A program made the translations under genes and the position numbers. This document shows, one piece after another, positions 1 through 32,441 of a stretch of DNA of 32,441 nucleotides. Positions within the stretch are counted from its first letter, which is position 1, and the number at the start of each line of letters is the position of its first letter. The notes below the pieces were generated by a model. The model made no database searches and had not been told where the DNA came from. It saw only the letters and a program-made list of their open reading frames with translations. Origin of the DNA: a virus (lineage: Duplodnaviria > Heunggongvirae > Uroviricota > Caudoviricetes); IMG/VR virus record IMGVR_UViG_2541047895_000011; one strand, written 5' to 3'.

Positions 1-1011
1 TTATAACGTCACTCCGCCTTTTAGTGGATTCAGAGCGACGGCATTTTGCAGGTAGTCAGGCGCAAGGTGCGCATAGGCCATCGTCTGCTGAATGCTCGCA
101 TGTCCCAGAATCTGTTGCAGTGCGATTATATTGCCCCCGTTCATCATGAAATGGCTTGCGAATGTATGCCGCAGGATGTGGGTTGCCTGATTGGGTGGTA
201 TATCAGGTTTCACTCTGCGTAAAATCCCGCAAAATTTCTCATAATCAACTTTGAATAATTTGGCGCTTGCCTCCTCTTTAACTTTTTTCTCCAGTTCCTC
301 AGAAATCGGCACGGTTCGCTTTTTACCGTTTTTGGTTTTCAGGAAGGTAACCCTGCAATTTGTAATCTGTGCTGGTTTTAGCGTGGCAACTTCCGTCCAT
401 CTTCCTCCAGTGCTCAGACATAAAAGCGCGACAAGTAAGTCATCACCAGCCAAAACATTTAACAGTTTTTCGATTTCTGCTTTTTCCAGGAACGTCATTT
501 CAGGGTTGGCCTCCGCCAGTGGCGGCAGTCCGTGAATTGGGTGTTGCCCGGAAAATTCATCCAATTGAATTAATTTTGTGAACATGCCGGATAATCGGTA
601 CATGTCACGGTTTATCGTTGCGGCACTGATACCATCACGTAGTCGTATGGAACGATAATCCATCAAAGCCCTTTTGCTCATCCGGCTCACTGGTATATCA
701 CCTATGCCGCTGATGGTTTTGAGTAGATGATTAAACTCTTTTGTTCCATGCTCGTGGTTTTGCCCGTGATATTTCCACCAGATGTCCAGCAACTCACTCA
801 AAGTTCGGCGGTCTGCTCGCTGGCCTCCCCATTCTTTCTGACTGGCATTGGCGATTGTGTATCGCTCAAATGCTAGTGCTTCAGCTTTTCTTTCGAATTT
901 CCTGCGGATGCGTTTTCCGTCGCGACCGCGAGGTCTAATGTCCACTTCATAGCGACCATCATCGAGCTTCTTAATTGCCATAAGAAAGCCCTCCGGCGCT
1001 GTATTCACCAT
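1..1011 (-). CDS. int: Phage integrase (tyrosine recombinase), P2 Int-like
   Basis: 336-aa ORF; C-terminal region has the tyrosine-recombinase pattern (HILRHTF ... LGHASIQQTMAYAHL with the terminal Tyr); lies immediately downstream of the C repressor on the same strand, as in the P2 C-int operon. Confidence 0.9.
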   Translation of the reverse strand: MVNTAPEGFLMAIKKLDDGRYEVDIRPRGRDGKRIRRKFERKAEALAFERYTIANASQKEWGGQRADRRTLSELLDIWWKYHGQNHEHGTKEFNHLLKTISGIGDIPVSRMSKRALMDYRSIRLRDGISAATINRDMYRLSGMFTKLIQLDEFSGQHPIHGLPPLAEANPEMTFLEKAEIEKLLNVLAGDDLLVALLCLSTGGRWTEVATLKPAQITNCRVTFLKTKNGKKRTVPISEELEKKVKEEASAKLFKVDYEKFCGILRRVKPDIPPNQATHILRHTFASHFMMNGGNIIALQQILGHASIQQTMAYAHLAPDYLQNAVALNPLKGGVTL

Positions 1012-1050
1012 CTTGGTAGCAAATGGTGAAAATGTAATCTTTATATAGAG

Positions 1051-1344
1051 TTAGCCAATCCTTTTCGCGGAGTGGTTGGACTCTGTTGACTCTGGCCCAA
1101 TGTGCGCGAGAGCCGGTGCGATTTGTCCTGCGTCCGGCGCGGTTTTATCTGTCATAAGCCATAGAGCATATTTTTGGAATGTGGGATGCATAGTGATTTT
1201 TAGCAAAGCTGTGCCACCGGGTTCAAAGTTTCCTCCTTCATATTTTTTAAGTGTGCTTAGCGGTAACTCTATGATTTCACAGAATTTTGATTGGCTTAGC
1301 CCTTCAGCCTCACGCAAGGCCTTAATCTTTTCGCTTAATTTCAT
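1051..1344 (-). CDS. C: Immunity repressor, P2 C-like; C-terminus conserved (GQIAPALAH), N-terminal HTH region divergent
   Basis: 97-aa ORF divergent from cox across a 121-bp switch region; the C-terminal motif matches my recollection of P2 C, the N-terminal part does not, suggesting a different immunity specificity. Confidence 0.75.
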   Translation of the reverse strand: MKLSEKIKALREAEGLSQSKFCEIIELPLSTLKKYEGGNFEPGGTALLKITMHPTFQKYALWLMTDKTAPDAGQIAPALAHIGPESTESNHSAKRIG

Positions 1345-1400
1345 TTGACATGGTGCCTATATAGGGACTAAATTCCCTCAAAACTGGAACCTATATAGGT
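1345..1400. promoter_or_regulatory. C/cox switch region: candidate Pe promoter (-35 TTGACA at 1345..1350) and two copies of the palindromic 10-mer CCTATATAGG (1356..1365 and 1390..1399), candidate C operators
   Basis: Read directly: TTGACA at 1345..1350 with a possible -10 (TAAATT) about 18 bp downstream; two identical 10-bp palindromes 34 bp apart centre to centre, the first inside the promoter spacer. P2-type repressors are known to bind repeats overlapping Pe. Confidence 0.5.
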
Positions 1401-1465
1401 TCCATTGATTTGAGAATAAACCAGCGTCTAAACGGTTTTGAGTGGTTTAGAAAGGGCTGGATCCT

Positions 1466-1753
1466 ATGAGGGTACCATATATGGACGCTGAAAATTATGT
1501 GATTCAGTATCCGCTTGATGCGGTTCATGTGGATAAATTTGCTGATTTATTAGGGAAGCCAAAGACAGCCGTCAGTGAAATGGTGAAGGCAAATAAATTA
1601 CCAATTATTGAATTGCGTGATCCTTGCAAACCGAAGGCTCGTGCCGGTGAAAAATGGGTTTTCATTCCTGAGTTTAATCGCGCTGTACGTGAGGCGTTTT
1701 ATAACCGACCGGTTGAACAGCGTGATGCATGGCTTTTGTGGATGGGGTTGTGA
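1466..1753 (+). CDS. cox: Cox-like excisionase / transcriptional regulator
   Basis: 95-aa ORF, first gene of the rightward early operon; shares the P2 Cox pattern as I recall it (KLP.I...DP....RAGE.WV..P.WN ... RD.WL.W.GL). Confidence 0.75.
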   Translation: MRVPYMDAENYVIQYPLDAVHVDKFADLLGKPKTAVSEMVKANKLPIIELRDPCKPKARAGEKWVFIPEFNRAVREAFYNRPVEQRDAWLLWMGL

Positions 1754-1755
1754 TT

Positions 1756-1926
1756 ATGAATGAGCCGCGTTGTATTGCTCAGTTACTGCGTAACGAAAGC
1801 CCCAGGGCGATTGACTTCACCATCACCCACGGGAAGGGGCGCAAGGGAATCATTATCCGCACCAAAAAGCAGAGTCCGTTAAAGAAGGCTCTGACCTTTC
1901 TGAAAAGCCGGAGGGTATGGAAATGA
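1756..1926 (+). CDS. Small hypothetical early protein (position of P2 orf78)
   Basis: ATG at 1756 three nt after the cox stop; about 56 aa; function unknown. Confidence 0.4.
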   Translation: MNEPRCIAQLLRNESPRAIDFTITHGKGRKGIIIRTKKQSPLKKALTFLKSRRVWK

Positions 1927-2423
1927 CAGTGATGACGCTTAATCTCGTTGAAAAACAGCCAGCAGCTATGCGCCGGATAATTGGTAAGCATCTTGCCGTC
2001 CCTCGCTGGCAGGATACATGTGATTATTATAATCAGATGATGGAGCGCGAACGGTTAACGGTTTGCTTTCATGCGCAGTTAAAACAGCGTCACGCAACGA
2101 TGCGTTTTGAAGAAATGAACGACGTCGAACGTGAACGGCTGGTTTGTGCAATTGATGAACTGCGTGGGGCATTCTCAAAACGCCGTCAGGTTGGCGCAAG
2201 TGAGTATGCATATATTAGTTTTTTAACAGTCAGTCAGCGTCGTACTTTATTTATGCATGCAGGATTGACTGAAAAAGAATTCAACCAGCCATACTGGCGA
2301 ATTAATGAAGAATCATGTTACTGGCGTGATGCTTTATTCCGTGCATTACGTGAATTATTCAGCCTGTTTGAGTACGCACCGACAATTCTGACGTCGGTAA
2401 AACCAGAGCAATATCTGCATTAA
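1923..2423 (+). CDS. B: Replication gene B-like protein (assigned by position and size, 166 aa)
   Basis: ORF track gives 1917..2423; ATG at 1923 has better spacing from the GGAGG at about 1910..1914 and gives 166 aa, the size of P2 B. Assignment is by synteny and length only. Confidence 0.5.
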   Translation: MTVMTLNLVEKQPAAMRRIIGKHLAVPRWQDTCDYYNQMMERERLTVCFHAQLKQRHATMRFEEMNDVERERLVCAIDELRGAFSKRRQVGASEYAYISFLTVSQRRTLFMHAGLTEKEFNQPYWRINEESCYWRDALFRALRELFSLFEYAPTILTSVKPEQYLH

Positions 2424-2486
2424 ATAATTAACCAGAGTTTTTAACGCACTTAATCGTGCGGGGCTTCTTTTTGCCTGGAGAAAGTC

Positions 2487-2711
2487 ATGCATACAGTTTC
2501 TGAAAATCAGTGCGGTAAATACGCATTACTGCTGCAACAGGCCAGAACCGAAGCACAGGCCGACGCTGCGACGCGCTTTTCTTCTCATCTTGACGCCATG
2601 ATTCGCCACATCACAAAGGCGGAGTTATCCCGCGTGGAGATAGTCGAGCTGCTCAGTCAGGAGTCGGAAAAATTTCACAACATCGGATTGTCTCGCGGGG
2701 AGGTGCTTTGA
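2487..2711 (+). CDS. Hypothetical early protein (position of P2 orf80)
   Basis: 74-aa ORF in the early operon; its stop overlaps the next start. Confidence 0.5.
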
Positions 2712-3013
2712 TGTCCTGTTCTCATTCAGTTGTATTACTGAACAATGCCTTAAAAATCGCCGTTATGAAAAATGGCGATTTGTCTCTTATTCAACTTGGT
2801 CTTGATAAAGAAAAACGCGAAATAACTGAATCTGTTATCGCGATTTATCAGAGTGAATTAAACCTCCTGTCTGATGTGGTCAATTTACTTGTTAAACGCG
2901 CTGTATTTCACAAGCAAATTTCCTCCGTGGATGAACTGACGAAATTAACGACAGAAATCGCCAGCTATTGCGCTGATGAATTTAAAAAACTGAACGACAA
3001 AAGGAACTGGTAA
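2708..3013 (+). CDS. Hypothetical early protein (position of P2 orf81)
   Basis: 101-aa ORF, translationally coupled to its neighbours (ATGA and TAATG overlaps). Confidence 0.5.
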
Positions 3014-3237
3014 TGCCGGACAACGTAGATTTTATTCAGGAACAACAGGCTGAATTACTGGAGCGCCAGATTAACGCGGCAAGGGTAAAACATTGTGGTG
3101 CTTCTGCGCTGGTTTGCGAAGAGTGTGACGCGCCAATACCTGCTGCCCGTCGTGCGGCTTATCCGTCAGCCACGCGTTGTGTTTCCTGTCAGTCAGTCTT
3201 TGAAGCAAAAAACAAACATTACCGGAGAACGGCATGA
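3013..3237 (+). CDS. TraR/DksA-family C4 zinc-finger protein (position of P2 orf82)
   Basis: 74 aa with two CxxC pairs (CEECDAP ... CVSCQ) in the spacing typical of the DksA/TraR zinc finger. Confidence 0.65.
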   Translation: MPDNVDFIQEQQAELLERQINAARVKHCGASALVCEECDAPIPAARRAAYPSATRCVSCQSVFEAKNKHYRRTA

Positions 3238-3509
3238 GTATTCGTATTGAAATTGGCGAACGTTATGTCGTTACCAGTGACAGCTTTCAGTTTATTCTCC
3301 ACGAGAAAAAGAGAGCTGAAAGCGGTAAAAATGCCGGTCAGGAATGGCTGGCGGTAGTTGGTTATTACCCGAAATTAAGCCAGCTCGTTTCCGGCCTGAT
3401 GCATCACGATATTCTGACCGGAAGCGCAAAATCTTTTGCTGATTTAAACGCGCAGGTTGAGCAACTCAGCAAGCGTTGTTCAGAGGCTTTTGGCTCACAT
3501 GGCCGTTAA
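3234..3509 (+). CDS. Hypothetical early protein (position of P2 orf83)
   Basis: 91-aa ORF; its stop overlaps the start of A. Confidence 0.5.
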   Translation: MSIRIEIGERYVVTSDSFQFILHEKKRAESGKNAGQEWLAVVGYYPKLSQLVSGLMHHDILTGSAKSFADLNAQVEQLSKRCSEAFGSHGR

Positions 3510-5808
3510 AGCCTCCGGGCATTTTGTCCCTCCGTCAGCATTTGCCGCAGGCACCGGTAAGACGTTTACCGGTGCTTATGCATGGAACGCGCCACGCGAG
3601 GCCGTCGGGCGCGAAAGACCCCTTACACGTGACGAGATGCGTCAGGTGCAAGGTGTTTTATCCACGATTAACCGCCTGCCTTACTTTTTGCGCTCGCTGT
3701 TTACTTCACGCTATGACTACATCCGGCGCAATAAAAGCCCGGTGCACGGGTTTTATTTCCTCACATCCACTTTTCAGCGTCGTTTATGGCCGCGCATTGA
3801 GCGTGTGAATCAGCGCCATGAAATGAACACCGACGCGTCGTTGCTGTTTCTGGCAGAGCGTGACCACTATGCGCGCCTGCCTGGAATGAATGACAAGGAG
3901 CTGAAAAAGTTTGCCGCCCGTATCTCATCGCAGCTTTTCATGATGTATGAGGAACTCTGCGATGCCTGGGTGGATGCGCATGGCGAAAAAGAATCGCTGT
4001 TTACGGATGAGGCGCAGGCTCACCTGTATGGTCATGTTGCTGGCGCTGCACGTGCTTTCAATATTTCCCCTCTCTACTGGAAAAAATACCGTAAAGGACA
4101 GATGACCACGAGGCAGGCATATTCTGCCATTGCCCGTCTGTTTAACGATGAGTGGTGGACTCATCAGCTTAAAGGCCAGCGTATGCGCTGGCATGAGGCG
4201 TTATTGATAGCTGTCGGGGAGGTCAATAAAGACCGTTCTCCTTATGCCAGTAAACATGCCATTCGTGATGTGCGTGCGCGCCGTCAGGCAAATCTGGAGT
4301 TTCTTAAATCGTGTGACCTTGAAAACAGGGAAACCGGCGAACGCATCGACCTTATCAGTAAGGTGATGGGCAGTATTTCTAATCCTGAAATTCGCCGGAT
4401 GGAGCTGATGAACACCATTGCCGGTATTGAGCGTTACGCCGCCGCAGAGGGTGATGTGGGGATGTTTATCACGCTGACCGCGCCGTCAAAGTATCACCCG
4501 ACACGTCAGGTCGGAAAAGGCGAAAGTAAAACCGTCCAGCTTAATCACGGCTGGAATGATGAGGCATTTAATCCGAAGGATGCGCAGCGTTATCTCTGCC
4601 GTATCTGGAGCCTGATGCGCACGGCATTCAAGGATAATGATTTACAGGTCTACGGTTTGCGAGTCGTCGAGCCACACCACGACGGAACGCCGCACTGGCA
4701 TATGATGCTTTTTTGTAATCCACGCCAGCGTAACCAGATTATCGAAATCATGCGTCGCTATGCGCTCAAAGATGATGGTGACGAAAGAGGAGCCGCGCGA
4801 AACCGTTTTCAGGCAAAACACCTTAACCGGGGCGGTGCTGCGGGATATATCGCGAAATACATCTCAAAAAACATCGACGGCTATGCACTGGATGGTCAGC
4901 TCGATAACGATACCGGCAGGCCGCTGAAAGACACTGCCGCGGCTGTTACCGCATGGGCGTCAACGTGGCGCATTCCGCAATTTAAAACGGTTGGCCTGCC
5001 GACAATGGGGGCTTACCGTGAACTACGCAAATTGCCTCGCGGCGTCAGCATTGCTGATGAGTTTGACGAGCGCGTCGAGGCTGCACGCGCCGCCGCAGAC
5101 AGTGGTGATTTTGCGTTGTATATCAGCGCGCAGGGTGGGGCAAATGTCCCGCGCGATTGTCAGACTGTCAGGGTCGCCCGTAGCCCGTCGGATGACGTTA
5201 ACGAGTACGAGGAAGAAGTCGAGAGAGTGGTCGGCATTTACGCGCCGCATCTCGGCGCGCGTCATATTCATATCACCAGAACGACGGACTGGCGCATTGT
5301 GCCGAAAGTTCCGGTCGTTGAGCCTTTGACTTTAAAAAGCGGCATCGCCGCGCCTCGGAGTCCTGTCAATAACTGTGGAAAGCTCACCGGTGGTGATACT
5401 TCGTCACCGGCTCCCACGCCTTCTGAACACGCCGCAGCAGTGCTTAATCTGGTAGATGACGGTGTTATTGAATGGAATGACCCGGTGGTCGTGAGGGCGC
5501 TCAGAGGCGCATTAAAATACGGCCTGAGAAGACCAAACCGTCAGCAAAGAAACGGAATACCGTTAAAACCGCATGAAATAGCACCATCGGCCAGGCTGAC
5601 CCGGTCAGAACGAATGCAAATTACCCGTATCCGTGTTGACCTTGCTCAGAACGGTATCAGGCCTCAGCGATGGGAGCTTGAGGCGCTGGCGCGTGGGGCG
5701 ACCGTAAATTATGACGGGAAACAATTTACGTATCCGGTTGCTGATGAGTGGCCGGGATTTTTACAAACAGAAATTGTTTTTGGGATTAATAAGTTATCTC
5801 TAAGCTAA
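3499..5808 (+). CDS. A: Rolling-circle replication initiator endonuclease, P2 gpA-like
   Basis: Large ORF (track 3457..5808); ATG at 3499 (MAVKASG...) overlaps the upstream stop and matches the P2 A N-terminus as I recall it; contains the tyrosine-rich motif GYIAKYISKN typical of rolling-circle initiators. Confidence 0.9.
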   Translation: MAVKASGHFVPPSAFAAGTGKTFTGAYAWNAPREAVGRERPLTRDEMRQVQGVLSTINRLPYFLRSLFTSRYDYIRRNKSPVHGFYFLTSTFQRRLWPRIERVNQRHEMNTDASLLFLAERDHYARLPGMNDKELKKFAARISSQLFMMYEELCDAWVDAHGEKESLFTDEAQAHLYGHVAGAARAFNISPLYWKKYRKGQMTTRQAYSAIARLFNDEWWTHQLKGQRMRWHEALLIAVGEVNKDRSPYASKHAIRDVRARRQANLEFLKSCDLENRETGERIDLISKVMGSISNPEIRRMELMNTIAGIERYAAAEGDVGMFITLTAPSKYHPTRQVGKGESKTVQLNHGWNDEAFNPKDAQRYLCRIWSLMRTAFKDNDLQVYGLRVVEPHHDGTPHWHMMLFCNPRQRNQIIEIMRRYALKDDGDERGAARNRFQAKHLNRGGAAGYIAKYISKNIDGYALDGQLDNDTGRPLKDTAAAVTAWASTWRIPQFKTVGLPTMGAYRELRKLPRGVSIADEFDERVEAARAAADSGDFALYISAQGGANVPRDCQTVRVARSPSDDVNEYEEEVERVVGIYAPHLGARHIHITRTTDWRIVPKVPVVEPLTLKSGIAAPRSPVNNCGKLTGGDTSSPAPTPSEHAAAVLNLVDDGVIEWNDPVVVRALRGALKYGLRRPNRQQRNGIPLKPHEIAPSARLTRSERMQITRIRVDLAQNGIRPQRWELEALARGATVNYDGKQFTYPVADEWPGFLQTEIVFGINKLSLS

Positions 5809-5930
5809 GACGCTCAAAGCAAGAGATTATTTTACTGTACGTAGCCATCTGGAATTGTGGCTGTGTTAAAACGCTCGAGATTTTTTGGATATCCAGTTAT
5901 ACTCCGCTTAGAAATCATTCGGAGACTAAG

Positions 5931-6977
5931 ATGGCGGTAAAAGTTGTTGATCTTTTTTGCGGTGCTGGCGGTTTAACGCACGGCTTACATTTGGCCGGAT
6001 TGGACGTTGTCGCAGGCATTGATTTAGAAGGTGAGTGTCGTGTTGCATACGAAAGCAATAATGATGCACTTTTTATTGAAAAAGATATATCTCTGGTGAC
6101 AAAAGATGAAATCGAAAATCTTTTTGAAGGGGCAAGTGTTAAAGTATTGGCCGGATGTGCACCTTGTCAGCCATTTTCTAAATATACTCAGGGAAAAGAT
6201 AAAAAAAATGATAAAAAGTGGCCGTTATTATATGAGTTTGAACGTTTAATAAAAGACACGAAACCAGAAATAGTTACAATGGAAAACGTTCCTGATGTGA
6301 CAAAACATTCTGTCTATGATGATTTTTATAATACCTTAATAGCATTGGGTTATTATGTTTGGGCAAATAAGATTGAATGTGTAGATTTTGAGGTTCCGCA
6401 AAACAGAGTGAGGCATGTATTACTCGCATCTAAATTTGCGCCGATTTCTCTGATGAAACCACAAACATCGGTAAAGCTGACAGTTAGGGATTGCATTGGT
6501 AATTTACCTTCGATTGAAGCGGGACAAGCAGATCCAAAAGACCCTCTCCATAAGGCGAGTAGATTGAGTGAAATTAATCTCAAACGTATTCTACATTCAA
6601 AACCGGGGGGGACATGGAGGGATTGGCCTGCTGAATTAATCGCTTCATGTCATGCCAAGAAAAGTGGGCAGGGATATGCCAGTGTTTATGGTCGTATGTC
6701 TTGGGATAAACCGAGTCCAACGATAACTACACTTTGTTATGGTTTTGGTAATGGACGTTTTGGTCATCCCGAGCAGCATCGTGCAATCTCACTTAGGGAA
6801 GCAGCATTACTTCAAACGTTTCCTGTTACATATTCATTTACCCAACCGGGCGAGCCGATCAAAATGAAAAATGTCGGGCGTATGATAGGTAATGCTGTTC
6901 CTGTAAACTTAGGTAAAGCGATTGGTCTTTCAATAGTACATCATTTGAAAGAGTTTCACCCCGCCGCTCTTAAATAA
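5931..6977 (+). CDS. DNA (cytosine-5)-methyltransferase, Dcm family
   Basis: 348 aa with motif I (DLFCGAGG), catalytic PCQ motif IV (GCAPCQPFS), ENV motif VI (MENVPDV), QNRVR motif VIII and a C-terminal GNAVPV motif; GGAG Shine-Dalgarno 6 nt upstream of the ATG; AT-rich compared with the phage backbone. Confidence 0.9.
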   Translation: MAVKVVDLFCGAGGLTHGLHLAGLDVVAGIDLEGECRVAYESNNDALFIEKDISLVTKDEIENLFEGASVKVLAGCAPCQPFSKYTQGKDKKNDKKWPLLYEFERLIKDTKPEIVTMENVPDVTKHSVYDDFYNTLIALGYYVWANKIECVDFEVPQNRVRHVLLASKFAPISLMKPQTSVKLTVRDCIGNLPSIEAGQADPKDPLHKASRLSEINLKRILHSKPGGTWRDWPAELIASCHAKKSGQGYASVYGRMSWDKPSPTITTLCYGFGNGRFGHPEQHRAISLREAALLQTFPVTYSFTQPGEPIKMKNVGRMIGNAVPVNLGKAIGLSIVHHLKEFHPAALK

Positions 6978-7675
6978 GCCTGAGTATCAAGATAAGTTTG
7001 TATATTTTCAAGGATGCAGTTGAGATAATGAAAAACTTCATCCTTCATTTCTGTTAGTGTATCAATAGATGTATCTCTGCCTTTGTTTCTAAATGATTCA
7101 GAACCATGAGCAAGGTCGTTTCTGGCCTTTTTTATTGGAAGTAAATTGCAACCATTTCGCGTTATTTCTGAATCTGTATCTGCTGAGAAGCCATATTTTT
7201 CAGCGACTTCTCTAATTTTTCTAGCATCAACATTTCCAGAAAATAACGGATTTTTATTTGATTGGATAAGTTTTTTGTGAGCGTTTAGCCACTCTTTAAA
7301 TATAACTTTTGCAATGTTCCCTTGTGAGAAATCTATTTTCCCATTTGGTGATTGTAAACTATGAAATGCTACTCTTGTAAGGTTTTCATTTACAGTGTCT
7401 GCACATAATGATTCATTAGACATTAAAACATTATGAATGTCTTCTATTGCATTGGAAATGGTTGCTTCAATGAGATTGTACAATATAATAAATGCATTAG
7501 CCTTTAAAATATGAGTCATGTCAATATCAATGGGTTGTTGTATAGGCGCATCGCTTGTATTCTCTTTATAGACTAGAGATGGTTTTTTGTTTATTAGTAA
7601 CTGAATGAATGAGAAGTATTCATTAATATCTTGCATTCTTTCTTGGAAAAGAATTTTACTTGTCATCTCCTCCAT
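6956..7675 (-). CDS. HEPN-like protein (candidate Rx4H motif, RNDLAHG), putative RNase effector
   Basis: 239-aa ORF, second gene of the leftward operon, 10 nt downstream of the DUF262 gene; near the C-terminus, KKARNDLAHGSESF fits the HEPN Rx4-6H signature; AT-rich. Domain call is by eye and not profile-verified. Confidence 0.55.
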   Translation of the reverse strand: MEEMTSKILFQERMQDINEYFSFIQLLINKKPSLVYKENTSDAPIQQPIDIDMTHILKANAFIILYNLIEATISNAIEDIHNVLMSNESLCADTVNENLTRVAFHSLQSPNGKIDFSQGNIAKVIFKEWLNAHKKLIQSNKNPLFSGNVDARKIREVAEKYGFSADTDSEITRNGCNLLPIKKARNDLAHGSESFRNKGRDTSIDTLTEMKDEVFHYLNCILENIQTYLDTQAYLRAAG

Positions 7676-7685
7676 TTACTTGGCC

Positions 7686-8831
7686 TCACTCCATATTTTC
7701 ATCTTCATTTTCATCTTCGTCGACAATATTTTCTGGAATGTCTTTCCCAAGCAACTTGTTTTTTACATATTCAATGCGTGCTTTAACTTTGGGTTTAGAG
7801 TTGCTGGCATCTGAACGTGTGTGCGTGATAAACTCTTTCGAGTTGATCCAGTCATCAATATTTTTAGGAACTAAATTGGGTTCTTCCTCTAGTGCTAATG
7901 TTGCACCGACGGCAAGAGCTTCGAAACGAATCCTAGGAACAGTGGTGGCGTTTTTCACCTTTCTGAAACCATTTGGGAAATGTGTATTAATGAATTGGCA
8001 CATTTTATGAAATTTTTCCGCCAGCATAGCTGCGTTTTCATCTGTATATTCGGCATTTTTACGTTTTAAATAGGTTGTAAGAAATTCATCAACGCTTTTT
8101 CTGAAATCAAGATATTCTTCAGTGTAGGCAAAGTAGCGTAGTGCCAATTCTGGATATTCAGAGCGACGTTTTCTTGCATCTCCCAAAGGACAGATGCTAT
8201 GAAATAGAGGATCTTCGGAAATTTCATTGATAAATGCAAGGAATGGCCCATCATGGCTACCTTGCCGTTGTTCCATTGTTGTTAGTTTTTTTCCGCCAGT
8301 ATTCAGACGGTCAAAAATTTCCCTTCTTGTCTCTTCGTCACAATGTTCTGTAAGTTCAATCATTCGAATAGTTTTTCTATCAAAACGTAGGCGACGGGGA
8401 GTACTGAAATCAGAATATTTAAAACCATTGGCTGTGACTAATTTCTGCAGGCCTTCAAGAGTTAGTTTGTTATTGGTAAATTGGTGTAGGGTTCTTATTC
8501 GTTGGCTACCGTCAACAATTTCAAGTCTACCTTCATTTTCACCTGAACCAATATCGGCAACGAATATGTAAGGTATAGGAAGATTTAAAAGCAGAGATTC
8601 AATGAAACGGGATTTTTGCTTGTTGTTCCAGATAAACTCCCTTTGGTAGTCAGGTATAAAAAGCTCTGCCTCATCTTCTTCAAGACCATTCTGAAATTTG
8701 TCCACAATAACACTTATCGGGAACTCACGTATTTCATGGTCAGTGATTTTTTGCATTTCAACTATGCTTTGATCTAAAAGCTCCTTTTCTTCTTTAGTTT
8801 TTGGGGTATGTTCTGCTTTTTTTCTCGCCAT
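7686..8831 (-). CDS. DUF262 / ParB-like (GmrSD N-terminal-type) protein with acidic C-terminal tail
   Basis: 381 aa; N-terminal region has the DUF262 hallmarks (IPDYQREFIW followed by EIVDGSQRIRTL, a DGQQR-type motif); no recognisable DUF1524/HNH module; C-terminus is DEDENEDENME; first gene of the leftward operon starting near cos. Confidence 0.75.
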   Translation of the reverse strand: MARKKAEHTPKTKEEKELLDQSIVEMQKITDHEIREFPISVIVDKFQNGLEEDEAELFIPDYQREFIWNNKQKSRFIESLLLNLPIPYIFVADIGSGENEGRLEIVDGSQRIRTLHQFTNNKLTLEGLQKLVTANGFKYSDFSTPRRLRFDRKTIRMIELTEHCDEETRREIFDRLNTGGKKLTTMEQRQGSHDGPFLAFINEISEDPLFHSICPLGDARKRRSEYPELALRYFAYTEEYLDFRKSVDEFLTTYLKRKNAEYTDENAAMLAEKFHKMCQFINTHFPNGFRKVKNATTVPRIRFEALAVGATLALEEEPNLVPKNIDDWINSKEFITHTRSDASNSKPKVKARIEYVKNKLLGKDIPENIVDEDENEDENME

Positions 8832-8970
8832 GAGCTTATTATCCTACTATGCGTGTGATTGCATTAAATTGCATGTTAAACAAAAGCATAATCTATATCA
8901 GTCAATCAGCCAGTGGCAAGGTGTTGTGATTACAATGCAACTGCATTAGAACCGACTCATGAAGCGGGCG

Positions 8971-8989
8971 GGCGAGGCGGGGAAAGCAC
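8971..8989. other. Candidate cos site (19-nt P2-type cohesive end, GGCGAGGCGGGGAAAGCAC)
   Basis: Sequence matches the P2 cohesive-end sequence as I recall it, and sits where expected, between the A-side cargo and Q. Confidence 0.6.
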
Positions 8990-9131
8990 TGCGCGCTGGC
9001 GGTGGTGCTGATTTTATTTTTTCAGCGTCTGAGCGCGTCGTGGCGGCGTTTAGTCTGCCCGTTGGGGTGTTGGTGTGTTTGCGGGATGTTTTGTGCGGTG
9101 GGGAGCGTGTGAGGGCGTGATGACAGGGTGT

Positions 9132-9153
9132 AAAAAAGCCGCCCGCAGGCGGC
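9132..9153 (-). terminator. Rho-independent terminator after Q (leftward transcript)
   Basis: GC-rich hairpin (GCCGCC-CGCA-GGCGGC, 9138..9153) immediately after the Q stop, followed on the minus strand by a run of six T (9132..9137). Confidence 0.6.
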
Positions 9154-9158
9154 GATGT

Positions 9159-10193
9159 TCAGCCGTTGTCAGTGTCCAGTGAGTAGTTTTTAAAGCGGAT
9201 GACCTCCTGACCGAGCCAGCCGTTTATCTCGCGGATCCTGTCCTGTAGCGGGATAAGCTCATTGCGGACAAAGACCTTTGCCACTTTCTCAATATCGCCC
9301 AGCGACCCGACGTTTTCCGGCTTGCCACCCATCAACTGAAAGGGGATGCGGTGCGCATCAAGCAGGTCAGCGGCGCTGGCTTTTTTGATATTAAAAAAAT
9401 CGTCCTTCGTTGCCACTTCACTGAGCGGGATAATTTTAATACCGTCGGCTTTTCCCTGTGGGGCGTAGAGAAACAGGTTTTTAAAGTTGTTGCGGCCTTT
9501 CGACTTCACCATGTTTTCGCGAAGCATTTCGATATCGTTGCGATCCTGCACGGCATCGGTGACGTACATGATGTATCCGGCATGTGCGCCATTTTCGTAA
9601 TACTTGCGGCGGAACAGCGTGGCCGACTCATTCAGCCAGGCAGAGTTAAGGGCGCTGAGATATTCCGGCAGGCCGTACAGCTCCTGATTAATATCCGGCT
9701 CCAGCAGGTGAAACACGGAGCCGGGCGCGAAGGCTGTCGGCTCGTTGAAGGACGGCACCCACCAGTAAACATCCTCCTCCACGCCACGGCGGGTATATTT
9801 TGCCGGTGAGGTTTCCAGTCTGATGACCTTACCGGTAGTGCTGTAACGCTTTTCCAGAAACGCATTACCGAACACCAGAAAGTCCAGCACAAAGCGGCTG
9901 AAATTCTGCTGTGAAAGCCACGGATGCGGGATAAATGTCGAGGCCAGAATATTGCGTTTAACGTAAATCGGCGAGCTGTGATGCACGGCAGCACGCAGGC
10001 TTTTTGCCAGACCGGTAAAGCTGACCGGCGGCTCATACCATCTGCCGTTACTGATGCACTCAACGTAATCCAGAATGTCACGGCGGTCGAGTACCGGCAC
10101 CGGCTCGCCAAAGGTGAATGCCTCCATTTTCGGGGCGCTGGCGGTCATTTTTTTTGCCGCAGGTTGCGGTGTTTTCCCTTTTTTCTTGCTCAT
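9159..10193 (-). CDS. Q: Portal protein, P2 gpQ-like
   Basis: 344 aa, identical in length to P2 Q; adjacent to cos and transcribed leftward together with P. Confidence 0.9.
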   Translation of the reverse strand: MSKKKGKTPQPAAKKMTASAPKMEAFTFGEPVPVLDRRDILDYVECISNGRWYEPPVSFTGLAKSLRAAVHHSSPIYVKRNILASTFIPHPWLSQQNFSRFVLDFLVFGNAFLEKRYSTTGKVIRLETSPAKYTRRGVEEDVYWWVPSFNEPTAFAPGSVFHLLEPDINQELYGLPEYLSALNSAWLNESATLFRRKYYENGAHAGYIMYVTDAVQDRNDIEMLRENMVKSKGRNNFKNLFLYAPQGKADGIKIIPLSEVATKDDFFNIKKASAADLLDAHRIPFQLMGGKPENVGSLGDIEKVAKVFVRNELIPLQDRIREINGWLGQEVIRFKNYSLDTDNG

Positions 10194-11965
10194 CAGTAAA
10201 ACTCCAGAATGGTGGATGTCAGCGGTGTGCTGATACCGGCGGTGAGTGGCTCATTTAACAGGGCGTGCATGGTCGCCCAGGCGAGGTCGGCGTGGCTGGC
10301 TTCCTCGCTGCGGCTGGCCTCATAGGTGGCGCTGCGTCCGCTGCTGGTCATGGTCTTGCGGATAGCCATGAACGAGCTGGTGATGTCGGTGGCGCTGACG
10401 TCATATTCCAGACAGCCACGGCGGATAACGTCTTTTGCCTTGAGCACCATTGCGGTTTTCATTTCCGGCGTGTAGCGGATATCGCGCGCGGCGGGATAGA
10501 ACGAGCGCACGAGCTGGAACACGCCGACACCAAGGCCGGTGGCATCAATACCGATGTATTCGACGTTGTATTTTTCGGTGAGTTTGCGGATGGATTCCGC
10601 CTGAGTGGCAAAGTCCATGCCTTTCCACTGGTGACGCTCAAGTATTCTGAATTTGCCACCGGCCACCACCGGCGGTGCCAGCACCACGCATCCGGCGCTG
10701 TCGCCACGGTGTGACGGGTCGTAACCAATCCATACCGGGCGGGAGCCGAACGGATTGGCGGCAAATGGTGCATAGTCTTCCCATTCTTCCAGCGTGTCGA
10801 CCATGCAGCGTTGCAGCTCCTCGAACGGGAACACCGACGCCTTGTCGTCAACAAATTCACACATGAACAGGTTTTTAAAATCGTCGGCGCTGTTTTCGCG
10901 TTTGAGCTGCTCAATGTCGAACAGCGTGCAGCCGCCTTTCAGGGCGTCCTCAATGGTGACAATCTGCCGCCACTGGCCGTCCGCACAGAGAAGACCTCCG
11001 GCAAGGGCGTTATGACTGACGTCGATTTCCACGCGTTCGGCGGCGCTGGCGCGTCCCCGGTTAAACAGTTCACCCGACCAGAACGGGTAGGCGTCGTGCG
11101 CCAGCGTGGACGGGGTGGAGAAATAGGTCGAACGCAGGTGACTCTGTGAGGCCATACCTGATGCCACCTTACGCAGTACCTGAAAATTCGGGATCCAGAA
11201 AATCTCGTCGACGTACAGGTCGCCGTTATGGCTCTGCGCGGTGTTGGAGTTGGTGCCGAGAAAAATCAGTTTTGCGCCGTTATTGCCCAGGACAATCGGG
11301 TCACCGGTCAGGTCAACGTCAACCAGACGGGCAAAGGCGATGATGTATTCACGGAATACATACGCCTGCGTTTTACTGGCCGACAGAAAAATCTGGTTAT
11401 GGCCGGTTTTCAGGGCGCGCAGCAGCGCCTCGCGGGAAAAATAAAACGTCGCGCCAATCTGGCGGGATTTCAGGATATCGCGGATGCGGTGCTCAAGCCC
11501 GGCGCGATACCAGTGCAACTGATAGTCGAAAGACTGCTCAAAGAAAATCTGCTCCAGCTTTTCGATGGCCTCGTCACTGAAAAAATTCTTTTTCGGTTTG
11601 CGCCGCCCGCCTTTGTTGCGGTTAGCGACGTTCGGATTAAGGTCTGCCTCGTTGCCGGTCTGGCTGTAACGGTTGACCCGTGCCAGTCGTTCAATCTGGC
11701 GTCCCAGCAGGTCAATTTCCTTGAAGTCACCGCCGGTTTTCTGCGGTTTGATGATGAGCTGGGTCAGCCGCGCTTCCAGACTCATTTCGACACGGCTGAT
11801 GGGGGCAACGCTGTCCCAGCCGTCGCGCTGTTTCCAGCTCTGCACCGTCGGGCGTTTCATCTGCAACATGGCGGCAATCTGCGGCACGGAAAACCCCTGC
11901 CAGTACAGCAGCGCCGCCTGACGACGCGGGTCGTGTAAAAGAGTGGTGTCTGTGGTGATGGTCAT
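10193..11965 (-). CDS. P: Terminase large (ATPase) subunit, P2 gpP-like
   Basis: Track ORF 10193..11995 begins at a non-ATG codon; the ATG at 11965 (MTITTD...) has a GAGG Shine-Dalgarno and gives 590 aa, the size of P2 P. Confidence 0.9.
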   Translation of the reverse strand: MTITTDTTLLHDPRRQAALLYWQGFSVPQIAAMLQMKRPTVQSWKQRDGWDSVAPISRVEMSLEARLTQLIIKPQKTGGDFKEIDLLGRQIERLARVNRYSQTGNEADLNPNVANRNKGGRRKPKKNFFSDEAIEKLEQIFFEQSFDYQLHWYRAGLEHRIRDILKSRQIGATFYFSREALLRALKTGHNQIFLSASKTQAYVFREYIIAFARLVDVDLTGDPIVLGNNGAKLIFLGTNSNTAQSHNGDLYVDEIFWIPNFQVLRKVASGMASQSHLRSTYFSTPSTLAHDAYPFWSGELFNRGRASAAERVEIDVSHNALAGGLLCADGQWRQIVTIEDALKGGCTLFDIEQLKRENSADDFKNLFMCEFVDDKASVFPFEELQRCMVDTLEEWEDYAPFAANPFGSRPVWIGYDPSHRGDSAGCVVLAPPVVAGGKFRILERHQWKGMDFATQAESIRKLTEKYNVEYIGIDATGLGVGVFQLVRSFYPAARDIRYTPEMKTAMVLKAKDVIRRGCLEYDVSATDITSSFMAIRKTMTSSGRSATYEASRSEEASHADLAWATMHALLNEPLTAGISTPLTSTILEFY

Positions 11966-12138
11966 GAATACCTCGCCGTGATGAATACACGGCAAGGCTA
12001 CTTAGTCGCGCCCCGCGATTCGCTAAGGTGCTGTTGTGTCAGTGATAAGCCATCCGGGACTGATGGCGGAGGATGCGCATCGTCGGGAAACTGATGCCGA
12101 CATGTGACTCCTCTAATCACTATTCAGGACTCCTGACA

Positions 12139-12993
12139 ATGGCAAAAAAAGTCTCAAAATTCTTTCGTATCGGCGTTGAGGGTGACACCTGTGACGGGCG
12201 TGTCATCAGTGCGCAGGATATTCAGGAAATGGCCGAAACCTTTGACCCGCGTGTCTATGGTTGCCGCATTAACCTGGAACATCTGCGCGGCATCCTGCCT
12301 GACGGTATTTTTAAGCGTTATGGCGATGTGGCCGAACTGAAGGCCGAAAAGATTGACGATGATTCGGCGCTGAAAGGCAAATGGGCGCTGTTTGCGAAAA
12401 TCACACCGACCGATGACCTTATCGCGATGAACAAGGCCGCGCAGAAGGTCTATACCTCAATGGAAATTCAGCCGAACTTTGCCAACACCGGCAAATGTTA
12501 TCTGGTGGGGCTGGCCGTCACCGATGACCCGGCAAGCCTCGGCACGGAATACCTGGAATTCTGCCGCACGGCAAAACACAACCCCCTGAACCGCTTCAAA
12601 TTAAGCCCTGAAAACCTGATTTCAGTGGCAACGCCCGTTGAGCTGGAATTTGAAGACCTGCCTGAAACCGTGTTCACCGCCCTGACCGAAAAGGTGAAAT
12701 CCATTTTTGGCCGCAAACAGGCCAGCGATGACGCCCGTCTGAATGACGTGCATGAAGCGGTGACCGCTGTTGCTGAACATGTGCAGGAAAAACTGAGCGC
12801 CACTGAGCAGCGCCTCGCTGAGGTGGAAACCGCCTTTTCCGCACTTAAGCAGGATGTGACTGACAGGGCGGATGAAACCAGTCAGGCATTCACCCGCCTG
12901 AAAAACAGTCTCGACCACACCGAAAGTCTGACCCAGCAGCGCCGCAGCAAAGCCACCGGCGGTGGCGGTGACGCCCTGATGACGAACTGCTGA
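12139..12993 (+). CDS. O: Capsid scaffolding protein, P2 gpO-like
   Basis: Track ORF 12073..12993; the ATG at 12139 (MAKKVSKFF...) gives 284 aa, the size of P2 O; divergent from P, as in P2. Confidence 0.85.
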   Translation: MAKKVSKFFRIGVEGDTCDGRVISAQDIQEMAETFDPRVYGCRINLEHLRGILPDGIFKRYGDVAELKAEKIDDDSALKGKWALFAKITPTDDLIAMNKAAQKVYTSMEIQPNFANTGKCYLVGLAVTDDPASLGTEYLEFCRTAKHNPLNRFKLSPENLISVATPVELEFEDLPETVFTALTEKVKSIFGRKQASDDARLNDVHEAVTAVAEHVQEKLSATEQRLAEVETAFSALKQDVTDRADETSQAFTRLKNSLDHTESLTQQRRSKATGGGGDALMTNC

Positions 12994-13051
12994 CCGGCGT
13001 CAGTCAGTCCGGGAAAACCTTCACGATTAACCCTTAATTTCAGGAAAAACT

Positions 13052-14125
13052 ATGCGCCAGGAAACCCGCTTTAAATTTAATGCCTACCTGTCCCGTGTTG
13101 CCGAACTGAACGGCATCGACGCCGGTGATGTGTCGAAAAAATTCACCGTTGAACCGTCGGTCACCCAGACCCTGATGAACACCATGCAGGAGTCCTCTGA
13201 CTTTCTGACCCGCATCAACATTGTGCCGGTCAGCGAAATGAAAGGGGAAAAAATTGGTATTGGTGTCACCGGCTCCATCGCCAGCACCACCGACACCGCC
13301 GGTGGCACCGAGCGTCAGCCGAAGGACTTCTCGAAGCTGGCGTCAAACAAGTACGAATGCGACCAGATTAACTTCGATTTTTATATCCGCTACAAAACGC
13401 TTGACCTGTGGGCGCGTTATCAGGATTTCCAGCTCCGTATCCGTAACGCCATTATCAAACGTCAGTCCCTTGATTTCATCATGGCCGGTTTTAACGGCGT
13501 GAAGCGTGCCGAAACCTCTGACCGCAGCAGTAACCCGATGCTGCAGGATGTGGCGGTCGGCTGGCTGCAGAAATACCGCAATGAAGCCCCGGCGCGCGTG
13601 ATGAGCAAGGTTACTGATGAGGAAGGTCACACGACCTCTGAGGTCATCCGCGTGGGTAAGGGCGGTGATTATGCCAGCCTTGACGCACTGGTGATGGATG
13701 CGACCAATAACCTGATTGAACCGTGGTATCAGGAAGACCCTGACCTTGTGGTGATTGTGGGGCGTCAGCTGCTGGCGGACAAATATTTCCCCATCGTTAA
13801 CAAGGAGCAGGACAACAGCGAAATGCTGGCCGCTGACGTCATCATCAGCCAGAAACGCATCGGTAACCTGCCGGCGGTACGCGTCCCGTACTTCCCGGCG
13901 GATGCGATGCTCATCACGAAGCTGGAAAACCTGTCCATCTACTACATGGATGACAGCCATCGCCGCGTGATTGAGGAAAACCCGAAACTCGACCGCGTGG
14001 AGAACTACGAGTCAATGAACATTGATTACGTGGTGGAGGACTACGCTGCCGGTTGTCTGGTGGAAAAAATTAAGGTCGGTGATTTCTCCACACCGGCTAA
14101 AGCGACCGCAGAGCCGGGAGCGTAA
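13052..14125 (+). CDS. N: Major capsid protein, P2 gpN-like
   Basis: 357 aa, follows O, as in P2. Confidence 0.9.
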   Translation: MRQETRFKFNAYLSRVAELNGIDAGDVSKKFTVEPSVTQTLMNTMQESSDFLTRINIVPVSEMKGEKIGIGVTGSIASTTDTAGGTERQPKDFSKLASNKYECDQINFDFYIRYKTLDLWARYQDFQLRIRNAIIKRQSLDFIMAGFNGVKRAETSDRSSNPMLQDVAVGWLQKYRNEAPARVMSKVTDEEGHTTSEVIRVGKGGDYASLDALVMDATNNLIEPWYQEDPDLVVIVGRQLLADKYFPIVNKEQDNSEMLAADVIISQKRIGNLPAVRVPYFPADAMLITKLENLSIYYMDDSHRRVIEENPKLDRVENYESMNIDYVVEDYAAGCLVEKIKVGDFSTPAKATAEPGA

Positions 14126-14128
14126 CCG

Positions 14129-14872
14129 ATGACGAGTCCCGCACAGCGCCACATGATGCGGGTCTCGGCAGCGATGACCGCGCAGCGGGAAGCCGCCCCG
14201 CTGCGACATGCAACTGTCTATGAGCAGATGCTGGTCAAGCTGGCCGCAGACCAGCGCACACTGAAAGCGATTTATTCAAAAGAGCTTAAGGCCGCGAAAA
14301 AGCGCGAACTGCTGCCGTTCTGGTTGCCGTGGGTGAACGGTGTGCTGGAGCAGGGCAAAGGTGCACAGGATGACATTCTGATGACGGTCATGCTGTGGCG
14401 TCTGGATACCGGCGATATTGCCGGTGCGCTGGAGATTGCCCGTTATGCCCTGAAGTACGGTCTGACCATGCCGGGTAAACACCGCCGCACCCCGCCGTAC
14501 ATGTTCACCGAGGAGGTCGCACTCGCGGCCATGCGCGCCCACGCTGCCGGTGAGTCTGTGGATACCCGCCTGCTGACGGACACCCTTGAACTGACCGCCA
14601 CGGCTGATATGCCTGATGAAGTGCGCGCAAAGCTGCACAAAATCACCGGTCTGTTTCTGCGTGACGCTGGTGATGCCGCAGGGGCGCTGGCGCACCTGCA
14701 ACGCGCGACACAGCTCGACTGTCAGGCAGGCGTCAAAAAAGAGATTGAACGACTGGAGCGGGAGCTGAAACCGAAGCCGGAGCCGCAGCCCAAAGCTGCC
14801 ACCCGTGTCCCGCGTAAGACCCGGAGCGTGACACCGGCAAAACGTGGACGCCCGAAAAAGAAAGCCAGTTAA
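14129..14872 (+). CDS. M: Terminase small (endonuclease) subunit, P2 gpM-like
   Basis: 247 aa, follows N; basic Lys/Arg/Pro-rich C-terminus. Confidence 0.85.
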   Translation: MTSPAQRHMMRVSAAMTAQREAAPLRHATVYEQMLVKLAADQRTLKAIYSKELKAAKKRELLPFWLPWVNGVLEQGKGAQDDILMTVMLWRLDTGDIAGALEIARYALKYGLTMPGKHRRTPPYMFTEEVALAAMRAHAAGESVDTRLLTDTLELTATADMPDEVRAKLHKITGLFLRDAGDAAGALAHLQRATQLDCQAGVKKEIERLERELKPKPEPQPKAATRVPRKTRSVTPAKRGRPKKKAS

Positions 14873-14971
14873 CAACCGAATGCGCCCCGCGCCAGGGCGG
14901 CACGCCGGTCAGTGACGGTGAATTACCTGACACTGCACCGGCGTCCACCGCCCGACTTTTCAGAGGTAGTC

Positions 14972-15481
14972 ATGATGACGCTGATTATTCCGCGAAAGGA
15001 GGCTCCCGTGTCCGGTGAGGGTACGGTGGTCATCCCGCAACCGGCAGGCGACGAGCCGGTGATTAAAAACACGTTCTTTTTTCCCGATATCGACCCGAAG
15101 CGCGTCCGGGAACGTATGCGCCTTGAGCAGACCGTCGCCCCCGCCCGTCTGCGTGAGGCCATCAAGTCAGGCATGGCTGAAACGAATGCGGAGCTGTACG
15201 AGTACCGCGAACAGAAAATTGCCGCCGGTTTTACGCGTCTGGCGGACGTTCCGGCGGACGACATCGACGGTGAAAGCATCAAAGTTTTTTACTACGAGCG
15301 CGCCGTGTGTGCGATGGCGACCGCGTCACTTTATGAACGTTATCGCGGTGTGGATGCCAGTGCGAAAGGCGACAAGAAGGCCGACAGCATTGACAGCACC
15401 ATTGATGAGCTGTGGCGGGATATGCGCTGGGCAGTGGCGCGCATCCAGGACAAGCCGCGCTGCATCGTGAGTCAAATCTGA
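14972..15481 (+). CDS. L: Head completion/stabilisation protein, P2 gpL-like
   Basis: Track ORF 14912..15481; the ATG at 14972 has a GAGG Shine-Dalgarno and gives 169 aa, the size of P2 L. Confidence 0.8.
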   Translation: MMTLIIPRKEAPVSGEGTVVIPQPAGDEPVIKNTFFFPDIDPKRVRERMRLEQTVAPARLREAIKSGMAETNAELYEYREQKIAAGFTRLADVPADDIDGESIKVFYYERAVCAMATASLYERYRGVDASAKGDKKADSIDSTIDELWRDMRWAVARIQDKPRCIVSQI

Positions 15482-15684
15482 TGAAGACCTTTGCGCTACA
15501 GGGCGACACGCTCGACGCCATCTGTGTCCGGTATTACGGGCGCACTGAGGGTGTGGTTGAGACCGTGCTCGCCACAAATCCGGGACTGGCTGAACTGGGT
15601 GCGGTGCTGCCACACGGCACCGCCGTCGAACTGCCCGACGTTCAGACCGCGCCCGTGGCTGAAACTGTCAATCTGTGGGAGTAA
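15481..15684 (+). CDS. X: Tail protein X (LysM-like), P2 gpX-like
   Basis: ATG at 15481 overlaps the L stop (TGATG); 67 aa (MKTFALQGDTLDAI...), the size of P2 X. Confidence 0.75.
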   Translation: MKTFALQGDTLDAICVRYYGRTEGVVETVLATNPGLAELGAVLPHGTAVELPDVQTAPVAETVNLWE

Positions 15685-15687
15685 CGC

Positions 15688-15969
15688 ATGACAGCAGAAG
15701 AAAAAAGCGTCCTGTCGCTTTTCATGATTGGGGTGCTGATTGTTGTCGGCAAGGTGCTTGCCGGTGGTGAACCCATCACCCCGCGTCTGTTTATCGGTCG
15801 CATGTTGCTCGGTGGTTTTGTCTCGATGGTTGCCGGTGTTGTTCTGGTGCAGTTTCCTGACCTGTCACTGCCTGCGGTGTGCGGCATCGGCTCCATGCTG
15901 GGTATCGCCGGTTATCAGGTGATTGAGATTGCCATTCAGCGCCGCTTTAAGGGCAGGGGGAAACAATAA
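15688..15969 (+). CDS. Y: Holin, P2 gpY-like
   Basis: 93 aa with hydrophobic segments; first gene of the lysis cassette. Confidence 0.8.
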   Translation: MTAEEKSVLSLFMIGVLIVVGKVLAGGEPITPRLFIGRMLLGGFVSMVAGVVLVQFPDLSLPAVCGIGSMLGIAGYQVIEIAIQRRFKGRGKQ

Positions 15970-16466
15970 TGCCGGTAATTAACACGCATCAGAATATCGC
16001 CGCCTTTCTCGACATGCTGGCCGTGTCCGAAGGGACGGCGAATCATCCGCTGACGAAAAACCGGGGCTATGACGTGATAGTCACCGGACTGGACGGAAAG
16101 CCGGAAATCTTCACCGACTACAGTGACCACCCGTTCGCACATGGCCGACCGGCGAAGGTGTTTAACCGTCGCGGTGAAAAATCCACGGCCTCCGGTCGCT
16201 ATCAGCAGCTTTACCTGTTCTGGCCGCACTACCGCAAACAGCTTGCCCTGCCGGATTTCAGTCCGTTGTCACAGGACAGACTTGCCATTCAGTTGATCCG
16301 CGAACGCGGTGCACTGGATGACATCCGGGCGGGACGTATTGAGCGCGCCATTTCACGCTGTCGCAATATCTGGGCGTCCCTGCCGGGTGCCGGTTACGGT
16401 CAGCGTGAGCATTCACTGGAAAAACTGGTCACCGTCTGGCGTACCGCCGGCGGCGTACCGGCTTAA
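15969..16466 (+). CDS. K: Endolysin, P2 gpK-like
   Basis: 165 aa, follows the holin; size and position of P2 K. Confidence 0.85.
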   Translation: MPVINTHQNIAAFLDMLAVSEGTANHPLTKNRGYDVIVTGLDGKPEIFTDYSDHPFAHGRPAKVFNRRGEKSTASGRYQQLYLFWPHYRKQLALPDFSPLSQDRLAIQLIRERGALDDIRAGRIERAISRCRNIWASLPGAGYGQREHSLEKLVTVWRTAGGVPA

Positions 16467-16480
16467 ACGGAGTAAACACC

Positions 16481-16906
16481 ATGAAGAAATTATCCCTTTC
16501 ACTGATGCTGAACGTGTCGCTGGCGCTGATGCTGGCACTGTCCCTGATTTACCCGCAGAGCGTGGCCGTCAGTTTTGTCGCTGCCTGGGCGATTCTGGCG
16601 ACGGTTATCTGTGTGGTTGCCGGTGGTGTCGGCGTGTATGCCACTGAGTATGTGCTGGAACGCTACGGGCGGGAGCTGCCGCCGGAATCGCTGGCCGTGA
16701 AGATTGTCACGTCGCTGTTTTTGCAGCCGGTGCCGTGGCGCAGACGGGCGGCGGCTCTGGTGGTGATGGTGGTGACGTTTATCTCGCTGGTCGCTGCCGG
16801 GTGGATTTTTACCGCGCTGATTTATCTCGTGGCGTCGGTGTTCTTCCGGCTGATACGTACGGCCTGCCGTCAGCGGTTTGAGGGGCGGGAACCATGTCAA
16901 AGCTGA
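16481..16906 (+). CDS. lysA: Lysis accessory membrane protein LysA
   Basis: 141 aa with several hydrophobic helices; position of P2 lysA. Confidence 0.75.
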   Translation: MKKLSLSLMLNVSLALMLALSLIYPQSVAVSFVAAWAILATVICVVAGGVGVYATEYVLERYGRELPPESLAVKIVTSLFLQPVPWRRRAAALVVMVVTFISLVAAGWIFTALIYLVASVFFRLIRTACRQRFEGREPCQS

Positions 16907-17319
16907 TGATTGTGCTGGTTGTGTTGTTATCGCTGGCGGTGGCGGGACTGTTTCTGGTGAAGCATGAAAACGCCAGCCTGCGCGTCTCGCTGGACAGGGC
17001 AAACAATGTCGCCAGCGGGCAGCAGACGACCATCACCATGCTGAAAAACCAGCTTCATGTTGCCCTTACCAGGGCAGACAAAAACGAGCTGGCGCAGGTG
17101 GCACTGCGTCAGGAACTGGAGAACGCCGCGAAACGTGAAGCACAGCGCGAGAAAACCATCACGAGGTTACTTAATGAAAACGAGGATTTTCGCCGCTGGT
17201 ATGGCACTGACCTGCCTGATGCTGTGCGCCGGTTGCACCAGCGCCCGGCCTGCACCGACGCCAGTGATTGTCGCCAACGCCTGCCCGAAAGTGAGCCTTT
17301 GCCCGATGCCGGGCAGTGA
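16894..17319 (+). CDS. lysB: Lysis protein LysB (Rz-like spanin component)
   Basis: 141 aa with an N-terminal transmembrane segment then a charged coiled-coil-like region; position of P2 lysB. Confidence 0.75.
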   Translation: MSKLMIVLVVLLSLAVAGLFLVKHENASLRVSLDRANNVASGQQTTITMLKNQLHVALTRADKNELAQVALRQELENAAKREAQREKTITRLLNENEDFRRWYGTDLPDAVRRLHQRPACTDASDCRQRLPESEPLPDAGQ

Positions 17320-17464
17320 CCCGGAGACGAACGGCGATTTAAGTGCCGATATCCGGCAGCTTGAGAACGCGCTGGCACGCTGTGCCAGCCAGGTAAAAAT
17401 GATTAAACACTGTCAGGACGAAAACGATGCTCAAACCCGACAGCCTGCGCAGGGCACTGACTGA
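17174..17464 (+). CDS. lysC: Lysis protein LysC (Rz1-like lipoprotein), starts inside lysB in another frame
   Basis: ATG at 17174 with a GAGG Shine-Dalgarno; 96 aa beginning MKTRIFAAGMALTCLMLCAGC (lipoprotein-type signal with lipobox Cys). Confidence 0.65.
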   Translation: MKTRIFAAGMALTCLMLCAGCTSARPAPTPVIVANACPKVSLCPMPGSDPETNGDLSADIRQLENALARCASQVKMIKHCQDENDAQTRQPAQGTD

Positions 17465-17894
17465 TGCCGTCACGGTGCTGAAAACCAGCCCCGAGATGCT
17501 GCGGATATTCGTGGATAACGGGAGTATTGCCTCCACACTGGCTGCGTCGCTGTCATTCGAAAAGCGTTACACGCTCAATGTCATTGTGACCGACTTTACC
17601 GGTGATTTTGACCTGCTTATTGTGCCGGTGCTGGCGTGGCTGCGGGAAAATCAGCCCGACATCATGACCACCGACGAAGGCCAGAAAAAGGGCTTCACGT
17701 TTTATGCAGACATCAACAATGACAGCAGCTTTGATATCAGCATCAGCCTGATGTTGACCGAGCGCACGCTGGTCAGTGAGGTGGACGGCGCGCTGCATGT
17801 GAAGAATATCCCGGAACCCACGCCGCCGGAGCCGGTCACCCGCCCGATAGAGCTTTATATCAATGGCGAACTGGTGAGCAAGTGGGATGAATGA
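17427..17894 (+). CDS. R: Tail completion protein, P2 gpR-like
   Basis: 155 aa; position and size of P2 R. Confidence 0.8.
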   Translation: MLKPDSLRRALTDAVTVLKTSPEMLRIFVDNGSIASTLAASLSFEKRYTLNVIVTDFTGDFDLLIVPVLAWLRENQPDIMTTDEGQKKGFTFYADINNDSSFDISISLMLTERTLVSEVDGALHVKNIPEPTPPEPVTRPIELYINGELVSKWDE

Positions 17895-18339
17895 GTTTAA
17901 GCGTTTTGAAGACCAGCTGACCGGACTTATTGAGTCGCTGTCACCGTCAGGGCGTCGGCGGCTGAGTGCAGAGCTGGCGAAGCGTCTGCGGCAGAGTCAG
18001 CAGCGTCGGGTGATGGCACAGAAAGCCCCGGACGGCACACCCTACGCGCCACGCCAGCAGCAGAGCGCCAGAAAAAAGACCGGTCGTGTTAAGCGAAAAA
18101 TGTTTGCGAAACTTATCACCAGTCGTTTTTTGCATATCCGCGCCAGCCCGGAACAGGCATCAATGGAATTTTACGGCGGGAAGTCGCCGAAAATCGCCAG
18201 TGTGCATCAGTTCGGTCTGTCGGAAGAAACCCGGAAAGACGGTAAGAAAATTGATTATCCGGCGCGTCCTCTGCTCGGCTTTACCGGTGAGGATGTGCAG
18301 ATGATTGAAGAGATTATTCTGGCTCACCTCGACCGTTAG
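17887..18339 (+). CDS. S: Tail completion protein, P2 gpS-like
   Basis: 150 aa; position and size of P2 S. Confidence 0.8.
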   Translation: MNEFKRFEDQLTGLIESLSPSGRRRLSAELAKRLRQSQQRRVMAQKAPDGTPYAPRQQQSARKKTGRVKRKMFAKLITSRFLHIRASPEQASMEFYGGKSPKIASVHQFGLSEETRKDGKKIDYPARPLLGFTGEDVQMIEEIILAHLDR

Positions 18340-18405
18340 TTGTGCCATTCCTGACACCTCATCGTCACATTGCCGCCGGTATGACCCGGCGGCATCCTTC
18401 CCGTT

Positions 18406-19041
18406 ATGAACACTCTCGCAAATATTCAGGAACTCGCGCGCGCACTGCGCAACATGATTCGCACCGGCATTATCGTCGAAACCGACCTTAACGCCGGTCG
18501 CTGCCGCGTGCAGACCGGCGGCATGTGCACCGACTGGCTTCAGTGGCTGACCCATCGCGCAGGACGTTCGCGCACATGGTGGGCACCTTCCGTGGGGGAG
18601 CAGGTGCTGATTCTGGCCGTGGGCGGTGAACTCGACACGGCGTTCGTTCTGCCGGGGATTTATTCCGGCGATAACCCCGCGCCGTCTGCATCGGCGGATG
18701 CCCTGCATATCCGTTTCCCTGACGGGGCGGTGATTGAGTATGAACCTGAAACCAGTGCGCTCACGGTAAGCGGAATTAAAACGGCCAGCGTGACGGCTTC
18801 TGATTCTGTTACTGCCACGGTGCCGGTGGTCATGGTGAAAGCGTCAACCCGCATCACCCTGGACACACCGGAGGTGGTCTGCACCAACAGGCTGATTACC
18901 GGCACGCTGGAAGTACAGAAGGGCGGGACGATGCGCGGCAACATTGAACACACCGGCGGTGAACTCTCATCAAACGGTAAGGTACTGCATACCCATAAAC
19001 ACCCCGGCGACAGCGGCGGCACAACCGGGAGTCCTCTATGA
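18406..19041 (+). CDS. V: Baseplate spike protein, P2 gpV-like
   Basis: 211 aa; position and size of P2 V. Confidence 0.85.
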   Translation: MNTLANIQELARALRNMIRTGIIVETDLNAGRCRVQTGGMCTDWLQWLTHRAGRSRTWWAPSVGEQVLILAVGGELDTAFVLPGIYSGDNPAPSASADALHIRFPDGAVIEYEPETSALTVSGIKTASVTASDSVTATVPVVMVKASTRITLDTPEVVCTNRLITGTLEVQKGGTMRGNIEHTGGELSSNGKVLHTHKHPGDSGGTTGSPL

Positions 19042-19385
19042 CAGCACGTTATCTCGGAATGAATCGCAGTGATGGCCTGACTGTCACTGACCTTGAGCAT
19101 ATCAGCCAGAGTATCGGCGATATCCTGCGCACGCCGGTCGGCTCACGGGTGATGCGTCGTGATTACGGCTCGTTGCTGGCGTCAATGATTGACCAGCCGC
19201 AGACCCCGGCGCTTGAGTTGCAGATTAAGGTCGCCTGTTACATGGCGGTGCTGAAATGGGAACCCCGCGTCACCCTGTCATCCGTCACCACTGAGCGCAG
19301 TTTTGACGGGCGAATGACGGTCACGTTAACCGGCCAGCACAACGACACCGGCCAGTCACTTTCGTTAACCATCCCTGTGAGTTGA
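19038..19385 (+). CDS. W: Baseplate wedge protein, P2 gpW-like
   Basis: 115 aa; overlaps the V stop; position and size of P2 W. Confidence 0.85.
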   Translation: MTARYLGMNRSDGLTVTDLEHISQSIGDILRTPVGSRVMRRDYGSLLASMIDQPQTPALELQIKVACYMAVLKWEPRVTLSSVTTERSFDGRMTVTLTGQHNDTGQSLSLTIPVS

Positions 19386-19389
19386 AACC

Positions 19390-20298
19390 ATGCCGATTAT
19401 CGACCTGAACCAGCTACCCGCACCGGATGTGGTCGAAGAGCTGGACTTTGAAACCATTCTTGCCGAACGCAAGGCGACACTGATTTCCCTTTACCCGGAA
19501 GACCAGCAGGAGGCGGTCGCCCGTACCCTGACGCTGGAATCCGAGCCTCTCGTCAAACTGCTGGAGGAAAATGCTTATCGTGAGCTTATCTGGCGTCAGC
19601 GTGTGAATGAGGCCGCACGGGCGGTGATGCTGGCCTGTGCTGCCGGTAATGACCTTGATGTGATTGGTGCCAATTACAACACCACGCGCCTGACTATCAC
19701 CCCGGCAGATGATTCGACCCTCCCGCCGACACCGGCAGTGATGGAGTCTGACACCGATTATCGTCTGCGTATTCAGCAGGCGTTTGAAGGTTTAAGCGTC
19801 GCCGGGTCGGTGGGTGCCTATCAGTATCATGGTCGAAGTGCCGACGGGCGTGTCGCGGATATCTCTGTCACCAGTCCGTCTCCGGCCTGCGTCACCATCT
19901 CTGTGCTGTCACGTGAAAATAACGGTGTTGCATCCGAAGACCTGCTGGCCGTGGTGCGTAACGCCCTTAATGGCGAGGACGTCAGGCCGGTGGCCGACCG
20001 CGTGACCGTACAGTCTGCCGCCATTGTTGAATACCAGATAAACGCCACGCTTTACCTTTACCCAGGCCCCGAAAGCGAACCCATCCGCGCTGCCGCCGTG
20101 AAAAAACTGGAAGCGTATATCACGGCACAGCACCGGCTGGGGCGCGACATCCGTCTGTCTGCCATTTATGCCGCTTTGCATGTGGAAGGTGTGCAGCGTG
20201 TCGAACTGGCTGCACCGCTGGCCGATATCGTGCTTAACAGCACGCAGGCGTCTTTCTGTACCGAATACCGCGTCGTGACCGGAGGCTCGGATGAGTGA
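19390..20298 (+). CDS. J: Baseplate protein, P2 gpJ-like
   Basis: 302 aa; position and size of P2 J. Confidence 0.85.
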   Translation: MPIIDLNQLPAPDVVEELDFETILAERKATLISLYPEDQQEAVARTLTLESEPLVKLLEENAYRELIWRQRVNEAARAVMLACAAGNDLDVIGANYNTTRLTITPADDSTLPPTPAVMESDTDYRLRIQQAFEGLSVAGSVGAYQYHGRSADGRVADISVTSPSPACVTISVLSRENNGVASEDLLAVVRNALNGEDVRPVADRVTVQSAAIVEYQINATLYLYPGPESEPIRAAAVKKLEAYITAQHRLGRDIRLSAIYAALHVEGVQRVELAAPLADIVLNSTQASFCTEYRVVTGGSDE

Positions 20299-20821
20299 TT
20301 CGCGACTGCTGCCGACCGGCTCATCACCGCTTGAGGTAGCCGCCGCAAAAGCCTGTGCGGAAATTGAAAAAACACCGGTCAGTATTCGTGAGCTGTGGAA
20401 CCCGGACACCTGCCCGGCAAATCTGCTGCCGTGGCTGGCGTGGGCGTTTTCGGTCGACAGATGGGATGAAAAGTGGCCGGAAGCGACAAAACGCGCCGTT
20501 ATCCGCGATGCGTATTTCATCCACTGTCATAAAGGCACTATAGGTGCAATCCGGCGTGTGGTGGAGCCGCTCGGCTATCTCATCAACGTGACGGAGTGGT
20601 GGGAAAACAGTGACCCGCCCGGCACCTTCCGGCTTGATATTGGTGTACTGGAAAGTGGCATCACAGAGGCAATGTATCAGGAAATGGAACGGCTGATTGC
20701 TGATGCCAAACCTGCAAGCCGTCACCTTATTGGCCTGAACATTACCCGGGACATTCCCGGCTACCTGTTCGCCGGTGGTGTGGCTTACGACGGCGATGTA
20801 ATTACGGTTTACCCCGGATAA
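20291..20821 (+). CDS. I: Baseplate protein, P2 gpI-like
   Basis: 176 aa; overlaps the J stop; position and size of P2 I. Confidence 0.85.
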   Translation: MSDSRLLPTGSSPLEVAAAKACAEIEKTPVSIRELWNPDTCPANLLPWLAWAFSVDRWDEKWPEATKRAVIRDAYFIHCHKGTIGAIRRVVEPLGYLINVTEWWENSDPPGTFRLDIGVLESGITEAMYQEMERLIADAKPASRHLIGLNITRDIPGYLFAGGVAYDGDVITVYPG

Positions 20822-20831
20822 GTGAGGAATA

Positions 20832-23024
20832 ATGAGCACAAAATTCAGAACCGTTATCACCACTGCCGGTGCAGCAAAGCTGGCAGCGGCAACCGCACCG
20901 GGAGGGCGGAAGGTCAACATTACCACGATGGCCGTCGGGGATGGCGGTGGTAAATTGCCTGTCCCGGATGCCGGACAGACCGGGCTTATCCACGAAGTCT
21001 GGCGACATGCGCTGAACAAAATCAGTCAGGACAAACGAAACAGTAATTATATTATCGCAGAGCTGGTTATTCCGCCGGAGGTGGGCGGTTTCTGGATGCG
21101 TGAGCTTGGCCTGTACGATGATGCGGGAACGCTAATTGCCGTGGCAAACATGGCCGAAAGTTATAAACCAGCTCTTGCCGAAGGCTCAGGGCGTTCGCAG
21201 ACCTGCCGCATGGTCATCATCGTCAGCAGTGTGGCCTCAGTGGCGTTGACTATTGACACCACAACGGTGATGGCGACGCAGGATTACGTTGATGACAAAA
21301 TTGCAGAGCACGAACAGTCACGACGTCACCCGGACGCTTCGCTGACCGCAAAAGGTTTTACTCAGTTAAGCAGCGCGACCAACAGCACGTCTGAAACACT
21401 GGCCGCAACGCCGAAAGCGGTAAAGGCCGCATATGACCTTGCTAACGGGAAATATACTGCACAGGATGCCACTACAGCGCGAAAAGGTCTTGTCCAGCTC
21501 AGTAGTGCCACCAACAGCACGTCTGAAACGCTCGCCGCAACACCAAAAGCGGTTAAGGCAGCGTATGACCTTGCTAACGGGAAATACACTGCACAGGACG
21601 CCACCACAGCGCGAAAAGGCCTTGTCCAGCTCAGTAGCGCCACCAACAGCGATTCTGAAACGCTTGCGGCAACGCCAAAGGCGGTAAAAGCAGCATATGA
21701 CCTTGCTAACGGGAAATATACCGCACAGGACGCCACCACAGCGCGAAAAGGCCTTGTCCAGCTCAGTAGCGCCACCAACAGCGATTCTGAAACGCTTGCA
21801 GCAACGCCAAAGGCGGTTAAGACAGCGTATGACCTTGCTAACGGGAAATACACTGCGCAGGATGCCACCACGGCACGGAAAGGCCTTGTCCAGCTCAGTA
21901 GCGCCACCAACAGCGATTCTGAAACGCTTGCAGCAACGCCAAAGGCGGTTAAGACAGCGTATGACCTTGCTAACGGGAAATACACTGCGCAGGATGCCAC
22001 CACGGCACGGAAAGGCCTTGTCCAGCTCAGTAGCGCCACCAACAGTGATTCTGAAACGCTGGCCGCAACACCAAAAGCAGTGAAGTCTGCCTATGACAAT
22101 GCTGAAAAACGTCTTCAGAAAGATCAGAACGGTGCGGATATTCCGGGAAAGGATACCTTCACGAAAAATATCGGTGCCTGTCGTGCTTATAGCGGCGCTT
22201 TGAGCACTGAAGCCGGAAACTGGACAACCGCTCAGTTTATTGAATGGCTGGATTCCCGTGGTGCATTTAATCATCCGTACTGGATGTGCAAATGTTCATG
22301 GTCATACGGCAATAATAAAATTATTACCGATACTGGCTGTGGAACTATTCATCTTGCAGGTTGCGTTATTGAGGTTATGGGTAATAAAGGTGCCATGACC
22401 ATCCGTGTAACAACACCAAGCACTTCCACCGGAGGCGGCACCACTAACGCTCAATTCACTTATATTAATCATGGTGATGCTTATGCCCCCGGCTGGCGAC
22501 GAGACTACAACACGAAAAACCAGCAGCCTGCATTTGCTTTAGGGCAAACAGGAAGCAGGGTTGCAAATGATAAAGCTGTTGGCTGGAACTGGAATAGCGG
22601 TGTTTATGATGCAGATATCAGCGGTGCATCGACATTAATCCTCCACTTCAATATGAATGCGGGGAGTTGCCCTGCCGTACAGTTCCGTGTGAATTATAAG
22701 AACGGCGGTATTTTTTATCGTTCAGCACGTGATGGTTATGGATTTGAGGCTGACTGGTCAGAGTTTTACACCACAACCCGCAAACCCTCTGCGGGAGATG
22801 TTGGTGCATATACCAAAGCTGAATCGGATTCTCGCTATGTACGAGATATTCGCCTGGGCACACGTGTTGTTCAGACTATGCAAAAAGGTGTGATGTATGA
22901 AAAATCAGGCCATGTAATTACAGGGCTTGGTATTGTCGGTGAAGTCGATGGTGATGACCCCGCAGTATTCAGACCAATACAAAAATACATCAATGGCACA
23001 TGGTATAACGTCGTACAGGTGTAA
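20832..23024 (+). CDS. H: Tail fibre protein, P2 gpH-like, with an internal tandem repeat array and an AT-rich C-terminal domain
   Basis: 730 aa; P2-like N-terminal part, then six in-frame 44-aa repeats, then a Cys-containing C-terminal domain of lower GC. Confidence 0.9.
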   Translation: MSTKFRTVITTAGAAKLAAATAPGGRKVNITTMAVGDGGGKLPVPDAGQTGLIHEVWRHALNKISQDKRNSNYIIAELVIPPEVGGFWMRELGLYDDAGTLIAVANMAESYKPALAEGSGRSQTCRMVIIVSSVASVALTIDTTTVMATQDYVDDKIAEHEQSRRHPDASLTAKGFTQLSSATNSTSETLAATPKAVKAAYDLANGKYTAQDATTARKGLVQLSSATNSTSETLAATPKAVKAAYDLANGKYTAQDATTARKGLVQLSSATNSDSETLAATPKAVKAAYDLANGKYTAQDATTARKGLVQLSSATNSDSETLAATPKAVKTAYDLANGKYTAQDATTARKGLVQLSSATNSDSETLAATPKAVKTAYDLANGKYTAQDATTARKGLVQLSSATNSDSETLAATPKAVKSAYDNAEKRLQKDQNGADIPGKDTFTKNIGACRAYSGALSTEAGNWTTAQFIEWLDSRGAFNHPYWMCKCSWSYGNNKIITDTGCGTIHLAGCVIEVMGNKGAMTIRVTTPSTSTGGGTTNAQFTYINHGDAYAPGWRRDYNTKNQQPAFALGQTGSRVANDKAVGWNWNSGVYDADISGASTLILHFNMNAGSCPAVQFRVNYKNGGIFYRSARDGYGFEADWSEFYTTTRKPSAGDVGAYTKAESDSRYVRDIRLGTRVVQTMQKGVMYEKSGHVITGLGIVGEVDGDDPAVFRPIQKYINGTWYNVVQV
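21352..22098. repeat. Six tandem copies of a 132-bp (44-codon) unit inside H, the phage tail-fibre repeat
   Basis: The motif ACCAACAGC recurs at 21378, 21510, 21642, 21774, 21906 and 22038, exactly 132 bp apart; units 4 and 5 appear identical; the encoded unit is GLVQLSSATNS(T/D)SETLAATPKAVK(A/T)AYDLANGKYTAQDATTARK. Confidence 0.9.
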
Positions 23025-23027
23025 TTT

Positions 23028-23555
23028 ATGCAGCATTTAAAAAATATTACTGCGGGTAATCCCAAAACTATTGCCCAATATCAACTGACAAAAAATTTTG
23101 ATGTTATCTGGTTATGGTCTGAAGACGGAAAAAACTGGTATGAGGAAGTAAGTAATTTTCAGGAAGACACGATAAAGATTGTTTACGACGAGAATAATAT
23201 AATTGTCGGCATCACCAGAGATGCTTCAACGCTTAACCCTGAAGGTTTTAGCGTTGTCGAGGTTCCTGATATTACCGCCAACCGACGTGCGGATGACTCA
23301 GGTAAATGGATGTTTAAGGATGGTGCCGTGATTAAGCGGATTTATACGACAGACGAACAGCAGCAACTGGCAGAATCACAAAAGGCAACTTTACTTTCCG
23401 AAGCTGAATCCGTGATTTTGCCGCTGGAGCGCGCTGTCAGGCTGAATATGGCAACAGATGAGGAACGCAGCCGACTGGAAGCATGGGAACGCTACAGCGT
23501 TCTGGTCAGCCGTGTGGATCCTGCAAATCCTGAATGGCCGGAAATGCCGCAATAA
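23028..23555 (+). CDS. G: Tail fibre assembly chaperone, P2 gpG-like
   Basis: 175 aa immediately after H; size and position of P2 G. Confidence 0.85.
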
Positions 23556-23776
23556 GTTGTATAAGCTCTGGTGTGAGATTACATATCTATGGCACAGAGT
23601 AAAGCCTAATCTGACAGGCCGCTCTGTGTCTGGAGTAGATTTTAGTAAAGCATTATTTCATTAGTGCAAATTCTAAACAATACATTTTATGTATATGATA
23701 TCCTGCGGACTTTAATGACTTGGTTTAGGCTAACCAGATAACACTGAAGGAATATTTTTGATAATTAAGGTGCGGT

Positions 23777-24370
23777 ATGTTTACTAAGCGACGATTAAAA
23801 AATATTAACTGGGAGGCAAGTTCAGTGATTCTTGCTATGGTTCTCTTTGTTGGAAATATATTTTATACAAATCATCGTGATGATATAAGCATGGAGGCTG
23901 AGAGAGACAGTATCAGAACAATGTTTGCATATGAAATCGCTAATAACCATCGCGCTCTCACTTTTCTTGATAAAACGAGAAATATTGGCTTTGACGAAAA
24001 TTCGGAGCATTTTGTTGGCGAGCCTTTTGCCATTAATGTCGAATCATTAGGAGGGCCTCGCTTACAGATTGCATTAAACCAGACTGATAAAGTTTTTAAA
24101 GCCTACTTCAGTGAATTAAGTAAACTTGATAAAGAGGATGTTACTCTTCTTATGGACTATTACCATGAGCAAAGCATCCTGCTGGAGTGTGTAAAATCTA
24201 CGTTAGAGAAGATGAAAAGCAATAATGATATTAAAGTTGATATTGATGGTTACTTATTAGAAGAACACTTCATGAATGAGTTTAATCTTTCTAATATTTT
24301 GCTTAAACGCTATAGCCATTTGTTGTCACAACACCTCAAAAAACCTGAAACAAAAGATTTACATAATTGA
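23777..24370 (+). CDS. Hypothetical membrane-anchored protein at the P2 Z/fun cargo position
   Basis: 197-aa ORF in an AT-rich island between G and FI; N-terminal hydrophobic segment (SSVILAMVLFVGNIFY); a terminator hairpin follows downstream; no motif I recognise. Confidence 0.6.
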   Translation: MFTKRRLKNINWEASSVILAMVLFVGNIFYTNHRDDISMEAERDSIRTMFAYEIANNHRALTFLDKTRNIGFDENSEHFVGEPFAINVESLGGPRLQIALNQTDKVFKAYFSELSKLDKEDVTLLMDYYHEQSILLECVKSTLEKMKSNNDIKVDIDGYLLEEHFMNEFNLSNILLKRYSHLLSQHLKKPETKDLHN

Positions 24371-24577
24371 TGATCTGCTAATGGTTATTCATGGGATAAC
24401 TATGTTTTATATGTAATCCAACTCAGATGAATTATTGATTCTGGATAATAACCGCAGAGCGGCATATACCCTGACAGGCAAATGTCCGCTTCTTGCTCAA
24501 AGCAGACTGTCAGATTTGATAACTTTTGGGTTATGTAAATTGTCAGTCGGAAAATGAGTGTGTGCAAATCAGGACAG

Positions 24578-24600
24578 GCGGGCGAATTGCCCGCTTTTTC
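24578..24600 (+). terminator. Rho-independent terminator downstream of the Z/fun-position ORF
   Basis: Hairpin GCGGGC-GAATT-GCCCGC followed by TTTTTCTTT. Confidence 0.65.
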
Positions 24601-24699
24601 TTTATCTGTTGTTTCATCCCCTGACCAGCCAGCTCAAATAGCGTCTCATGCTTTGCACAACAGAAAATAGTTGCACCCATTAACCACGGAGTTAAACGG

Positions 24700-25890
24700 A
24701 TGAGTGACTATCATCACGGCGTGCAGGTGCTGGAGATTAACGACGGCACCCGCGTCATTTCCACCGTATCCACCGCCATTGTCGGCATGGTCTGCACGGC
24801 CAGCGATGCGGATGCGGAAACCTTCCCCCTCAATAAACCGGTGCTGATTACCAATGTGCAGAGCGCAATTGCAAAGGCCGGTAAAAAAGGCACGCTGGCG
24901 GCATCGTTGCAGGCCATCGCCGACCAGTCAAAACCGGTCACCGTTGTCGTGCGTGTGGAAGACGGCACCGGCGACGACGAGGAAGCGAAACTCGCGCAGA
25001 CCGTTTCCAATATCATCGGCACCACTGACGAAAACGGTCAGTACACCGGACTGAAAGCCCTGATGGGGGCTGAGTCGGTTACCGGCGTTAAACCGCGCAT
25101 TCTTGGTGTGCCGGGGCTGGACACCAAAGAGGTTGCCGTCGCACTGGCATCGGTATGCCAGGAACTGAATGCATTCGGGTATATCAGCGCATGGGGCTGT
25201 AAAACCATTTCCGAGGTGAAAGCCTACCGCCAGAATTTCAGCCAGCGTGAGCTGATGGTTATCTGGCCGGATTTCCTCGCATGGGATACGGTCACCAGTA
25301 CCACCGCCACCGCGTATGCCACCGCCCGTGCGCTGGGGCTGCGCGCTAAAATCGACCAGGAGCAGGGCTGGCATAAAACGCTGTCCAACGTCGGGGTAAA
25401 CGGTGTTACCGGCATCAGTGCATCTGTATTCTGGGATTTGCAGAAGTCTGGCACTGATGCTGACCTGCTGAACGAGGCAGGCGTCACAACGCTGGTTCGC
25501 CGCGACGGTTTCCGTTTCTGGGGTAACCGTACCTGCTCCGATGACCCACTGTTCCTCTTTGAAAGCTACACACGCACTGCGCAGGTACTGGCCGACACGA
25601 TGGCTGAGGCGCACATGTGGGCTATTGATAAGCCCATCACCGCAACGCTGATTCGCGACATCATTGACGGCATCAATGCCAAATTCCGCGAACTGAAAAA
25701 CAACGGTTATATCGTGGATGGCACATGCTGGTTCAGTGAAGAATCCAACGATGCGGAAACCCTCAAGGCCGGAAAACTGTATATCGACTACGACTATACA
25801 CCGGTGCCTCCTCTCGAAAACCTGACCCTGCGCCAGCGTATTACTTCCAGATACCTGGCAAGTCTGGTCACCTCGGTTAACAGCAATTAA
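24700..25890 (+). CDS. FI: Tail sheath protein, P2 gpFI-like
   Basis: 396 aa; size and position of P2 FI. Confidence 0.9.
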   Translation: MSDYHHGVQVLEINDGTRVISTVSTAIVGMVCTASDADAETFPLNKPVLITNVQSAIAKAGKKGTLAASLQAIADQSKPVTVVVRVEDGTGDDEEAKLAQTVSNIIGTTDENGQYTGLKALMGAESVTGVKPRILGVPGLDTKEVAVALASVCQELNAFGYISAWGCKTISEVKAYRQNFSQRELMVIWPDFLAWDTVTSTTATAYATARALGLRAKIDQEQGWHKTLSNVGVNGVTGISASVFWDLQKSGTDADLLNEAGVTTLVRRDGFRFWGNRTCSDDPLFLFESYTRTAQVLADTMAEAHMWAIDKPITATLIRDIIDGINAKFRELKNNGYIVDGTCWFSEESNDAETLKAGKLYIDYDYTPVPPLENLTLRQRITSRYLASLVTSVNSN

Positions 25891-25902
25891 GGAGCCTGAC
25901 CG

Positions 25903-26421
25903 ATGGCAATGCCGCGCAAACTCAAGTTAATGAACGTCTTTCTGAACGGCTACAGCTATCAGGGCGTCGCGAAGTCCGTCACGCTGCCAAAACTGACCCG
26001 TAAGCTCGAAAACTATCGCGGTGCGGGGATGAACGGCAGCGCACCGGTAGACCTCGGCCTTGATGATGATGCTCTGTCAATGGAGTGGTCGCTTGGGGGC
26101 TTCCCGGATTCGGTTATCTGGGAGCTTTACGCCGCAACCGGCGTGGATGCCGTGCCGATTCGTTTTGCCGGTTCTTACCAGCGCGACGATACCGGCGAAA
26201 CGGTGGCCGTCGAAGTGGTCATGCGTGGACGTCAGAAAGAAATCGACACCGGCGAGGGTAAACAGGGAGAAGACACCGAGTCGAAAATCTCCGTGGTCTG
26301 CACCTATTTCCGGCTGACGATGGACGGTAAGGAGCTGGTCGAAATTGACACCATCAACATGATTGAGAAGGTGAACGGCGTCGACCGGCTGGAGCAACAC
26401 CGCCGCAATATCGGCCTGTGA
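25903..26421 (+). CDS. FII: Tail tube protein, P2 gpFII-like
   Basis: 172 aa; size and position of P2 FII. Confidence 0.9.
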   Translation: MAMPRKLKLMNVFLNGYSYQGVAKSVTLPKLTRKLENYRGAGMNGSAPVDLGLDDDALSMEWSLGGFPDSVIWELYAATGVDAVPIRFAGSYQRDDTGETVAVEVVMRGRQKEIDTGEGKQGEDTESKISVVCTYFRLTMDGKELVEIDTINMIEKVNGVDRLEQHRRNIGL

Positions 26422-26477
26422 TTTTCATCCGGTCAGCCTGGCTGACCGGTTAACCCCGATTCATAAGTGAGAAAACC

Positions 26478-26753
26478 ATGAACAAAGAAAATGTGATTAC
26501 CCTGGACAATCCGGTCAAACGTGGTGAGCAGGTCATCGAACAGGTCACGCTGATGAAACCCAGTGCGGGGACGCTGCGCGGTGTCAGTCTGGCCGCGGTC
26601 GCAAACTCCGAAGTCGATGCACTGATTAAAGTGCTGCCGCGCATGACGGCACCGATGCTGACCGAGCAGGAGGTCGCCGCACTGGAACTGCCTGACCTTG
26701 TGGCGCTGGCCGGTAAGGTGGTCGGTTTTTTGTCGCCGAACTCGGTGCAGTGA
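26478..26753 (+). CDS. E: Tail assembly chaperone E (zero-frame product)
   Basis: 91 aa; ends just after a GGTTTTTTG slippery motif. Confidence 0.85.
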   Translation: MNKENVITLDNPVKRGEQVIEQVTLMKPSAGTLRGVSLAAVANSEVDALIKVLPRMTAPMLTEQEVAALELPDLVALAGKVVGFLSPNSVQ

Positions 26754-26905
26754 CGTTCCCGAAAAATCTCTCGGTCGATGACCTGATGGCGGATGTGGCA
26801 GTGATATTTCACTGGCCGCCATCAGAACTGTATCCCATGAGCCTGACCGAACTCATCACATGGCGCGAAAAGGCGCTCCGGCGAAGCGGAAACACGAATG
26901 AGTAA
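26478..26905 (+). CDS. Tail assembly chaperone E+E' (predicted programmed -1 frameshift product, about 142 aa)
   Basis: T-run slippery site at about 26726..26732 near the 3' end of E; the -1 frame stays open and terminates at the TAA at 26903..26905, which overlaps the T start codon; total length matches P2 E+E'. End coordinate inferred from the T start and carries about 1 nt uncertainty from hand counting. Confidence 0.55.
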
Positions 26906-29345
26906 CAATGTAAAATTACAGGTATTGCTCAGGGCTGTTGACCAGGCATCCCGCCCGTTTAAATCCATCCGCACAGCGAGTAAGTCGCTGTCGGGGGATA
27001 TCCGGGAAACACAAAAATCACTGCGCGAGCTGAACGGTCACGCATCCCGTATTGAGGGATTCCGCAAGACCAGTGCGCAGCTCGCCGTGACTGGTCATGC
27101 ACTTGAAAAGGCACGGCAGGAAGCCGAAGCCCTTGCCACACAGTTTAAAAACACCGAACGTCCGACCCGTGCTCAGGCGAAAGTGCTGGAATCCGCAAAG
27201 CGAGCGGCGGAGGACTTACAGGCGAAATATAACCGCCTGACGGATTCCGTTAAACGCCAGCAGCGGGAACTGGCCGCTGTGGGAATTAATACCCGCAATC
27301 TTGCACATGATGAGCAGGGACTGAAAAACCGTATCAGTGAAACCACAGCACAGCTTAACCGTCAGCGCGACGCGCTGGCGCGTGTCAGTGCGCAACAGGC
27401 AAAACTTAACGCAGTAAAACAGCGTTATCAGGCCGGAAAGGAACTGGCCGGAAATATGGCCTCAGTGGGCGCTGCCGGTGTGGGGATTGCTGCTGCGGGA
27501 ACGATGGCCGGAGTTAAGCTGCTGATGCCCGGTTATGAGTTTGCGCAGAAAAACTCAGCATTGCAGGCCGTGCTCGGAGTGGCAAAAGACTCCGCCGAAA
27601 TGGCCGCGCTCCGCAAACAGGCGCGCCAGCTCGGCGACAACACCGCCGCCTCGGCGGACGATGCAGCCGGTGCGCAGATTATCATTGCGAAAGCGGGTGG
27701 AGATGCTGCGGCTATTCAGGCGGCAACGCCGGTCACGCTGAATATGGCACTGGCGAATCAGCGGTCGATGGAAGAAAACGCGCAACTGTTGCTGGGGACT
27801 AAGGCATCCTTTCAACTGTCAAATGATGATGTCAGCCATGTGGGCGACGTGTTGTCGGCAACGATGAATAAGTCGGCGGCTGATTTTCAGGGACTCAGTG
27901 ATGCACTGACTTACCTCGGTCCGGTTGCGAGGACGGCAGGTGTAAGTCTTGAGCAGGCAGCGGCCATGACAGGTGTGCTGCATGACAATAACATCAGGGG
28001 GTCAATGGCGGGTACGGGGAGTAGTGCCGTTGTCACCCGATTACAGGCTCCGACAGGGAAAGCATGGGAAGCACTAAAAGAGCTTGGCGTTAAAACCTCG
28101 GACAAAAAGGGAAATATGCGTCCGTTGTTCACCATTCTGAAAGAGATTCAGGCCAGCTTTGATAAACACAAGCTGGGAACGTCTCAGAAGGGGGAATACC
28201 TTAAAACCATTTTTGGTGAGGAAGCCCTGAAATCAGCGAACGTTTTACTGGCAGCGGCTGCAAGCGGAAAACTGGATAAGCTGACCGCCACGCTGAAAGC
28301 CTCGGACGGTAAAACGGAAGAGCTGGTTAAAATCATGCAGGATAACCTCGGCGGTGACTTTAAGGAGTTTCAGTCTGCTTATGAGGCGGTGGGGACAGAC
28401 CTGTTTGACCAGCAGGAAGGCGCACTGCGTAAGCTCACTCAGACGGCCACAAAGTATGTGTTAAAACTCGACGGCTGGATCCAGAAAAACAAATCACTGG
28501 CGTCAACCATCGGCCTCATTGTCGGTAGCGCACTGGCGCTTACTGGCATCATCGGTGCCATTGGTCTTGTAGCCTGGCCGGTTATCACCGGCATCAATGC
28601 CATTATCGCGGCAGCAGGCGCAATGGGGGCAATCTTCACGACGGTTGGCAGTGCTGTTATGACGGCCATCGGGGCGATTAGCTGGCCGGTTGTGGCCGTG
28701 GTGGCCGCCATTGTCGCCGGGGCGTTGCTTATCCGTAAATACTGGGAGCCTGTCAGCGCATTCTTTGGCGGTGTGGTTGAAGGGCTGAAAGCGGCATTTG
28801 CGCCGGTGGGGGAACTGTTCACGCCACTGAAGCCGGTGTTTGACTGGCTGGGCGAAAAGTTACAGGCCGCGTGGCAGTGGTTTAAAAACCTGATTGCCCC
28901 CGTCAAAGCCACCCAGGACACCCTGAACCGTTGCCGTGACACGGGCGTCATGTTCGGGCAGGCACTGGCTGACGCGTTGATGCTGCCGCTTAATGCGTTC
29001 AACAAACTGCGCAGTGGTATTGACTGGGTACTGGAAAAACTCGGTGTTATCAACAAAGAGTCAGACACACTTGACCAGACCGCCGCAAGGACTCATGCCG
29101 CCACGTATGGCACCGGTGGTTATATTCCGGCGACCAGCTCTTATGCAGGCTATCAGGCTTATCAGCCGGTCACGGCACCGGCTGGCCGCTCTTATGTGGA
29201 CCAGAGTAAAAACGAATATCACATCAGCCTGACGGGTGGTACTGCGCCGGGGACACAGCTTGACCGCCAGTTACAGGATGCGCTCGAAAAATACGAGCGG
29301 GATAAACGTGCGCGCGCCCGTGCCAGCATGATGCATGACGGTTAA
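26898..29345 (+). CDS. T: Tail tape measure protein, P2 gpT-like
   Basis: 815 aa, identical in length to P2 T; coiled-coil N-terminal part, Gly/Ala-rich hydrophobic central segment. Confidence 0.9.
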   Translation: MSNNVKLQVLLRAVDQASRPFKSIRTASKSLSGDIRETQKSLRELNGHASRIEGFRKTSAQLAVTGHALEKARQEAEALATQFKNTERPTRAQAKVLESAKRAAEDLQAKYNRLTDSVKRQQRELAAVGINTRNLAHDEQGLKNRISETTAQLNRQRDALARVSAQQAKLNAVKQRYQAGKELAGNMASVGAAGVGIAAAGTMAGVKLLMPGYEFAQKNSALQAVLGVAKDSAEMAALRKQARQLGDNTAASADDAAGAQIIIAKAGGDAAAIQAATPVTLNMALANQRSMEENAQLLLGTKASFQLSNDDVSHVGDVLSATMNKSAADFQGLSDALTYLGPVARTAGVSLEQAAAMTGVLHDNNIRGSMAGTGSSAVVTRLQAPTGKAWEALKELGVKTSDKKGNMRPLFTILKEIQASFDKHKLGTSQKGEYLKTIFGEEALKSANVLLAAAASGKLDKLTATLKASDGKTEELVKIMQDNLGGDFKEFQSAYEAVGTDLFDQQEGALRKLTQTATKYVLKLDGWIQKNKSLASTIGLIVGSALALTGIIGAIGLVAWPVITGINAIIAAAGAMGAIFTTVGSAVMTAIGAISWPVVAVVAAIVAGALLIRKYWEPVSAFFGGVVEGLKAAFAPVGELFTPLKPVFDWLGEKLQAAWQWFKNLIAPVKATQDTLNRCRDTGVMFGQALADALMLPLNAFNKLRSGIDWVLEKLGVINKESDTLDQTAARTHAATYGTGGYIPATSSYAGYQAYQPVTAPAGRSYVDQSKNEYHISLTGGTAPGTQLDRQLQDALEKYERDKRARARASMMHDG

Positions 29346-29416
29346 GGAGGTGACGAAAAATGATGCTCGCGTTAGGTATGTTTGTTTTTATGCGCCAGAC
29401 GCTGCCACACTAGACC

Positions 29417-29839
29417 ATGCAGCGTGAATCAGATTATCGCTGGCCGTCAAATTCCCGTATCGGCAAACGGGATGCCTTTCAATTTCTCGGTGTGGGTGAG
29501 GAAAACATCACGCTGGCCGGTGTGCTTTATCCCGAACTGACCGGCGGCAAGCTGACGATGACCACGCTCAGGCTGATGGCAGAGGAAGGTCGGGCGTGGC
29601 CGTTGCTGGATGGCACCGGCATGATTTACGGCATGTATGTCATCAGTAAGGTGAGTGAAACAGGGAGTATTTTCTTTGCAGACGGCACACCCCGAAAAAT
29701 TGATTTTACGCTGTCGCTCACCCGCGTTGATGAATCACTGGCCGCGCTTTATGGCGATATCGGTAAACAGGCGGAATCGCTCATCGGTAAGGCTGGCAGT
29801 ATGGCGACTAAATTCACGGGTATGACGGAGGCGGGATAA
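29417..29839 (+). CDS. U: Tail protein U-like; C-terminal 140 codons of a 159-codon frame interrupted by an in-frame TAG at 29411..29413
   Basis: Track ORF starts at the ATG at 29417; a strong AAGGAGG Shine-Dalgarno at 29344..29350 serves an upstream in-frame ATG at 29360 (MMLALGMFVFMRQTLPH-stop-TMQRESD...); 29360..29839 would give 159 aa, the size of P2 U. Confidence 0.8.
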   Translation: MQRESDYRWPSNSRIGKRDAFQFLGVGEENITLAGVLYPELTGGKLTMTTLRLMAEEGRAWPLLDGTGMIYGMYVISKVSETGSIFFADGTPRKIDFTLSLTRVDESLAALYGDIGKQAESLIGKAGSMATKFTGMTEAG

Positions 29840-31002
29840 TGCTGGATGCGCTGACATTTGATGCAGGCAGTACGCTGACGCCGGATTATATGCTGATGCT
29901 CGACAGCAGGGATATTACCGGCAATATCAGCGACCGTCTGATGAGCATGACCCTGACCGATAACCGGGGCTTTGAGGCTGACCAGCTTGATATTGAACTG
30001 AACGATGCCGACGGGCAGGTCGAGCTGCCGATTCGTGGCGCTGTCCTGACGGTGTATATCGGCTGGAAAGGTTTTGCCCTGGTATGCAAAGGGAAATTTA
30101 CCGTTGATGAGGTTGAACACCGGGGCGCGCCGGATGTGGTCACCATCCGCGCCCGGAGTGCAGATTTTCGCGGGACGCTCAATTCCCGCCGTGAAGGCTC
30201 ATGGCATGCCACCACACTCGGTGCGATTGTTGAGGCGATAGCCTCCCGTAACAAGCTGGAAGCCAGTGTTGCTCCGTCACTGGCCGGAATTAAAATCCCG
30301 CACATCGACCAGTCGCAGGAGTCCGATGCGAAATTCCTGACCCGCCTTGCTGAACGCAACGGCGGTGAGGTGTCGGTAAAAATGGGAAAACTGTTGTTTC
30401 TCAAAGCGGGGCAGGGGGTGACGGCCAGCGGTAAAAAAATCCCGCAGATTACCATCACCCGCAGCGACGGCGACCGTCATCATTTTGCGATTGCTGACCG
30501 TGGAGCTTACACCGGCGTAACGGCAAAGTGGTTACACACCAAAGACCCGAAGCCACAAAAGCAGAAGGTAAAACTGAAACGCAAAAAGAAAGAGAAACAC
30601 CTGCGCGCACTGGAGCACCCGAAAGCGAAACCGGTCACGCAGAAGAAAGCGCCAAAAGTACCGGAAGCGCGCGAAGGTGAATACATGGCCGGTGAGGCTG
30701 ACAATGTTTTTGCCCTGACCACGGTATATGCCACGAAAGCGCAGGCCATGCGCGCCGCTCAGGCGAAGTGGGATAAACTGCAACGGGGTGTAGCGGAGTT
30801 CTCCATCAGTCTGGCTACTGGTCGGGCAGATATTTACACGGAAACGCCGGTCAAAGTGTCAGGTTTTAAGCGCGTCATAGACGAGCAGGACTGGACAATC
30901 ACTAAGGTGACACACTTTCTGAATAATAGCGGCTTCACGACGTCCTTAGAGCTTGAGGTCAGGCTTTCTGATGTGGAGTACGAAACAGAAGATGATGAGT
31001 GA
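29839..31002 (+). CDS. D: Tail protein D-like (late tail/baseplate protein)
   Basis: 387 aa, identical in length to P2 D; follows U. Confidence 0.9.
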   Translation: MLDALTFDAGSTLTPDYMLMLDSRDITGNISDRLMSMTLTDNRGFEADQLDIELNDADGQVELPIRGAVLTVYIGWKGFALVCKGKFTVDEVEHRGAPDVVTIRARSADFRGTLNSRREGSWHATTLGAIVEAIASRNKLEASVAPSLAGIKIPHIDQSQESDAKFLTRLAERNGGEVSVKMGKLLFLKAGQGVTASGKKIPQITITRSDGDRHHFAIADRGAYTGVTAKWLHTKDPKPQKQKVKLKRKKKEKHLRALEHPKAKPVTQKKAPKVPEAREGEYMAGEADNVFALTTVYATKAQAMRAAQAKWDKLQRGVAEFSISLATGRADIYTETPVKVSGFKRVIDEQDWTITKVTHFLNNSGFTTSLELEVRLSDVEYETEDDE

Positions 31003-31083
31003 TGTTTATTATTTATCTATTTGTTTTATAAGGATAAATTAACTAAAATGGCACCATCAACAAAACCGGAAGAGGTGCTCGCG

Positions 31084-31302
31084 ATGTTTCATTGTCCTTT
31101 ATGCCAGCATGCCGCACATGCGCGTACAAGCCGCTATATCACTGACACGACAAAAGAGCGTTATCACCAGTGTCAGAACGTGAATTGCAGTGCCACGTTC
31201 ATCACTTATGAGTCGGTACAGCGATACATCGTGAAGCCGGGAGAAGTCCACGCCGTAAGGCCGCACCCGTTGCCGTCAGGGCAGCAAATTATGTGGATGT
31301 GA
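31084..31302 (+). CDS. ogr: Late-gene transcriptional activator Ogr (Cys4 zinc finger)
   Basis: Track ORF 31021..31302; the ATG at 31084 gives 72 aa (MFHCPLCQHAAHARTSRYI ... CQNVNCSATF), matching P2 Ogr in size and in its CxxC ... CxxxxC arrangement. Confidence 0.85.
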   Translation: MFHCPLCQHAAHARTSRYITDTTKERYHQCQNVNCSATFITYESVQRYIVKPGEVHAVRPHPLPSGQQIMWM

Positions 31303-31313
31303 TCACAAAAATA

Positions 31314-31338
31314 GCCCCTCAGTTGAGGGGCTTTATTT
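31314..31338 (+). terminator. Rho-independent terminator after ogr
   Basis: Hairpin GCCCCTC-AGTT-GAGGGGC followed by TTTATTT. Confidence 0.7.
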
Positions 31339-31430
31339 ATGGTCGATGTGGACGCTATGTGGACAGTGCTTGATATAAATCCATTTATATCATCATGTTA
31401 GGTGCTTTTTTGTGACACCATCCCTGTCTT

Positions 31431-31457
31431 CCCCCACATGATGTGGGGGTTTTTTTT
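31431..31457 (+). terminator. Rho-independent terminator in the attR/host junction region
   Basis: Hairpin CCCCCACA-TGA-TGTGGGGG followed by eight T; about 80 bp upstream of fieF. Confidence 0.55.
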
Positions 31458-31538
31458 ATCCTCAATTTGCCTGCTGCTTAATGCATTGCAGATGATTTGC
31501 TTCCGTTATACTACCGTCAGTTGATAGCGGGAGTATTT

Positions 31539-32441
31539 ATGAATCAATCTTATGGACGGCTGGTCAGTCGGGCGGCGATTGCTGCGACGGCGATGGCTTC
31601 GCTGCTATTGCTGATTAAAATTTTTGCATGGTGGTATACCGGGTCGGTGAGTATTCTCGCCGCGCTGGTGGATTCGCTGGTGGATATCGGCGCGTCGTTG
31701 ACGAATTTACTGGTGGTGCGATATTCCCTGCAACCTGCCGACGATAATCACTCGTTTGGTCACGGTAAAGCTGAGTCCCTCGCGGCGCTGGCGCAAAGTA
31801 TGTTTATCTCCGGTTCGGCACTATTCCTGTTTTTGACGGGTATTCAACATCTGGTATCTCCAACACCGATGACAGATCCAGGCGTCGGGGTTATCGTGAC
31901 AATTGTGGCGCTAATTTGTACGATTATCCTTGTCTCGTTTCAGCGTTGGGTGGTGCGCCGGACGCAAAGCCAGGCGGTGCGGGCTGATATGCTACATTAC
32001 CAGTCTGATGTTATGATGAACGGCGCAATTCTGCTGGCGCTGGGGTTGTCCTGGTACGGCTGGCATCGCGCCGATGCTCTGTTTGCATTGGGGATCGGCA
32101 TCTATATTTTATATAGCGCGTTACGCATGGGATATGAGGCGGTACAGTCATTACTGGATCGCGCATTGCCTGATGAGGAACGGCAAGAAATTATTGATAT
32201 CGTGACTTCCTGGCCGGGTGTTAGCGGCGCTCACGATCTTCGCACGCGGCAGTCAGGGCCGACCCGCTTTATTCAGATTCATTTGGAAATGGAAGACTCT
32301 CTGCCTTTGGTTCAGGCACATATGGTGGCGGATCAGGTAGAGCAGGCTATTTTACGGCGTTTTCCGGGATCGGATGTGATTATCCATCAGGACCCCTGTT
32401 CCGTCGTACCCAGGGAGGGTAAACGGTCTATGCTTTCATAA
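31539..32441 (+). CDS. fieF: Cation-diffusion facilitator, ferrous-iron/zinc efflux pump FieF (YiiP)
   Basis: Track ORF 31497..32441; the ATG at 31539 with a GGAG Shine-Dalgarno gives 300 aa beginning [53 protein letters not shown], which I recognise as enterobacterial FieF; marks the host flank. Confidence 0.9.

Follow-up and report, generated by a model that had tools for sequence, protein, structure and literature searches.

Karlsson et al. reportedly defined P2-type immunity classes I to VII in 2006. As the term is used here, an immunity class comprises phages whose C repressors are at least ~95% identical and whose operators are the same (definition from PMC3448106). Half-sites have been mapped in three P2-type phages. 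P2 half-sites are 8 bp long, lie 22 bp apart from center to center and flank the -10 element of the promoter Pe; Wphi half-sites are 10 bp long, lie 34 bp apart and flank the Pe -10 as well; and P2 Hy dis half-sites are 8 bp long, lie 26 bp apart and flank the -35 (PMC1904268, PMC1904263). Those of Wphi have been defined by mutation, EMSA and SPR (PMC1904268, PMC1904263). In vivo, single half-site mutants of Wphi are still repressed, and only the double mutant loses repression (PMC1904268).

The C family generally combines a divergent N-terminus with a conserved C-terminus, and the recognition helix lies in the variable N-terminal half (PMC2995052). The strictly conserved residues, in P2 numbering, are R13, E16, Y37, E38, K60, Y61, P72, and the segment from G75 to H83 (PMC2995052).

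Early region of the window

The window, meaning the whole 32,441-base stretch that was analyzed, has the classic P2 early-region layout at its left end. By ORF order, int and C are followed by divergent cox, orf, B and A. This is the gene order of a P2-type C/Cox switch, collinear with the annotated P2, Wphi and L-413C records, in which int also occupies the same position. The C-cox spacer measures 121-136 bp, and beyond it the plus strand encodes a Phage_Cox protein, a small ORF, a B-like ORF, and a 783-aa A-like ORF. The principal genes are as follows.

1-1011, minus strand: integrase, listed as 336 aa (Pfam Int_N and Phage_integrase); the ORF reaches the window edge
1051-1344, minus strand: C immunity repressor, 97 aa, with an N-terminal helix-turn-helix (Pfam HTH_3, above cut-off)
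1481-1753, plus strand: cox, 90 aa from ATG 1481 (the ORF list gives ATG 1466 and 95 aa); Pfam Phage_Cox, E = 1.2e-23

Most close homologues of cox are annotated from the ATG equivalent to 1481, which has GAGGG 8 nt upstream, and 569R9 is annotated from the upstream ATG. Because the upstream ATG runs into an in-frame stop in phage P37, a start at 1481 is likelier than one at 1466. The Cox protein is 82% identical to that of Wphi, 88% to that of P37, and 41% to that of P2.

Two palindromic 10-mers at the early promoter

The first-pass annotation of this locus had described a switch that carries two identical palindromic 10-mers, one of them in the spacer of a rightward promoter, and both statements are confirmed. 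The sequence CCTATATAGG occurs exactly at 1356-1365 and 1390-1399 (34 bp from start to start), and these are its only two exact copies in 32,441 bases. Both copies are perfect palindromes, and the second forms the center of a perfect 20-bp palindrome, TGGAACCTATATAGGTTCCA, at 1385-1404. No further copy with up to one mismatch is present across the 32,441-base window, and a search of the whole window for further C sites at up to two mismatches returned only one unrelated match, at 8548. An exact direct repeat of at least 10 bp arose within the 136-bp C-cox spacer in 30 of 5000 dinucleotide-preserving shuffles (0.6%).

A promoter scan returned a single sigma-70-like site, which matches at 10 of 12 positions and consists of TTGACA at 1345-1350, an 18-nt spacer and TAAATT at 1369-1374. 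The P2 record annotates the Pe -35 at the same position as this TTGACA, and CATTTGAC is invariant when the window is aligned with Wphi, P37, SW5 and ENT4. The first 10-mer lies inside the Pe spacer, between TTGACA and TAAATT, and the second at ~+9 to +18, just past the inferred start. As is typical of a P2-type switch, two repeated half-sites overlap Pe, and here those at 1356-1365 and 1390-1399 flank the -10. The elements of the spacer, including the predicted operators O1 and O2, are as follows.

1345-1350, plus strand: Pe -35, TTGACA, from the promoter scan; adjoins the C start codon (complement CAT, 1342-1344)
1351-1365, plus strand: predicted O1, left arm TGGTG plus core CCTATATAGG (1356-1365), within the Pe spacer
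1369-1374, plus strand: Pe -10, TAAATT, from the promoter scan; aligns with TATATT in Wphi, P37, SW5 and ENT4
1385-1404, plus strand: predicted O2, the perfect palindrome TGGAACCTATATAGGTTCCA with its core at 1390-1399, at ~+4 to +23 of the inferred Pe transcript
1372-1417, no strand assigned: larger imperfect dyad centered on O2, with 24-nt arms that are 75% complementary; a hairpin is possible at the 5' end of the early transcript
1475-1484, no strand assigned: third CC-W6-GG palindrome, CCATATATGG, which extends over the likely start codon of cox (ATG 1481), 85 bp from O2

The pattern CCWWWWWWGG has five matches in the 32-kb window, and three of them fall within 1356-1484. The third, CCATATATGG at 1475-1484, is speculatively either a weak additional C site or a product of chance.

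For the opposing promoter, Pc, the best minus-strand candidates match at 7 of 12 positions by simple hexamer scoring, and none is convincing. The cox-proximal part of the spacer contains a 7-bp inverted repeat, TCTAAAC/GTTTAGA, at 1427-1433 and 1445-1451. Beside it lies TAGAAAGGGCTGGATC, which resembles TAGAAGGGACTGGATC of Wphi. The GTTTAGA arm of the inverted repeat coincides with the core of the P2 C half-site. The stretch around this inverted repeat is probably the region of Pc and the Cox operator.

The repressor and its immunity class

The C protein is 100% identical to L-413C gpC, 56% identical to Wphi C and 43% identical to P2 C. It has the size and the homology of a P2-type C repressor: it is 97 aa long, contains an HTH_3 domain and, by phmmer, matches the solved P2 C structures 2XCJ and 2L49 with E = 1.9e-21 over residues 3-97. 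Residues 1-53 are 32% identical to P2 C and residues 54-97 are 57% identical, so the earlier proposal of a repressor with a P2-like C-terminus and a different N-terminus was correct. Identity to Wphi C is likewise divided, at 45% in the N-terminal half and 68% in the C-terminal half. In a four-sequence alignment of the window C with P2, Wphi and L-413C, all invariant family residues are kept (R11, E14, Y35, E36, K58, Y59, P70, and G73-H81, which reads GQIAPALAH); in a six-sequence set, ENT4 has F at one of the GQIAPALAH positions. Helix 3 reads LSTLKKYEGGN in the window, LGTVKNYESGH in Wphi and YGTLSYYESGR in P2, and some of the differences fall where base-specific contacts have been proposed for P2 C (PMC2995052).

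The window does not fall into P2 class I, given a C identity of 43% and an operator that is not identical to that of P2, which has GTTTAGAT twice at 22 bp versus CCTATATAGG at 34 bp. Nor does it fall into Wphi class III, where C is 56% identical and the operator is TATTGGTGAC. It belongs to the L-413C type: C is 100% identical, and the spacer is alignable with the same repeats and three bases different. Neither P2 nor Wphi has this repressor or this operator, and the locus is therefore most naturally read as having a different immunity specificity, which lends support to the original suggestion of a heteroimmune P2 relative.

The same module is carried by several phages, with 100% identity in C and 99.4-100% identity across the 721-bp C-cox region:

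"Escherichia phage P2" from O157:H43 strain T22
Peduovirus P24B2
Salmonella phages MET_P1_103_31 and FSL SP-004
Yersinia phage vB_YpM_50
R18C
L-413C

The region is also present in 420 of 5426 complete E. coli genomes (~8%). L-413C, sequenced in 2003-2008, served as a representative P2-type phage in an analysis of C, Cox and Int (PMC3448106). The immunity type is thus not new but is the known and widespread L-413C module, within which the operator is here predicted. A full-text literature search for CCTATATAGG returned only unrelated papers (on MADS CArG boxes and similar subjects). Novelty is low, because both the kind of system and the module are known.

The repeats as candidate operators of Pe

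The Wphi record reads CAT-TTGACA-GTAACC-TATTGGTGAC-24 nt-TATTGGTGAC, and the window reads CAT-TTGACA-TGGTG-CCTATATAGG-24 nt-CCTATATAGG. At the same two positions, the repeats are AATTAGTGAC and AATTTGTGAC in ENT4, and in SW5 they are TTAGTGAC and TTTGTGAC. A five-way alignment of the window with Wphi, P37, SW5 and ENT4 keeps CATTTGAC, the block GAC-TA(T/A)ATTC that includes the -10, an A-rich block, and CTGGATC near cox, and in it the repeat positions are class specific. Because the geometry is that of Wphi and class-specific repeats occupy the same places, the window repeats are positional homologues of experimentally defined operators. The nearest characterized architecture is that of Wphi, not that of P2.

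Yersinia phage P37 has a C protein that is 66% identical to that of the window, with a Wphi-like helix 3. No clear direct repeat was found at the expected positions of its spacer, only the inverted pair TTAATGAC/GTCATTAA. The P37 type is also found in E. coli genomes, with 78.5% identity to positions 1040-1760 of the window.

The two copies of CCTATATAGG are very probably the cores of two Pe operators, O1 and O2, in a switch that has the P2-type C/Cox organization and L-413C immunity. The assignment draws on their sequence, geometry, homology, conservation and natural variants. By analogy with the characterized phages, we infer C binding, repression of Pe, and heteroimmunity. On the model of its homologues in P2 and Wphi, the 97-aa C protein would bind as dimers to O1, between the -35 and the -10, and to O2, at ~+9 to +18; binding would probably be cooperative, with the DNA bent. 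Bound C would occlude RNA polymerase at Pe and leave cox, B and A silent, so that lysogeny is maintained. Superinfecting phages with the same operator would be blocked, but P2 and Wphi would not. The switch would thereby decide between lysogeny and lysis and determine which related phages can superinfect the lysogen.

Natural variation in prophages and lytic isolates

Among 42 copies of the region in phage records and IMG/VR contigs, gathered with a search pattern that left the 10-mers free to vary, 39 carry both 10-mers in perfect form. The imperfect copies are those of R18C (a GenBank record and its IMG/VR twin) and L-413C. For the 420 E. coli prophages, conservation was gauged with short megablast queries that need a 28-base exact word and with seven sampled loci, rather than by a base-by-base tally; on this measure, positions 1385-1405 (O2) are exact in all 420, and positions 1345-1370 (the O1 region) are exact in at least 407, with two sampled exceptions that vary outside the 10-mer.

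In the seven sampled loci, variation occurs at 1352, 1373, 1374 and 1426, and the 10-mers are untouched. The recurrent prophage polymorphisms are G1352A, in the left arm of O1, and T1374C, at the last T of the presumed -10 and sometimes accompanied by T1373C; G1426A is common. About 79 of the 420 prophages have at least two differences from the window in 1320-1430. All four of these that were sampled carry T1374C; thus, either the assignment of the -10 hexamer is imperfect or Pe is weakened in some prophages.

Across 721 bases, R18C (MN016939) has only two differences from the window: O1 carries G1364T, and O2 carries C1390T. Both changes would fall among the 20 repeat bases with a probability of (20/721)^2, or ~8e-4. 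R18C was isolated as a plaque former, and the description of it as virulent or lytic is that of its authors (PMC6823313). L-413C, a mutant that arose from a temperate phage, is lytic and forms clear plaques (PMC2893161, PMC3448106). Its record (AY251033) encodes an identical C and has three substitutions, of which C1356A lies in O1, T1373C changes the -10, and C1402A falls in the right O2 arm. The C genes of R18C and L-413C are both intact. None of the 420 prophages carries the changes of either phage, the best identities of 98.2% for R18C and 97.3% for L-413C being equivalent to the full two and three differences, and the window, compared with these two phages, has the consensus prophage form. 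HQ103, a phage of the same class grown on Yersinia pestis, has a region 7 bp shorter than that of the window, and its C is annotated only as a truncated ORF.

The predicted operator appears to be invariant in maintained prophages and is altered in lytic escape variants, as would be expected of an operator; we infer causality from this indirect genetic evidence. The substitutions of R18C and L-413C lie at -5, +4, -5 and +8 from the dyads, positions that fit putative contacts on both sides of each dyad. Private operator-region substitutions combined with an intact repressor gene offer a plausible molecular explanation for the lytic behavior of R18C and L-413C, and may be a previously unreported basis of it.

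Related loci and the extent of the sites

Ten relative loci were compared, with C proteins 72-86% identical to that of the window. All ten have TTGACA, ~5 nt, a CCTAWWT-type (CCTATAT-like) core, and a second core 32-33 bp downstream. In every class, O1 consists of the left arm and the core of O2, and the right side of O1 is taken by the -10. When dyads in the ~480-bp neighborhood are ranked, that of O2 takes the top rank in 7 of 11 loci and is among the top four in 10 of 11. The arm also tracks helix 3 of the repressor: LSTLKKYE goes with TGGAACC, LNTLKKYE with TGGGGT, and RSTL[S/A]KYE with TG[C/T]TCC.

Because the O2 dyad, the left arm and core shared by O1, and the correspondence between arm and helix 3 are conserved, the functional site probably extends beyond the 10-mer. 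It would span ~15-20 bp and include a left arm (TGGNN) and, in the case of O2, also a right arm that mirrors it. In the window, the predicted O2 is the full dyad TGGAA-CCTATATAGG-TTCCA, and the predicted O1 the left arm plus core. Perfect palindromy was considered as a conserved requirement and rejected: in the nearest of the relatives that share helix 3 with the window, cores such as CCTATATGTG are not palindromic.

Three relatives that share helix 3 with the window differ in how their sites are arranged. Loci L058 and L061 have a 17-bp direct repeat, ATGGAACCTATATGTGT; in L057, CCCATATAGG and CCTATATGGG make up an inverted repeat of 15 bp together with flanking bases. Site orientation appears to be free, to judge from the inverted repeat of L057 versus the direct repeat of L058. 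A dyad or hairpin, with differing arms, is present at the inferred 5' end of the early transcript in every relative examined (Wphi, P37, SW5, ENT4 and the ten C relatives).

The arrangement could be carried one step further. Each site might be a dyad bound symmetrically by one C dimer, with O2 as a full 20-26-bp palindrome, O1 as a truncated copy, and 1475-1484 as a possible weak O3 for autoregulation or looping. We regard this proposal as tentative and rather unlikely. Symmetric binding of one C dimer per site, which the sequences suggest, would be a twist on the description of P2 C as reading a non-palindromic direct repeat (PMC2995052). The window and its ten relatives suggest dyad-symmetric operators in this clade, which is relevant to the puzzle, raised in the literature, of direct repeats being read by a symmetric P2-type C dimer. 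If the sites are indeed symmetric dyads, the clade would offer a natural route to learning how symmetric C dimers read their operators.

Alternative explanations for the repeats

The dyad at 1372-1417, with its core at 1385-1404, might instead act mainly at the RNA level. It would then form a 5' hairpin that stabilizes or attenuates the Pe transcript, or an antisense hairpin in the C leader; the palindromy of the 10-mer would be a by-product, and O1 a partial copy. A leader hairpin is indeed predicted, at -16.4 kcal/mol in the window, and has equivalents in Wphi, P37, SW5 and ENT4. A scan flagged 1385-1404 together with TTGATTTG as terminator-like, and several T/G mismatches between the arms would pair as wobbles in plus-strand RNA. 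The top rank of the O2 dyad in 7 of the 11 related loci, with class-specific arms, would suit a hairpin as well. Furthermore, the mapped Wphi half-site is off-center from the leader dyad, so the leader dyad exists independently of the C site.

However, an RNA-level role leaves O1 unexplained, which lies upstream of the transcript start yet shares its core and left arm with O2. It also accounts neither for the tracking between arm and recognition helix nor for the single substitution that R18C has in each copy. RNAalifold analysis of five divergent leaders gave compensatory changes in 3 of 12 pairs and a positive covariation term, a weak result limited by the alignment. Moreover, a hairpin is compatible with operators as a second layer. 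An explanation mainly at the RNA level is improbable, and the operator assignment is preferred.

It is very unlikely that the repeats are sites for a factor other than C, such as Cox or a host protein like IHF. P2 Cox does act in the C-cox spacer, and the window Cox is only 41% identical to it; but the Cox proteins of P2 and Wphi act on the cox-proximal side, at Pc (PMC3448106, PMC1904263). In addition, the Cox proteins of Wphi and P37 are 82-88% identical to that of the window, yet the repeats are wholly different, and it is the cox-proximal spacer that is alignable (...GGGCTGGATC...). The repeats covary with helix 3 of C, not with Cox.

There is next to no probability that the repeat lacks an operator role and duplicates a TATA-rich, promoter-like sequence by chance or through base composition: the core is of low complexity (TATATA) and lies in an AT-rich promoter region, where palindromy needs only CC..GG, but so long a repeat is seen in only 0.6% of shuffles, its positions are homologous to those of mapped operators, the sites are apparently invariant in prophages while neighboring bases vary, and class-specific repeats stand at the same positions in ten relatives.

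Other features of the window

Over the first 25 kb, the closest phage genome overall is that of Peduovirus P24B2, with 97.1% identity over 96% of this length. Cargo at 5931-8831 separates the late genes from the A-like replication gene and occupies the position of the P2 "TO" hotspot. It is likely an anti-phage defense island and encodes the following.

5931-6977, plus strand: C-5 cytosine methyltransferase
6956-7675, minus strand: HEPN protein
7686-8831, minus strand: GmrSD_N/DUF262 protein, matching PADLOC NsnA and PD-T4-2_A

An ORF with Cation_efflux and ZT_dimer domains, at 31497-32441, reaches the right edge of the window and is probably a host gene flanking the prophage. The attP core of L-413C is reported to be the same as that of Wphi (PMC3448106). 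Together, this report and the cation-efflux gene at the window end suggest that the prophage uses the Wphi integration site.

Comparison with known systems

With lambdoid operators such as those of P22 c2 and 434 cI, the locus shares the perfect 20-bp palindrome at O2, a size bound by such dimers, and P2 C is structurally near P22 c2 (PMC2995052). Unlike the lambdoid arrangement, two sites three helical turns apart here flank one -10, Pe and a presumed Pc would be face to face, and there is no tripartite OR; symmetric C binding here is putative.

With P2, the locus shares a homologous helix-turn-helix repressor of 97-99 aa with the invariant residues kept, half-sites that straddle the Pe -10, and a divergently transcribed gene for Cox, the second repressor. 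It differs in its C, which is 43% identical, and in its sites, which in P2 are the 8-bp, non-palindromic GTTTAGAT placed 22 bp apart. The P2 literature emphasizes a symmetric dimer that recognizes non-palindromic direct repeats (PMC2995052). As in P2 and Wphi, for which extra half-site copies elsewhere in the genome are reported to be absent, the sites are confined to the switch.

With Wphi (immunity class III), the locus shares the gene order and the operator geometry, in which a pair of 10-bp sites with 34-bp spacing lies on either side of the -10 and the TTGACA promoter adjoins the start codon of C. The inter-site sequence is alignable (ATTCCC..TCAAAA), and Cox is 82% identical. It differs in C (56% identity), in the half-site (TATTGGTGAC there versus CCTATATAGG here), and in helix 3, where S30, L32, K34 and N39 here correspond to G, V, N and H. 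The Wphi half-site is without dyad symmetry, whereas the window site is dyad symmetric.

L-413C, P24B2, FSL SP-004, R18C, and the "P2" of O157:H43 T22 are the same as the window in this region (C 100%, C-cox region 99.4-100%) and form with it one immunity module. The module is found in L-413C, a phage used in plague diagnosis, as well as in ~8% of complete E. coli genomes. The candidate explanation of lytic behavior and the set of putatively dyad-symmetric sites leave the classification unchanged: this is a known kind of switch with a known sequence.

What the first reader, a model, noticed from the sequence alone, without database searches (positions are those of the whole stretch)
5809..8970. 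P2 tin/old hotspot carries a different three-gene cargo: C5-methyltransferase plus a DUF262/HEPN operon, a candidate undescribed defence system
Between A and cos, where P2 carries orf91/tin/old, this prophage has three genes with no counterpart in the P2 backbone. Their sequence is visibly more AT-rich than the flanking phage genes, suggesting horizontal acquisition. The A-to-cos interval of P2-like prophages is an established hotspot for anti-phage systems. The content here is a Dcm-type cytosine methyltransferase convergent with a leftward operon encoding a ParB-like DUF262 protein and a HEPN-like protein. I do not recognise this combination as a named system. It could be a modification-linked restriction module, a type IV-like modification-dependent nuclease, or an abortive-infection pair.
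Basis: partly seen in the sequence, partly recalled or inferred. Interest (0 to 1): 0.9.

Follow-up and report, generated by a model that had tools for sequence, protein, structure and literature searches.

The report
Methylase-linked DUF262–HEPN prophage defence cassette
A P2-type prophage carries, in its known defence hotspot, a cytosine methylase plus a DNA-sensor/RNase gene pair that very likely protects the host from other phages; the trio is real and untested, but the combination was already described computationally and is related to a validated system.

Summary
Between the P2 replication gene A and cos lies a 3.2 kb AT-rich insert (37.6% GC against 53.2% elsewhere). It holds a C5 cytosine methyltransferase (5931-6977, +), convergent with an operon of a ParB-like DUF262 protein (7686-8831, -) and a HEPN protein (6956-7675, -). 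All catalytic motifs are intact.

The claim that it is undescribed holds only in part. Anantharaman et al. [quoted passage not shown] Rousset et al. 2022 tabulate this arrangement among P2 hotspot loci. PD-T4-2, a DUF262 plus RiboL-PSP/MAE_28990-like HEPN pair, is a validated anti-T4 system.

PADLOC does not assign the locus. The DUF262 protein hits NsnA and PD-T4-2_A; the HEPN protein hits nothing. I found no experimental test of the trio.

The trio travels as a unit across phyla and mobile elements, and the methylase co-diverges with its partners. The pair also exists intact without a methylase.

Most likely mechanism, inferred: m5C marks self, the DUF262 NTPase reads DNA modification status, and the HEPN RNase is the effector.

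In passing: a G7 tract in the methylase gene is G6 or G8 in two otherwise near-identical copies.

It is a new member of a known kind, of moderate interest.

The parts
3457..5808 (+). P2 gpA replication endonuclease (left border of the hotspot)
   Evidence: ORF. Identical loci are annotated 'replication endonuclease'. PF05840 Phage_GPA in related loci.
5809..5930 (+). Intergenic region upstream of the MTase, with one promoter-like consensus match at 5875-5903
   Evidence: This is a consensus match only; the number of matches in the region equals the shuffle expectation.
5931..6977 (+). C5 cytosine DNA methyltransferase, 348 aa
   Evidence: PF00145 1.8e-54 and TIGR00675 2.9e-36. Orthologues at 47-80% identity accompany the DUF262-HEPN pair in other phyla. 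The target-recognition region, about residues 185-300, is conserved family-wide.
6605..6611 (+). G7 homopolymer inside the MTase ORF (codons P-G-G of KPGGTW); a possible phase-variation or error-prone tract
   Evidence: It is G6 in CP027550, where RefSeq flags the gene 'frameshifted'. It is G8 in LR595873, where the CDS is split. It is G7 in six other copies.
6956..7675 (-). HEPN protein of the MAE_28990 family, 239 aa; predicted RNase effector
7686..8831 (-). ParB-like DUF262 protein, 381 aa (NsnA-like: ParB-DUF262 NTPase domain plus a C-terminal helical domain); predicted DNA sensor
8832..8970 (-). Upstream region of the DUF262-HEPN operon, with one promoter-like match at 8919-8890 and short imperfect repeats
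   Evidence: Consensus matches only.
8971..8989 (.). P2 cos cohesive-end sequence GGCGAGGCGGGGAAAGCAC (right border of the cargo)
   Evidence: Sequence read; exact match located. Its identity as P2 cos rests on my own knowledge.
9159..10193 (-). P2 portal protein Q (right flank)
   Evidence: Annotated 'phage portal protein' in identical loci.

Best explanation
The insert is a three-gene anti-phage cassette carried as a moron in the P2 A-cos hotspot. It belongs to the 'C5 methylase + ParB/DUF262 + MAE_28990-HEPN' gene neighbourhood.

Proposed mechanism:
1. The methylase places m5C at one fixed target sequence and so marks resident DNA as self.
2. The DUF262 protein is a ParB-type NTPase domain plus a helical DNA-binding domain. 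It has no nuclease domain of its own. It acts as the sensor that reads the modification status of DNA. I commit to unmethylated cognate sites on incoming DNA as the trigger.
3. The sensor switches on its operon partner, the HEPN protein. This cuts RNA through its Rx4H site and stops phage gene expression, probably at the cost of growth arrest of the infected cell.

Shown here: the gene content, the intact motifs, the folds, the hotspot location, and inheritance of the trio as a unit.

Inferred: methylation as the self mark, the direction of sensing, RNA as the target, and the outcome for the cell.
For: **Defence setting.** The cassette lies in the P2 hotspot that holds tin and old in P2 and validated systems in other P2-like prophages. 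Elsewhere the trio rides on Tn7-like elements, Moraxella prophages and a Klebsiella plasmid.

**Pair architecture.** A DUF262 gene followed by a HEPN gene on the same strand is found in essentially all 90 surveyed loci. This is the architecture of PD-T4-2, which protects against T4 both in its native strain and in K-12. Its B protein hits RiboL-PSP at 97.8% and MAE_28990 at 96.9% by HHpred.

**Sensor role.**
- The NTPase motifs QRxxxW, DGxQR and FxxxN are intact and invariant.
- The profile match to NsnA is full length. Li et al. 2025 interpret NsnA as a ParB-DUF262 plus ParBDB DNA-binding sensor.
- The fold is closest to the modification-sensing proteins BrxU, SspE and DndI, and it lacks their HNH domain.

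**Effector role.** The HEPN model is confident and resembles HEPN RNase toxins. R185, N186 and H190 are invariant.

**Methylase coupling.**
- An orthologous C5-MTase abuts or overlaps the HEPN 3' end in 40 of 67 intact loci. These include every non-cyanobacterial locus and span Gamma- and Betaproteobacteria, Bacteroidota, Acidobacteriota and Cyanobacteria.
- Two loci keep the linkage in a different gene order, MTase-DUF262-HEPN (L033, L075).
- MTase distances track those of DUF262 (r=0.93) and HEPN (r=0.87), Mantel p=0.0005.
- The MTase target-recognition region is as conserved as the catalytic core. This implies one fixed specificity across the family.
- Vsr, a usual companion of m5C methylases, sits next to the trio in two Betaproteobacteria.
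Against: - No experiment exists for this trio in the searched literature.
- The pair is tolerated without a linked methylase. There are 27 intact pair-only loci, 26 of them in cyanobacteria and an E. coli IncFIA plasmid pair. MTase remnants lie beside intact pairs in L077 and L080. PD-T4-2 works without a methylase. Two near-identical copies of this very cassette have a frameshifted MTase and an intact pair. Strict restriction-modification logic, where loss of the methylase is lethal, is therefore unlikely. An unlinked methylase or a BREX-like requirement could reconcile this.
- Characterised DUF262 proteins (GmrSD, BrxU, SspE) sense modified DNA, not unmodified DNA. The direction of sensing may therefore be the opposite of what I propose.
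- The distance correlations partly reflect shared taxonomy.
- The RNA target is inferred from the HEPN family only.
Confidence: 0.45

Rival explanations
1. This is a two-pronged restriction-modification system, as proposed by Anantharaman et al. 2013. The ParB-like DUF262 protein is itself the endoDNase that cuts unmethylated DNA, and the methylase is its antidote. The HEPN RNase is a PrrC-like second line, kept silent by the DUF262 protein and released when restriction fails.
For: This is the published interpretation of HEPN genes linked to R-M systems, and of ParB as an R-M DNase fold. A PADLOC Type II REase profile weakly matches the DUF262 domain at 8.9e-7. The methylase is tightly co-inherited. 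Vsr and MORC-like GHKL ATPases, both typical R-M companions, are neighbours in some loci.
Against: In the characterised relatives (GmrSD, BrxU, SspE) the DUF262 domain is an NTPase/sensor, and cleavage is done by a separate DUF1524/HNH domain that is absent here. Intact pairs without a methylase, and methylase-frameshift copies, argue against a DNase that needs an antidote.
Confidence: 0.2
2. The methylase is a passenger or an independent function, such as anti-restriction for the prophage or epigenetic regulation. The DUF262-HEPN pair alone is the defence system. It would work like PD-T4-2 or a type IV system, by sensing modified phage DNA (for example T-even hmC) or another infection cue.
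For: PD-T4-2 protects without any methylase. Pair-only loci are intact in cyanobacteria and on an E. coli plasmid. Characterised DUF262 proteins sense modified DNA. Rousset et al. label a Vibrio DUF262+HEPN_MAE_28990 locus 'Type-IV restriction'. Methylase-frameshift copies keep the pair intact.
Against: The same orthologous methylase follows the pair across at least four phyla and several kinds of mobile element. It usually overlaps the HEPN stop codon, and two loci keep the linkage in a rearranged order. Its target-recognition region is conserved. A passenger would not co-diverge with r=0.93.
Confidence: 0.2
3. The cassette is an addiction or post-segregational-killing module that stabilises the prophage and has no anti-phage role. 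The HEPN protein would be the toxin, with the DUF262 protein and/or methylation as its antidote.
For: HEPN proteins are common toxins of toxin-antitoxin systems. Restriction-modification-like modules can act as addiction modules (established knowledge).
Against: The location is a hotspot where validated contents are anti-phage systems. The related pair PD-T4-2 gives phage protection. The pair survives loss of the methylase in several lineages.
Confidence: 0.05

Closest known systems
MAE_28990 HEPN / ParB (DUF262) / DNA methylase gene neighbourhood (Anantharaman et al. 2013, Biol Direct 8:15)
   Same: The same three components. The HEPN protein matches Pfam PF18737, which was built on this family. 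The DUF262 gene sits upstream in the same operon, and a DNA methylase is adjacent.
   Different: Nothing structural differs. That description is purely computational, with no named system and no experiment. Here the trio sits in a P2 prophage hotspot.
PD-T4-2 (Vassallo et al. 2022), a validated two-gene anti-T-even system from E. coli ECOR65
   Same: A DUF262 protein followed by a small HEPN protein of the RiboL-PSP/MAE_28990 group. The window DUF262 protein matches the PD-T4-2_A profile over nearly its full length, at 9.2e-35.
   Different: PD-T4-2 has no methylase within its cloned 1.8 kb. Its HEPN protein is shorter, and the window HEPN protein does not match the PADLOC PD-T4-2_B profile at all. 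The window DUF262 protein scores higher against NsnA than against PD-T4-2_A.
PD-lambda-5 (Vassallo et al. 2022), a prophage 'compacted RM+Abi' system
   Same: A ParB-like domain, a HEPN domain and a DNA methylase act together as a prophage-borne defence.
   Different: There, ParB and HEPN (DUF4145 type) are fused in one protein and the methylase is a D12-class N6-adenine enzyme. Here there are two separate proteins and a C5 cytosine methylase. No PD-lambda-5 profile appeared among the PADLOC hits of the DUF262 or HEPN proteins.
Menshen (NsnABC; Millman et al. 2022; Li et al. 2025)
   Same: The DUF262 protein is NsnA-like over its full length (4.9e-55). It has a ParB-DUF262 domain plus a C-terminal helical domain that Li et al. 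interpret as a DNA-binding sensor. Some Menshen loci also sit next to methylases.
   Different: There is no NsnB ATPase and no NsnC inPIN-nuclease effector. The partner here is a HEPN protein.
GmrSD / BrxU / SspE (DUF262-DUF1524 enzymes)
   Same: The N-terminal DUF262 NTPase fold and motifs. BrxU and SspE are the best structural matches. In SspABCD-SspE, a modification module is coupled to a DUF262 sensor.
   Different: No DUF1524/HNH nuclease domain is present. The effector is a separate HEPN protein. The modification is m5C rather than hmC sensing or phosphorothioation.

Membership tests
MAE_28990-HEPN / ParB-DUF262 / methylase neighbourhood (Anantharaman 2013) | HEPN protein of the MAE_28990 family with an intact Rx4-6H motif | tested here: met
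   PF18737 at 65.9 bits against a cut-off of 26.8. RNDLAH is invariant. HEPN fold confirmed.
MAE_28990-HEPN / ParB-DUF262 / methylase neighbourhood (Anantharaman 2013) | ParB-like (DUF262) gene in the same operon | tested here: met
   The DUF262 gene lies 10 bp upstream on the same strand. The same adjacency is seen in about 90 related loci.
MAE_28990-HEPN / ParB-DUF262 / methylase neighbourhood (Anantharaman 2013) | Adjacent DNA methylase gene | tested here: met
   The C5-MTase is convergent and overlaps the HEPN gene by 22 bp. Orthologous MTases are present in 40 of 67 intact loci.
PD-T4-2 | PD-T4-2_A (DUF262) profile match | tested here: met
   PADLOC PDLC04027 at 9.2e-35, residues 59-356 against profile positions 55-357 of 363. 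NsnA scores higher.
PD-T4-2 | PD-T4-2_B (HEPN) profile match | tested here: not met
   No PADLOC family at E<=10 for the window HEPN protein, nor for two other variants. The two share only the Pfam-level group.
PD-T4-2 | Protection against T4 and other T-even phages | not testable with these tools
   Needs plaque assays.
Menshen (NsnABC) | NsnA-like DUF262 protein | tested here: met
   PDLC03877 at 4.9e-55, full length.
Menshen (NsnABC) | NsnB ATPase and NsnC nuclease genes downstream of NsnA | tested here: not met
   The only neighbours are the HEPN and MTase genes. Neither has a PADLOC NsnB or NsnC hit.
GmrSD/BrxU type IV restriction enzymes | C-terminal DUF1524 His-Me/HNH nuclease domain fused to DUF262 | tested here: not met
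Classical Type II restriction-modification | Methyltransferase with catalytic motifs | tested here: met
   PF00145 over its full length; FCGAGG, PCQ and ENV motifs.
Classical Type II restriction-modification | Cognate endonuclease that cuts unmethylated sites and is lethal without the methylase | tested here: inconclusive
   No REase-fold protein is present. Intact pairs exist without an MTase, and MTase-frameshift copies exist, which argues against lethality. Enzymology is not testable here.
SspABCD-SspE / Dnd phosphorothioate systems | Phosphorothioate modification genes (sspABCD / dndA-E) | tested here: not met
   None lie in the insert or its flanks. There are only weak SspE N-terminal profile hits at E about 2e-4.

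The most novel reading that the evidence does not exclude
The trio may be an m5C-based analogue of the Ssp/Dnd logic with an RNase output. The DUF262 protein would bind the m5C self-marks written by its co-evolving methylase, as BrxU, SspE and DndI bind modified DNA. That binding would license or restrain the HEPN RNase. Defence would then depend on the methylase, while losing the methylase would be harmless. The G7 tract in the methylase gene would act as a slipped-strand phase switch that turns the prophage's defence on and off in the population.
Probability: 0.15. Interest if true: 0.7.

Novelty: new member of a known kind. Interest (0 to 1): 0.4.

Why it matters
This is a compact, widely mobile cassette. 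It occurs in P2-like prophages, Moraxella prophages, Tn7-like elements, plasmids, and from Proteobacteria to Cyanobacteria. It couples a DNA methylase to a nuclease-less DUF262 sensor and an RNase.

Current PADLOC profiles miss it. How a DNA-modification signal would be passed to an RNA-cutting effector is unknown for this family and also for its validated relative PD-T4-2.

The E. coli P2 version is easy to test genetically. Working it out would clarify what DUF262 sensors read when they lack their usual HNH partner. It would also show whether the methylase gives self/non-self discrimination.

The gene combination and the hotspot are both already in the literature, so this is an incremental finding.

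Tried and rejected
1. **Named-system assignment.** PADLOC, NCBIfam and PHROGs gave no complete system. The HEPN protein has no PADLOC hit even at E<=10.
2. **Menshen.** Rejected, because there is no NsnB or NsnC.
3. **GmrSD-type enzyme.** Rejected, because there is no DUF1524 domain.
4. **Direct comparison with PD-T4-2.** I tried to obtain real PD-T4-2 sequences. The ECOR65 contig is not in the collections. An E. coli plasmid DUF262+HEPN pair (pVE155, L102) turned out not to be PD-T4-2 either: the A profile scores 125 bits and the B profile gives nothing.
5. **Methylase target sequence.** PDB sequence matches (DNMT1, M.HaeIII, M.HhaI) cover only generic motifs and do not reveal specificity.
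6. **Alternative methylases in pair-only loci.** I checked whether genes downstream of MTase-less pairs hide another methylase. They are unrelated genes that I read as housekeeping from their sequences alone, without a family search.
7. **Promoters and terminators.** The scan gave no more matches than shuffled sequence, so it carries no regulatory evidence.
8. **Poly-G survey.** Pattern scans of the viral and metagenome collections found only three further copies, all G7. This is too few to separate phase variation from homopolymer sequencing error.
9. **Literature.** Searches for an experimental study of the trio found none.
Full report
**1. What is there**

The window is a complete P2-like prophage. 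It runs from the integrase at 1-1011 to a host cation-efflux gene starting at 31497.

Between the replication gene A (3457-5808) and the P2 cos sequence GGCGAGGCGGGGAAAGCAC (8971-8989) there are three ORFs:
- A C5 cytosine methyltransferase, 5931-6977 (+), 348 aa. It matches PF00145 at 1.8e-54.
- A HEPN protein, 6956-7675 (-), 239 aa. It matches PF18737 HEPN_MAE_28990 at 7.6e-18 and PF18735 RiboL-PSP at 7.6e-7.
- A DUF262 protein, 7686-8831 (-), 381 aa. It matches PF03235 at 4.7e-28.

The DUF262 and HEPN genes are 10 bp apart on the same strand. The methylase gene is convergent and overlaps the HEPN 3' end by 22 bp.

The insert is 37.6% GC against 53.2% for the rest of the window. No other stretch of the same length falls below 44.1%.

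RefSeq annotation of identical loci gives replication endonuclease | methyltransferase | HEPN-like nuclease | DUF262 | portal | terminase. The cassette is 99.97% identical to the deposited phage Peduovirus P24B2.

**2. The proteins**

*DUF262 protein.* Three motifs that define the DUF262 nucleotide-binding centre are invariant in 22 homologues that are 53-90% identical. They are QRxxxW (QREFIW), DGxQR (DGSQR) and FxxxN (FDRLN). The C-terminal half is equally conserved, with motifs VPRIRFE and HTRSDASNS.

It matches the PADLOC NsnA profile (Menshen) over its full length at 4.9e-55, and PD-T4-2_A at 9.2e-35. Li et al. 2025 interpret this two-domain layout as a ParB-DUF262 NTPase plus a 'ParBDB' DNA-binding domain, that is, a sensor.

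It has no PADLOC match even at E<=10. The same holds for two other variants.

**3. Is the trio a unit?**

I surveyed about 100 loci from genomes, metagenomes, phages and plasmids.

The DUF262-then-HEPN arrangement is present in essentially all of them.

Evidence that the methylase belongs with the pair:
- An orthologous C5-methylase (47-80% identical to the window's) lies convergent and abutting or overlapping the HEPN gene in 40 of 67 loci with intact pairs. This includes every non-cyanobacterial locus.
- These loci cover three diverged variants in the E. coli P2 hotspot and P2-like prophages of other Enterobacterales.
- They also cover a non-phage chromosomal site in Vibrio cholerae, Thalassotalea, a Cytophagales MAG, and many cyanobacteria.
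- Tn7-like elements in Pseudomonas and a Rhodocyclaceae bacterium, and a chromosomal locus in Achromobacter, also carry it. Vsr sits beside it in the two Betaproteobacteria and a GHKL ATPase in the first two loci.
- It is also in Moraxella catarrhalis phages Mcat24-32 and a Klebsiella plasmid.
- In a Beggiatoa-like MAG and an Acidobacteria MAG the methylase sits upstream on the same strand. The linkage therefore survives rearrangement.
- Methylase distances correlate with those of DUF262 (r=0.93) and HEPN (r=0.87). Part of this reflects shared taxonomy.
- The methylase's target-recognition region (about residues 185-300) is as conserved as its catalytic core. This points to a single specificity kept across the family.
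- Relative rates are methylase slower than DUF262, and DUF262 slower than HEPN. For Moraxella against E. coli the identities are 59%, 46% and 29%.

Evidence that the pair can stand alone:
- There are 27 intact pair-only loci in a few subclades, 26 of them cyanobacterial and one an unclassified MAG. Their downstream genes are unrelated genes that I read as housekeeping from their sequences alone.
- One E. coli IncFIA plasmid carries an intact pair without a methylase.
- Two cyanobacterial loci show methylase remnants beside intact pairs.
- Twenty-four of the 25 loci with a truncated pair lack the methylase; most are one orthologous Microcoleus locus with a truncated DUF262 gene.

**4. What is known**

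The combination is not new.
- Anantharaman et al. [quoted passage not shown] They propose that HEPN RNases linked to R-M systems act as a PrrC-like second line of defence.
- Rousset et al. [quoted passage not shown] The accessions are those of the third E. coli variant I retrieved, and a further entry matches the second variant. Neither DUF262 nor methylase appears in their table of tested systems.
- Vassallo et al. 2022 validated PD-T4-2, a DUF262 protein plus a HEPN protein hitting RiboL-PSP/MAE_28990. It works against T4 in its native strain and in K-12, without a methylase.
- They also validated PD-lambda-5, a ParB-HEPN fusion plus an adenine methylase. They call it a compacted RM+Abi system.
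- Li et al. 2025 note methylases next to Menshen loci. [quoted passage not shown]

I found no paper that tests this trio.

**5. Mechanism**

*Best-supported reading.* This is a modification-coupled sensor-effector defence. The methylase marks self. The DUF262/ParBDB NTPase reads DNA modification status. [quoted passage not shown]

I commit to 'unmethylated site = non-self'. My confidence in the full chain is about 0.45. My confidence that this is an anti-phage cassette of the DUF262-HEPN kind is about 0.85.

*The main difficulty.* The pair tolerates absence of the methylase (section 3), and known DUF262 proteins sense modified DNA. The system is therefore not a classical restriction-modification system in which the methylase is an antidote.

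*Rivals.*
- The 2013 two-pronged model, with the DUF262 protein as DNase and the HEPN protein as backup (0.2).
- A methylase-independent pair working like PD-T4-2 or a type IV system (0.2).
- A pure addiction module (0.05).

*Most novel reading not excluded.* An Ssp-like logic in which m5C self-marks license the sensor, possibly with phase-variable methylase expression (0.15).

**6. Noticed in passing**

The only indels among eight near-identical copies of the cassette lie in a G7 tract inside the methylase gene (window 6605-6611).
- It is G6 in E. coli 2015C-4136CT1, where RefSeq flags the gene as a frameshifted pseudogene.
- It is G8 in the Peduovirus P24B2 record, where the CDS is split.
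- It is G7 in six others.

The DUF262 and HEPN genes are intact in all eight copies. This is either slipped-strand phase variation or homopolymer sequencing error. The data cannot tell which.

**7. Verdict**

The feature is real and correctly located, and it is probably a defence system. It is a member of an already described gene neighbourhood, it is catalogued in this very hotspot, and it is related to a validated system. It is untested experimentally, and its mechanism, especially the role of the methylase, is open.

Interest is 0.4. Novelty: new member of a known kind.

Noticed in passing
window 6605-6611 (inside the MTase ORF): A G7 homopolymer is the only indel site among eight near-identical copies of the cassette. 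It is G6 in CP027550 (MTase flagged frameshifted) and G8 in the phage record LR595873 (split CDS). It is G7 in the window, CP059907, CP141736, two IMG/VR contigs and one metagenome contig. The DUF262 and HEPN genes are intact in all. This is either phase variation or homopolymer sequencing error. The diverged Citrobacter-type variant (L009) also has G7; other variants use interrupted codons.
   Followed up: partly
window 23560-24600 (ORF 23777-24370, +): A second AT-rich insert (30-36% GC) lies between the tail-fibre assembly gene and the sheath gene, which is the position of the second P2 hotspot (Z/fun). It encodes a 197-aa protein with an N-terminal hydrophobic segment. It has no Pfam family and only a marginal PADLOC hit (PDC-M46A, E=0.0046).
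   Followed up: partly
L091 (Pseudomonas, Tn7-like), L092 (Rhodocyclaceae), L093 (Achromobacter): In these loci the same trio is accompanied by a Vsr very-short-patch repair endonuclease (L092, L093) and/or a GHKL/MORC-like HATPase_c_3 protein (L091, L092). It sits next to Tn7 transposition genes in L091 and L092 only. In L091 the ATPase gene lies between the HEPN gene and the methylase gene.
   Followed up: no
L101 (Moraxella phage Mcat32, 2327-5224) and eight sister phages: Moraxella catarrhalis prophages unrelated to P2 carry the same trio in the same arrangement. Identities to the window are MTase 59%, DUF262 46% and HEPN 29%. All three genes are annotated 'hypothetical protein'.
   Followed up: yes
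L006-L008, L016 and about 20 other Microcoleus loci: One orthologous cyanobacterial locus has lost the methylase and carries a DUF262 gene cut to about 180 codons beside a full-length HEPN gene. In L089 the opposite holds: the pair is truncated and the methylase is intact. These look like stages of decay of the cassette.
   Followed up: partly
L102 (E. coli IncFIA plasmid pVE155, 2415-4115): A DUF262 (353 aa) plus MAE_28990-type HEPN (211 aa) pair lies next to the plasmid partition genes, without a methylase. It is not recognised as PD-T4-2 by PADLOC either.
   Followed up: partly
window 1-1011 and 31497-32441: The window spans the whole prophage, from the integrase at the left end to a host cation-efflux (FieF-like) gene at the right end. 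In an identical lysogen, cpxP flanks the integrase. The prophage is therefore inserted between cpxP and the efflux gene.
   Followed up: no

Follow-up and report, generated by a model that had tools for sequence, protein, structure and literature searches.

The question raised by this locus is whether a cytosine methyltransferase gene in a P2-like prophage is a solitary modification gene or one part of a larger system. The window, which is the whole stretch of 32,441 nucleotides that was analysed, encodes the methyltransferase beside two convergent genes, for a HEPN nuclease and a DUF262 protein. A sequence-only reading had described the methyltransferase as orphan-looking, and had offered two roles for it: protection of self DNA from the neighbouring effector pair, or a shield for the phage against type II restriction by the host. 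Judging from the comparison of loci, the methylase is a conserved partner of the DUF262 and HEPN genes, and no orphan. On balance, it is probably the modification enzyme of an anti-phage cassette of three genes that resembles a restriction-modification system. The P2-like prophage carries the three genes in its A-to-cos hotspot, probably as cargo for lysogenic conversion.

The cargo segment (5809..8914) contains exactly these three genes and occupies the hotspot that is flanked by replication gene A on one side and by cos and the portal gene Q on the other. Gene A, recognized with a profile match to PF05840, ends at 5808, and the portal gene Q (PF04860) lies at 9159-10193. Only 8915-9158 recurs in other P2-like prophages of E. 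coli, of which more than 2,000 have it. The right boundary context of the cargo is the cohesive-end sequence GGCGAGGCGGGGAAAGCAC on the + strand at 8971..8989. This 19-mer, which we take to be the P2 cos sequence, has one exact match in the window and none in 100 shuffles. The GC content of the cargo is 0.30-0.45 versus 0.52-0.60 for the backbone, and the low GC is common to all three genes. The cargo is rare: among 5,426 complete genomes of E. coli, 7 have it. The A-to-cos hotspot of P2-type prophages is where tin and old lie, together with numerous validated defence systems (PMC9519451), and these prophages are a major store of E. coli anti-phage systems.

The methylase gene (5931..6977, + strand) encodes a C5-cytosine DNA methyltransferase of 348 residues, which is annotated in RefSeq as WP_001533788.1, a DNA cytosine methyltransferase. 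Residues 4-336 match PF00145 with the E-value 1.8e-54 (185.8 bits, cut-off 22), and the dcm superfamily model TIGR00675 matches with 2.9e-36 (125.8 bits against 100.65). Motifs I, IV, VI, VIII, IX, and X are all present in the canonical order: DLFCGAGG at residues 7-14, GCAPCQPFS at 75-83 with the catalytic Cys in PCQ, ENV at 118-120, QNRVR at 157-161, RAISLREAALLQTFP at 284-298, and GNAVP at 320-324. The earlier assignment to the Dcm family with all canonical C5 motifs is thus borne out. The core residues of these motifs, including the catalytic Cys, are unchanged across 19 orthologues. Conservation of the variable region, which contains target recognition, equals or exceeds that of the catalytic core (0.70 versus 0.59 and 0.63), also when orthologues from different partner classes are compared with each other. 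This conservation is consistent with one fixed mark across the methylase family. The predicted product, 5-methylcytosine at a defined motif, receives indirect support from Vsr genes beside several orthologues.

The best matches in a PDB sequence search for a clue to the target motif were DNMT1 and the cores of M.HaeIII and M.HhaI, which are uninformative on the motif, and no depletion of candidate motifs was seen in the prophage (TCGA 79 observed against 76 expected, CTCGAG 1 against 2.4). The BsuM system of B. subtilis, with C5 methylases for CTCGAG, was considered as a lead and was not substantiated. The best PADLOC match of the methylase was DrmMII of DISARM (1.9e-89), but DISARM was rejected because the cargo lacks the DrmA helicase, DrmB (DUF1998), and DrmC (PLD).

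The methylase has a predicted promoter of its own at 5874..5903 on the + strand. The sigma-70 elements proposed in the sequence-only reading were found at the positions given there, with the -35 TCGAGA (5875-5880), a 17-nt spacer, and the -10 TATACT (5898-5903); the -35 sits within the palindrome CTCGAG (5874-5879). A Shine-Dalgarno sequence GGAGA, also anticipated, lies at 5921..5925 (+ strand), with GGAG six bases 5' of the ATG. A consensus scan of the window returned 9 promoter-like matches against 9.9 expected from shuffles, that is, no excess, while both promoter hexamers and the Shine-Dalgarno block are unchanged in six enterobacterial loci whose surrounding flanks have diverged. The promoter call is therefore based on conservation and not on the consensus match alone. 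The sequences GCTCGAG(A/G)TTTT and GTTATACTC are invariant in these loci, and the Shine-Dalgarno block TCGGAGACTAA(G/A)ATG shows no variation in alignment A3. The architecture also recurs in the methylase family: TCGA is found at -60..-51 in 52 of 127 unique upstream regions, versus 2-8 in other 10-nt bins, and a TCGANN hexamer followed by 17 nt and a strong -10 (5-6 of 6 consensus positions) is present in 53 of the 64 TCGA-bearing upstream regions.

The two other cargo genes are on the - strand, and the methylase gene is convergent to both. The HEPN gene (6956..7675) encodes a nuclease of the MAE_28990 family of 239 residues (HEPN_MAE_28990, PF18737, 7.6e-18) with a conserved Rx4H motif, R185-N-D-L-A-H190, encoded at 7106-7123. 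The DUF262 gene (7686..8831) lies 10 nt upstream in the same operon and encodes a ParB-like NTPase of 381 residues with the full-length NsnA-like architecture (GmrSD_N/DUF262, PF03235, 4.7e-28). Its translation contains the conserved motifs QREFIW, DGSQR, and FDRLN (named as in PMC12065111). The catalytic motifs of all three cargo proteins are intact. A candidate promoter of the operon was recognized by consensus scan at 8858..8919 on the - strand, with the -35 TTGCCA at 8919-8914 and the -10 TAGATT at 8895-8890. It is followed by two ATGCAAT boxes (8874-8868 and 8864-8858), and pairs of ATGCA(A/C) boxes recur in enterobacterial loci.

With PADLOC, the DUF262 protein matches NsnA (4.9e-55, model positions 41-377 of 385) and PD-T4-2_A (9.2e-35, positions 55-357 of 363), and a weak REase_II match (8.9e-07) falls on the DUF262 domain. 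None of the PADLOC models matches the HEPN protein even at E <= 10. The trio is not a PADLOC system, and HEPN and DUF262 are of "unknown function" in PHROGs. By Pfam, the neighbours of the methylase contain only GmrSD_N and HEPN, and none of the restriction folds PD-(D/E)xK, HNH, GIY-YIG, and PLD; the earlier remark that a conventional restriction endonuclease is absent here was accurate. No fusion of HEPN to DUF262 or to the methylase was found, the best 150 representatives of the HEPN family all being stand-alone.

Linkage of the three genes was examined from loci searched with the HEPN gene, counting only those with enough flanking sequence (9 genomic and 51 viral outside cyanobacteria). 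DUF262 is directly upstream of HEPN in every such HEPN-centred locus, usually with an overlap of 1-4 bp. An orthologous C5 methylase (E <= 1e-104) adjoins the pair in all nine non-cyanobacterial genomic loci, from E. coli, Kluyvera, Buttiauxella, V. cholerae, Thalassotalea, Cytophagales, Parabeggiatoa, Pyrinomonadaceae, and Desulfuromonadales, and in 51/51 loci on viral contigs. The phage contexts of the trio include the P2 A-Q hotspot, the Arc/Mnt/antirepressor region of a Providencia prophage, and the Moraxella phages Mcat24-32; on the V. cholerae chromosome it lies amid housekeeping genes. These contexts are unrelated to one another. The physical linkage is matched by tight evolutionary linkage. 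The pairwise-identity matrices correlate with r = 0.93 for DUF262 and methylase and r = 0.83 for HEPN and methylase, values that were reached in 0 of 2000 permutations in a Mantel test of co-divergence.

The linkage is kept in three gene orders: convergent, methylase upstream and co-directional, and methylase downstream and co-directional. In the window, the last 22 bp of the methylase gene (6956..6977) are shared with the 3' end of the convergent HEPN gene, as had been read from the sequence and as the ORFs 5931-6977 and 6956-7675 confirm. The overlap is 22 bp in Kluyvera and 25 bp in Buttiauxella, and 22-25 bp across the enterobacteria, while 16 of 29 convergent loci overlap by 4 bp. Such a tight junction is common and confined to the convergent arrangement; since co-directional arrangements exist, antisense control through the overlap is not essential to the system.

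The methylase family is modular. Among the 80 closest methylase orthologues on viral contigs, 44 adjoin DUF262/HEPN (43 with both genes and 1 cut by the contig end), and most of the others adjoin GHKL/paraMORC-like ATPases, SNF2 helicases, and/or Vsr. The family is thus nearly always beside a candidate restriction partner, and the description as orphan-looking does not hold. The partner types are intermixed in the methylase tree, and the methylases of the GHKL/SNF2-type operons share 48-60% identity with the window protein, and their variable region is conserved as well. The family also pairs with GHKL-ATPase, SNF2, or Vsr genes and thus resembles a modification module that can be swapped. The operon types of methylase with GHKL, SNF2, and Vsr were earlier interpreted as restriction-modification systems (PMC2292703).

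In the cassette model, the methylase would be expressed from its own promoter and would place 5-methylcytosine on one fixed short motif of the lysogen DNA, prophage included. DUF262, with a ParB-like NTPase and a DNA-binding domain, would be co-translated with HEPN from the convergent operon and would inspect DNA; incoming DNA without the mark would license the HEPN nuclease. We infer that methylation blocks activation. HEPN enzymes are typically RNases, so the putative anti-phage effect would be to shut down RNA of the phage or the host, and not to cleave DNA in the classical way. Of the two roles proposed earlier for the methylase, shielding of self DNA from DUF262/HEPN appears favoured by the joint travel of the genes in unrelated contexts, the three gene orders, and the co-divergence. 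A defence of the phage against type II enzymes of the host may be a side benefit, but it would not explain the fixed linkage, because the linkage is also seen in non-phage chromosomal loci.

Several observations stand against the cassette model. In cyanobacteria, 26 loci have intact DUF262 and HEPN, and no methylase gene lies closer than 6 kb. The pairs adjoin housekeeping genes (ClpB, ABC1 kinase, SpoU, CHAD, ACP, and similar), which rejects another methylase type in place of the C5 enzyme, and a tblastn search of the methylase-less loci for methylase remnants found one only, in L075. The characterised DUF262 enzymes GmrSD, BrxU, and SspE respond to modified, not unmodified, DNA (PMC10952713). 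The validated relative PD-T4-2, composed of DUF262 and HEPN, defends E. coli without a methylase. A literature search found no experimental study of the DUF262/HEPN/methylase trio. Finally, a G7 homopolymer in the methylase gene (6605..6611, + strand) differs in length between records. G7, present in the window and 11 distinct records, is by far the commonest allele. In CP027550 the tract is G6 and the methylase is annotated as frameshifted, and in phage P2_4B2 (NC_049387) it is G8 and the methylase is annotated as two pieces; DUF262 and HEPN are intact in both. If real, these frameshifts would mean that the DUF262-HEPN pair is tolerated without the methylase, although they could be homopolymer sequencing errors. 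G7 as a conserved phase-variation device was ruled out as a family feature, the orthologues having G runs of 2-5.

Part of this evidence would also be accommodated by a methylase-dependent restriction of the type III or BREX-like kind, in which the methylase is both the antidote and a specificity subunit needed by DUF262-HEPN, and in which loss of the methylase would switch off the whole system without killing the cell. The frameshift alleles beside intact partners in a lysogen and a deposited phage genome, the DUF262 truncated in many Microcoleus species after methylase loss, and the Trichodesmium methylase remnant adjoining a DUF262-HEPN pair form the pattern expected from the decay of a disabled system, and the target-recognition region, being the part of the methylase that is conserved best, also speaks for this model. 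However, the Microcoleus truncation looks like a single inherited event and so counts once, the frameshifts may be the sequencing errors mentioned above, and the 26 cyanobacterial loci retain both partners intact with no methylase. Nor did a fusion or any other direct sign point to a complex of methylase and DUF262, and the best 150 HEPN representatives are all stand-alone. Methylase dependence is considered unlikely. A fuller combination is unlikely as well: a fixed, TCGA-containing specificity of the whole methylase family, autoregulation of the methylase by methylation of the TCGA at positions 1-4 of its own -35, a requirement of the type III Mod or BREX PglX kind for DUF262 to read sites without methylation and to activate the HEPN RNase, and the G7 tract as an on/off switch in this E. 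coli lineage. In that case, reading of the DNA methylation state would be coupled to an RNA-targeting effector. The conserved TCGA-bearing -35 offers a concrete and cheap prediction of the methylation motif.

A guard or back-up role similar to PrrC-EcoprrI is quite improbable. DUF262-HEPN would then be an abortive-infection module that is silenced by the methylase or monitors it or the methylation status, and that is triggered once a phage blocks or evades the methylation-based immunity. The linkage data fit this role as well as they fit the cassette model, the HEPN motif is intact, and HEPN RNases are classic examples of suicide effectors linked to restriction-modification systems (PMC3710099, PMC3632139), but the locus contains no restriction component to back up, the GHKL and SNF2 partners of the same methylase family resemble primary restriction modules, and methylase-free DUF262-HEPN pairs exist. 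Highly improbable is the combination of independent functions, with the methylase as a phage-benefit gene, either for P2 DNA against host type II enzymes or for epigenetic regulation, and DUF262-HEPN as a separate PD-T4-2-like or type IV-like defence in the same hotspot. The activity of PD-T4-2 without a methylase, the preference of characterised DUF262 enzymes for modified DNA, the two oppositely oriented units with separate predicted promoters, and the frequent stacking of unrelated systems in hotspots would agree with independence. Nevertheless, the linkage across phyla and in non-phage chromosomal loci, in several gene orders and with co-divergence, is not explicable by chance co-residence in one hotspot, and the methylase family is seldom without a candidate partner.

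Operons of MAE_28990 HEPN, ParB (DUF262), and DNA methylase were listed in Table 1 of Anantharaman, Makarova, Burroughs, Koonin, and Aravind 2013 (Biol Direct 8:15). The window locus has the same three components and is a member of this group, with a MAE_28990 HEPN bearing the Rx4-6H motif, ParB/DUF262 in the operon, and the methylase adjacent. The listing is one table line in which no mechanism was proposed; what is added here is the location in the P2 hotspot, the co-divergence, the exchange of methylase partners, the conservation of the promoter, and the cyanobacterial derivatives that lack a methylase.

PD-T4-2 (Vassallo et al. 2022; E. coli ECOR65) is likewise a pair of DUF262 and HEPN genes, with validated anti-T4 activity, and its PD-T4-2_A model matches the window DUF262. 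Membership in PD-T4-2 was nevertheless rejected: PD-T4-2 is much shorter, both ORFs lying in 1.54 kb without a methylase, the HEPN partner here lacks a PADLOC match, and the window DUF262 is closer to NsnA than to PD-T4-2_A. The HEPN protein scores 29.6 bits against Pfam RiboL-PSP-HEPN, the family attributed to PD-T4-2, barely above the cut-off of 28.4, which indicates the same superfamily but a different family. Menshen (NsnABC) was considered because of the NsnA match, as the window DUF262 shares the ParB-DUF262 and C-terminal DNA-binding domain (ParBDB) architecture. It was ruled out by the definition in PMC12065111 because NsnB and NsnC are absent: the gene after the window DUF262 encodes HEPN and not the NsnB ABC-ATPase or the NsnC inPIN-nuclease, and 5809-9158 contains no ATPase ORF. 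The authors of Menshen speculated that DUF262 may target non-modified genomes (PMC12065111).

The type IV and PT-sensing DUF262-DUF1524 enzymes GmrSD, BrxU, and SspE share the N-terminal DUF262 NTPase with the QR, DGxQR, and FxxxN motifs. By Pfam, neither the window DUF262 nor HEPN has their DUF1524 His-Me nuclease domain, and the linked methylase argues for a polarity opposite to their response to modified DNA. The MORC/paraMORC GHKL restriction-modification operons, with or without Vsr and helicase (Iyer, Abhiman, and Aravind 2008), use the same methylase family as the modification partner, but have a GHKL ATPase or SNF2 helicase on the restriction side, where the window locus has DUF262 and HEPN.

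The compact size of the cassette (3.1 kb) and its presence in deposited phages (Escherichia virus P2_4B2 and Moraxella Mcat24-32) could allow it to show how DUF262 reads the modification state of DNA, a question also for Menshen, Dazbog, and PD-T4-2. Classical type II restriction-modification systems with convergent R and M genes are similar in that the C5 methylase stands alone under a promoter of its own and that the partner operon abuts or overlaps it at the 3' ends. They differ in that the window locus has no restriction-endonuclease fold, the candidate effector being an RNase-type HEPN with an NTPase sensor, and in that the specificity seems fixed across the methylase family rather than diversified. 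If the working model is right, restriction-modification logic would operate here with an NTPase sensor and a HEPN nuclease as the "restriction" arm in place of a DNA endonuclease, and the methylase would be a portable module common to GHKL- and SNF2-based systems.

The methylase, a protein of 348 aa encoded at 5931-6977 on the plus strand, matches the C5-cytosine methyltransferase families PF00145 (1.8e-54) and TIGR00675 (2.9e-36). Motifs I, IV, VI, VIII, IX, and X are all present in order, which bears out the canonical C5 motifs recognized in the sequence-only reading, and the core motif residues are invariant across 19 orthologues. No classical endonuclease fold was found with Pfam among the neighbors of the methylase. 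The adjoining genes on the minus strand encode an MAE_28990-family HEPN protein (6956-7675; 239 aa; PF18737, 7.6e-18) and a DUF262/GmrSD_N protein (7686-8831; PF03235, 4.7e-28), both labeled "unknown function" in PHROGs. The DUF262 protein contains the motifs QREFIW, DGSQR, and FDRLN, and among PADLOC models it matches NsnA (4.9e-55, over nearly its full length) and PD-T4-2_A (9.2e-35). These matches point to a putative ParB-like NTPase and, C-terminal to it, the helical DNA-binding domain reported for NsnA, DndB, GmrSD, and SspE. The R185-N-x-L-A-H190 motif of the HEPN protein is invariant in an alignment of 22 HEPN homologues. This family is large, with 1,627 cluster representatives at E <= 1e-3, and the protein is always stand-alone (158-264 aa) in the best 150 of them; no PADLOC model matched the HEPN protein. 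The stretch from a predicted -10 element to the DUF262 gene start contains two ATGCAAT boxes spaced 10 bp apart (8858-8874, minus strand), and similar ATGCA(A/C) box pairs are seen in Kluyvera, Klebsiella, and other enterobacterial copies. The box pair could be an operator.

The 22-homologue HEPN alignment was scanned against one genome per species (79 loci) and the IMG/VR viral contigs (55 loci), and the three window proteins, or profiles built from them, served as queries against the ORFs of these loci. Wherever the flank was long enough, the HEPN gene is directly preceded by a DUF262 gene, usually with an overlap of 1-4 bp. An adjacent orthologous methylase, defined as a C5 methylase with E <= 1e-104 against the window protein, was found in 9/9 non-cyanobacterial genomic loci (the E. 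coli variant, Kluyvera, Buttiauxella, V. cholerae, Thalassotalea, Cytophagales, Parabeggiatoa, Pyrinomonadaceae, and Desulfuromonadales) and in 51/51 viral-contig loci that had sufficient flanking sequence. The methylase had been described as orphan-looking from the sequence, and this label is wrong. The genomic contexts of the trio are unrelated to one another: the P2 hotspot in E. coli, Klebsiella, and Citrobacter, the Arc/Mnt/antirepressor region of a Providencia prophage, housekeeping genes on the V. cholerae chromosome, and the Moraxella phages Mcat24-32. The gene order is variable. Most loci have the methylase convergent; in the surveyed loci L031, L073, L082, L118-122, L133, and L136-138 it is upstream and co-directional, and in L218 it is co-directional but downstream. 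Divergence of the methylase tracks that of its partners; the pairwise-identity matrices correlate with r = 0.93 for DUF262 and r = 0.83 for HEPN, and none of 2000 permutations was as high.

When viral contigs were scanned with the methylase alignment, the 80 closest orthologues showed 48-72% identity to the window protein. DUF262/HEPN genes lie beside 44 of them (43 with both genes, and one cut by the contig end), and most of the others (L155-L220) lie beside a GHKL ATPase of 545-684 aa (HATPase_c_3), an SNF2 helicase of about 1,050 aa, and/or a Vsr endonuclease. Operons combining GHKL/paraMORC, cytosine methylase, Vsr, and helicase have been read as restriction-modification systems (Iyer et al. 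2008). The partner types are interleaved in a neighbor-joining methylase tree, which has no support values and is indicative only. Judged from these sequence comparisons, the methylase family looks like an exchangeable module. Its variable, target-recognition region (residues 166-280) shows a mean identity of 0.70, versus 0.59 and 0.63 for the catalytic cores, and it is the more conserved between partner classes too. This unusual conservation suggests that the whole family shares one fixed specificity.

DUF262-HEPN pairs that lack the methylase occur in cyanobacteria (L014-L089; for example, L007 5324-6693); they often adjoin clpB and have housekeeping genes as neighbors. On an unsupported neighbor-joining tree, the methylase appears to have been lost in four or more separate cyanobacterial clades, and in Trichodesmium a C-terminal methylase remnant of about 60 aa lies just 3' of the HEPN gene (L075 6670-6803). 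The DUF262 gene is reduced to a 534-bp ORF in many Microcoleus species, probably by one inherited event. Within the methylase gene of the window is a G7 homopolymer (6605-6611), also G7 in eleven other records and missing from methylase orthologues of other genera. The length is G6 in CP027550, whose methylase carries a RefSeq frameshift annotation, and G8 in the deposited phage P2_4B2 (NC_049387), whose methylase annotation is split in two. Both alleles could be either sequencing errors or genuine off-switches.

Resting on the observed protein identities, intact motifs, and linkage, a restriction-modification-like cassette is the best-supported reading and a somewhat probable one. The methylase would mark self DNA, the DUF262 NTPase would read DNA, and the HEPN nuclease would be the effector. 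The proposal from the sequence that the methylase protects self DNA from DUF262/HEPN is favored by comparative genomics, through linkage and co-divergence. We infer the polarity, with unmethylated DNA as the trigger, as well as the HEPN substrate and the phenotype.

Four points stand against the restriction-modification-like reading and keep its rivals alive. Of the methylase-less cyanobacterial loci, 26 keep DUF262 and HEPN intact; the G6 and G8 variants both frameshift the methylase beside DUF262 and HEPN genes that are intact in both records; PD-T4-2, a validated DUF262 and HEPN pair, needs no methylase; and characterized DUF262 enzymes sense modified DNA (PMC10952713). Among these rivals, a type III/BREX-like variant with a methylase that restriction also depends on is unlikely, a guard model for DUF262-HEPN is more doubtful still, and independent functions of the methylase and DUF262-HEPN have the lowest probability.

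The sigma-70-like promoter and the Shine-Dalgarno sequence proposed for the methylase were located as TCGAGA (5875-5880), a 17-nt spacer, TATACT (5898-5903), and GGAG six bases 5' of the ATG. Promoter-like matches are not enriched in the region (9 found versus 9.9 expected), and thus the consensus match alone is weak evidence. The blocks GCTCGAG(A/G)TTTT, GTTATACTC, and TCGGAGACTAA(G/A)ATG are invariant upstream of the methylase in six enterobacterial loci whose proteins are only 60-90% identical and whose upstream flanks are unalignable. This conservation, beyond the consensus match, settles the predicted promoter. TCGA occurs in the -60..-51 bin of 52/127 unique methylase upstream regions, versus 2-8 for every other 10-nt bin, and in 64/106 non-cyanobacterial versus 0/22 cyanobacterial regions. 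It forms positions 1-4 of a -35 hexamer, TCGA[GT][AG], and in 53 of the 64 TCGA-bearing regions a sequence matching the -10 consensus at 5-6/6 positions lies exactly 17 nt downstream; the pattern is found with every partner type. That C is kept at -35 position 2 in distant hosts suggests that more than RNA-polymerase binding constrains this element. Hypothetically, the promoter TCGA could be the methylase's own target, leading to methylation-sensitive autoregulation, and the methylase specificity would then be predicted as well. The single CTCGAG of the 32-kb window is the one in the -35 region of this promoter (5874-5880), and no TCGA depletion was found in the prophage.

The ORF coordinates confirm that the methylase and HEPN genes share 22 bp at their 3' ends. 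The overlap is likewise 22 bp in Kluyvera and 25 bp in Buttiauxella; 16/29 convergent loci have a 4-bp overlap with interlocked stop codons, and a few have small gaps. A terminator never fits between the two genes, so that some overlap of the convergent transcripts is unavoidable. For the methylase transcript, the HEPN gene contains a weak terminator-like hairpin (7112-7129, plus strand), and no terminator-like site was found in the window for the opposite transcript. This hairpin sits exactly over the HEPN catalytic R-N-D-L-A-H codons (7106-7123, other strand). Since co-directional arrangements exist, antisense control is not essential to the system.

The 32.4-kb window is an E. coli P2-like (Peduovirus) prophage, with the integrase gene (1-1011, minus strand), replication gene A (3457-5808, PF05840), portal gene Q (9159-10193, PF04860), the terminase, capsid, lysis, tail, and ogr genes 3' of gene Q, and the host gene fieF starting at 31497. 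The far side of the integrase is cpxP in CP027550, a genome nearly identical to the window. The AT-rich insert after gene A contains exactly three genes and spans from 5808 to about 8914, with a GC content of 0.30-0.45 versus 0.52-0.60 for the backbone. GGCGAGGCGGGGAAAGCAC, which we take to be the P2 cohesive-end (cos) sequence, was found once, as an exact match at 8971-8989, and the defence cargo is thus placed directly beside cos, at the far right terminus of the linear genome as packaged. The insert occupies the A-to-Q interval, a defence hotspot of P2-like phages where P2 carries tin and old (PMC9519451). The cassette is rare, being found in 7/5,426 complete E. coli genomes (three near-identical to the window, and four variants of about 76%).

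Other features of the prophage were recognized. In the backbone (outside 5809-8914), GATC is strongly avoided (17 observed versus 113 expected, Markov model), as is CTAG (2 versus 8.9). A 197-aa ORF (23777-24370, plus strand) with an N-terminal hydrophobic segment occupies the second P2 hotspot, which is flanked by tail-fibre assembly gene G and sheath gene FI. The ORF belongs to phrog_3829 ("unknown function") and had no match in Pfam and NCBIfam searches. It is present at >=80% coverage in 201/5,426 E. coli genomes, annotated as hypothetical in every case, and could encode a single-gene defence or exclusion protein. In tail-fibre gene H (20832-23024), a 132-bp (44-aa) unit is repeated 5.5 times in tandem with 91% identity (21372-22097).

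No experimental study of the DUF262/HEPN/methylase trio was found in a literature search, and the window locus is a rare instance of a three-gene system known computationally and experimentally untouched. Its interest is raised somewhat by the fixed-specificity methylase module, the conserved TCGA-containing promoter, and the deposited phage genomes bearing the cassette. Among known systems, Menshen was rejected because NsnB and NsnC are absent from the locus, GmrSD because the DUF1524 domain is absent, and DISARM was also rejected, although the best PADLOC match of the methylase is DrmMII. PD-T4-2 is only a distant relative. The MAE_28990/ParB/methylase operon class (Anantharaman et al. 2013) has the same trio, and the window locus is a member of this class.

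Follow-up and report, generated by a model that had tools for sequence, protein, structure and literature searches.

The window, a stretch of 32,441 nt of viral DNA (IMG/VR record IMGVR_UViG_2541047895_000011; Caudoviricetes), contains a P2-like prophage hotspot flanked by the P2 replication gene A (3457..5808) and the portal gene Q (9159..10193). This is the position of old/tin in P2, as had been recognized in a preliminary description of the locus. Among the ORFs at positions 5809-8934, the cargo of the hotspot comprises three genes only: a gene for a C5 cytosine methyltransferase (MTase) on the plus strand (5931..6977, 348 aa) and, on the minus strand, a gene for a HEPN protein of the MAE_28990 family, a predicted nuclease effector (6956..7675, 239 aa, ATG start), and a gene for a protein with a DUF262 domain and a ParBDB-like C-terminal domain, a predicted sensor or regulator (7686..8831, 381 aa, ATG start). 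The two minus-strand genes had been described as co-directional and separated by 10 nt, which is correct (8831..7686 and 7675..6956), but also as a two-gene operon, whereas they do not stand alone; the MTase gene, which is convergent with the HEPN gene and shares 22 nt with its 3' end, is part of the cassette as well. The GC content of the cassette is 31-44%, versus 52-58% in the flanks, and homology to other P2-like phages picks up again at about position 8935. As part of the explanation favored overall, positions 5931-8831 were probably imported into the hotspot as a single low-GC cassette of three genes. Many of the systems recovered in the screen of Vassallo 2022 sit in P2-like prophages; DUF262 is absent from the main text of the Rousset 2022 and 2026 papers on P2 hotspots.

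Across the 10-nt gap between the DUF262 and HEPN genes (7676..7685, minus strand), the minus strand reads ATG GAG TGA GGCCAAGTAA ATG. A GAGG Shine-Dalgarno sequence is indeed present 8 nt before the HEPN ATG; however, it does not lie wholly inside the gap, as had been proposed, because its GA comes from the TGA stop codon of the DUF262 gene and only its GG, the first two bases of the gap, lies between the genes. The DUF262 gene is found directly upstream of the HEPN gene in about 77 of 79 distant loci, and in homologous loci the two genes either share 4 or 1 nt or are separated by 0-3 nt. Such overlapping or abutting junctions suggest that translation of the two genes is coupled. The non-coding region upstream of the DUF262-HEPN operon (8832..8934, minus strand) holds a sigma-70-like candidate promoter from 8919 to 8890, found by a promoter scan. 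That scan gave 9 promoter sites versus 9.8 expected, which is not above chance, and the counts from the promoter and terminator scan were no better than those obtained with shuffled sequence; consequently, no operon signals are claimed. An Rfam search of the window gave no match.

The assignment of the 381-aa protein to DUF262 is borne out by a match of residues 52-190 to Pfam GmrSD_N (E 4.7e-28). Its best PADLOC match is to NsnA (4.9e-55, residues 31-358). A match to PD-T4-2_A is nearly full-length (9.2e-35, residues 59-356), and matches to SspE, HEC-05, and HEC-06 are limited to the N-terminal motif region. Three motifs stand out. Motif I (QRxxxW) is present as QREFIW (8628..8645, minus strand), and Y62, Q63, R64, and W68 do not vary among 20 homologs; the nucleotide-binding motif (D107-R111; 8499..8513, minus strand) had been given as DGQQR but reads DGSQR, likewise invariant in 20 homologs and corresponding to motif II of NsnA, described as DGxQR; motif III (FxxxN) is present as FDRLN (8301..8315, minus strand), with F173, D174, R175, L176, and N177 invariant in the same number of homologs. 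Over its C-terminal half, the protein can be aligned with the ParBDB domain of NsnA, which is non-catalytic, and it ends in an acidic tail. As had been reported for this locus, no DUF1524/HNH module is detected; neither Pfam nor PADLOC gave such a match in any of the three cassette proteins. A structure model of the DUF262 N-domain is of moderate confidence only. When the DUF262 model was compared with the PDB by Foldseek, the top matches were the expected ones (ParB N-domains, SspE, KorB, and sulfiredoxin), but each was weak and none significant (E at least 0.27), and the ParB assignment therefore rests on the sequence profile and the motifs.

For the 239-aa partner, a HEPN fold was found, and Pfam matches are to HEPN_MAE_28990 (7.6e-18) and HEPN_RiboL-PSP (7.6e-7). 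The Rx4H motif that had been noticed in this protein, RNDLAH (R185-H190; 7106..7123, minus strand, as read from the sequence), is confirmed; 28 HEPN homologs, down to 39% identity, all have R185, N186, L188, A189, H190, and G191. No fusion of DUF262 with HEPN was seen among the best 150 representatives of the HEPN family, all of which are standalone proteins. The PADLOC model PD-T4-2_B does not match the 239-aa protein or its relatives from pVE155, Mcat29, and locus L004; for the last of these, PADLOC gives only weak matches of the Cas3b and CARF-HEPN/Csm6 types (E 5e-4 to 2e-3). Sequence searches of the PDB yielded no useful relative of either the DUF262 or the HEPN protein, and the NCBIfam models searched gave no match for either, though RefSeq names both.

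The preliminary description thus identified the domains of a ParB-like and HEPN pair correctly, but the pairing is not new and the MTase was missed. The combination of DUF262 and HEPN is already known from PD-T4-2, from a table in a 2013 survey, and from the RefSeq names of both genes. PD-T4-2, annotated as 'DUF262, HEPN', comes from E. coli ECOR65 and has been validated against T4, with protection being lost once the system is deleted in that strain (Vassallo 2022); HHpred relates its B protein to RiboL-PSP (97.8%) and MAE_28990 (96.9%). PD-T4-2A/B are recorded under RCO39066.1 and contig QOYX01000002, positions 338334-339873. According to PADLOC profiles and the published description, PD-T4-2 resembles the present cassette in pairing a DUF262 protein lacking DUF1524 with a small downstream HEPN protein of the RiboL-PSP/MAE_28990 type, and in being carried in E. 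coli. It differs in having no MTase and in the size of its B protein, about 165 aa compared to 239 aa; furthermore, the HEPN protein here does not match PD-T4-2_B, and NsnA gives the better score with the DUF262 protein. With Menshen (NsnABC), the cassette shares the architecture of NsnA, a ParB-DUF262 domain joined to ParBDB. In contrast to Menshen, however, no counterpart of the NsnB ATPase is present among the ORFs at 5809-8934, a HEPN gene lying downstream instead, and no ORF or PADLOC match corresponds to NsnC (inPIN plus nuclease). PD-T4-2, Menshen, and Dazbog are validated DUF262 defenses without DUF1524.

The third gene encodes a protein with strong profile matches to Pfam DNA_methylase (1.8e-54) and TIGR00675 dcm (2.9e-36), with intact catalytic motifs, including the catalytic Cys79 in GCAPCQ, and with its most conserved block at residues 200-300, the target-recognition region. 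Because it lies on the strand opposite to DUF262-HEPN, and because unrelated genes are often stacked in P2 hotspots, it could be an orphan phage MTase gene that has come by chance to neighbor a separate DUF262-HEPN module, whether a defense or a toxin-antitoxin-like addiction pair. Two-gene versions without an MTase, such as the pVE155-type pair, would be in keeping with this. However, the trio recurs widely. Exactly these three genes occupy P2 hotspots of Klebsiella and Citrobacter; the set also recurs in Moraxella prophages, Cytophagales, Parabeggiatoa, and many cyanobacteria, and on the Vibrio cholerae chromosome it lies between housekeeping genes. An MTase ortholog (51-89% identical) is adjacent in 30 of the 79 distant loci; all deep branches of the family, which range from Moraxella to cyanobacteria, have the gene next to the pair, and the adjacency survives rearranged gene order (loci L007, L025, and L052). 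Of the three, the MTase shows the strongest conservation (59% identity between the cassette and Moraxella prophages by BLASTP/tblastn, versus 45% for DUF262 and 29% for HEPN), and pairwise distances correlate more closely between DUF262 and the MTase (r = 0.93) than between DUF262 and HEPN (0.83). The MTase-less form consists of one derived cyanobacterial clade, in which intact two-gene versions lie between housekeeping genes, plus two isolated losses, and it shows signs of decay; locus L073 retains an 82-aa remnant of the MTase. Substitution by another MTase in the MTase-less loci was ruled out, as the flanking genes are housekeeping genes. Given the tight junctions, the correlated distances, and the persistence of adjacency, a chance association is highly improbable and is disfavored by the linkage data; as judged from sequence comparison, the MTase belongs to one co-inherited unit with DUF262 and HEPN.

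This co-inheritance likely shifts the logic of the system from a bare sensor/effector pair to one that is linked to DNA modification. The same combination was listed by Anantharaman et al. 2013 (Table 1) as an operon of MAE_28990 HEPN, ParB, and DNA methylase, exactly the three genes of the cassette, in which all three components are found. That one-line, computational entry, which comes without phage context, phylogeny, or experiment, is the sole mention of the family found in the literature. Its authors regarded the ParB protein as the DNase of a restriction-modification (R-M) system. If so, the DUF262 protein would cut unmethylated DNA while the MTase protects self DNA, an unlikely reading for this cassette; it is similarly unlikely that, as a back-up, the R-M proteins keep the HEPN RNase silent and let it act only once a phage neutralizes restriction, as happens with PrrC and EcoprrI. 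In favor of the reading, R-M gene pairs typically show such a convergent, overlapping MTase gene, and co-inheritance holds for all three genes. Set beside a type II R-M system, in which the MTase gene neighbors that of a restriction endonuclease, the cassette has an intact MTase but no recognizable REase fold, the sole hint of one being a weak PADLOC REase_II match (8.9e-7) on the DUF262 N-domain. Against the reading, later work points to DUF262 as an NTPase/sensor: in GmrSD, BrxU, and SspE, cleavage is carried out by DUF1524, which is absent here. The alignment of the C-terminal half with a non-catalytic domain of NsnA also argues against a DNase, as does the ability of PD-T4-2 to protect without any MTase.

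Taking the comparisons as a whole, we lean toward a methylation-linked anti-phage system, a relative or sister of PD-T4-2 in which a ParB-like NTPase serves as sensor and a HEPN RNase as effector. A more specific version, in which the cassette behaves like an R-M system without a DNase and the absence of a C5 methyl mark, read by the ParB-like NTPase, leads to RNA cleavage by HEPN, is offered tentatively and is rather doubtful. What is observed is that the proteins have these domains with conserved motifs, that the 239-aa protein has a HEPN fold, and that the three genes are inherited together; the steps that we infer beyond this would be as follows. The MTase would mark host and prophage DNA at a fixed site, and the DUF262-ParBDB protein would bind DNA and read the presence or absence of this mark, with the DGSQR NTPase site acting as a conformational switch, by analogy with DUF262 in SspE and GmrSD. 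On meeting unmarked foreign DNA, the protein would release or activate a HEPN dimer, whose Rx4H site would cut RNA (tRNA, rRNA, or mRNA) and so stop phage growth; the infected cell would probably pay the cost of this cleavage. A point against this scheme is that MTase-less versions are known from PD-T4-2, pVE155-type pairs, and cyanobacteria, which suggests that absence of the methyl mark need not make the core pair toxic.

Parts of this model have parallels elsewhere. SspABCD-SspE provides a precedent for a DUF262 protein that works with a cognate DNA-modification module, and SspE, GmrSD, and BrxU share with the cassette a DUF262 NTPase domain with the QRxxxW, DGxQR, and FxxxN motifs. However, these proteins carry a fused DUF1524 HNH nuclease, whereas the cassette has a separate HEPN effector, and the Ssp modification is a phosphorothioate rather than 5-methylcytosine. 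PrrC-EcoprrI likewise links a HEPN ribonuclease gene to a DNA-modification/restriction module, and the expected output, phage-triggered RNA cleavage, is the same. [quoted passage not shown] Two preprints, on DARNA (PD-T7-3) and on Hma-embedded systems, were considered as mechanistic precedents and set aside because they concern different proteins.

Also counting against the model, GmrSD and BrxU attack modified rather than unmodified DNA, the opposite polarity. It is conceivable, but quite improbable, that the system is type IV-like: DUF262 would recognize modified phage DNA, such as that of T-even phages with its hydroxymethyl- or glucosyl-cytosine, and would thereupon activate HEPN, and the MTase, with equally small probability, would serve a separate purpose, such as shielding the prophage from host restriction. 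The targets of GmrSD and BrxU are modified cytosines, the DUF262 protein of Dazbog is thought to recognize methylated DNA, and T4 is the phage on which PD-T4-2 was selected and against which it protects. Yet such a scheme leaves unexplained why one particular MTase is the best conserved of the three cassette members and why it has co-evolved with the sensor in different phyla and also outside phages. In addition, a partner that writes 5-methylcytosine would put self DNA at risk of being targeted if that base were tolerated by the sensor.

Under the DNase-free version offered above, epigenetic discrimination between self and non-self would be wired to an abortive-infection RNase. Should methylation state prove to be the signal, discrimination in the style of R-M systems would be linked to an RNase effector. 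The co-inherited MTase gives direct access to the question of which signal the ParB-like sensor responds to, and a compact cassette from an E. coli phage should lend itself to experiments. PADLOC v2 models recognize only the DUF262 half of such loci, which are thus probably under-counted in surveys of defense systems.

The DNA is that of a P2-like prophage, with 100% identity to Peduovirus P24B2 across the tested region. Given an integrase gene at its start (1-1011, minus strand) and a host cation-efflux (FieF-like) gene at its end (31497-32441, plus strand), the window is a prophage integrated in a bacterial chromosome, together with one flanking chromosomal gene, rather than a packaged phage genome. 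Between replication gene A (3457..5808) and portal gene Q (9159..10193) lies a low-GC insert (31-44% GC versus 52-58% in the flanks), which is filled entirely by three genes: a C5 cytosine methyltransferase (MTase) gene (5931..6977, plus strand; Pfam 1.8e-54), a HEPN gene (7675..6956, minus strand; 239 aa), and a DUF262 gene (8831..7686, minus strand; 381 aa). Thus, the two-gene operon of the preliminary description is real, but the pair is not the complete unit; the MTase gene, which runs toward the HEPN gene and shares 22 nt with it, had been overlooked. The P24B2 linear record ends at window position 8970, and GGCGAGGCGGGGAAAGCAC at 8971-8989 presumably corresponds to P2 cos, the cohesive end of 19 nt; consequently, the cassette would be the last right-end cargo of the packaged genome, adjoining cos. 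The gpA/portal gap is a defense hotspot that carries old and tin in P2 (Vassallo et al. 2022; Rousset 2022), and the operon does occupy this position, as had been proposed.

The coordinates of the DUF262 and HEPN ORFs, both on the minus strand between genes A and Q, and the 10-nt gap that separates them are as originally described. The minus strand reads ...ATG GAG TGA GGCCAAGTAA ATG across the junction, and so the GAGG Shine-Dalgarno sequence, although present, is not wholly inside the gap, but rather straddles the gap and the DUF262 stop codon, ending 8 nt ahead of the HEPN ATG. The HEPN start is ambiguous (7664-7675), the ORF opening with MEEM; public records contain both the 239-aa form (from Met1, which has GAGG 8 nt upstream) and a 236-aa form (from Met4).

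In the 381-aa protein, a Pfam search finds GmrSD_N/DUF262 (residues 52-190, E 4.7e-28) and no other domain. The motifs QREFIW, DGSQR (previously read as DGQQR), and FDRLN are all present and, like a C-terminal VPRIRFE...TRSDASNS block, do not vary among 20 homologs (identities as low as 53%). In PADLOC, the protein matches NsnA of the Menshen (NsnABC) system (4.9e-55) as well as PD-T4-2_A (9.2e-35). Because the NsnA match spans residues 31-358, the C-terminal half is the "ParBDB" helical domain known from NsnA rather than an HNH nuclease, whose absence had been pointed out. The AlphaFold model has moderate confidence overall (pLDDT 77.5), higher in the C-terminal domain (near 90), and its best Foldseek matches, to ParB N-domains, SspE, KorB, and sulfiredoxin, are individually not significant; consequently, the profile and motifs are what argue for a ParB-like protein. 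With this proviso, both the HEPN and the ParB-like folds are as had been predicted. Short proteins whose match is confined to the DUF262 N-domain (residues 18-200 or so; 22-33% identity for the listed matches) occur in about 270 genomes of lytic phages, including many large phages of Escherichia, Klebsiella, Cronobacter, and other enterobacteria. Mostly annotated as hypothetical (phage records H45-H80, e.g., RB49, JSE, KP15, Miro, and vB_CsaM_GAP32), they could serve the phages as ParB-like proteins or, possibly, as decoys against DUF262 defenses.

The HEPN protein, which carries the KKARNDLAHG string reported earlier, belongs to a family of 1,661 clusters at 50% identity. All close members stand alone at 158-264 aa, with no fusions seen. 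RefSeq names the three E. coli proteins "DUF262 domain-containing protein", "MAE_28990/MAE_18760 family HEPN-like nuclease", and "DNA cytosine methyltransferase". A literature search for experiments on the MAE_28990 family found none. The cassette design is already known, both from PD-T4-2 and as an operon of MAE_28990, ParB, and methylase genes, and a DUF262 + HEPN architecture will not surprise specialists. PD-T4-2, recovered from ECOR65 and given as "DUF262, HEPN", shields K-12 from T4, and its deletion from ECOR65 restores T4 plaquing; by HHpred, its A protein is DUF262 (99.7%) and its B protein HEPN_RiboL-PSP (97.8%) or HEPN_MAE_28990 (96.9%) (Vassallo et al. 2022). In later reviews, PD-T4-2, Menshen, and Dazbog figure as uncharacterised DUF262 systems without DUF1524. 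Despite the common design, HEPN proteins of the cassette family, including that of an MTase-less pair on E. coli plasmid pVE155, do not match the PADLOC PD-T4-2_B model, and their DUF262 partners always score higher with NsnA than with PD-T4-2_A. The family is therefore treated as a probable sister of PD-T4-2 rather than PD-T4-2 itself, and PADLOC v2 would miss the locus.

It might be supposed that the hotspot has simply accumulated two unrelated cargoes, but the linkage data speak against this. A HEPN profile retrieved 79 distant loci, mostly cyanobacterial, with others from Buttiauxella, Kluyvera, Thalassotalea, Runella, Cytophagales, and Parabeggiatoa. In about 77 of them, the gene immediately upstream of HEPN is DUF262, the remainder being cut by contig ends, and the two genes overlap by 4 or 1 nt or are spaced by 0-3 nt. 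An MTase ortholog (51-89% identity) adjoins the pair in 30 of the 79, in most cases as a convergent gene overlapping by 4 nt, but in three loci upstream and co-directional. Across 31 trios, pairwise distances correlate most closely for DUF262-MTase (r = 0.93, versus 0.83 for DUF262-HEPN and 0.82 for HEPN-MTase), and HEPN evolves fastest. In Moraxella catarrhalis prophages, the MTase is the best conserved member (BLASTP/tblastn identity to the window's protein 59%, versus 45% for DUF262 and 29% for HEPN). In a neighbor-joining tree built from 58 full-length DUF262 sequences with the pVE155 pair as root, every deep branch holds MTase-positive loci; MTase-negative loci are confined to a single derived cyanobacterial clade and two isolated losses, one of which retains an 82-aa MTase remnant. 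In the negative clade, the pair lies between housekeeping genes and is often decayed, with a shortened DUF262 in about 22 Microcoleus loci (described below) and a HEPN gene broken in two. Furthermore, the trio occupies the same P2 hotspot in Klebsiella michiganensis, Citrobacter, and K. aerogenes, and in Vibrio cholerae the insert between housekeeping genes of the chromosome is exactly the trio. Few E. coli carry the cassette (7 of 5,426 complete genomes); all seven copies, three near-identical and four about 76-78% identical, have all three genes. Phage records with the pair are only P24B2 and nine Moraxella prophages. The MTase catalytic motifs are intact, and its most conserved block (residues 200-300) is the target-recognition region plus motif IX, which suggests a single specificity, fixed across the family. 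Taken together, these results indicate that the unit that moves and is under selection is the trio, not the pair.

Several distant loci depart from this arrangement. In about 22 syntenic Microcoleus loci (among them L005, L008, L016, L021, L027-L029, L032, L034-L037, L040, L042, L043, L047, L055, L057, and L075), DUF262 is cut down to its N-terminal domain (about 177 aa; about 6330-6870) beside a full-length HEPN, except that L008 and L016 also have a split HEPN gene; such a locus could be decaying or a minimal variant. A conserved 220-aa ORF (gene cluster c3; e.g., L040 7774-8436, minus strand), without a match in a Pfam search, is convergent on HEPN in 27 Microcoleus-type loci among L004-L057, in the position that the MTase has elsewhere. 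Two marine cyanobacterial loci carry partial extra copies of the HEPN C-terminal half (query residues about 116-238) directly downstream of the full-length gene (L018 7682-8265; L024 7706-8006).

The domain identities, conserved catalytic motifs, HEPN fold, operon structure, and MTase co-inheritance are established. SspE and GmrSD use DUF262 as an NTPase and DNA-state sensor to license a nuclease, and in Ssp the sensor pairs with a cognate modification module. By analogy, the partner MTase would set a methylation state that the ParB-like protein reads, and this protein would then control a HEPN dimer, whose Rx4H site would cut RNA and so abort the infection. The polarity, with an unmethylated target as trigger, is uncertain. 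PD-T4-2 and one cyanobacterial clade work or survive without an MTase, and the DNA attacked by the best-known DUF262 enzymes is modified. A type IV-like system that senses modified DNA, with an unrelated role for the MTase, remains in contention. So does a restriction-modification system in which the ParB-like protein is the true DNase and HEPN a PrrC-like back-up, a second-line RNase role of this kind having been proposed for MAE_28990-type HEPN proteins (Anantharaman et al. 2013). With an MTase-linked cassette on an E. coli phage, the question of what the DUF262 sensor reads becomes directly testable.

The prophage also has a 197-aa ORF (23777-24370, plus strand) between the tail-fibre genes (H/G, end 23555) and sheath gene FI (from 24700), a position that is the second P2 variable locus (Z/fun). 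A Pfam search gave no match, but the ORF matches phrog_3829, of unknown function (1.5e-132), and, weakly, PDC-M46A in PADLOC (0.0046), and may represent another hotspot cargo, so far uncharacterised.

Follow-up and report, generated by a model that had tools for sequence, protein, structure and literature searches.

A tail-fibre gene that holds six tandem in-frame repeats, two of them adjacent and identical, raises the question of when and how the extra copy arose and whether it matters to the phage. The locus lies in the window, the whole 32,441-nucleotide stretch of DNA analysed here (IMG/VR virus record IMGVR_UViG_2541047895_000011). A sequence-only reading had taken the identical pair for the product of a recent duplication, and proposed that changes in copy number would alter fibre length and possibly host range.

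Gene H and its context

The gene is H, a tail-fibre gene of the P2 type, and it belongs to a complete P2-like E. coli prophage, in agreement with the name it had been given from the letters alone. This identification is supported by the J-I-H-G gene order in the Pfam matches (Baseplate_J at 19390-20298, Tail_P2_I at 20291-20821, H, and Caudo_TAP at 23028-23555), by the PF12571 domain of the product, and by approximately 90% DNA identity of the 5' part of the gene to P2 H. A near-identical prophage in the E. coli 2015C-4136CT1 genome (NZ_CP027550) is annotated with the full P2-like gene set, and the prophage insertion site in E. coli is found between cpxP and fieF. The H protein has an exact match in the public collection, WP_021560123.1 / EQW98465.1, and the gene is identical to the copy on scaffold KE701708.1 of GCA_000460375.1, a draft assembly. 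The gene, its flanking modules and its neighbour G are the following:

20832..23024, + strand: tail-fibre gene H of the P2-like prophage (730-aa ORF; PF12571 and six PF03406 stretches)
20832..21284, + strand: N-terminal baseplate-attachment domain (PF12571, aa 1-151, Pfam E 2.9e-58)
up to 21350, + strand: short conserved linker between the PF12571 domain and the repeat array
22095..23021, + strand: C-terminal receptor-binding module, like Mu S' (G(-) fibre) (aa 422-730; 8ju3_A, E 2.5e-150, residues 422-727)
23028..23555, + strand: tail-fibre assembly chaperone G (Caudo_TAP), near Mu U (PF02413, E 1e-34)

H is modular, being composed of an N-terminal attachment domain, an array of PF03406 units and an exchangeable receptor-binding module. 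The PF12571 domain shows 99-100% identity across 80 IMG/VR loci. The C-terminal module also gives a weak match to PF12604 (gp37_C), and the last approximately 65 residues of H are closer to Mu S (5yvq_A, residues 663-728). The product of G matches Mu U with all 175 aa covered (5yvq_B, E 1.9e-101). Because its C-terminal module is homologous to Mu S' (8ju3), and G to Mu U, H is predicted to form a trimeric fibre that binds the host receptor with its C-terminus. The AlphaFold2 monomer model of H, built on an alignment of 20 close homologues, has a mean pLDDT of 35.8 and a pTM of 0.25, values too low for the model to be used. A TPR_20 Pfam match on H (28 bits, with no single stretch passing) is judged spurious and attributed to the Ala-rich repeat.

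Anatomy of the repeat array

Six in-frame repeats of 132 bp, or 44 aa, had been described in H, and they are confirmed by Tandem Repeats Finder (period 132 nt, 5.5 copies, 21372-22097, 91% matches, 0 indels, score 1102), by the ORF and by Pfam. PF03406 (Phage_fiber_2) is found in six stretches of H with 394.3 bits against a cutoff of 22 (E 6e-121), each spanning approximately positions 1-41 of a model of approximately 42 residues, and a repeat search gave six in-register copies at a spacing of exactly 132 nt. More precisely, the array consists of five full 44-aa units and a truncated sixth, because the periodicity of the last one fades approximately 29 codons in. Its span had been given as 21352-22098; the end agrees with the fading of the periodicity at approximately 22098, whereas the in-frame register begins one base earlier, at codon 174 (nucleotide 21351), so that the array occupies 21351-22098:

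21351..21746, + strand: repeat units 1-3 (132 nt / 44 aa each), old copies (unit 1, 21351-21482; unit 2, 21483-21614; unit 3, 21615-21746)
21747..22010, + strand: repeat units 4 and 5, identical (unit 4, 21747-21878; unit 5, 21879-22010; 0/132 nt differences)
22011..22098, + strand: truncated sixth unit (KGLVQLSSATNSDSETLAATPKAVKSAYD...), in which identity at offset 132 stops at approximately 22098
21747..21781, again at 21879-21913 and 22011-22045, + strand: 35-nt perfect tract (exact runs at offset 132)

No 40-mer is repeated outside the array anywhere in the 32-kb window, and the array is therefore not a product of chance. The conserved module meets the receptor-binding module within the truncated sixth unit, which is where the Mu S/S' alignment starts, and the G+C content drops from approximately 55% to approximately 47% just downstream of it. 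A PDB sequence search with 2.9 repeat units returned matches to Mu S and S/S' chains only; PBP5 matches in the same search (E approximately 0.2-0.8) are noise.

Age of the units and constraint on the peptide

Units 1-3 differ from one another by 14-22 nt, and almost all of these differences are synonymous (dS 0.44-0.74, dN 0.03-0.07). Among units 1-5, 117 codon differences are synonymous and 20 non-synonymous, with dS of 0.44-1.16 and dN of 0.01-0.08. Since the differences are mainly synonymous, units 1-4 are old copies with a constrained peptide, and strong purifying selection on the unit peptide is indicated by this pattern of substitutions.

Origin of the identical units 4 and 5

Units 4 and 5 are, as first noticed, identical in nucleotides. 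At offset 132 the sequence matches itself exactly over 167 nt from 21747 on, which makes a perfect stretch of 299 bp (21747-22045). Every other pair of units has a dS of at least 0.44, so the pair requires a recent duplication. The proposed recency is borne out by a close relative: H of the window minus 132 nt is exactly the H of E. coli 2015C-4136CT1, any 132-nt cut starting between 21747 and 21914 (168 equivalent positions) restores this five-unit allele, and a global alignment made with one unit removed shows just two further differences across the 32.3 kb, both 1-bp indels.

The exact run at offset 132 is 35 nt long in the five-unit allele, compared with 167 nt in the window. A perfect 35-bp direct repeat bounds the duplicated segment in the five-unit allele, and an unequal exchange would give exactly the six-unit allele at this tract and nowhere else. 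A flanking repeat in this position is what unequal recombination or slippage typically leaves as its mark.

The most probable reading is that this is the shaft-repeat array of a P2-like H, in which unit 5 is a very recent exact copy of unit 4 made by unequal exchange or slippage. The ancestor would have been a five-unit allele with 35-nt perfect tracts 132 nt apart, and one very recent unequal homologous exchange, or replication slippage, between these tracts would most likely have added a single in-frame unit, or 44 aa per chain. The 167-nt perfect overlap of units 4 and 5 may now make the array more prone to gain or loss.

With two sequences for comparison, the last event may have been a gain in the window or, less probably, a unit lost by the five-unit lineage. 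That the six-unit allele is ancestral, with the five-unit allele derived from it by deletion of one identical unit (the same mechanism reversed), keeps a modest share of the probability. Perfect overlaps of 167 nt should allow deletion more readily than 35-nt tracts allow duplication, and short-read assemblies may under-count identical units and so make the five-unit allele look more frequent than it is. However, the five-unit allele is far commoner, being recorded on 89 contigs against one for the six-unit allele, and a six-unit ancestor would still need a recent duplication of units 4 and 5 in view of the dS of all other pairs.

The sixth unit could also be an artefact of assembly, the source strain having five units and a short-read assembler having placed the identical unit twice. 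This is considered unlikely, although several observations fit it. The source of the window is a scaffold of the draft assembly named above, where short reads may give a wrong count over a perfect tandem stretch of 299 bp, and apart from the extra unit the window differs in nothing substantive from a closed genome across 32.3 kb. The exact six-unit protein is recorded on the single contig just mentioned, and the six-unit allele of this H is absent from 5,426 complete E. coli genomes, where the best match is the five-unit allele. On the other hand, assemblers more often merge the copies of a perfect tandem repeat than multiply them. For the exact 730-aa protein, the UniRef100 name refers to four E. 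coli entries (n=4), neighbouring units that are identical or nearly so are present in data sets of independent origin (loci L084, L039, L075 and L109), and the duplication is in frame and falls exactly at the 35-nt perfect tract, as would be the case for real recombination.

It is very improbable that units 4 and 5 are both old and were homogenised by gene conversion (concerted evolution) with the copy number unchanged. Variants are shared in a patchy way by units of different alleles, which suggests that units have exchanged sequence to some extent, but the five-unit prophage, identical in other respects, is shorter by exactly one unit and shows no chimeric unit. Gene conversion is less parsimonious, because it needs a conversion together with a precise deletion where a single duplication is enough.

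Unit number in related phages

The recent duplication of unit 4 is set in a family of arrays in which unit number varies, as a comparison across relatives showed. Alleles with the same receptor-binding domain have 2, 4, 5, 6 (the window) and 7 units, and 97 other loci have one to five units each. The array is not fixed at six, since unit number varies between relatives. One complete genome carries a fully diverged six-unit array, and arrays of 11-12 units of the same repeat occur in other fibre proteins (up to 12 in lambda-type side fibres). The array is thus genuine but ordinary, because related phages range from one to 12 units.

Adjacent full-unit pairs in the 97 other arrays are identical in 1/155 cases and differ by 1 nt in 2/155, neighbouring units being typically 10-23 nt apart. 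The two-unit allele possesses a chimeric unit with a 5' end of the unit 2 type and a 3' end of the last-unit type, as would be expected to remain after an unequal crossover. The seven-unit allele has three identical units and one that differs by 1 nt, a composition that shows independent expansion of a different unit. A phase-variable contingency locus was considered and rejected: the 132-nt unit is a multiple of 3, and all alleles of one to seven units are in frame. No paper on copy-number variation of this array was found in a literature search that covered sources other than the 1992 P2 H/G sequence (PMC206541) and the 2016 P2 review (PMC4836473).

Relation to the fibres of P2, lambda, T4 and Mu

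P2 gpH (AAD03286.1) has 669 aa (2010 nt), the length that the sequence-only reading had given for it. It shares with the gene studied here the J-I-H-G order, a nearly identical N-terminal domain and the same Pf2 repeat, the first unit differing by 6 nt, and in both genes the junction of the common part and the exchanged module lies inside the last repeat unit. P2 H has two units compared with six here, while its C-terminal module is unrelated and approximately 120 aa longer. The suggestion that the array is expanded relative to P2 is therefore right in terms of units, but the lengths of 730 and 669 aa do not measure it: the array adds 4 x 44 = 176 aa while the C-terminal module is different and shorter, so the 61-aa difference is not the size of the expansion.

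T4 gp37 offers another comparison, as duplications in this adhesin reportedly expand host range, going by the title of work by Tetart and colleagues from 1996 (J Mol Biol 258:726), and are said to be the subject of a further study of theirs from 1998 (J Mol Biol 282:543), both cited in PMC3157838. Both T4 gp37 and H have tandem in-frame duplications in a tail-fibre gene through recombination between short conserved motifs. The T4 duplications sit in the receptor-binding tip, whereas the duplicate in H belongs to the shaft and precedes the receptor-binding module.

The repeat family itself is already known, and the array is not a new kind of system. The PF03406 "phage tail fibre repeat" was described first from Stf, the side tail fibre of lambda, and is present in many prophage fibres (PMC3368898). 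The unit of H is the same motif of approximately 42 residues, with nothing essential different. The long arrays P0122-P0125 have units that alternate with a 59-residue variant to form a higher-order repeat, while the H array has a plain 44-residue period.

Of the Mu proteins, S' is very similar to the C-terminal module of H and U is similar to G, and Mu S, like H, bears the Pf2 motif directly upstream of its variable part, in a single unit at approximately residues 113-151. Mu exchanges receptor-binding modules, and with them its host range, by inversion of the G segment (PMC11915804). In contrast, the H locus lacks an invertase, a second module in inverted orientation and any large inverted repeat; it varies in unit number and not in module choice, while Mu varies in the module. 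An invertible host-range switch of the Mu G or P1 C type was rejected on finding no inverted repeat longer than 22 nt in 20800-24700. The late genes resume after G at 24700, with what is the tail-sheath gene in the near-identical 2015C prophage, and the interval before it holds only a 197-aa orphan ORF with no Pfam match.

Fibre length and host range

Each unit would lengthen the trimeric shaft by a fixed increment and leave the receptor-binding tip untouched. A changed unit number may plausibly alter fibre length, and possibly host range, as the sequence-only reading had put it; that adsorption or host range would change at all is speculation.

A stronger form of this idea is that the array is an adaptive length-tuning locus, in which the reach of the fibre would be matched to the depth of the O-antigen or capsule and unit number would be a determinant of host range. 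This is rated as quite unlikely. It would fit the occurrence of one receptor-binding domain with 2, 4, 5, 6 and 7 units, the independent origin of recent expansions in several lineages and the strong purifying selection on the unit peptide. However, most arrays are old and stable, to judge from the distance between neighbouring units, neutral unequal recombination in a length-tolerant structure explains the variation equally well, and dedicated machinery (an invertase, a reverse transcriptase or a large inverted repeat) is absent nearby. The Pf2 array as a rapidly evolving "ruler" for fibre reach, with recombination varying the shaft and O-antigen or capsule depth selecting its length, is likewise a long shot. 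If it were true, the one-unit difference between otherwise identical 32-kb prophages would be a snapshot of the ruler process, and unit number would be a host-range determinant missed by typing of receptor-binding proteins.

The pair of prophages is a clear case, arisen in nature, of a shaft that differs by a single unit, and one receptor-binding module is seen to tolerate two to seven shaft units. The practical value is modest; it would lie with engineers of P2 or R-pyocin-type fibres and with the typing of prophage receptor-binding proteins, together with a warning that unit counts in such arrays are unreliable when taken from short-read assemblies.

Antisense open reading frames

Two overlapping ORFs run antisense to the array, with only one or two stops over the whole array in two minus frames:

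21362..22042, - strand: antisense ORF of 226 aa; periodic translation, a by-product of the repeat and not a gene
21366..22274, - strand: antisense ORF of 302 aa; periodic translation, a by-product of the repeat and not a gene

They had been dismissed as repeat artefacts, and the substitution pattern agrees. Apart from the presence of frames of this length, little speaks for real antisense proteins, a reading that is extremely improbable. The translations are periodic copies of the unit in stop-free frames, and the plus frame of the array has the strong Pfam matches. Moreover, the substitutions that separate the units are silent when read in the H frame and change residues in the others, so that the H frame is by far the best conserved, with 13 amino acid differences compared with 27-99 in the other five frames.

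Array structure and annotation

The tail-fibre gene H lies in a 730-codon ORF (20832..23024, +) that contains the one strong repeat array of the region. Tandem Repeats Finder placed it at 21372-22097 with a period of 132 nt, 5.5 copies, 91% matches, no indels and a score of 1102, and an independent repeat search recovered six in-register copies spaced by exactly 132 nt, bearing out the array that a sequence-only reading had described. All units are in frame, as 132 = 3 x 44. The first codon of the in-frame register is 174 (nt 21351), which puts the start 1 nt ahead of the one first proposed (21352), and the six units proposed there hold as in-register copies, of which five are full and the sixth is truncated. 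Across the whole 32-kb window, no repeated 40-mers were found outside the array.

Repeat units of H (132-nt register)
21351-21482, +, u1
21483-21614, +, u2
21615-21746, +, u3
21747-21878, +, u4
21879-22010, +, u5
from 22011, +, u6, truncated, with likeness to the other units fading at about 22098

The identity of u4 and u5 noted earlier was exact, with 0 differences at 132 positions, and the offset-132 self-match runs for 167 nt from 21747, giving a 299-bp perfect tandem stretch at 21747-22045. Over the array, two ORFs on the minus strand (226 and 302 aa) and two off-frame ones on the plus strand are periodic translations of the unit. Two minus frames carry only 1-2 stops across the entire array, and between-unit substitutions alter 13 residues in the H frame vs 27-99 in the other five; all these ORFs are thus repeat by-products, as the earlier reading held for the minus-strand ones.

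Domain organization and the tip module

H belongs to both the P2 H family and PF03406. Its Pfam matches comprise PF12571 (tail-collar fibre N-terminal domain) at aa 1-151, six matches to the PF03406 'phage tail fibre repeat' (394 bits vs a cutoff of 22) and a weak gp37_C match close to the C-terminus, while the adjoining genes match Baseplate_J, Tail_P2_I and the Caudo_TAP chaperone. The 5' part shares about 90% DNA identity with P2 gene H, and the window as a whole is a P2-like prophage that extends from an integrase gene to ogr and is followed by fieF. The protein is already in RefSeq, being an exact match to WP_021560123.1 / EQW98465.1, and draft assembly GCA_000460375.1 contains an identical gene.

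Over its C-terminal 300 residues H departs from P2: residues 422-727 match S', the fibre of Mu G(-) (PDB 8ju3, E 2.5e-150), the final ~65 residues lie closer to Mu S than to Mu S', and the full length of the downstream chaperone G aligns with Mu U (5yvq_B, 1.9e-101). As G+C also steps down at the array end (~55% to 47% to 39%), the last repeat unit appears to be where the conserved P2 part joins an imported receptor-binding module. The S'-like aa 422-662, the Mu S-like end and the Mu U-like G (22095-23555) together look like an imported, mosaic host-recognition module, and H, judged by its sequence, is a P2-type fibre with a putatively imported Mu S'-like tip.

P2 H has 669 aa, the length given in the earlier reading, and two units, compared with 730 aa and six units here. 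The array is therefore expanded relative to P2, as suggested, but the two lengths do not measure that expansion, because the +176 aa added by the array is offset by a C-terminal module about 120 aa shorter than that of P2.

Unit number in relatives

The comparison across P2-like H genes that had been proposed showed that unit counts vary beneath one tip module.

H alleles with the Mu S'-like module
2 units, H 554 aa, E. coli RM9872
4 units, H 642 aa, E. coli RM12761; phages (vB_EcoM-12474)
5 units, H 686 aa, E. coli 2015C-4136CT1
6 units, H 730 aa, the window
7 units, H 774 aa, E. coli 3-373-03_S4_C3

In the two-unit allele, unit 2 is a chimera of a u2-type 5' end and a last-unit-type 3' end, a product expected of deletion by unequal crossover. 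In the seven-unit allele (draft; positions 1501-3825 of the fetched locus), units 2, 3 and 4 share one sequence, from which unit 5 departs by 1 nt, with a 387-nt exact run at offset 132. Its near-identical units are u2-type and thus represent an independent expansion of a different unit than in the window; its count is as open to assembly error as that of the window.

Among 75 complete H genes, drawn from the 80 IMG/VR loci closest in the N-terminal domain, four units were the commonest state (53 genes), followed by five (13), two (7) and three (2). The 22 GTDB species representatives of other Enterobacterales have 1-4 units, deposited phage genomes have at most 4 as judged by match span on the record, and the complete genome of strain OSUCMP42NDM has a fully diverged six-unit array in an H of 863 aa. 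A single-unit search of 1.84 billion representative proteins found other fibres with 11-12 closely similar units, or up to 17 counting more distant ones; none of its 7-, 11- and 12-unit proteins (P0122-P0124) is of the P2 H type. Six units is thus the upper end for P2-type H and unremarkable in the PF03406 family. P0122-P0125 carry 6-12 PF03406 units in a higher-order repeat, where the 44-residue unit alternates with a 59-residue variant bearing 'APSSHTHPWNQITGVPTASLTAKG'. The N-terminal domains of P0123 and P0124 are not those of P2, the one in P0125 is divergent yet still runs into an H-type linker, and P0122 begins within the array.

Age of the units and the one-unit event

Codon differences among units 1-5 comprise 117 synonymous and 20 non-synonymous changes (pairwise dS 0.44-1.16 and dN 0.01-0.08, noisy at 44 codons per estimate), a synonymous excess that marks the older units as long-standing copies of a peptide under strong constraint. 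In 97 other arrays from IMG/VR and GTDB species representatives, neighbouring units typically differ by 10-23 nt; of 155 pairs of adjacent full units, only 1 is identical and 2 differ by 1 nt, so the identical pair is a rare, young state.

The prophage of E. coli 2015C-4136CT1 shares the integration site cpxP | fieF. Removal of any 132-nt stretch starting at 21747-21914 gives exactly its 2061-nt H, and with one unit removed the two prophages differ over 32.3 kb at only 2 positions, both 1-bp indels (6605 and 26993). These fall in the methyltransferase and tape-measure genes, which are intact in the window and annotated as frameshifted in the 2015C-4136CT1 record, so they may be long-read homopolymer errors in that record. 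The recent duplication proposed earlier is upheld by this match and by the rarity of identical neighbours.

In the five-unit allele, a perfect direct repeat of 35 nt, its copies 132 nt apart (gene positions 916-950 and 1048-1082), bounds the duplicated segment and is the only tract where misaligned exchange yields precisely the six-unit product. Such a repeat is what unequal homologous recombination or replication slippage would be expected to leave behind; either process, acting between neighbouring units at these tracts, would produce the one-unit change. Contigs bearing the five-unit allele number 89, against 1 for the six-unit allele; the difference may be a gain in the window lineage or a loss in the other, and the identical u4/u5 pair requires a recent duplication in either case.

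The sixth unit is unlikely to be an assembly artefact. The window comes from a draft assembly, identical 132-nt units in a 299-bp perfect stretch may be unresolvable by short reads, and the six-unit allele is absent from the complete E. coli genomes searched; assemblers, however, tend to collapse perfect tandem repeats more often than they expand them, the exact 730-aa protein is named as in four E. coli entries, and identical neighbouring units also occur in independent data. A real duplication in H is thus preferred.

Functional implications

H is a modular fibre gene with an array of constrained 44-residue units, and its relatives show recurrent, independent gains and losses. By analogy with the trimeric shafts of phage fibres, each unit would lengthen by a fixed amount the shaft that links the baseplate-attachment domain to the receptor-binding tip, so that unit number would set reach and not specificity. 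Fibre length could, speculatively, matter for reaching an LPS-core receptor beneath O-antigen or capsule. The 167-nt perfect overlap should raise the frequency of gain and loss above that of the ancestor. The AlphaFold2 monomer model of H was unusable (pLDDT 35.8), and Mu S chains were the only ones in the PDB with the repeat motif by sequence. Readings of the array as a contingency locus or an invertible segment were tested and rejected.

The PF03406 repeat was first noted in lambda Stf and is common in prophage fibres (PMC3368898). In T-even fibres, recombination at conserved motifs is a classical theme, as is a change of host range through in-frame duplication (Tetart et al. 1996, 1998, cited in PMC3157838). 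Our literature search found no paper explicitly documenting copy-number polymorphism of the H array in P2-like prophages; such polymorphism is an ordinary trait of an established repeat family, and the H array is a real, correctly described feature of a kind already known.

Cargo sites elsewhere in the window

A 197-aa orphan ORF of ~35% G+C (23777-24370, +) separates G from the next late gene, which is at 24700 and is a tail-sheath gene in the near-identical 2015C-4136CT1 prophage. This position corresponds to P2 Z/fun, a known cargo hotspot. The orphan has no Pfam match and one weak PADLOC hit (PDC-M46A, E 0.005), and the cargo of relatives at this spot differs (an LPO_1073/Vpar_1526 family protein; SMEK-domain proteins). 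A 19-nt imperfect inverted repeat, 84% complementary (23608-23626 / 24498-24516), brackets the AT-rich ORF and may mark the edges of a cargo insertion or be due to chance. The other P2 hotspot holds a cargo block at 5931-8831, which is probably a defence module.

Genes of the cargo block
5931..6977, +, C5 cytosine DNA methyltransferase (PF00145; best PADLOC hits DrmMII and MTase_II)
6956..7675, -, HEPN_MAE_28990 protein
7686..8831, -, GmrSD_N/DUF262 protein (PADLOC NsnA 5e-55, PD-T4-2_A 9e-35)

What the first reader, a model, noticed from the sequence alone, without database searches (positions are those of the whole stretch)
22100..23024. H C-terminal domain is AT-rich and Cys-containing, consistent with a swapped receptor-binding module
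After the repeat array the composition shifts to lower GC and the protein gains a segment with several cysteines (WMCKCSWSYGNNKIITDTGCGTIHLAGC). Tail-fibre tips are commonly exchanged between phages, so this region probably sets receptor specificity independently of the P2-like N-terminus.
Basis: partly seen in the sequence, partly recalled or inferred. Interest (0 to 1): 0.4.

Follow-up and report, generated by a model that had tools for sequence, protein, structure and literature searches.

The report
Mu S'-type tip on P2 tail fibre
The far end of this P2-like prophage's tail-fibre gene is a well-known, exchangeable sugar-binding module of the phage Mu S' type, already solved structurally and already present almost identically in sequenced phages, so the finding is correct but ordinary.

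Summary
H is window 20832-23024 (730 aa). After the 132-nt repeat array ends at 22097, GC drops from 55% to 46% (third codon positions 54% to 40%), and six of the seven cysteines lie in aa 450-613.

Only aa 423-665 (22098-22826) has no counterpart in P2 H. That stretch is 84% identical to the variable part of phage Mu tail fibre S' (G(-) orientation, PDB 8JU3) and 99.6% identical to H of Escherichia phages vB_EcoM-12474II-V. The last 65 aa are P2-like (78%), and the assembly chaperone G is 91% identical to P2 G.

Low GC is not evidence of the swap, because P2's own distal H and G have the same composition.

The region is a stack of units that assort independently: NGADIP linker, D1 (which holds the Cys cluster), D2 (Pfam gp37_C) and a chaperone-docking tail. 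In 80 related loci the tail type tracks the chaperone type.

By homology, the likely function is LPS-sugar recognition that sets host range. The exact sugar cannot be predicted.

Verdict: already known, low interest.

The parts
20832..21371 (+). H aa 1-180: P2-type N-terminal baseplate-attachment (tail-collar) domain and the lead-in to the repeats
   Evidence: Pfam PF12571 covers aa 1-151, E 2.9e-58. 96% identical to P2 gpH over aa 1-251. DNA 96.8% identical to P2 across 18406-21557.
21372..22097 (+). Shaft: tandem 132-nt (44-aa) Phage_fiber_2 repeats; the copy number varies between relatives
   Evidence: TRF reports period 132, 5.5 copies, 91% matches. Pfam PF03406 matches six stretches. P2 has 2 repeats and 12474II has two fewer than the window. 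The otherwise identical NZ_CP027550 H is 686 aa.
22098..22163 (+). Linker box NAEKRLQKDQNGADIPGKDTFT (aa 423-444), which holds the left recombination junction
   Evidence: Similarity to the end of Mu Sc covers 22011-22144, and similarity to Mu Sv' starts at 22116. The crossover therefore lies in the shared NGADIP box at 22116-22144. Mu S' has two such boxes flanking the inversion site, whereas the window has one fused box.
22164..22529 (+). D1 (aa 445-566): conserved globular domain that carries the Cys cluster (C450, C486, C488, C503, C511)
   Evidence: The AF2 monomer model is confident here (10-residue block means of pLDDT 72-89 for aa 463-562). There are 36 invariant columns among 30 homologues. 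495 clusters at 50% identity match D1 at E<=1e-3, nearly always at internal positions with a median of 214 residues following. D1 is found without D2 in other fibres.
22281..22364 (+). The quoted Cys-containing peptide WMCKCSWSYGNNKIITDTGCGTIHLAGC (aa 484-511)
   Evidence: Read directly from the sequence. This stretch is 97-100% nt identical to Yersinia phage YpM_6 but only 65-77% to Mu Sv'. C488 and C511 co-occur: 36 sequences have both, 76 have G488/A511, 2 have G488/C511, and none has C488 with A511.
22530..22826 (+). D2 (aa 567-665): gp37_C-like distal domain with the most variable loops (aa 574-584 and 591-600)
   Evidence: Pfam PF12604 covers aa 573-667, 26.9 bits against a cut-off of 22.5. 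D2 is found separately from D1 in Felix-O1-like, P2-like and other fibres. The monomer model has low confidence here (pLDDT 29-45), as expected for an intertwined trimer.
22827..23024 (+). C-terminal tail (aa 666-730 plus stop): P2-type chaperone-docking segment, not part of the swap relative to P2
   Evidence: 78% identical to the last 65 aa of P2 H, 95% to YpM_6 and 47% to Mu S'. DNA similarity to P2 resumes at 22827. The tail type co-occurs with the Tfa type in 74 loci.
23028..23555 (+). G: tail-fibre assembly chaperone (Tfa) of the P2 G / Mu U type, the partner of the tail
   Evidence: Pfam PF02413, E 1e-34. 91% identical to P2 G, 87% to Mu U and 58% to Mu U'.

Best explanation
Window 22100-23024 encodes the distal, host-recognising end of the tail fibre H of a P2-like (Peduovirus) prophage of E. 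coli.

The fibre is a mosaic:
- A P2-type N-terminus anchors it to the baseplate.
- Six 44-aa repeats form the shaft.
- A conserved NGADIP linker joins the shaft to a two-domain body (D1 plus D2, aa 445-665). This body is of the phage Mu S' / P1 S' type, the alternative fibre made in the G(-)/C(-) orientation (PDB 8JU3).
- A 65-aa P2-type tail ends the protein.

Inferred mechanism: the fibre trimerises from its C-terminal end with the help of the chaperone G. The N-terminal part of G docks on the 65-aa tail. D1-D2, possibly together with retained G, then binds a carbohydrate of the lipopolysaccharide (a core glucose or an O-antigen unit, as in Mu S', SfMu and P1 S'). That binding fixes host range.

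The units (linker, D1, D2, tail plus the chaperone's N-terminus) are exchanged by recombination at short conserved boxes among P2-like, Mu-like, P1-like and other phages. Here the fibre is fixed and not invertible.

Shown: homology, junctions, modular assortment and the tail-chaperone co-occurrence.
Inferred: LPS binding, which loops contact the receptor, and any disulfide formed by the cysteines.
For: Homology to known fibres:
- A PDB sequence search of aa 420-730 hits 8ju3_A (Mu tail fiber S/S') at E 5e-157 over aa 423-727, and Mu S (5yvq) only over the last 66 aa.
- A fold search of the model returns only 8ju3 (E 8.6e-34) and 5yvq.
- Module identity is 84% to Mu S', 89% to RCS47 S, 91% to YpM_6 S and 99.6% to 12474II H. 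It is 31% over 88 aa to P2 H.

Junctions:
- There is no DNA similarity to P2 in 22098-22826. Flanking similarity is 96.8% upstream and 84.9% downstream.
- The left junction lies at 22116-22144. The right junction with Mu S' lies at about 22800-22830.

Modularity:
- D1, D2, other distal parts and three tail types occur in many combinations among 120 homologues.
- PHROG hits split the region in the same way.

Tail and chaperone:
- In 80 IMG/VR loci the S' tail occurs with a U'-type Tfa in 59/59 cases.
- The P2-type tail occurs with a G-type Tfa in 12/15 cases. The other 3, plus YpM_6, have a chimeric Tfa whose first 60 aa are G-like.
- In Mu the Tfa's N-terminal domain binds the distal fibre, the conserved C-terminal domain drives trimerisation, and the Tfa stays on the virion (PMC9608196, citing North et al. 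2019).

Receptor evidence from the literature:
- SfUMu is not a name used here; SfMu, with 18 aa changes from Mu S', uses O-antigen (PMC4406740).
- YpM phages need the LPS core (PMC10434027).

The fibre works in a real phage: vB_EcoM-12474V, with an almost identical fibre, forms plaques on E. coli DSM 12242 and MC1061 but not on W3110, JM109, DH5alpha or ATCC 11303 (PMC6834657).
Against: - No experiment addresses this allele's receptor. It differs from Mu S' at about 38 of 241 aligned module positions, and 18 changes were enough to shift SfMu to O-antigen, so the sugar cannot be named.
- D1 is nearly always internal in its homologues. It may therefore be structural rather than receptor-contacting, and which unit touches LPS is not established here.
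- The monomer AF2 model is poor for D2.
- I could not read the 8JU3 paper (Mori et al. 2024) or inspect coordinates.
- The narrow host range of 12474V could reflect restriction or immunity rather than adsorption.
- The tail-chaperone association is counted on related loci, not on independent events.
Confidence: 0.85

Rival explanations
1. There was no swap. The whole C-terminal half is an ordinary, collinear but diverged P2 H distal domain.
For: The last 65 aa and G are P2-like. The composition equals that of P2's own distal H.
Against: aa 423-665 show no DNA match to P2, and the best protein match is 31% over 88 aa. The same stretch is 84-91% identical to Mu-, P1- and Mu-like Yersinia phage fibres.
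Confidence: 0.02
2. The low GC marks a recent acquisition by this particular prophage from an AT-rich donor.
For: GC3 steps from about 54% to 40% exactly at the end of the repeats.
Against: P2's different distal H has the same low GC, as do P2 G and the Mu G-segment genes. The allele is shared at 96-100% nt identity with phages 12474II-V and about 30 E. coli genomes. The nearest non-P2 relatives are only 75-84% nt identical overall, with a fine patchwork of 97-100% stretches. Low GC is therefore a long-standing property of the whole exchangeable fibre-tip gene pool.
Confidence: 0.08
3. The receptor is an outer-membrane protein rather than LPS.
For: D2 matches Pfam gp37_C, a domain named after T-even long tail fibres, some of which bind porins. 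Proteinase K partly reduced adsorption of two of the four Yersinia Mu-like phages.
Against: Every characterised close relative uses LPS sugars: Mu S', P1 S', SfMu and the YpM phages. In T2-type phages the porin is bound by a separate adhesin, gp38, not by gp37_C (my own knowledge). The proteinase K effect was reported for YpM_3 and YpM_23, not for YpM_6.
Confidence: 0.08
4. Host specificity is set mainly by the chaperone G retained at the fibre tip, not by the swapped H module.
For: Mu Tfa stays on the virion and contributes to host recognition (PMC9608196, citing North et al. 2019 and North & Davidson 2021).
Against: G here is 91% identical to P2 G. Yet the almost identical phage 12474V does not plate on wild-type K-12 strains, which P2 infects (my own knowledge). 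In Mu and P1 the S/S' variable parts are the accepted host-range determinants. A joint contribution is not excluded.
Confidence: 0.12
5. The cysteine cluster is a functional redox or metal site specific to this fibre.
For: Four Cys lie within 26 aa (p about 0.004). C488 and C511 co-occur strictly: 36 sequences have both and none has C488 with A511.
Against: C486 and C503 are conserved among close relatives but are replaced in 20-35% of the wider D1 family. The C488/C511 pair may be one inherited event. Mu S' lacks both and is functional. No coordinates could be inspected.
Confidence: 0.25

Closest known systems
Tail fibre H of Escherichia phages vB_EcoM-12474II-V (MK907236-9; QDJ98452.1), Peduovirus
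   Same: Same architecture throughout: P2-type N-terminus, repeats, identical linker, D1 and D2 (module 99.6% identical), P2-type tail (98.5%) and G (96.6%). DNA is 97-100% identical from 22060 to 23560.
   Different: It has four repeats where the window has six (642 vs 730 aa). The gene in the slot downstream of G differs.
Phage Mu tail fibre S' (gp52, G(-) orientation; PDB 8JU3, Mori et al. 2024)
   Same: D1 plus D2 are 84% identical over 241 aa. It has the same NGADIP linker and the same conserved C450, C486, C503 and C613. It is the experimentally defined host-range determinant that binds LPS glucose.
   Different: - Mu S' has its own tail (47% identical) and the chaperone U' (58%), and it lies in an invertible segment with Gin. 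The window has a P2-type tail and a G/U-type chaperone, with no gix-like site and no invertase.
- Mu has Cys at position 507 and lacks C488 and C511.
- The N-terminal constant part is unrelated to P2 H.
Phage P2 gpH (AAD03286.1)
   Same: aa 1-251 are 96% identical, the last 65 aa are 78% identical and G is 91% identical. Gene order V-W-J-I-H-G is the same.
   Different: P2 has 2 repeats. Its distal body (aa 251-604) is of the Mu S (G(+)) type and unrelated to aa 423-665 here. P2 H keeps a LGLQETVN motif like that at the Mu inversion site; the window lacks it.
Yersinia Mu-like phage vB_YpM_6 S protein (QKE55485.1)
   Same: The module is 91% identical and the tail 95%, with the same Cys set CCCHC. 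The Cys-cluster DNA is 97-100% identical.
   Different: It has a Mu-type N-terminus and two NGADIP boxes. Its Tfa is chimeric: the first 60 aa are G-like and the rest is U'-like.
P1 S' / RCS47 S and SfMu ORF49 fibres
   Same: The D1-D2 body is 83-89% identical. Their receptors are LPS O-antigen.
   Different: They have the S'-type tail and U'. P1-type N-termini are much longer (975 aa). Both lie in invertible segments.

Membership tests
P2 gpH-type tail fibre (Peduovirus H) | N-terminal tail-collar / baseplate-attachment domain (PF12571) in the V-W-J-I-H-G operon | tested here: met
   PF12571 at E 2.9e-58. 96% identical to P2 H aa 1-251. Flanking genes match P2 at 96.8% DNA identity.
P2 gpH-type tail fibre (Peduovirus H) | Phage_fiber_2 repeats after the N-terminal domain | tested here: met
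   Six PF03406 stretches and a 132-nt tandem array. P2 has two repeats.
P2 gpH-type tail fibre (Peduovirus H) | Distal body collinear with P2 H aa 251-604 | tested here: not met
   No DNA match in 22098-22826. No significant BLASTP alignment there.
P2 gpH-type tail fibre (Peduovirus H) | P2-type C-terminal 65 aa followed by a G-type assembly chaperone | tested here: met
   78% identity in the tail. G is 91% identical to P2 G.
Mu S' / P1 S' alternative tail-fibre distal region (PDB 8JU3) | Sequence homology over the crystallised distal body (D1 plus D2) | tested here: met
   phmmer E 5e-157 against 8ju3_A. 84% identity over 241 aa. Foldseek E 8.6e-34.
Mu S' / P1 S' alternative tail-fibre distal region (PDB 8JU3) | S'-type C-terminal tail (...RPIQYCINGTWYNAGSI) | tested here: not met
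   47% identity. The tail is of the P2 / YpM_6 type.
Mu S' / P1 S' alternative tail-fibre distal region (PDB 8JU3) | Cognate U' chaperone encoded downstream | tested here: not met
   G is 58% identical to U', against 87% to U and 91% to P2 G.
Mu S' / P1 S' alternative tail-fibre distal region (PDB 8JU3) | Lies in an invertible segment with gix/cix sites, an invertase and an alternative S/U pair | tested here: not met
   No gix-like site at up to 3 mismatches. No Gin homologue and no second fibre or chaperone copy in the window.
Mu S' / P1 S' alternative tail-fibre distal region (PDB 8JU3) | Binds an LPS carbohydrate and sets host range | not testable with these tools
   Only literature on relatives is available, plus the host range of the near-identical phage 12474V.
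Pfam PF12604 gp37_C | Whole-protein score above the gathering cut-off | tested here: met
   26.9 bits against a cut-off of 22.5, covering aa 573-667.
Tail-fibre assembly proteins (Caudo_TAP, PF02413), for G | Pfam match, and a variable N-terminal domain that co-varies with the fibre tail | tested here: met
   PF02413 at E 1e-34. Tail type and Tfa type co-occur in 74 loci.

The most novel reading that the evidence does not exclude
The 65-aa H tail and roughly the first 60 aa of the chaperone may form a separately exchangeable docking adaptor. That adaptor would let an S'-type receptor-binding body be folded by a non-cognate (P2 G / Mu U-type) chaperone.

In addition, the co-occurring C488/C511 pair may be an extra disulfide that defines a structural subtype of D1. 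The fibre tip would then be a plug system of three or four parts whose rules could be used to retarget P2-type particles.
Probability: 0.45. Interest if true: 0.3.

Novelty: already known. Interest (0 to 1): 0.15.

Why it matters
The result explains why this P2-like prophage should not share the host range of P2: it carries the Mu/P1 'alternative' fibre tip, fixed in place. It also adds one more documented case of the modular exchange of fibre tips that has been known for P2, Mu and P1 since 1992.

The practical value is modest. The mapped junctions (the NGADIP box and the start of the 65-aa tail) and the tail-chaperone pairing rule are useful design points for anyone retargeting P2 particles or tailocins. 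Nothing here changes current understanding.

Tried and rejected
- **Invertible segment.** I searched the window for a Mu gix-like inversion site (0 matches at up to 3 mismatches), for a Gin-type invertase and for a second inverted fibre/chaperone copy (none). The fibre is not invertible.
- **More distant folds.** A fold search of the AF2 model against the PDB found nothing significant beyond 8ju3 and 5yvq.
- **Structure model.** The monomer model (mean pLDDT 62) is unusable for D2, and coordinates are not exposed, so Cys-Cys distances could not be measured.
- **Papers not held.** I could not read Mori et al. 2024 (8JU3), North & Davidson 2021 or Haggard-Ljungquist et al. 1992. Their content is cited only through other papers or marked as my own knowledge.
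- **Composition as evidence of recent transfer.** Rejected, because P2's own distal genes have the same GC.
- **Overlapping genes on other frames.** Only short ORFs (52-71 aa) overlap 22100-23024, and nothing supports them as genes.
- **The AT-rich ORF downstream.** PADLOC gave only a weak hit, E 0.005.
Full report
**What is there**

The finding lies in the 3' third of a 2193-nt ORF (20832-23024, + strand, 730 aa). The ORF sits in a P2-type late operon in the order V-W-J-I-H-G. Pfam assigns four families to this protein:
- the N-terminal tail-collar domain PF12571 (aa 1-151);
- six Phage_fiber_2 repeats;
- a weak TPR_20 hit with no supported stretch, lying in the repeat region, which I disregard;
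- a weaker gp37_C match (aa 573-667).

The next ORF (23028-23555) is a Caudo_TAP assembly chaperone. The stretch 22098-24699 is 100% identical to a prophage in E. coli 2015C-4136CT1 (NZ_CP027550), where these genes are annotated as tail fiber protein and tail fiber assembly protein.

**Checking the observation**

The 132-nt tandem array ends at 22097. GC then falls from 55.4% to 46.6% in 22098-22826 and to about 44% in the last 195 nt. At third codon positions the fall is from 54-68% in the backbone to 40% and 35%.

The quoted peptide is at aa 484-511. H has seven cysteines, six of them between aa 450 and 613, and four within 26 residues (p about 0.004 under random placement).

The low GC is not exceptional within the window as a whole: 23% of 925-nt windows are as low or lower.

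**What is swapped and what is not**

BLASTN against P2 gives three zones:
- 96.8% identity from 18406 to 21557;
- nothing at all for 22098-22826;
- 84.9% identity for 22827-23628.

At protein level, aa 1-251 are 96% identical to P2 gpH and the last 65 aa are 78% identical. G is 91% identical to P2 G. There is no significant alignment for aa 423-665. The module replaced relative to P2 is therefore 729 nt long, not the full 925 nt of the finding.

**Identity of the module**

A sequence search of the PDB hits 8ju3_A, the phage Mu S/S' tail fibre, at E 5e-157 over almost the whole query. Mu S (5yvq) matches only the last 66 residues. The AF2 model finds only these two entries by fold.

| Comparator | Module identity (aa 423-665) |
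|---|---|
| H of phages vB_EcoM-12474II-V | 99.6% |
| Mu-like Yersinia phage vB_YpM_6 S | 91% |
| P1-like RCS47 S | 89% |
| P88 | 88% |
| Mu S' | 84% |
| another P2-like H (NC_070905) | 84% |

12474II-V differ from the window mainly by having two fewer repeats.

In complete E. coli genomes, 896 of 5426 carry a match to some part of the module and 399 carry at least 80% of it. 151 of the matching places are on plasmids, probably P1-like phage-plasmids given the RCS47 match. 29 records are at least 99% identical. The module is therefore common and already deposited.

**Composition is not evidence of the swap**

P2's own, unrelated distal H has GC 47.8% (GC3 45.5%). Its tail has 47.2%, and the first 115 codons of its G have 38.8%. 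Mu Sv, Sv', U and U' lie between 42.5% and 47%. Every version of this exchangeable tip is AT-rich relative to the P2 late genes. The step in GC marks the boundary of a shared mobile gene pool, not a recent event in this prophage.

**Fine structure**

Four lines of evidence divide the region into linker, D1, D2 and tail:
- partial hits in phages and in E. coli genomes;
- PHROG profile hits;
- a 30-sequence alignment;
- an architecture tally of 120 homologues.

The units are:
- **Linker** (aa 423-444), the NGADIP box.
- **D1** (aa 445-566).
- **D2** (aa 567-665, gp37_C-like).
- **Tail** (aa 666-730).

D1 occurs with D2 and an S' tail, a P2-type tail or a third tail type. It also occurs with a Mu S-like distal body instead of D2, and twice in tandem in Photorhabdus proteins.

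D1 alone matches 495 clusters at 50% identity. In those proteins it is almost always internal, with a median of 214 residues following it. D1 is thus a widespread internal knob rather than the extreme tip.

Among close relatives, variability peaks just before D1 (aa 452-464) and in D2 loops (aa 574-584 and 591-600). These are candidate specificity determinants, by inference only.

**Junctions**

Similarity to the end of Mu Sc covers 22011-22144 and similarity to Mu Sv' begins at 22116. The left crossover therefore lies in the shared NGADIP box. Mu S' has two such boxes flanking its inversion site; the window has one fused box and no gix-like sequence.

On the right, identity to Mu Sv' collapses at about 22800-22830.

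Within the module the DNA is itself a patchwork:
- 22270-22420, which includes the Cys cluster, is 97-100% identical to YpM_6 but only 65-77% to Mu.
- 22420-22570 and 22630-22750 are 90-98% identical to Mu.

**Tail and chaperone**

In 80 IMG/VR loci that carry D1-D2, the S' tail is followed by a U'-type Tfa in 59 of 59 cases. The P2-type tail is followed by a G-type Tfa in 12 of 15 cases. In the other three, and in YpM_6, the Tfa is a chimera whose first 60 residues are G-like (82%) and whose remainder is U'-like.

This fits the published Mu S-U complex. There the variable N-terminal domain of Tfa binds the distal fibre, the conserved C-terminal domain drives trimerisation, and the Tfa remains on the virion (PMC9608196, citing North et al. 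2019).

The co-occurrence is counted on related sequences, so it is an association and not a count of independent events.

Among P2-type fibres with this body, the full S' tail with U' is the commoner arrangement (33 loci). The window's arrangement is the minority one (13 loci).

**Cysteines**

In 114-115 close homologues, C486 and C503 are conserved in 113/114 and 115/115 sequences. C488 and C511 occur together: 36 sequences have both, 76 have G488/A511, 2 have G488/C511, and none has C488 with A511. Mu S' instead has a Cys at position 507.

In the wider D1 family, C486 is present in 89 of 140 representatives and C503 in 115 of 140.

Two disulfides in this subtype (486-503 and 488-511) are plausible but untested. 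The pairing pattern may reflect a single inherited change.

**Function**

All characterised relatives bind LPS sugars:
- SfMu uses O-antigen with only 18 substitutions relative to Mu S'.
- The Yersinia Mu-like phages need the LPS core.

P2 itself targets LPS.

Phage vB_EcoM-12474V carries an almost identical fibre. It plates on E. coli DSM 12242 and on MC1061 (efficiency of plating 0.28) but not on W3110, JM109, DH5alpha or ATCC 11303. This shows that the chimeric fibre is functional. It is also compatible with a specificity different from P2's, although restriction or immunity could contribute. The exact sugar cannot be inferred.

**Not invertible**

No Gin homologue, no gix-like site and no second fibre or chaperone copy exist in the window.

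**Verdict**

The boundaries need correcting and the composition argument should be dropped. The module, its structure, its exchange among P2, Mu and P1, and this very allele are all already in the public record (Haggard-Ljungquist et al. 1992 is cited). Novelty is therefore nil and interest is low. The small residual value is the explicit mapping of junctions and the tail-chaperone pairing rule.

Noticed in passing
window 23777-24370 (+), with intergenic flanks 23556-24699: A very AT-rich ORF of 197 aa (GC 34%, GC3 32%) with an N-terminal hydrophobic stretch. It sits between G and the sheath gene FI, in the slot where P2 carries the lysogenic-conversion gene fun(Z). It matches phrog_3829 (unknown function) over its full length, has no Pfam hit, and has only a weak PADLOC hit (PDC-M46A, E 0.005). 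Other P2-like phages carry different cargo in this slot, so it is a candidate moron or defence gene.
   Followed up: partly
window 21372-22097: The 132-nt (44-aa) Phage_fiber_2 repeat array varies in copy number among near-identical alleles. P2 has 2 repeats and 12474II has two fewer than the window's six. The otherwise 100% identical NZ_CP027550 H is 686 aa, one repeat (44 aa) shorter than the window's 730 aa. No complete E. coli genome in the collection had the six-copy array in one piece. Fibre length therefore varies independently of the tip.
   Followed up: partly
L022, L027, L036 and L007 (Yersinia phage vB_YpM_6): the gene downstream of the fibre: These loci carry natural chimeric assembly chaperones. 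Residues 1-60 are G/U-like (82%), residues 61-110 are U'-like (90%), and the C-domain is 99-100% U'. They always follow a fibre with the P2-type 65-aa tail. This points to the first ~60 residues of Tfa as the tail-recognition element.
   Followed up: partly
proteins P0052 and P0063 (Photorhabdus), found: The D1 domain occurs twice in tandem in Photorhabdus tail-fibre-like proteins. D1 is also found at internal positions of proteins up to 2160 aa long.
   Followed up: no
window 21362-22274 (- strand): Two long minus-strand ORFs (226 and 302 aa) lie entirely within the repeat array and have periodic sequences. They look like artefacts of the tandem repeat, not genes.
   Followed up: no
window 1-3700 and 5200-9500: There are further low-GC stretches (925-nt windows at or below 48% GC) outside the late operon, probably early or accessory regions of the prophage. 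I did not examine them.
   Followed up: no
L008 7801-8602 (NZ_CP027550) versus window 26898-29345: The tape-measure gene is annotated as frameshifted in the RefSeq record that matches 22098-24699 at 100%. The window has an intact 815-aa ORF there, and its H has one more repeat. The window therefore probably comes from a different assembly or strain.
   Followed up: no

What the first reader, a model, noticed from the sequence alone, without database searches (positions are those of the whole stretch)
23556..24699. Second AT-rich cargo island at the Z/fun position encoding a 197-aa membrane-anchored protein of unknown function
Between G and FI, where P2 carries the Z/fun gene that confers T5 resistance, there is a roughly 1.1-kb AT-rich segment with a single ORF (23777..24370) and its own terminator. 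The protein has one N-terminal hydrophobic helix and no motif I can recognise. It may be a superinfection-exclusion or other lysogenic-conversion factor, or it may be Z/fun itself; I cannot tell from memory.
Basis: partly seen in the sequence, partly recalled or inferred. Interest (0 to 1): 0.6.

Follow-up and report, generated by a model that had tools for sequence, protein, structure and literature searches.

The report
Orphan membrane-protein cargo gene in P2-like prophage
Where phage P2 carries its T5-blocking gene Z/fun, this prophage carries an unrelated, uncharacterised single-gene cassette for a small membrane-anchored helical-bundle protein that also turns up at cargo and defence hotspots of other mobile elements, so it is a plausible but untested phage-exclusion gene.

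Summary
A 34% G+C cassette (true limits 23629-24484) lies between tail-fibre-assembly gene G and sheath gene FI of a P2-like prophage. It holds one real gene, 23777-24370, 197 aa.

It is not Z/fun. P2 Fun(Z) is a 528-aa P-loop ATPase on the other strand and shows no similarity (best BLASTP E 0.83). The "own terminator" (24576-24596) lies in flank DNA shared by all P2-like phages compared, not in the cassette.

The protein belongs to a tiny orphan family: PHROG 3829, function unknown, and 29 representatives among 1.84 billion proteins. It has no consistent Pfam, NCBIfam, PADLOC or PDB sequence match.

A confident AlphaFold model (pLDDT 83.7) shows one N-terminal membrane helix running straight into an up-down four-helix bundle. 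Charge distribution predicts that the bundle faces the periplasm.

The gene occurs in 203 of 5,426 complete E. coli genomes, against 13 for fun(Z). Relatives sit in P4-like satellites after the primase, next to a type II restriction-modification system, next to TIR and PD-Lambda-3 defence genes, and inside a siphophage tail module.

Best reading, inferred and untested: a stand-alone envelope-level superinfection-exclusion protein. The hotspot is well known; the family is new but unsurprising. Interest is moderate.

The parts
23556..23628 (+). Conserved spacer after the G stop codon (left flank of the hotspot). It includes a stable hairpin at about 23591-23630 and the word AATCTGACAG.
   Evidence: 90% identical to P2 14900-15346, with homology ending at 23628. 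The same sequence is present in P22H4, P24C9 and PhiR44_1. RNA fold z = -3.0.
23629..24484 (+). Variable cargo cassette, 856 bp, 34.0% G+C. It replaces the 2,086-bp fun(Z) cassette of P2.
   Evidence: Homology breakpoints with P2. G+C content. Other phages hold different cassettes between the same flanks.
23766..23771 (+). Shine-Dalgarno-like AAGGTG, 6 nt before the ATG. The T-run + GATAAT + AAGG block travels with the gene into other genetic contexts.
   Evidence: Sequence. Upstream alignment of six contexts.
23777..24370 (+). Gene for the 197-aa orphan protein (PHROG 3829; RefSeq 'hypothetical' or 'lysogenic conversion protein', WP_032155057).
   Evidence: dN/dS 0.16-0.62 among close alleles.
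23816..23872 (+). Codons 14-32: the single hydrophobic (transmembrane or signal-anchor) helix, preceded by the KRRLK N-tail. With helix 1, it is the best-conserved part of the protein.
   Evidence: Hydropathy and charge counts. Conservation by region. The AF2 helix 12-66 is continuous.
23888..24310 (+). Codons 38-178: up-down four-helix bundle (helices 38-66, 92-116, 119-148, 151-178) with a 25-residue conserved loop (67-91). Predicted to be periplasmic.
24455..24479 (+). Right end of the cassette. It carries CAGAGCGGC (reverse complement of left-flank GCCGCTCTG) and CTGACAGGC (direct copy of 23611-23619). These may be a recombination scar.
   Evidence: the repeat finder families D4, I13 and I1.
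24485..24699 (+). Conserved right flank shared by all P2-like phages compared. It holds the CTGTCAGATT arm (24498-24516), a long conserved hairpin (~24503-24549), the terminator, and the pF late-promoter region up to the FI start.
   Evidence: 85% identical to P2 17433-17752. Multi-phage comparison. P2 annotation of the pF activator site and transcription start. RNA fold.
24576..24606 (+). Intrinsic-terminator-like hairpin (9 pairs, 6 of them G-C) plus a T-run. It is a locus terminator in the conserved backbone, not cassette-borne.
   Evidence: Conserved, with compensatory changes, in P2, P22H4, P24C9, vB_YpM_115 and PhiR44_1.

Best explanation
**What it is (shown).** The segment is a self-contained single-gene accessory cassette (a 'moron') at the known G/FI cargo hotspot of a P2-like prophage. 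It stands in place of, and is unrelated to, P2's Z/fun.

**The protein (predicted).** It is a bitopic inner-membrane protein. A short, positively charged N-terminus stays in the cytoplasm. One highly conserved membrane helix runs without a break into helix 1 of a ~140-residue four-helix bundle. No catalytic motif is present.

**How it most likely works (inferred, not shown).**
- The bundle faces the periplasm.
- The protein acts alone, by protein-protein contact at the inner membrane.
- It excludes superinfecting phages at the genome-entry step, either by binding an incoming phage's injection apparatus (tape measure or tail-tip proteins) or by binding the inner-membrane host factor that the apparatus uses.
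- The benefit goes to whichever mobile element carries it.
For: **Position and identity**
- Flanks are shared with P2 and the interior is unrelated.
- The same site holds fun(Z), a 251-aa ORF, NUDIX+HAD, or LysR+NepI in other Peduoviruses.
- The literature defines this as P2 'moron position 2' / the Z/fun hotspot. The hotspot among the tail genes downstream of GpL holds 16% of recognised P2 defence systems (PMC3573123; PMC13586616; bioRxiv 10.1101/2024.10.15.618418).

**Autonomy and mobility**
- The cassette's dS is 0.03-0.05, while the flanking G and FI differ by dS 0.87 and 0.21 between the same two phages.
- It is in 203 of 5,426 complete E. coli genomes. In 201 of them the full 1,144-bp query, flanks included, is also matched. 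That is about 20% of the 1,024 genomes matching any part of that query.

**Company kept by family members**
- Directly after the alpha primase in two P4-like satellites. The primase-att interval is a minor P4 defence hotspot.
- Upstream of, and co-oriented with, a type II MTase + REase pair (446-nt gap to the MTase) at the end of a Salmonella lambdoid prophage.
- Beside a putAbiC-domain protein in Proteus.
- Beside the TIR candidate PDC-S66 in an E. coli integrative element.
- In an island with PD-Lambda-3_B.
- Beside ArdB/RadC.
- Inside a Pectobacterium siphophage tail module.
- On an IncFII plasmid near IS91 and a PIN/HTH pair.

**Structure and topology**
- The five AF2 models agree (pLDDT 80-84), with helix 12-66 continuous.
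- There is a single hydrophobic segment. The N-tail carries 2-8 K/R in most members (one has a single K/R; a truncated homologue is excluded), and the C-domain is net acidic in all but one.
- Distant members carry paired Cys (CxxxxC) in the C-tail, as expected for an oxidising compartment.
- The membrane helix is as conserved as the best part of the bundle, 0.86 against 0.76-0.86. This argues for specific intramembrane contacts rather than a passive anchor.
- No enzymatic domain appears in Pfam, NCBIfam, PADLOC or PDB searches.
Against: - There is no functional test, and no homology to any characterised exclusion or defence protein. PHROGs returns only phrog_3829; hhalign against P22 SieA and SieB gives probability <1%.
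- The AC1 lysogen, with a 97.5%-identical copy, showed no resistance beyond what its TIR system explains.
- The hotspot also carries non-defence cargo: neaT in CFT073 and an efflux pump in a Yersinia phage.
- Topology rests on hydropathy and charge heuristics. No dedicated predictor was available, and the helix is only borderline hydrophobic in this allele (1.54).
- No promoter was identified. The gene is co-oriented with the late tail operons and no canonical terminator follows G, so it might be expressed mainly late in lytic growth. The AT-rich DNA might also be H-NS-silenced in lysogens.
- Frameshifted 99-aa alleles and one IS insertion exist.
Confidence: 0.35

Rival explanations
1. Abortive-infection type membrane protein. 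The bundle or membrane helix senses an infection cue, and the protein then oligomerises and depolarises or permeabilises the inner membrane. The infected cell dies or arrests before phage release.
For: The defence-hotspot contexts are the same as for the main explanation. Polar residues conserved in and next to the membrane helix (N11, W12, E13, S16, N27) would suit helix-helix oligomerisation. Membrane proteins are believed to be suicide effectors in known systems (PMC9122126).
Against: It has only one membrane helix and no partner gene in most contexts. The neighbouring TIR protein matches a single-gene PADLOC candidate model (PDC-S66), and a 73%-identical relative lacks it. Nothing suggests toxicity: 201 of 203 genome matches cover at least 80% of the gene, though reading-frame intactness was not checked.
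Confidence: 0.17
2. Non-defence lysogenic-conversion factor. A membrane-tethered periplasmic bundle alters host envelope physiology or signalling, for example by binding the periplasmic domain of a sensor kinase, chemoreceptor or transporter. This changes host fitness or virulence, as neaT does at the same P2 site.
Against: The fold matches are generic; de novo designed bundles score higher. There is no sequence similarity to the sensor domains. Repeated adjacency to restriction-modification, TIR, PD-Lambda-3 and AbiC-like genes, and placement in satellite and phage hotspots, is more typical of conflict genes.
Confidence: 0.23
3. It is Z/fun, or a diverged Z/fun homologue, and blocks T5 in the same way.
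For: Only the shared position between G and FI.
Against: Fun(Z) is 528 aa, on the opposite strand, and annotated as a P-loop ATPase of the Sll1717 family. BLASTP best E is 0.83 over 34 residues. No DNA homology exists inside the cassette.
Confidence: 0.01
4. A phage-intrinsic late function (lysis timing, tail or tail-fibre assembly accessory), transcribed by read-through from the V-G late operon.
For: It is co-oriented with G and FI. No canonical terminator lies between the G stop and the ORF.
Against: It is absent from most P2-like phages, including P2 itself. It is present in satellites, an IncFII plasmid, integrative elements and non-phage islands. It is linked to very different G alleles (dS 0.87).
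Confidence: 0.04

Closest known systems
P2 Fun(Z) (Z/fun), the T5-blocking lysogenic-conversion gene at the same site
   Same: It is a non-essential AT-rich single-gene cargo between G and FI, bounded by the same conserved flanks.
   Different: There is no sequence relation. Fun(Z) is 528 aa against 197 aa here, is annotated as a P-loop ATPase rather than a membrane-anchored helical bundle, and lies on the opposite strand. It is about 15 times rarer in E. coli: 13 genomes against 203.
Small membrane-anchored superinfection-exclusion proteins (P22 SieA; and, from general knowledge, T4 Sp and Imm, HK97 gp15, lactococcal Sie2009)
   Same: These are prophage- or phage-encoded, act as single genes without an enzymatic domain, and are inner-membrane proteins thought to act at DNA entry. 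That is the same proposed mode of action. HK97 gp15 is likewise a moron among tail genes (my own knowledge, not tested here).
   Different: No sequence or profile similarity was found: P22 SieA and SieB give hhalign probability <1%, and no annotated PHROG matches. A four-helix-bundle ectodomain has not been reported for these proteins, to my knowledge. Exclusion activity is untested here.
Periplasmic four-helix-bundle ligand-binding domains of chemoreceptors and sensor kinases (Tar, Tsr, PcaY, PilJ, LytS-N)
neaT of CFT073 prophage phi-b0847 (PMC3573123)
   Same: It is an AT-rich, unameliorated single-gene moron at the same G/FI position of a P2-like prophage.
   Different: neaT is a multi-pass acyltransferase (PF01757) on the opposite strand, with a virulence and fitness phenotype. 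The two proteins are unrelated.
SNIPE, a membrane-bound nuclease that cleaves phage DNA during injection (PMC13190303)
   Same: It is a constitutively membrane-localised defence that exploits the site of genome entry and tape-measure contacts. That makes it a conceptual analogue of the proposed mechanism and a source of suitable assays.
   Different: SNIPE has a nuclease domain. This protein has no catalytic domain and no similarity to SNIPE was seen.

Membership tests
P2 Fun(Z) / Sll1717-type P-loop ATPase | Sequence similarity to P2 NP_046777 (528 aa) | tested here: not met
   BLASTP best E 0.83 over 34 residues. No blastn match inside the cassette.
P2 Fun(Z) / Sll1717-type P-loop ATPase | Blocks T5 growth when expressed | not testable with these tools
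   This needs a plating assay. The only published lysogen data for a carrier phage (AC1) did not include T5.
PHROG 3829 (function unknown) | Full-length match to the family profile | tested here: met
   E 1.5e-132, residues 1-197 against profile positions 1-197 of 197.
Moron / lysogenic-conversion cassette at P2 'moron position 2' | Lies between conserved genes G and FI, is variable among relatives, and has deviant base composition | tested here: met
   Site definition in PMC3573123.
Moron / lysogenic-conversion cassette at P2 'moron position 2' | Own promoter and terminator, and expression in the lysogen | tested here: inconclusive
   Only one weak, badly placed sigma-70 match. The terminator belongs to the conserved flank. 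Only ~25 nt upstream travels with the gene across contexts. No expression data.
Known superinfection-exclusion families (P22 SieA, SieB; annotated PHROGs) | Sequence or profile homology | tested here: not met
   hhalign probability 0.8% (SieA) and 0.3% (SieB). hmmscan of PHROGs at E <= 1 returns only phrog_3829.
Known superinfection-exclusion families (functional class) | Blocks DNA entry of superinfecting phage without killing the cell | not testable with these tools
   This needs adsorption, injection and survival assays.
Known or candidate anti-phage defence systems (PADLOC-DB 2.0) | Significant match to a defence-protein model | tested here: not met
   Best hit is PDC-M46A at E 0.0046, in 1 of 28 members. 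No model is hit by more than one member.
4HB_MCP-type periplasmic sensor domains | Up-down four-helix bundle continuous with a membrane helix | tested here: met
4HB_MCP-type periplasmic sensor domains | A second membrane helix and a cytoplasmic signalling module, plus Pfam family membership | tested here: not met
   There is a single hydrophobic segment and the protein ends at residue 197. No Pfam match.

The most novel reading that the evidence does not exclude
The 197-aa protein founds a new family of single-gene, envelope-level anti-phage (exclusion) proteins: one membrane helix plus a periplasmic four-helix bundle. The family moves between the P2 tail-gene hotspot, the P4 primase-att hotspot, siphophage tail modules, and integrase-proximal slots of integrative elements. 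It protects about 4% of E. coli genomes, and about one in five genomes showing a P2-like G/FI junction, by blocking genome injection.
Probability: 0.35. Interest if true: 0.6.

Novelty: new member of a known kind. Interest (0 to 1): 0.4.

Why it matters
- **Prevalence.** The G/FI site of P2-like phages is a textbook cargo hotspot, but its commonest occupants in E. coli are uncharacterised. This cassette is about 15 times more frequent than the eponymous Z/fun: 203 genomes against 13 of 5,426 complete genomes.
- **Mobility.** It is carried by isolated, plaque-forming phages (AC1, PhiR44_1, D8, 12W and others). Its family recurs at cargo or defence loci of at least five other kinds of mobile element.
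- **If it excludes phages.** It would add a structurally new, enzymatically inert, envelope-level mechanism to the prophage defence repertoire. It could also affect the host range of therapeutic coliphages on the roughly 4% of strains that carry it.
- **If it does not.** It is a widespread lysogenic-conversion protein of unknown effect on the host envelope.
- **Ease of testing.** Either way it is a cheap experiment: one 594-bp gene, with lysogen-forming carrier phages already in hand.

Tried and rejected
- **Z/fun identity.** Rejected by BLASTP and blastn against P2.
- **Domain and family searches.** Pfam, NCBIfam and PADLOC on the protein and on 28 family members gave only scattered, sub-threshold, non-recurrent hits: NCH2, PDC-M46A, LmuA and others.
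- **PDB sequence profile search.** Nothing below E 0.24.
- **Fold searches.**
  - Foldseek against BFVD gave nothing below E 0.07.
  - The afdb50 library was unavailable.
- **BFVD lead: HP1 orf1** (another P2-family phage). Followed up and rejected: hhalign probability 0.2%, and its translated sequence shows an additional hydrophobic stretch that this protein lacks.
- **P22 SieA and SieB.** No relation.
- **RNA genes.** Rfam and tRNA scans of the segment found nothing.
- **Promoter.** The search was uninformative.
- **Literature.** Searches by accession, PHROG and FIGfam identifiers, and for 'lysogenic conversion protein', found no study of this protein. DefensePredictor supplements do not list the three RefSeq accessions searched. 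The NAR 2026 supplements are not held.
- **The RefSeq name 'lysogenic conversion protein'.** No NCBIfam HMM supports it, so I treat it as positional naming and not as evidence.
- **TIR-effector idea.** I considered that the family might be an effector of the adjacent TIR protein. I rejected this as the general case: the TIR matches a single-gene PADLOC candidate model (PDC-S66) and is missing next to a 73%-identical relative.
Full report
**1. What is in the sequence**

The window is a P2-like (Peduovirus) prophage. The finding's segment is 100% identical to E. coli strains 2015C-4136CT1 and FDAARGOS_1261.

Upstream lies a 175-aa Caudo_TAP tail-fibre-assembly protein, the P2 G homologue, at 23028-23555. 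Downstream lies the tail sheath FI at 24700-25890.

The segment 23556-24699 is 36.7% G+C, against 51.7% for the window. Only this island and a first one at about 5.5-8.3 kb fall below 42% to that extent.

The ORF 23777-24370 (+) encodes 197 aa and has an AAGGTG ribosome-binding site 6 nt upstream. No tRNA, Rfam family or other credible ORF lies in the segment.

**2. True limits, and the 'own terminator'**

Alignment with P2 (NC_001895) shows homology running through window 23628 (= P2 15346). It resumes at 24485 (= P2 17433). The cargo is therefore 856 bp (34.0% G+C), where P2 has 2,086 bp.

Phages with other cargo were compared: P22H4, P24C9, Yersinia vB_YpM_115 and PhiR44_1.
- The left flank always ends in ...AATCTGACAG(G/T)CCGCTCTGTG.
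- The right flank always begins around TCCGCTT..GCTCAAAGCAGACTGTCAGATTTGATA.

The strong terminator-like hairpin at 24576-24596 sits in this shared right flank. By the P2 alignment it lies immediately upstream of the annotated pF activator-binding site. It is conserved, with compensatory changes, in all phages compared. It is a terminator of the locus, not of the cassette.

Between the G stop and the ORF there is a stable hairpin (23591-23630, z = -3.0) but no canonical terminator. The one sigma-70-like match (23738-23765) would initiate inside the ribosome-binding site.

Across six genetic contexts, only about 25 nt upstream (T-run, GATAAT, AAGG) travels with the gene. How and when the gene is transcribed is therefore open. 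Read-through from the late V-G operon is possible.

**3. It is not Z/fun**

P2 fun(Z) is a 528-aa protein on the opposite strand, and RefSeq calls it a P-loop ATPase of the Sll1717 family. BLASTP against the 197-aa protein gives nothing better than E 0.83.

fun(Z) itself is rare. It is in 13 of 5,426 complete E. coli genomes, while this gene is in 203.

**4. The protein family**

- PHROGs gives a full-length match to phrog_3829, function unknown (E 1.5e-132).
- Pfam, NCBIfam, PADLOC and a PDB profile search give nothing significant.
- Scanning 28 family members individually yields no recurrent family.
- The word-indexed search of 5.8 billion proteins finds 38 clusters, all Enterobacterales: Escherichia, Salmonella, Pantoea, Kosakonia, Pluralibacter, Enterobacter.
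- An exhaustive profile search of 1.84 billion representatives finds only 29 proteins. The full-length ones are about 165-218 aa with the same layout, and many of the rest are short fragments.
- One scan of a representative genome for each of 185,579 species finds two loci.

RefSeq's occasional name 'lysogenic conversion protein' has no HMM behind it. I could find no paper on the protein.

The family alignment shows invariant R47, N57 and L117. Nearly invariant are S16, A51, E53, I54 and Y129. The IRTMxAYEIxxN motif lies just beyond the membrane helix.

**5. Structure and topology**

With 24 close homologues the AlphaFold model was mediocre (pLDDT 66.9). Adding distant members gave five concordant models (pLDDT 79.9-83.7, pTM 0.72). 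The model shows:
- one uninterrupted helix, residues 12-66;
- a 25-residue loop (67-91) that is conserved among the closer homologues;
- helices 92-116, 119-148 and 151-178, which together with the end of the first helix form an up-down four-helix bundle.

Fold searches were uninformative about function:
- Foldseek against viral models finds nothing below E 0.07.

There is one hydrophobic segment, residues ~14-32. Its 19-residue hydropathy is 1.54 here and 1.4-2.3 in relatives. No second one exists.

The N-tail carries 2-8 Lys/Arg in most members (one has a single Lys/Arg; a truncated homologue is excluded). The C-terminal domain is net acidic in all but one member. Several distant members have a CxxxxC pair in the C-tail or loop.

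By the positive-inside rule this favours an N-in/C-out signal-anchor with the bundle in the periplasm. This is an inference from heuristics, not a measurement.

The membrane helix and helix 1 are the most conserved parts of the protein. All 11 substitutions separating the window allele from PhiR44_1 fall at residues 69-191. This suggests that the membrane helix makes specific contacts.

**6. Population and mobility**

In E. coli the gene is chromosomal and 95.6-100% identical. In 201 genomes the full 1,144-bp query, flanks included, is matched. That is about one fifth of the 1,024 genomes matching any part of that query.

Thirteen phage records carry it, representing about nine distinct phages, because several appear as both GenBank and RefSeq entries. 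They include plaque-forming isolates:
- AC1
- PhiR44_1
- D8
- 12W
- P24E6b
- P24B2
- P22H1

Between the window and PhiR44_1 the cassette differs by dS 0.05, while G differs by dS 0.87 and FI by 0.21. The cassette has therefore moved recently between diverged backbones.

dN/dS is 0.16-0.62 on small counts. This is purifying selection, but weaker than on FI (0.11).

Decay occurs occasionally: a 99-aa frameshift allele on about 40 contigs, and one ISEc12 insertion.

**7. Company kept by relatives**

| Relative | Identity to the window protein | Context |
|---|---|---|
| Pantoea ananatis and Kosakonia oryzendophytica | 62-63% | Directly after the alpha primase of P4-like satellites. The primase-att interval is a minor P4 defence hotspot holding 7% of P4 systems (PMC13586616) |
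| Salmonella | 63% | End of a lambdoid prophage, 446 nt upstream of a type II MTase + REase pair (PADLOC E 3e-182 and 4e-178) |
| Candidatus Pantoea formicae | 57% (54% in the A1 alignment) | Next to ArdB-type antirestriction and RadC genes |
| Enterobacter cloacae | 67% | IncFII plasmid, between IS91 and a PIN/HTH pair |
| Proteus mirabilis | 30% | Next to a putAbiC-domain protein and an HD protein |
| E. coli paralogue P0059 | 28% | 39 nt downstream of a TIR protein matching PADLOC PDC-S66, in the integrase-proximal slot of an integrative element |
| P0081 (73% identical to P0059) | not measured | Same slot without the TIR protein, in an island with PD-Lambda-3_B |
| Pectobacterium | 21% | Opposite-strand insert within a siphophage tail module |

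The family is thus consistently stand-alone cargo of mobile elements. It is often found among conflict genes.

**8. Mechanism**

Shown:
- the position of the cassette and its non-identity with Z/fun;
- the orphan status of the family;
- its mobility and its genetic contexts;
- a confident helical-bundle model.

Inferred:
- the periplasmic orientation of the bundle;
- action by protein-protein contact alone, since there is no catalytic domain;
- function as a single gene.

The most economical reading is superinfection exclusion at the genome-entry step (confidence about 0.35). Rivals are:
- a membrane-acting abortive-infection protein (0.17);
- a non-defence envelope or signalling modifier, as with neaT at the same site (0.23);
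- a phage-intrinsic late function (0.04);
- Z/fun (0.01).

The main counter-evidence comes from Rousset et al. The AC1 lysogen carries a 97.5%-identical copy. It resisted only lambda and LF82_P8, a phenotype reproduced by the TIR system cloned from AC1's defence hotspot. The listed phages (lambda, T4, P1, 186cIts, CLB_P2, LF82_P8, AL505_P2, T7) include no T5. The hotspot also demonstrably carries non-defence genes.

**9. Comparison with what is known, and verdict**

The hotspot is well described (PMC3573123; PMC9122126; PMC13586616; bioRxiv 10.1101/2024.10.15.618418).

The protein resembles known small membrane-anchored exclusion proteins in layout and lifestyle, but it fails every homology test I could run: PHROGs, and P22 SieA and SieB. 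At the fold level it resembles periplasmic four-helix-bundle sensor domains, but it lacks their second membrane helix and output module.

I file it as a new member of a known kind: uncharacterised hotspot cargo and a candidate exclusion or defence gene. Interest is moderate (0.4). The case rests on the gene's prevalence, its recurrence across several kinds of mobile element, and the ease of testing it. No surprising mechanism has been demonstrated.

Noticed in passing
window 5809-9158: This is the first AT-rich island (39% G+C), at the classic tin/old position between the replication gene and the portal gene. It holds a C5 DNA methyltransferase (5931-6977, +), a 239-aa ORF with no match (6956-7675, -), and a 381-aa protein matching PADLOC NsnA and PD-T4-2_A (7686-8831, -). 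It is probably a methylase-linked defence module.
   Followed up: partly
window 20832-23024 (about 21350-22150): The tail-fibre gene H contains about six tandem copies of a ~44-aa unit (KGLVQLSSATNS.SETLAATPKAVK.AYDLANGKYTAQDATTAR). The repeats also create long spurious ORFs on both strands.
   Followed up: no
window 23608-23626 and 24498-24516; also 23611-23619 / 24471-24479 and 24455-24463: Every P2-like G/FI junction compared keeps AATCTGACAG on the left and its complement CTGTCAGATT on the right of whatever cassette is present. These could be the arms of an ancestral hairpin. This cassette's right end also repeats left-flank words (CTGACAGGC direct, CAGAGCGGC inverted), which may be a scar of the recombination that installed it.
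   Followed up: partly
window 24503-24549: A long imperfect hairpin is conserved in all P2-like phages compared. It lies between the cargo site and the conserved terminator upstream of pF. It has no Rfam match and its function is unknown.
   Followed up: partly
window 23777-24370 compared with L001 (PhiR44_1): The cassette is far more similar between phages (dS 0.05) than its flanking genes G (dS 0.87) and FI (dS 0.21). It has been exchanged recently among diverged P2-like backbones, independently of tail-fibre type.
   Followed up: yes
L018 (E. coli 2023CK-01509) 3049-6182; proteins P0041 and P0043: Decayed copies exist. One has an ISEc12 (IS21-family) insertion that splits the gene. A 99-aa frameshift allele is seen on about 40 contigs.
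   Followed up: partly
L019 6090-7657; L023 596-7678: A 28%-identical E. coli paralogue (218 aa) sits 39 nt downstream of a TIR protein matching PADLOC candidate PDC-S66, next to the integrase of an integrative element with shufflon and type IV pilus genes. A close relative of that paralogue lacks the TIR protein but lies in an island with PD-Lambda-3_B and a HEPN_Toprim_N protein.
   Followed up: partly
L022 7001-7582 (Pectobacterium cacticida prophage): A 21%-identical family member is inserted on the opposite strand inside a siphophage tail module, between a pb9-like distal tail protein and a 726-aa protein that may be the tape measure. This is a second, independent case of a moron among tail genes.
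   Followed up: no
L015 2137-3443 (Peduovirus P24C9); L016 1-3461 (Yersinia phage vB_YpM_115); L014 2455-3210 (P22H4): Other occupants of the same G/FI site are: a NUDIX hydrolase (weak PADLOC PDC-S07 match) plus a HAD phosphatase; a LysR regulator, a hypothetical protein and a NepI efflux pump; and an unmatched 251-aa ORF on the opposite strand. The hotspot carries mixed cargo, not only defence genes.
   Followed up: partly
L004 776-2362 (P2 fun(Z)) compared with E. coli genomes: The eponymous Z/fun gene is present in only 13 of 5,426 complete E. coli genomes, all at >=99% identity. RefSeq annotates it as a P-loop ATPase of the Sll1717 family.
   Followed up: yes

Follow-up and report, generated by a model that had tools for sequence, protein, structure and literature searches.

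The best-described relative of the locus reported here is gene U of phage P2, whose product gpU (NP_046783.1; protein family PF06995) is annotated as 'essential tail protein' in the P2 record. gpU is the initiator of the tail tube; the inner tube is started by six copies of it that are seated on the gpD hub, and its C-terminal helix contacts the wedge (preprint 10.64898/2026.09.14.750843). A homologous tube-initiator domain is found in PA0626 of pyocin R2 (the 'ripcord' or tube initiator; PDB 6u5b), where the similarity begins at gpU residue 8 (E = 9.5e-13); PA0626 is extended at its N-terminus by a ripcord region (about 150 residues) that has no counterpart in P2-type gpU. Laboratory amber mutants of P2 U (Uam25, Uam77, and Uam92) have reportedly been described; with an amber codon in this same essential tail gene, they are expected to form no functional tails on non-suppressing hosts.

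Prophage decay by point mutation is a general phenomenon, and restarts of translation downstream of nonsense codons are classical observations in lacI and in T4 rIIB. In E. coli reporter pairs, a gap of +2 nt between stop and start codon kept 30-95% of the reinitiation measured with the native overlap (PMC10666635).

We describe here an amber codon in gene U of a P2-like prophage that is contained in a stretch of 32,441 nt of DNA (IMG/VR record IMGVR_UViG_2541047895_000011), to which we refer in its full length as the window. The relevant features are as follows, with positions given for the window.

1..31460, no strand assigned: P2-like (Peduovirus) prophage, from int to attR, between cpxP and fieF (alignment to P2; att repeat)
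8971-8989: cos 19-mer, exact match to P2
26898..29345, plus strand: gene T (tape measure), upstream of U, intact, 815 aa
29344..29350, plus strand: Shine-Dalgarno sequence AAGGAGG of gene U, identical in P2, anti-SD duplex of −12.6 kcal/mol, 7 nt before the ATG
29360..29839, plus strand: whole U gene (tube initiator), probably a pseudogene by nonsense mutation (tblastn of P2 gpU; fold of a homologue)
29360..29413, plus strand: 5' remnant of U, made up of 17 sense codons (MMLALGMFVFMRQTLPH) and closed by the amber codon; its 51 nt of sense sequence equal P2 U
29411..29413, plus strand: TAG (amber), formerly CAG (Gln18), by a C-to-T transition at 29411; sole change in 111 nt relative to P2 and FDAARGOS_1261
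29417..29839, plus strand: residual ORF of 140 aa (gpU residues 20-159), lacking a Shine-Dalgarno sequence, possible product of termination-reinitiation
29839..31002, plus strand: gene D (baseplate hub), downstream of U, intact, 387 aa, with its own Shine-Dalgarno sequence; its ATG overlaps the U stop codon (TAATG)
31084-31302: ogr
31414-31460: attR copy of the 47-bp att repeat (direct substring search)

An amber codon interrupts the reading frame of gene U

An earlier inspection of the DNA (the sequence-only reading) had proposed that the AAGGAGG motif serves the ATG at position 29360 and that this frame, apart from a TAG at codon 18, is that of a P2-type tail gene U of 159 codons. Our analysis bears this out. 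The frame opens with the ATG at 29360 (a further ATG is present at 29363), ends with the TAA at 29837-29839, and spans 480 nt, that is 159 codons plus the stop codon, as does P2 U (positions 22312-22791 of the P2 genome). When P2 gpU was used as a tblastn query, its residues 1-159 could be aligned to the U locus without a gap, with 97.5% identity over the 159 positions and with exactly one stop codon. The gene order T-U-D-ogr and the overlap of the U stop codon with the start of D are shared with P2, and within the F operon, U lies after T (tape measure) and before D (hub). Scores against the PF06995 profile were 149.6 bits for the restored 159-aa protein and 133.3 bits for the 140-aa remnant (cut-off: 27.5).

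The alignment with P2 U that had been suggested as a check shows CAG at codon 18 in P2 and TAG here. From the Shine-Dalgarno sequence through the spacer to codon 17, the identity with P2 U is 100%, and a 111-nt alignment with both P2 and the nearest relative, FDAARGOS_1261, contains a single difference, the C-to-T exchange at 29411. Since the 5' part equals P2 U and is separated from it by this one exchange only, the continuity of the frame across the TAG is not a matter of chance. We considered a Dcm hotspot as the origin of the transition and rejected it, since direct reading of the site (CACCAGACC) showed that it is not a CCWGG sequence.

The next in-frame ATG (29417) follows 3 nt after the stop codon (TAG-ACC-ATG), and it has no Shine-Dalgarno sequence of its own, as had been noted before: the calculated anti-SD duplex amounts to 0 kcal/mol at this ATG, compared with −12.6 kcal/mol at the native U start and −9.5 kcal/mol at the start of D.

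Distribution of the amber allele

TAG was read directly in 10 independent assemblies of this prophage type, produced by various centers with various technologies (the window, NZ_CP027550.1, and those labeled L005, L006, L008/L014, L009, and L015-L018), and CAG in none of them. When the prophage type was anchored by exact matches to its T and D proteins, TAG copies only were recovered; the closest prophage apart from these shows 97.6% identity. The exact 140-aa U product is encoded on 61 public contigs (93 collection blocks searched), with accessions reaching back to an assembly of 2013. A scan of 5,426 complete genomes revealed a T at this position of U in just one of the 1,587 E. coli genomes with a P2-like U; this carrier (NZ_CP027550.1) contains a single U copy and no second one. 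All 119 close homologues (119/119) possess Gln18. The window is not the RefSeq record itself, since its prophage and that of NZ_CP027550.1 differ by a 132-nt repeat unit and by two single-base indels. Judged from the genomes compared, the amber mutation in U is real, derived, rare, and fixed in this prophage type.

Integrity and chromosomal site of the prophage

All other essential P2 proteins align over their full length and without stop codons when used as tblastn queries against the prophage. Its ori is 98%, the pP/pO region 99%, and pF 74% identical to the P2 counterparts, and the 47-bp att repeats are both present and perfect. The Ogr-site consensus TGT-N12-ACA is no more frequent in the window than expected by chance. 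As far as can be read from the DNA, the U stop codon is the only visible lesion of the prophage. Of the term 'cryptic or defective prophage' used in the sequence-only reading, 'cryptic' overstates the case, U being the sole lesion seen.

Descent from a laboratory P2 was rejected on the grounds of a C repressor that is 43% identical to that of P2; int, C, and cox together range from 43 to 52% identity, and the cargo genes and the integration site differ as well. The prophage carries a gene for a C5 methyltransferase, and its GmrSD_N/HEPN gene pair matches known defense-system models.

Each TAG copy is located at the same chromosomal site, between cpxP and fieF, and two carriers share 100% identity over 8.6 kb of chromosomal flank, as is characteristic of vertical inheritance. 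One metagenome contig contains the same prophage with a flank that diverges only beyond pfkA. From these flanks, the prophage type appears to reside essentially in a single E. coli clone, although in view of the diverged metagenome contig its carriers need not be strictly clonal.

The N-terminus of gpU is conserved across the family

The PF06995 profile starts at gpU residue 6, and the 140-aa remnant matches it from profile position 15 onward (positions 15-120 are kept). In an alignment of 104 distant homologues, residues 1-10 belong to the most strongly conserved blocks; the N-terminal segment is kept in 101 of these proteins, Gly6 is found in 102, and Phe10 in 97. An AF2 model of the close homologue P0001, computed from a 94-sequence alignment that included distant representatives, reached a pLDDT of 87 (92 over residues 1-20) and predicts beta-strands at residues 3-5, 8-10, and 19-27. 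An earlier model derived from 32 sequences, all at least 73% identical, was discarded (pLDDT 58; N-terminus below 50). The predicted beta-sandwich resembles the fold of other tube initiators: the best Foldseek match was 6u5b_g (E = 1.4e-10; TM 0.71; 31% identity), and the PVC, Afp, diffocin, and T4 baseplate initiators followed.

Homologues that naturally begin at the counterpart of the ATG at 29417 would have pointed to a shorter native protein, but the 101 distant homologues with a retained N-terminus speak against this, and position 20 is variable, with Met in 46/119 of the close and 12/104 of the distant homologues and Leu in most proteins. The stretch L5-G6-x-F8-x-F10...Q18 is not part of an uninterrupted ORF at the U locus, and since the TAG interrupts an ORF with a conserved N-terminus, we regard the locus as a gpU pseudogene and not as a functional member of the family.

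A genuine nonsense mutation probably renders the prophage tail-defective

The evidence favors a real nonsense mutation in an essential prophage tail gene. We put the probability at roughly 0.8 that U carries a genuine heritable mutation (CAG for Gln18 to TAG by a single C-to-T exchange), with a probably tail-defective prophage as its consequence. Ribosomes recruited by the strong native Shine-Dalgarno sequence would stop after 17 codons, and full-length gpU would be made only at trace levels, via spontaneous read-through of the UAG codon. Some of the terminating ribosomes may restart 3 nt further on and produce a 140-aa protein without residues 1-19. This fragment is unlikely to nucleate a tube since it would lack beta-strands 1 and 2 along with the best-conserved motif of the fold, and the prophage would therefore probably make no normal tails, while replication, DNA packaging, and lysis could probably still take place.

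We infer that the prophage was recently disabled and has been passed on vertically, an ordinary first step of prophage decay. It shares with prophages rendered defective by point mutation the single inactivating mutation in a structural gene, the otherwise complete gene set, and the vertical transmission in a host clone. What distinguishes it from such prophages in general is the very early stage of decay, with one lesion, and with att, cos, ori, and the other genes intact. Unlike the laboratory amber mutants of P2, its U allele is a natural one that is fixed in wild isolates and combined with another immunity module.

Translational restart, suppression, and read-through

It is unlikely, in our view, that the prophage is throttled rather than dead, with a few infectious phages arising through trace read-through or through a partly active restart product. 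For the second of these routes to rescue the phage fully, termination-reinitiation at 29417 would have to yield a working 140-aa gpU without residues 1-19, and thereby a viable prophage. The short distance of 3 nt between stop and start resembles that of E. coli termination-reinitiation pairs, for which reinitiation was efficient in reporters, 30-95% of the coupling being kept at +2 nt (PMC10666635). Furthermore, the fragment retains positions 15-120 of PF06995 together with the wedge-contacting C-terminal helix, and the persistence of the TAG allele is documented by at least 60 assemblies. This persistence is equally well explained by vertical inheritance in one clone, however, and the duplex energy of 0 kcal/mol before 29417, the loss of two beta-strands (pLDDT 92) along with the near-invariant Gly6 and Phe10, the retention of the N-terminus in nearly all distant homologues, and the variable residue at position 20, mostly Leu, all argue against a functional product. 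Evolved termination-reinitiation pairs combine a short stop-start distance with a conserved restart codon and a Shine-Dalgarno sequence in the upstream ORF; only the distance is found at U, where a restart would be accidental, would initiate at an unconserved Met, and would give a product cut within the conserved domain. While synthesis of a truncated gpU by restart is mechanistically plausible on the basis of this spacing, and residual activity of it is possible, a full rescue is improbable. It is also a possibility that the truncated gpU could poison tail assembly of superinfecting P2-like phages.

Suppression by the host, the remaining proposal of this kind in the sequence-only reading, was tested in one carrier genome for five tRNA types (supD/E/F/P/U). 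In NZ_CP027550.1, glnX and glnV (locus found by synteny) are wild type with a CUG anticodon, and tRNA genes of the supF, supD, supP, and supU types are absent; these types of suppression are thereby ruled out for this complete-genome carrier. The supE-type query matched 158 genomes, and known supE laboratory strains were among the matches listed, which validates the method. No tRNA gene was found in the prophage. Several points favor leaky read-through by a near-cognate tRNA-Gln: a UAG codon followed by A, as in U, is a context that promotes read-through, insertion of Gln would restore the wild-type residue and thus the wild-type protein, and just six gpU copies are needed per virion. Basal read-through, however, should not exceed about 1% (a textbook value). 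A low yield of normal phage through Gln insertion at UAG-A is thus possible, while a phage made conditionally viable by suppression or read-through is very improbable.

It is likewise very doubtful that the loss of U was favored by selection, as opposed to neutral hitch-hiking, with immunity and defense cargo retained and virion production abolished. The C5 methyltransferase and the GmrSD_N/HEPN pair aboard the prophage, its otherwise intact state, and the fixation of the allele in the lineage are compatible with such a domestication. Yet knockout of a tail gene leaves induction, replication, and lysis possible and would hardly protect the host, selection is not required for fixation in one clone, and no independent recurrence was seen among the 1,587 complete genomes with a P2-like U. 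Sequencing or assembly error, raised in the sequence-only reading, and a programmed recoding signal are a priori possibilities of negligible probability: two errors in homopolymers are likely at other sites of the prophage in the complete RefSeq genome, but the same base in ten independent assemblies from different centers and technologies rules out an error, and programmed read-through would call for a stop codon conserved among homologues, in place of which all 119 close ones have Gln and one complete genome in 1,587 a T.

Implications for prophage annotation and decay

The practical value of the finding lies in annotation, and its biological importance is small. In RefSeq, the 140-aa remnant appears as an ordinary 'phage tail protein' (WP_021560128.1), and the gene is missing from other annotations, so that prophage-completeness tools would call the element intact. 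At the same time, the prophage presents a clean and datable case of how prophage decay begins, the mutation being fixed in an E. coli clone that circulates naturally. If the prophage were throttled after all, its U gene would represent a natural 'leaky amber' that acts, in a wild clone of E. coli, as an attenuator of virion production. One base away from the wild type, the locus offers a natural isogenic system in which one may ask if a tube initiator can do without its N-terminal strands.

An amber codon interrupts the tail gene U

The sequence-only reading had described an in-frame TAG at codon 18 of U, and this description was accurate, since the Shine-Dalgarno sequence, the native start, the stop and the following in-frame ATG are all present in the window:

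29344-29350, plus strand: Shine-Dalgarno sequence of U (AAGGAGG)
29360, plus strand: native start codon of U (ATG)
17 codons from 29360, plus strand: sense codons before the stop (MMLALGMFVFMRQTLPH)
29411-29413, plus strand: amber codon 18 of U (TAG), followed by ACC
29417, plus strand: next ATG in the U frame, after TAG-ACC
29837-29839, plus strand: end of the U frame (TAA); the frame is open from 29417

When the TAG is bridged, the full frame comprises 480 nt and equals P2 gene U (22312-22791) in length, as had been suspected; its continuity across the stop is no coincidence. A 111-nt alignment of the window, P2, FDAARGOS_1261 (the nearest relative in a complete genome) and strain 2015C-4136CT1 (a second carrier) around this site contains one variable column, with C in P2 and FDAARGOS_1261 and T in the window and 2015C-4136CT1; hence, a single transition converted CAG (Gln18) into TAG. 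All 119 close homologues (74-98% identity) have Gln at position 18 of gpU, as do 65 of the 104 distant homologues.

The TAG is shared by one essentially clonal group of carriers

A 601-nt query against 5,426 complete E. coli genomes gave one 100% match, NZ_CP027550.1 (strain 2015C-4136CT1; human stool, USA). The window is not this record itself, as it carries one extra 132-nt repeat unit and lacks two single-base deletions. The 140-aa protein encoded by the residual open reading frame has exact copies in 93 indexed blocks of the public assembly collection and on 61 contigs. TAG was found in all nine further loci read as DNA (NZ_CP027550.1, L005, L006, L008/L014, L009, L015, L016, L017 and L018), which were anchored on this U remnant or on the exact T and D proteins of the window prophage; among them are a 2013 assembly (GCA_000460375.1) and a contig from a metagenome. 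A sequencing error, one of four explanations proposed for the TAG, is thereby excluded.

To assess the frequency of the allele, we used a 55-nt query centered on the T, so that each 28-mer megablast seed must cover this base. It matched only NZ_CP027550.1, while P2-like U is present in 1,587 complete genomes; a genome with a flank difference within 27 nt of this base would escape the query. No CAG version of the window prophage was found among the loci located through the U remnant or the exact T or D proteins, or in the complete genomes, where the next most similar prophage has 97.6% identity over 6.85 kb. The carriers are in essence a single clone: 2015C-4136CT1 and GCA_002133935.1 share 8.6 kb of chromosome beyond the prophage at 100% identity. 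In the metagenome contig L006, the prophage and the first 2 kb of flank are identical to L005 except for one SNP (position 4813 in both); from inside pfkA onward (L006 14027-16351, pfkA to cdh), 16 SNPs occur in the chromosome beyond the prophage. Because identity continues past attR, chromosomal recombination or a chimeric contig, rather than fresh lysogenization, is the likely source of this pattern.

The remainder of the prophage appears intact

The P2-like prophage is inserted between cpxP and fieF and retains the following sites:

8971-8989: P2 cohesive end, 19 nt, exact match
31414-31460: attR copy of a 47-bp perfect direct repeat flanking the prophage
L004 1972-2018: attL copy of this repeat, just outside the window

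The repeat (GACACCATCCCTGTCTTCCCCCACATGATGTGGGGGTTTTTTTTATC) spans the cpxP terminator hairpin; integration of the phage therefore takes place at the 3' end of the cpxP transcription unit and restores the terminator. A tblastn search with all P2 proteins recovered Q, P, O, N, M, L, X, Y, K, lysA/B/C, R, S, V, W, J, I, G, FI, FII, E, T, D, ogr and B at full length without gaps or stops; A aligned over 754 of 761 residues, the tail-fiber gene H was mosaic, and a stop codon was seen in U alone. U is the sole lesion that we found in this prophage. The ori matches that of P2 at 98% identity, and the pP/pO region does so at 99%. Conservation extends to the E / E+E' tail-chaperone pair (26478-26905), which contains a P2-type slippery run (GGTTTTTTG, 26724-26732) and whose E protein is 100% identical to P2 gpE. 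Int (52%), C and cox share 43-52% identity with P2, which marks the prophage as another phage of the genus rather than laboratory P2.

H (20832-23024) contains a 132-nt tandem repeat (21372-22097; 5.5 copies, 91% match) with one unit (44 aa) more than in the otherwise identical 2015C-4136CT1, L005 and L006, which reflects either fiber-shaft copy-number variation within a single clone or a collapse of the repeat during short-read assembly. Two variable P2 loci are also occupied. The first (5931-8831), between A and cos/Q, where P2 has orf91/tin/old, carries cargo that probably encodes an anti-phage defense pair plus a methylase:

5931-6977, plus strand: C5 cytosine DNA methyltransferase
6956-7675, minus strand: MAE_28990-type HEPN protein
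7686-8831, minus strand: DUF262/GmrSD_N protein (PADLOC NsnA, 6e-55; PD-T4-2_A, 1e-34)

The second, between G and FI (the Z/fun position), holds a 197-aa open reading frame (23777-24370) with no Pfam or PADLOC match.

The lost N-terminus belongs to the conserved gpU domain

U is annotated as an essential tail protein in the P2 record, and in a P2 cryo-EM structure six gpU copies, seated on the trimeric gpD hub, act as the tube initiator and join this hub to the inner tube (2026 preprint, 10.64898/2026.09.14.750843). The sole solved relative detected by sequence is PA0626 of pyocin R2 (6u5b), whose alignment starts at gpU residue 8. We modeled a full-length homologue (97% identity) with AlphaFold2 from a 94-sequence alignment. 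The model (mean pLDDT 87; 92 for residues 1-20) has strands at 3-5, 8-10 and 19-27 and resembles the tube initiators of pyocin, PVC/Afp, diffocin, Milano, T4 and others. The Pfam GpU profile begins at residue 6, and the 140-aa remnant lacks its first 14 positions. Among 104 distant representatives (<70% identity), Gly6 (102/104) and Phe10 (97/104) are near-invariant, and residues 1-10 rank with the best-conserved blocks of the protein. Together, these results place residues 1-19 inside the conserved domain. Homologues starting naturally at the position of ATG 29417 would have spoken against a nonsense mutation; however, 101 of the 104 distant homologues keep positions 5-18 ungapped, and most homologues have Leu at position 20, where the restart Met would lie; Met stands there in 46 of the 119 close and in 12 of the 104 distant homologues. 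The family therefore does not naturally start at this internal ATG.

Restart, read-through and suppression

Ribosomes loaded at the strong native Shine-Dalgarno sequence of U (anti-SD duplex, -12.6 kcal/mol) would terminate after 17 codons. As had been noted, ATG 29417 lacks such a sequence (0 kcal/mol), and independent initiation there is therefore unlikely. Termination-reinitiation yielding a truncated, 140-aa U had also been proposed and is plausible from the TAG-ACC-ATG arrangement: E. coli reporter pairs show coupling across a 2-nt gap, with 30-95% of native-overlap coupling retained (PMC10666635). Some 140-aa protein is thus probably made by restart; however, it would lack two strands and the hallmark motif, and its function as a tube initiator is for this reason unlikely. 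Since D possesses its own Shine-Dalgarno sequence (-9.5 kcal/mol), D could still be made once its coupling to U is lost.

Basal read-through of the UAG, with tRNA-Gln inserting Gln, could be a second route to gpU. The A after the UAG makes for a comparatively leaky context, and the near-cognate tRNA-Gln would give back the wild-type residue, but basal read-through of UAG is expected to be about 1% or less.

For suppression by the host, centered, anticodon-mutated queries derived from K-12 tRNA genes detected supE-type tRNA-Gln(CUA) in 158 of 5,426 complete E. coli genomes, with C600, DH5alpha, DH1 and J53 as positive controls; the 60 matches listed were laboratory K-12 derivatives or strains of similar size. 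The supF and supD types were each confined to a single laboratory strain, and none of the 5,426 genomes had a supP or supU type. None of these five types was found in the one carrier genome tested, NZ_CP027550.1, whose glnX and glnV genes, located by synteny, both have the anticodon CUG. No tRNA gene was found in the window prophage, and U is single-copy in NZ_CP027550.1, which therefore has no complementing prophage.

An evolved reinitiation pair is rejected, given that ATG 29417 has no Shine-Dalgarno sequence and the restart codon is not conserved. Programmed read-through is rejected because the stop is not conserved among homologues.

A nonsense mutation in an essential tail gene is thus the proposal that stands, carried by the single C-to-T transition and by the TAG in all nine further loci. 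Judged from its sequence, U of the window is a P2-family U gene turned pseudogene by this mutation, a naturally occurring parallel to the classical U amber mutants of P2 from the laboratory.

Consequences for annotation

NZ_CP027550.1 is short by one base at window positions 6605 and 26993, and RefSeq flags its methyltransferase and T as 'frameshifted'. Both bases are present in the window, and the one at 26993 also occurs in L005, L006, L008 and L009, loci that do not reach 6605; the missing bases are probably assembly errors. Unlike these, the U amber lesion carries no flag. In RefSeq the remnant appears as an ordinary 'phage tail protein' of 140 aa, and other annotations leave the gene out, so that automated tools would score the prophage as intact.

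Prophage decay by point mutation is well known, and the U amber is an early instance of it; the finding is real but ordinary. Its one practical point is annotation.
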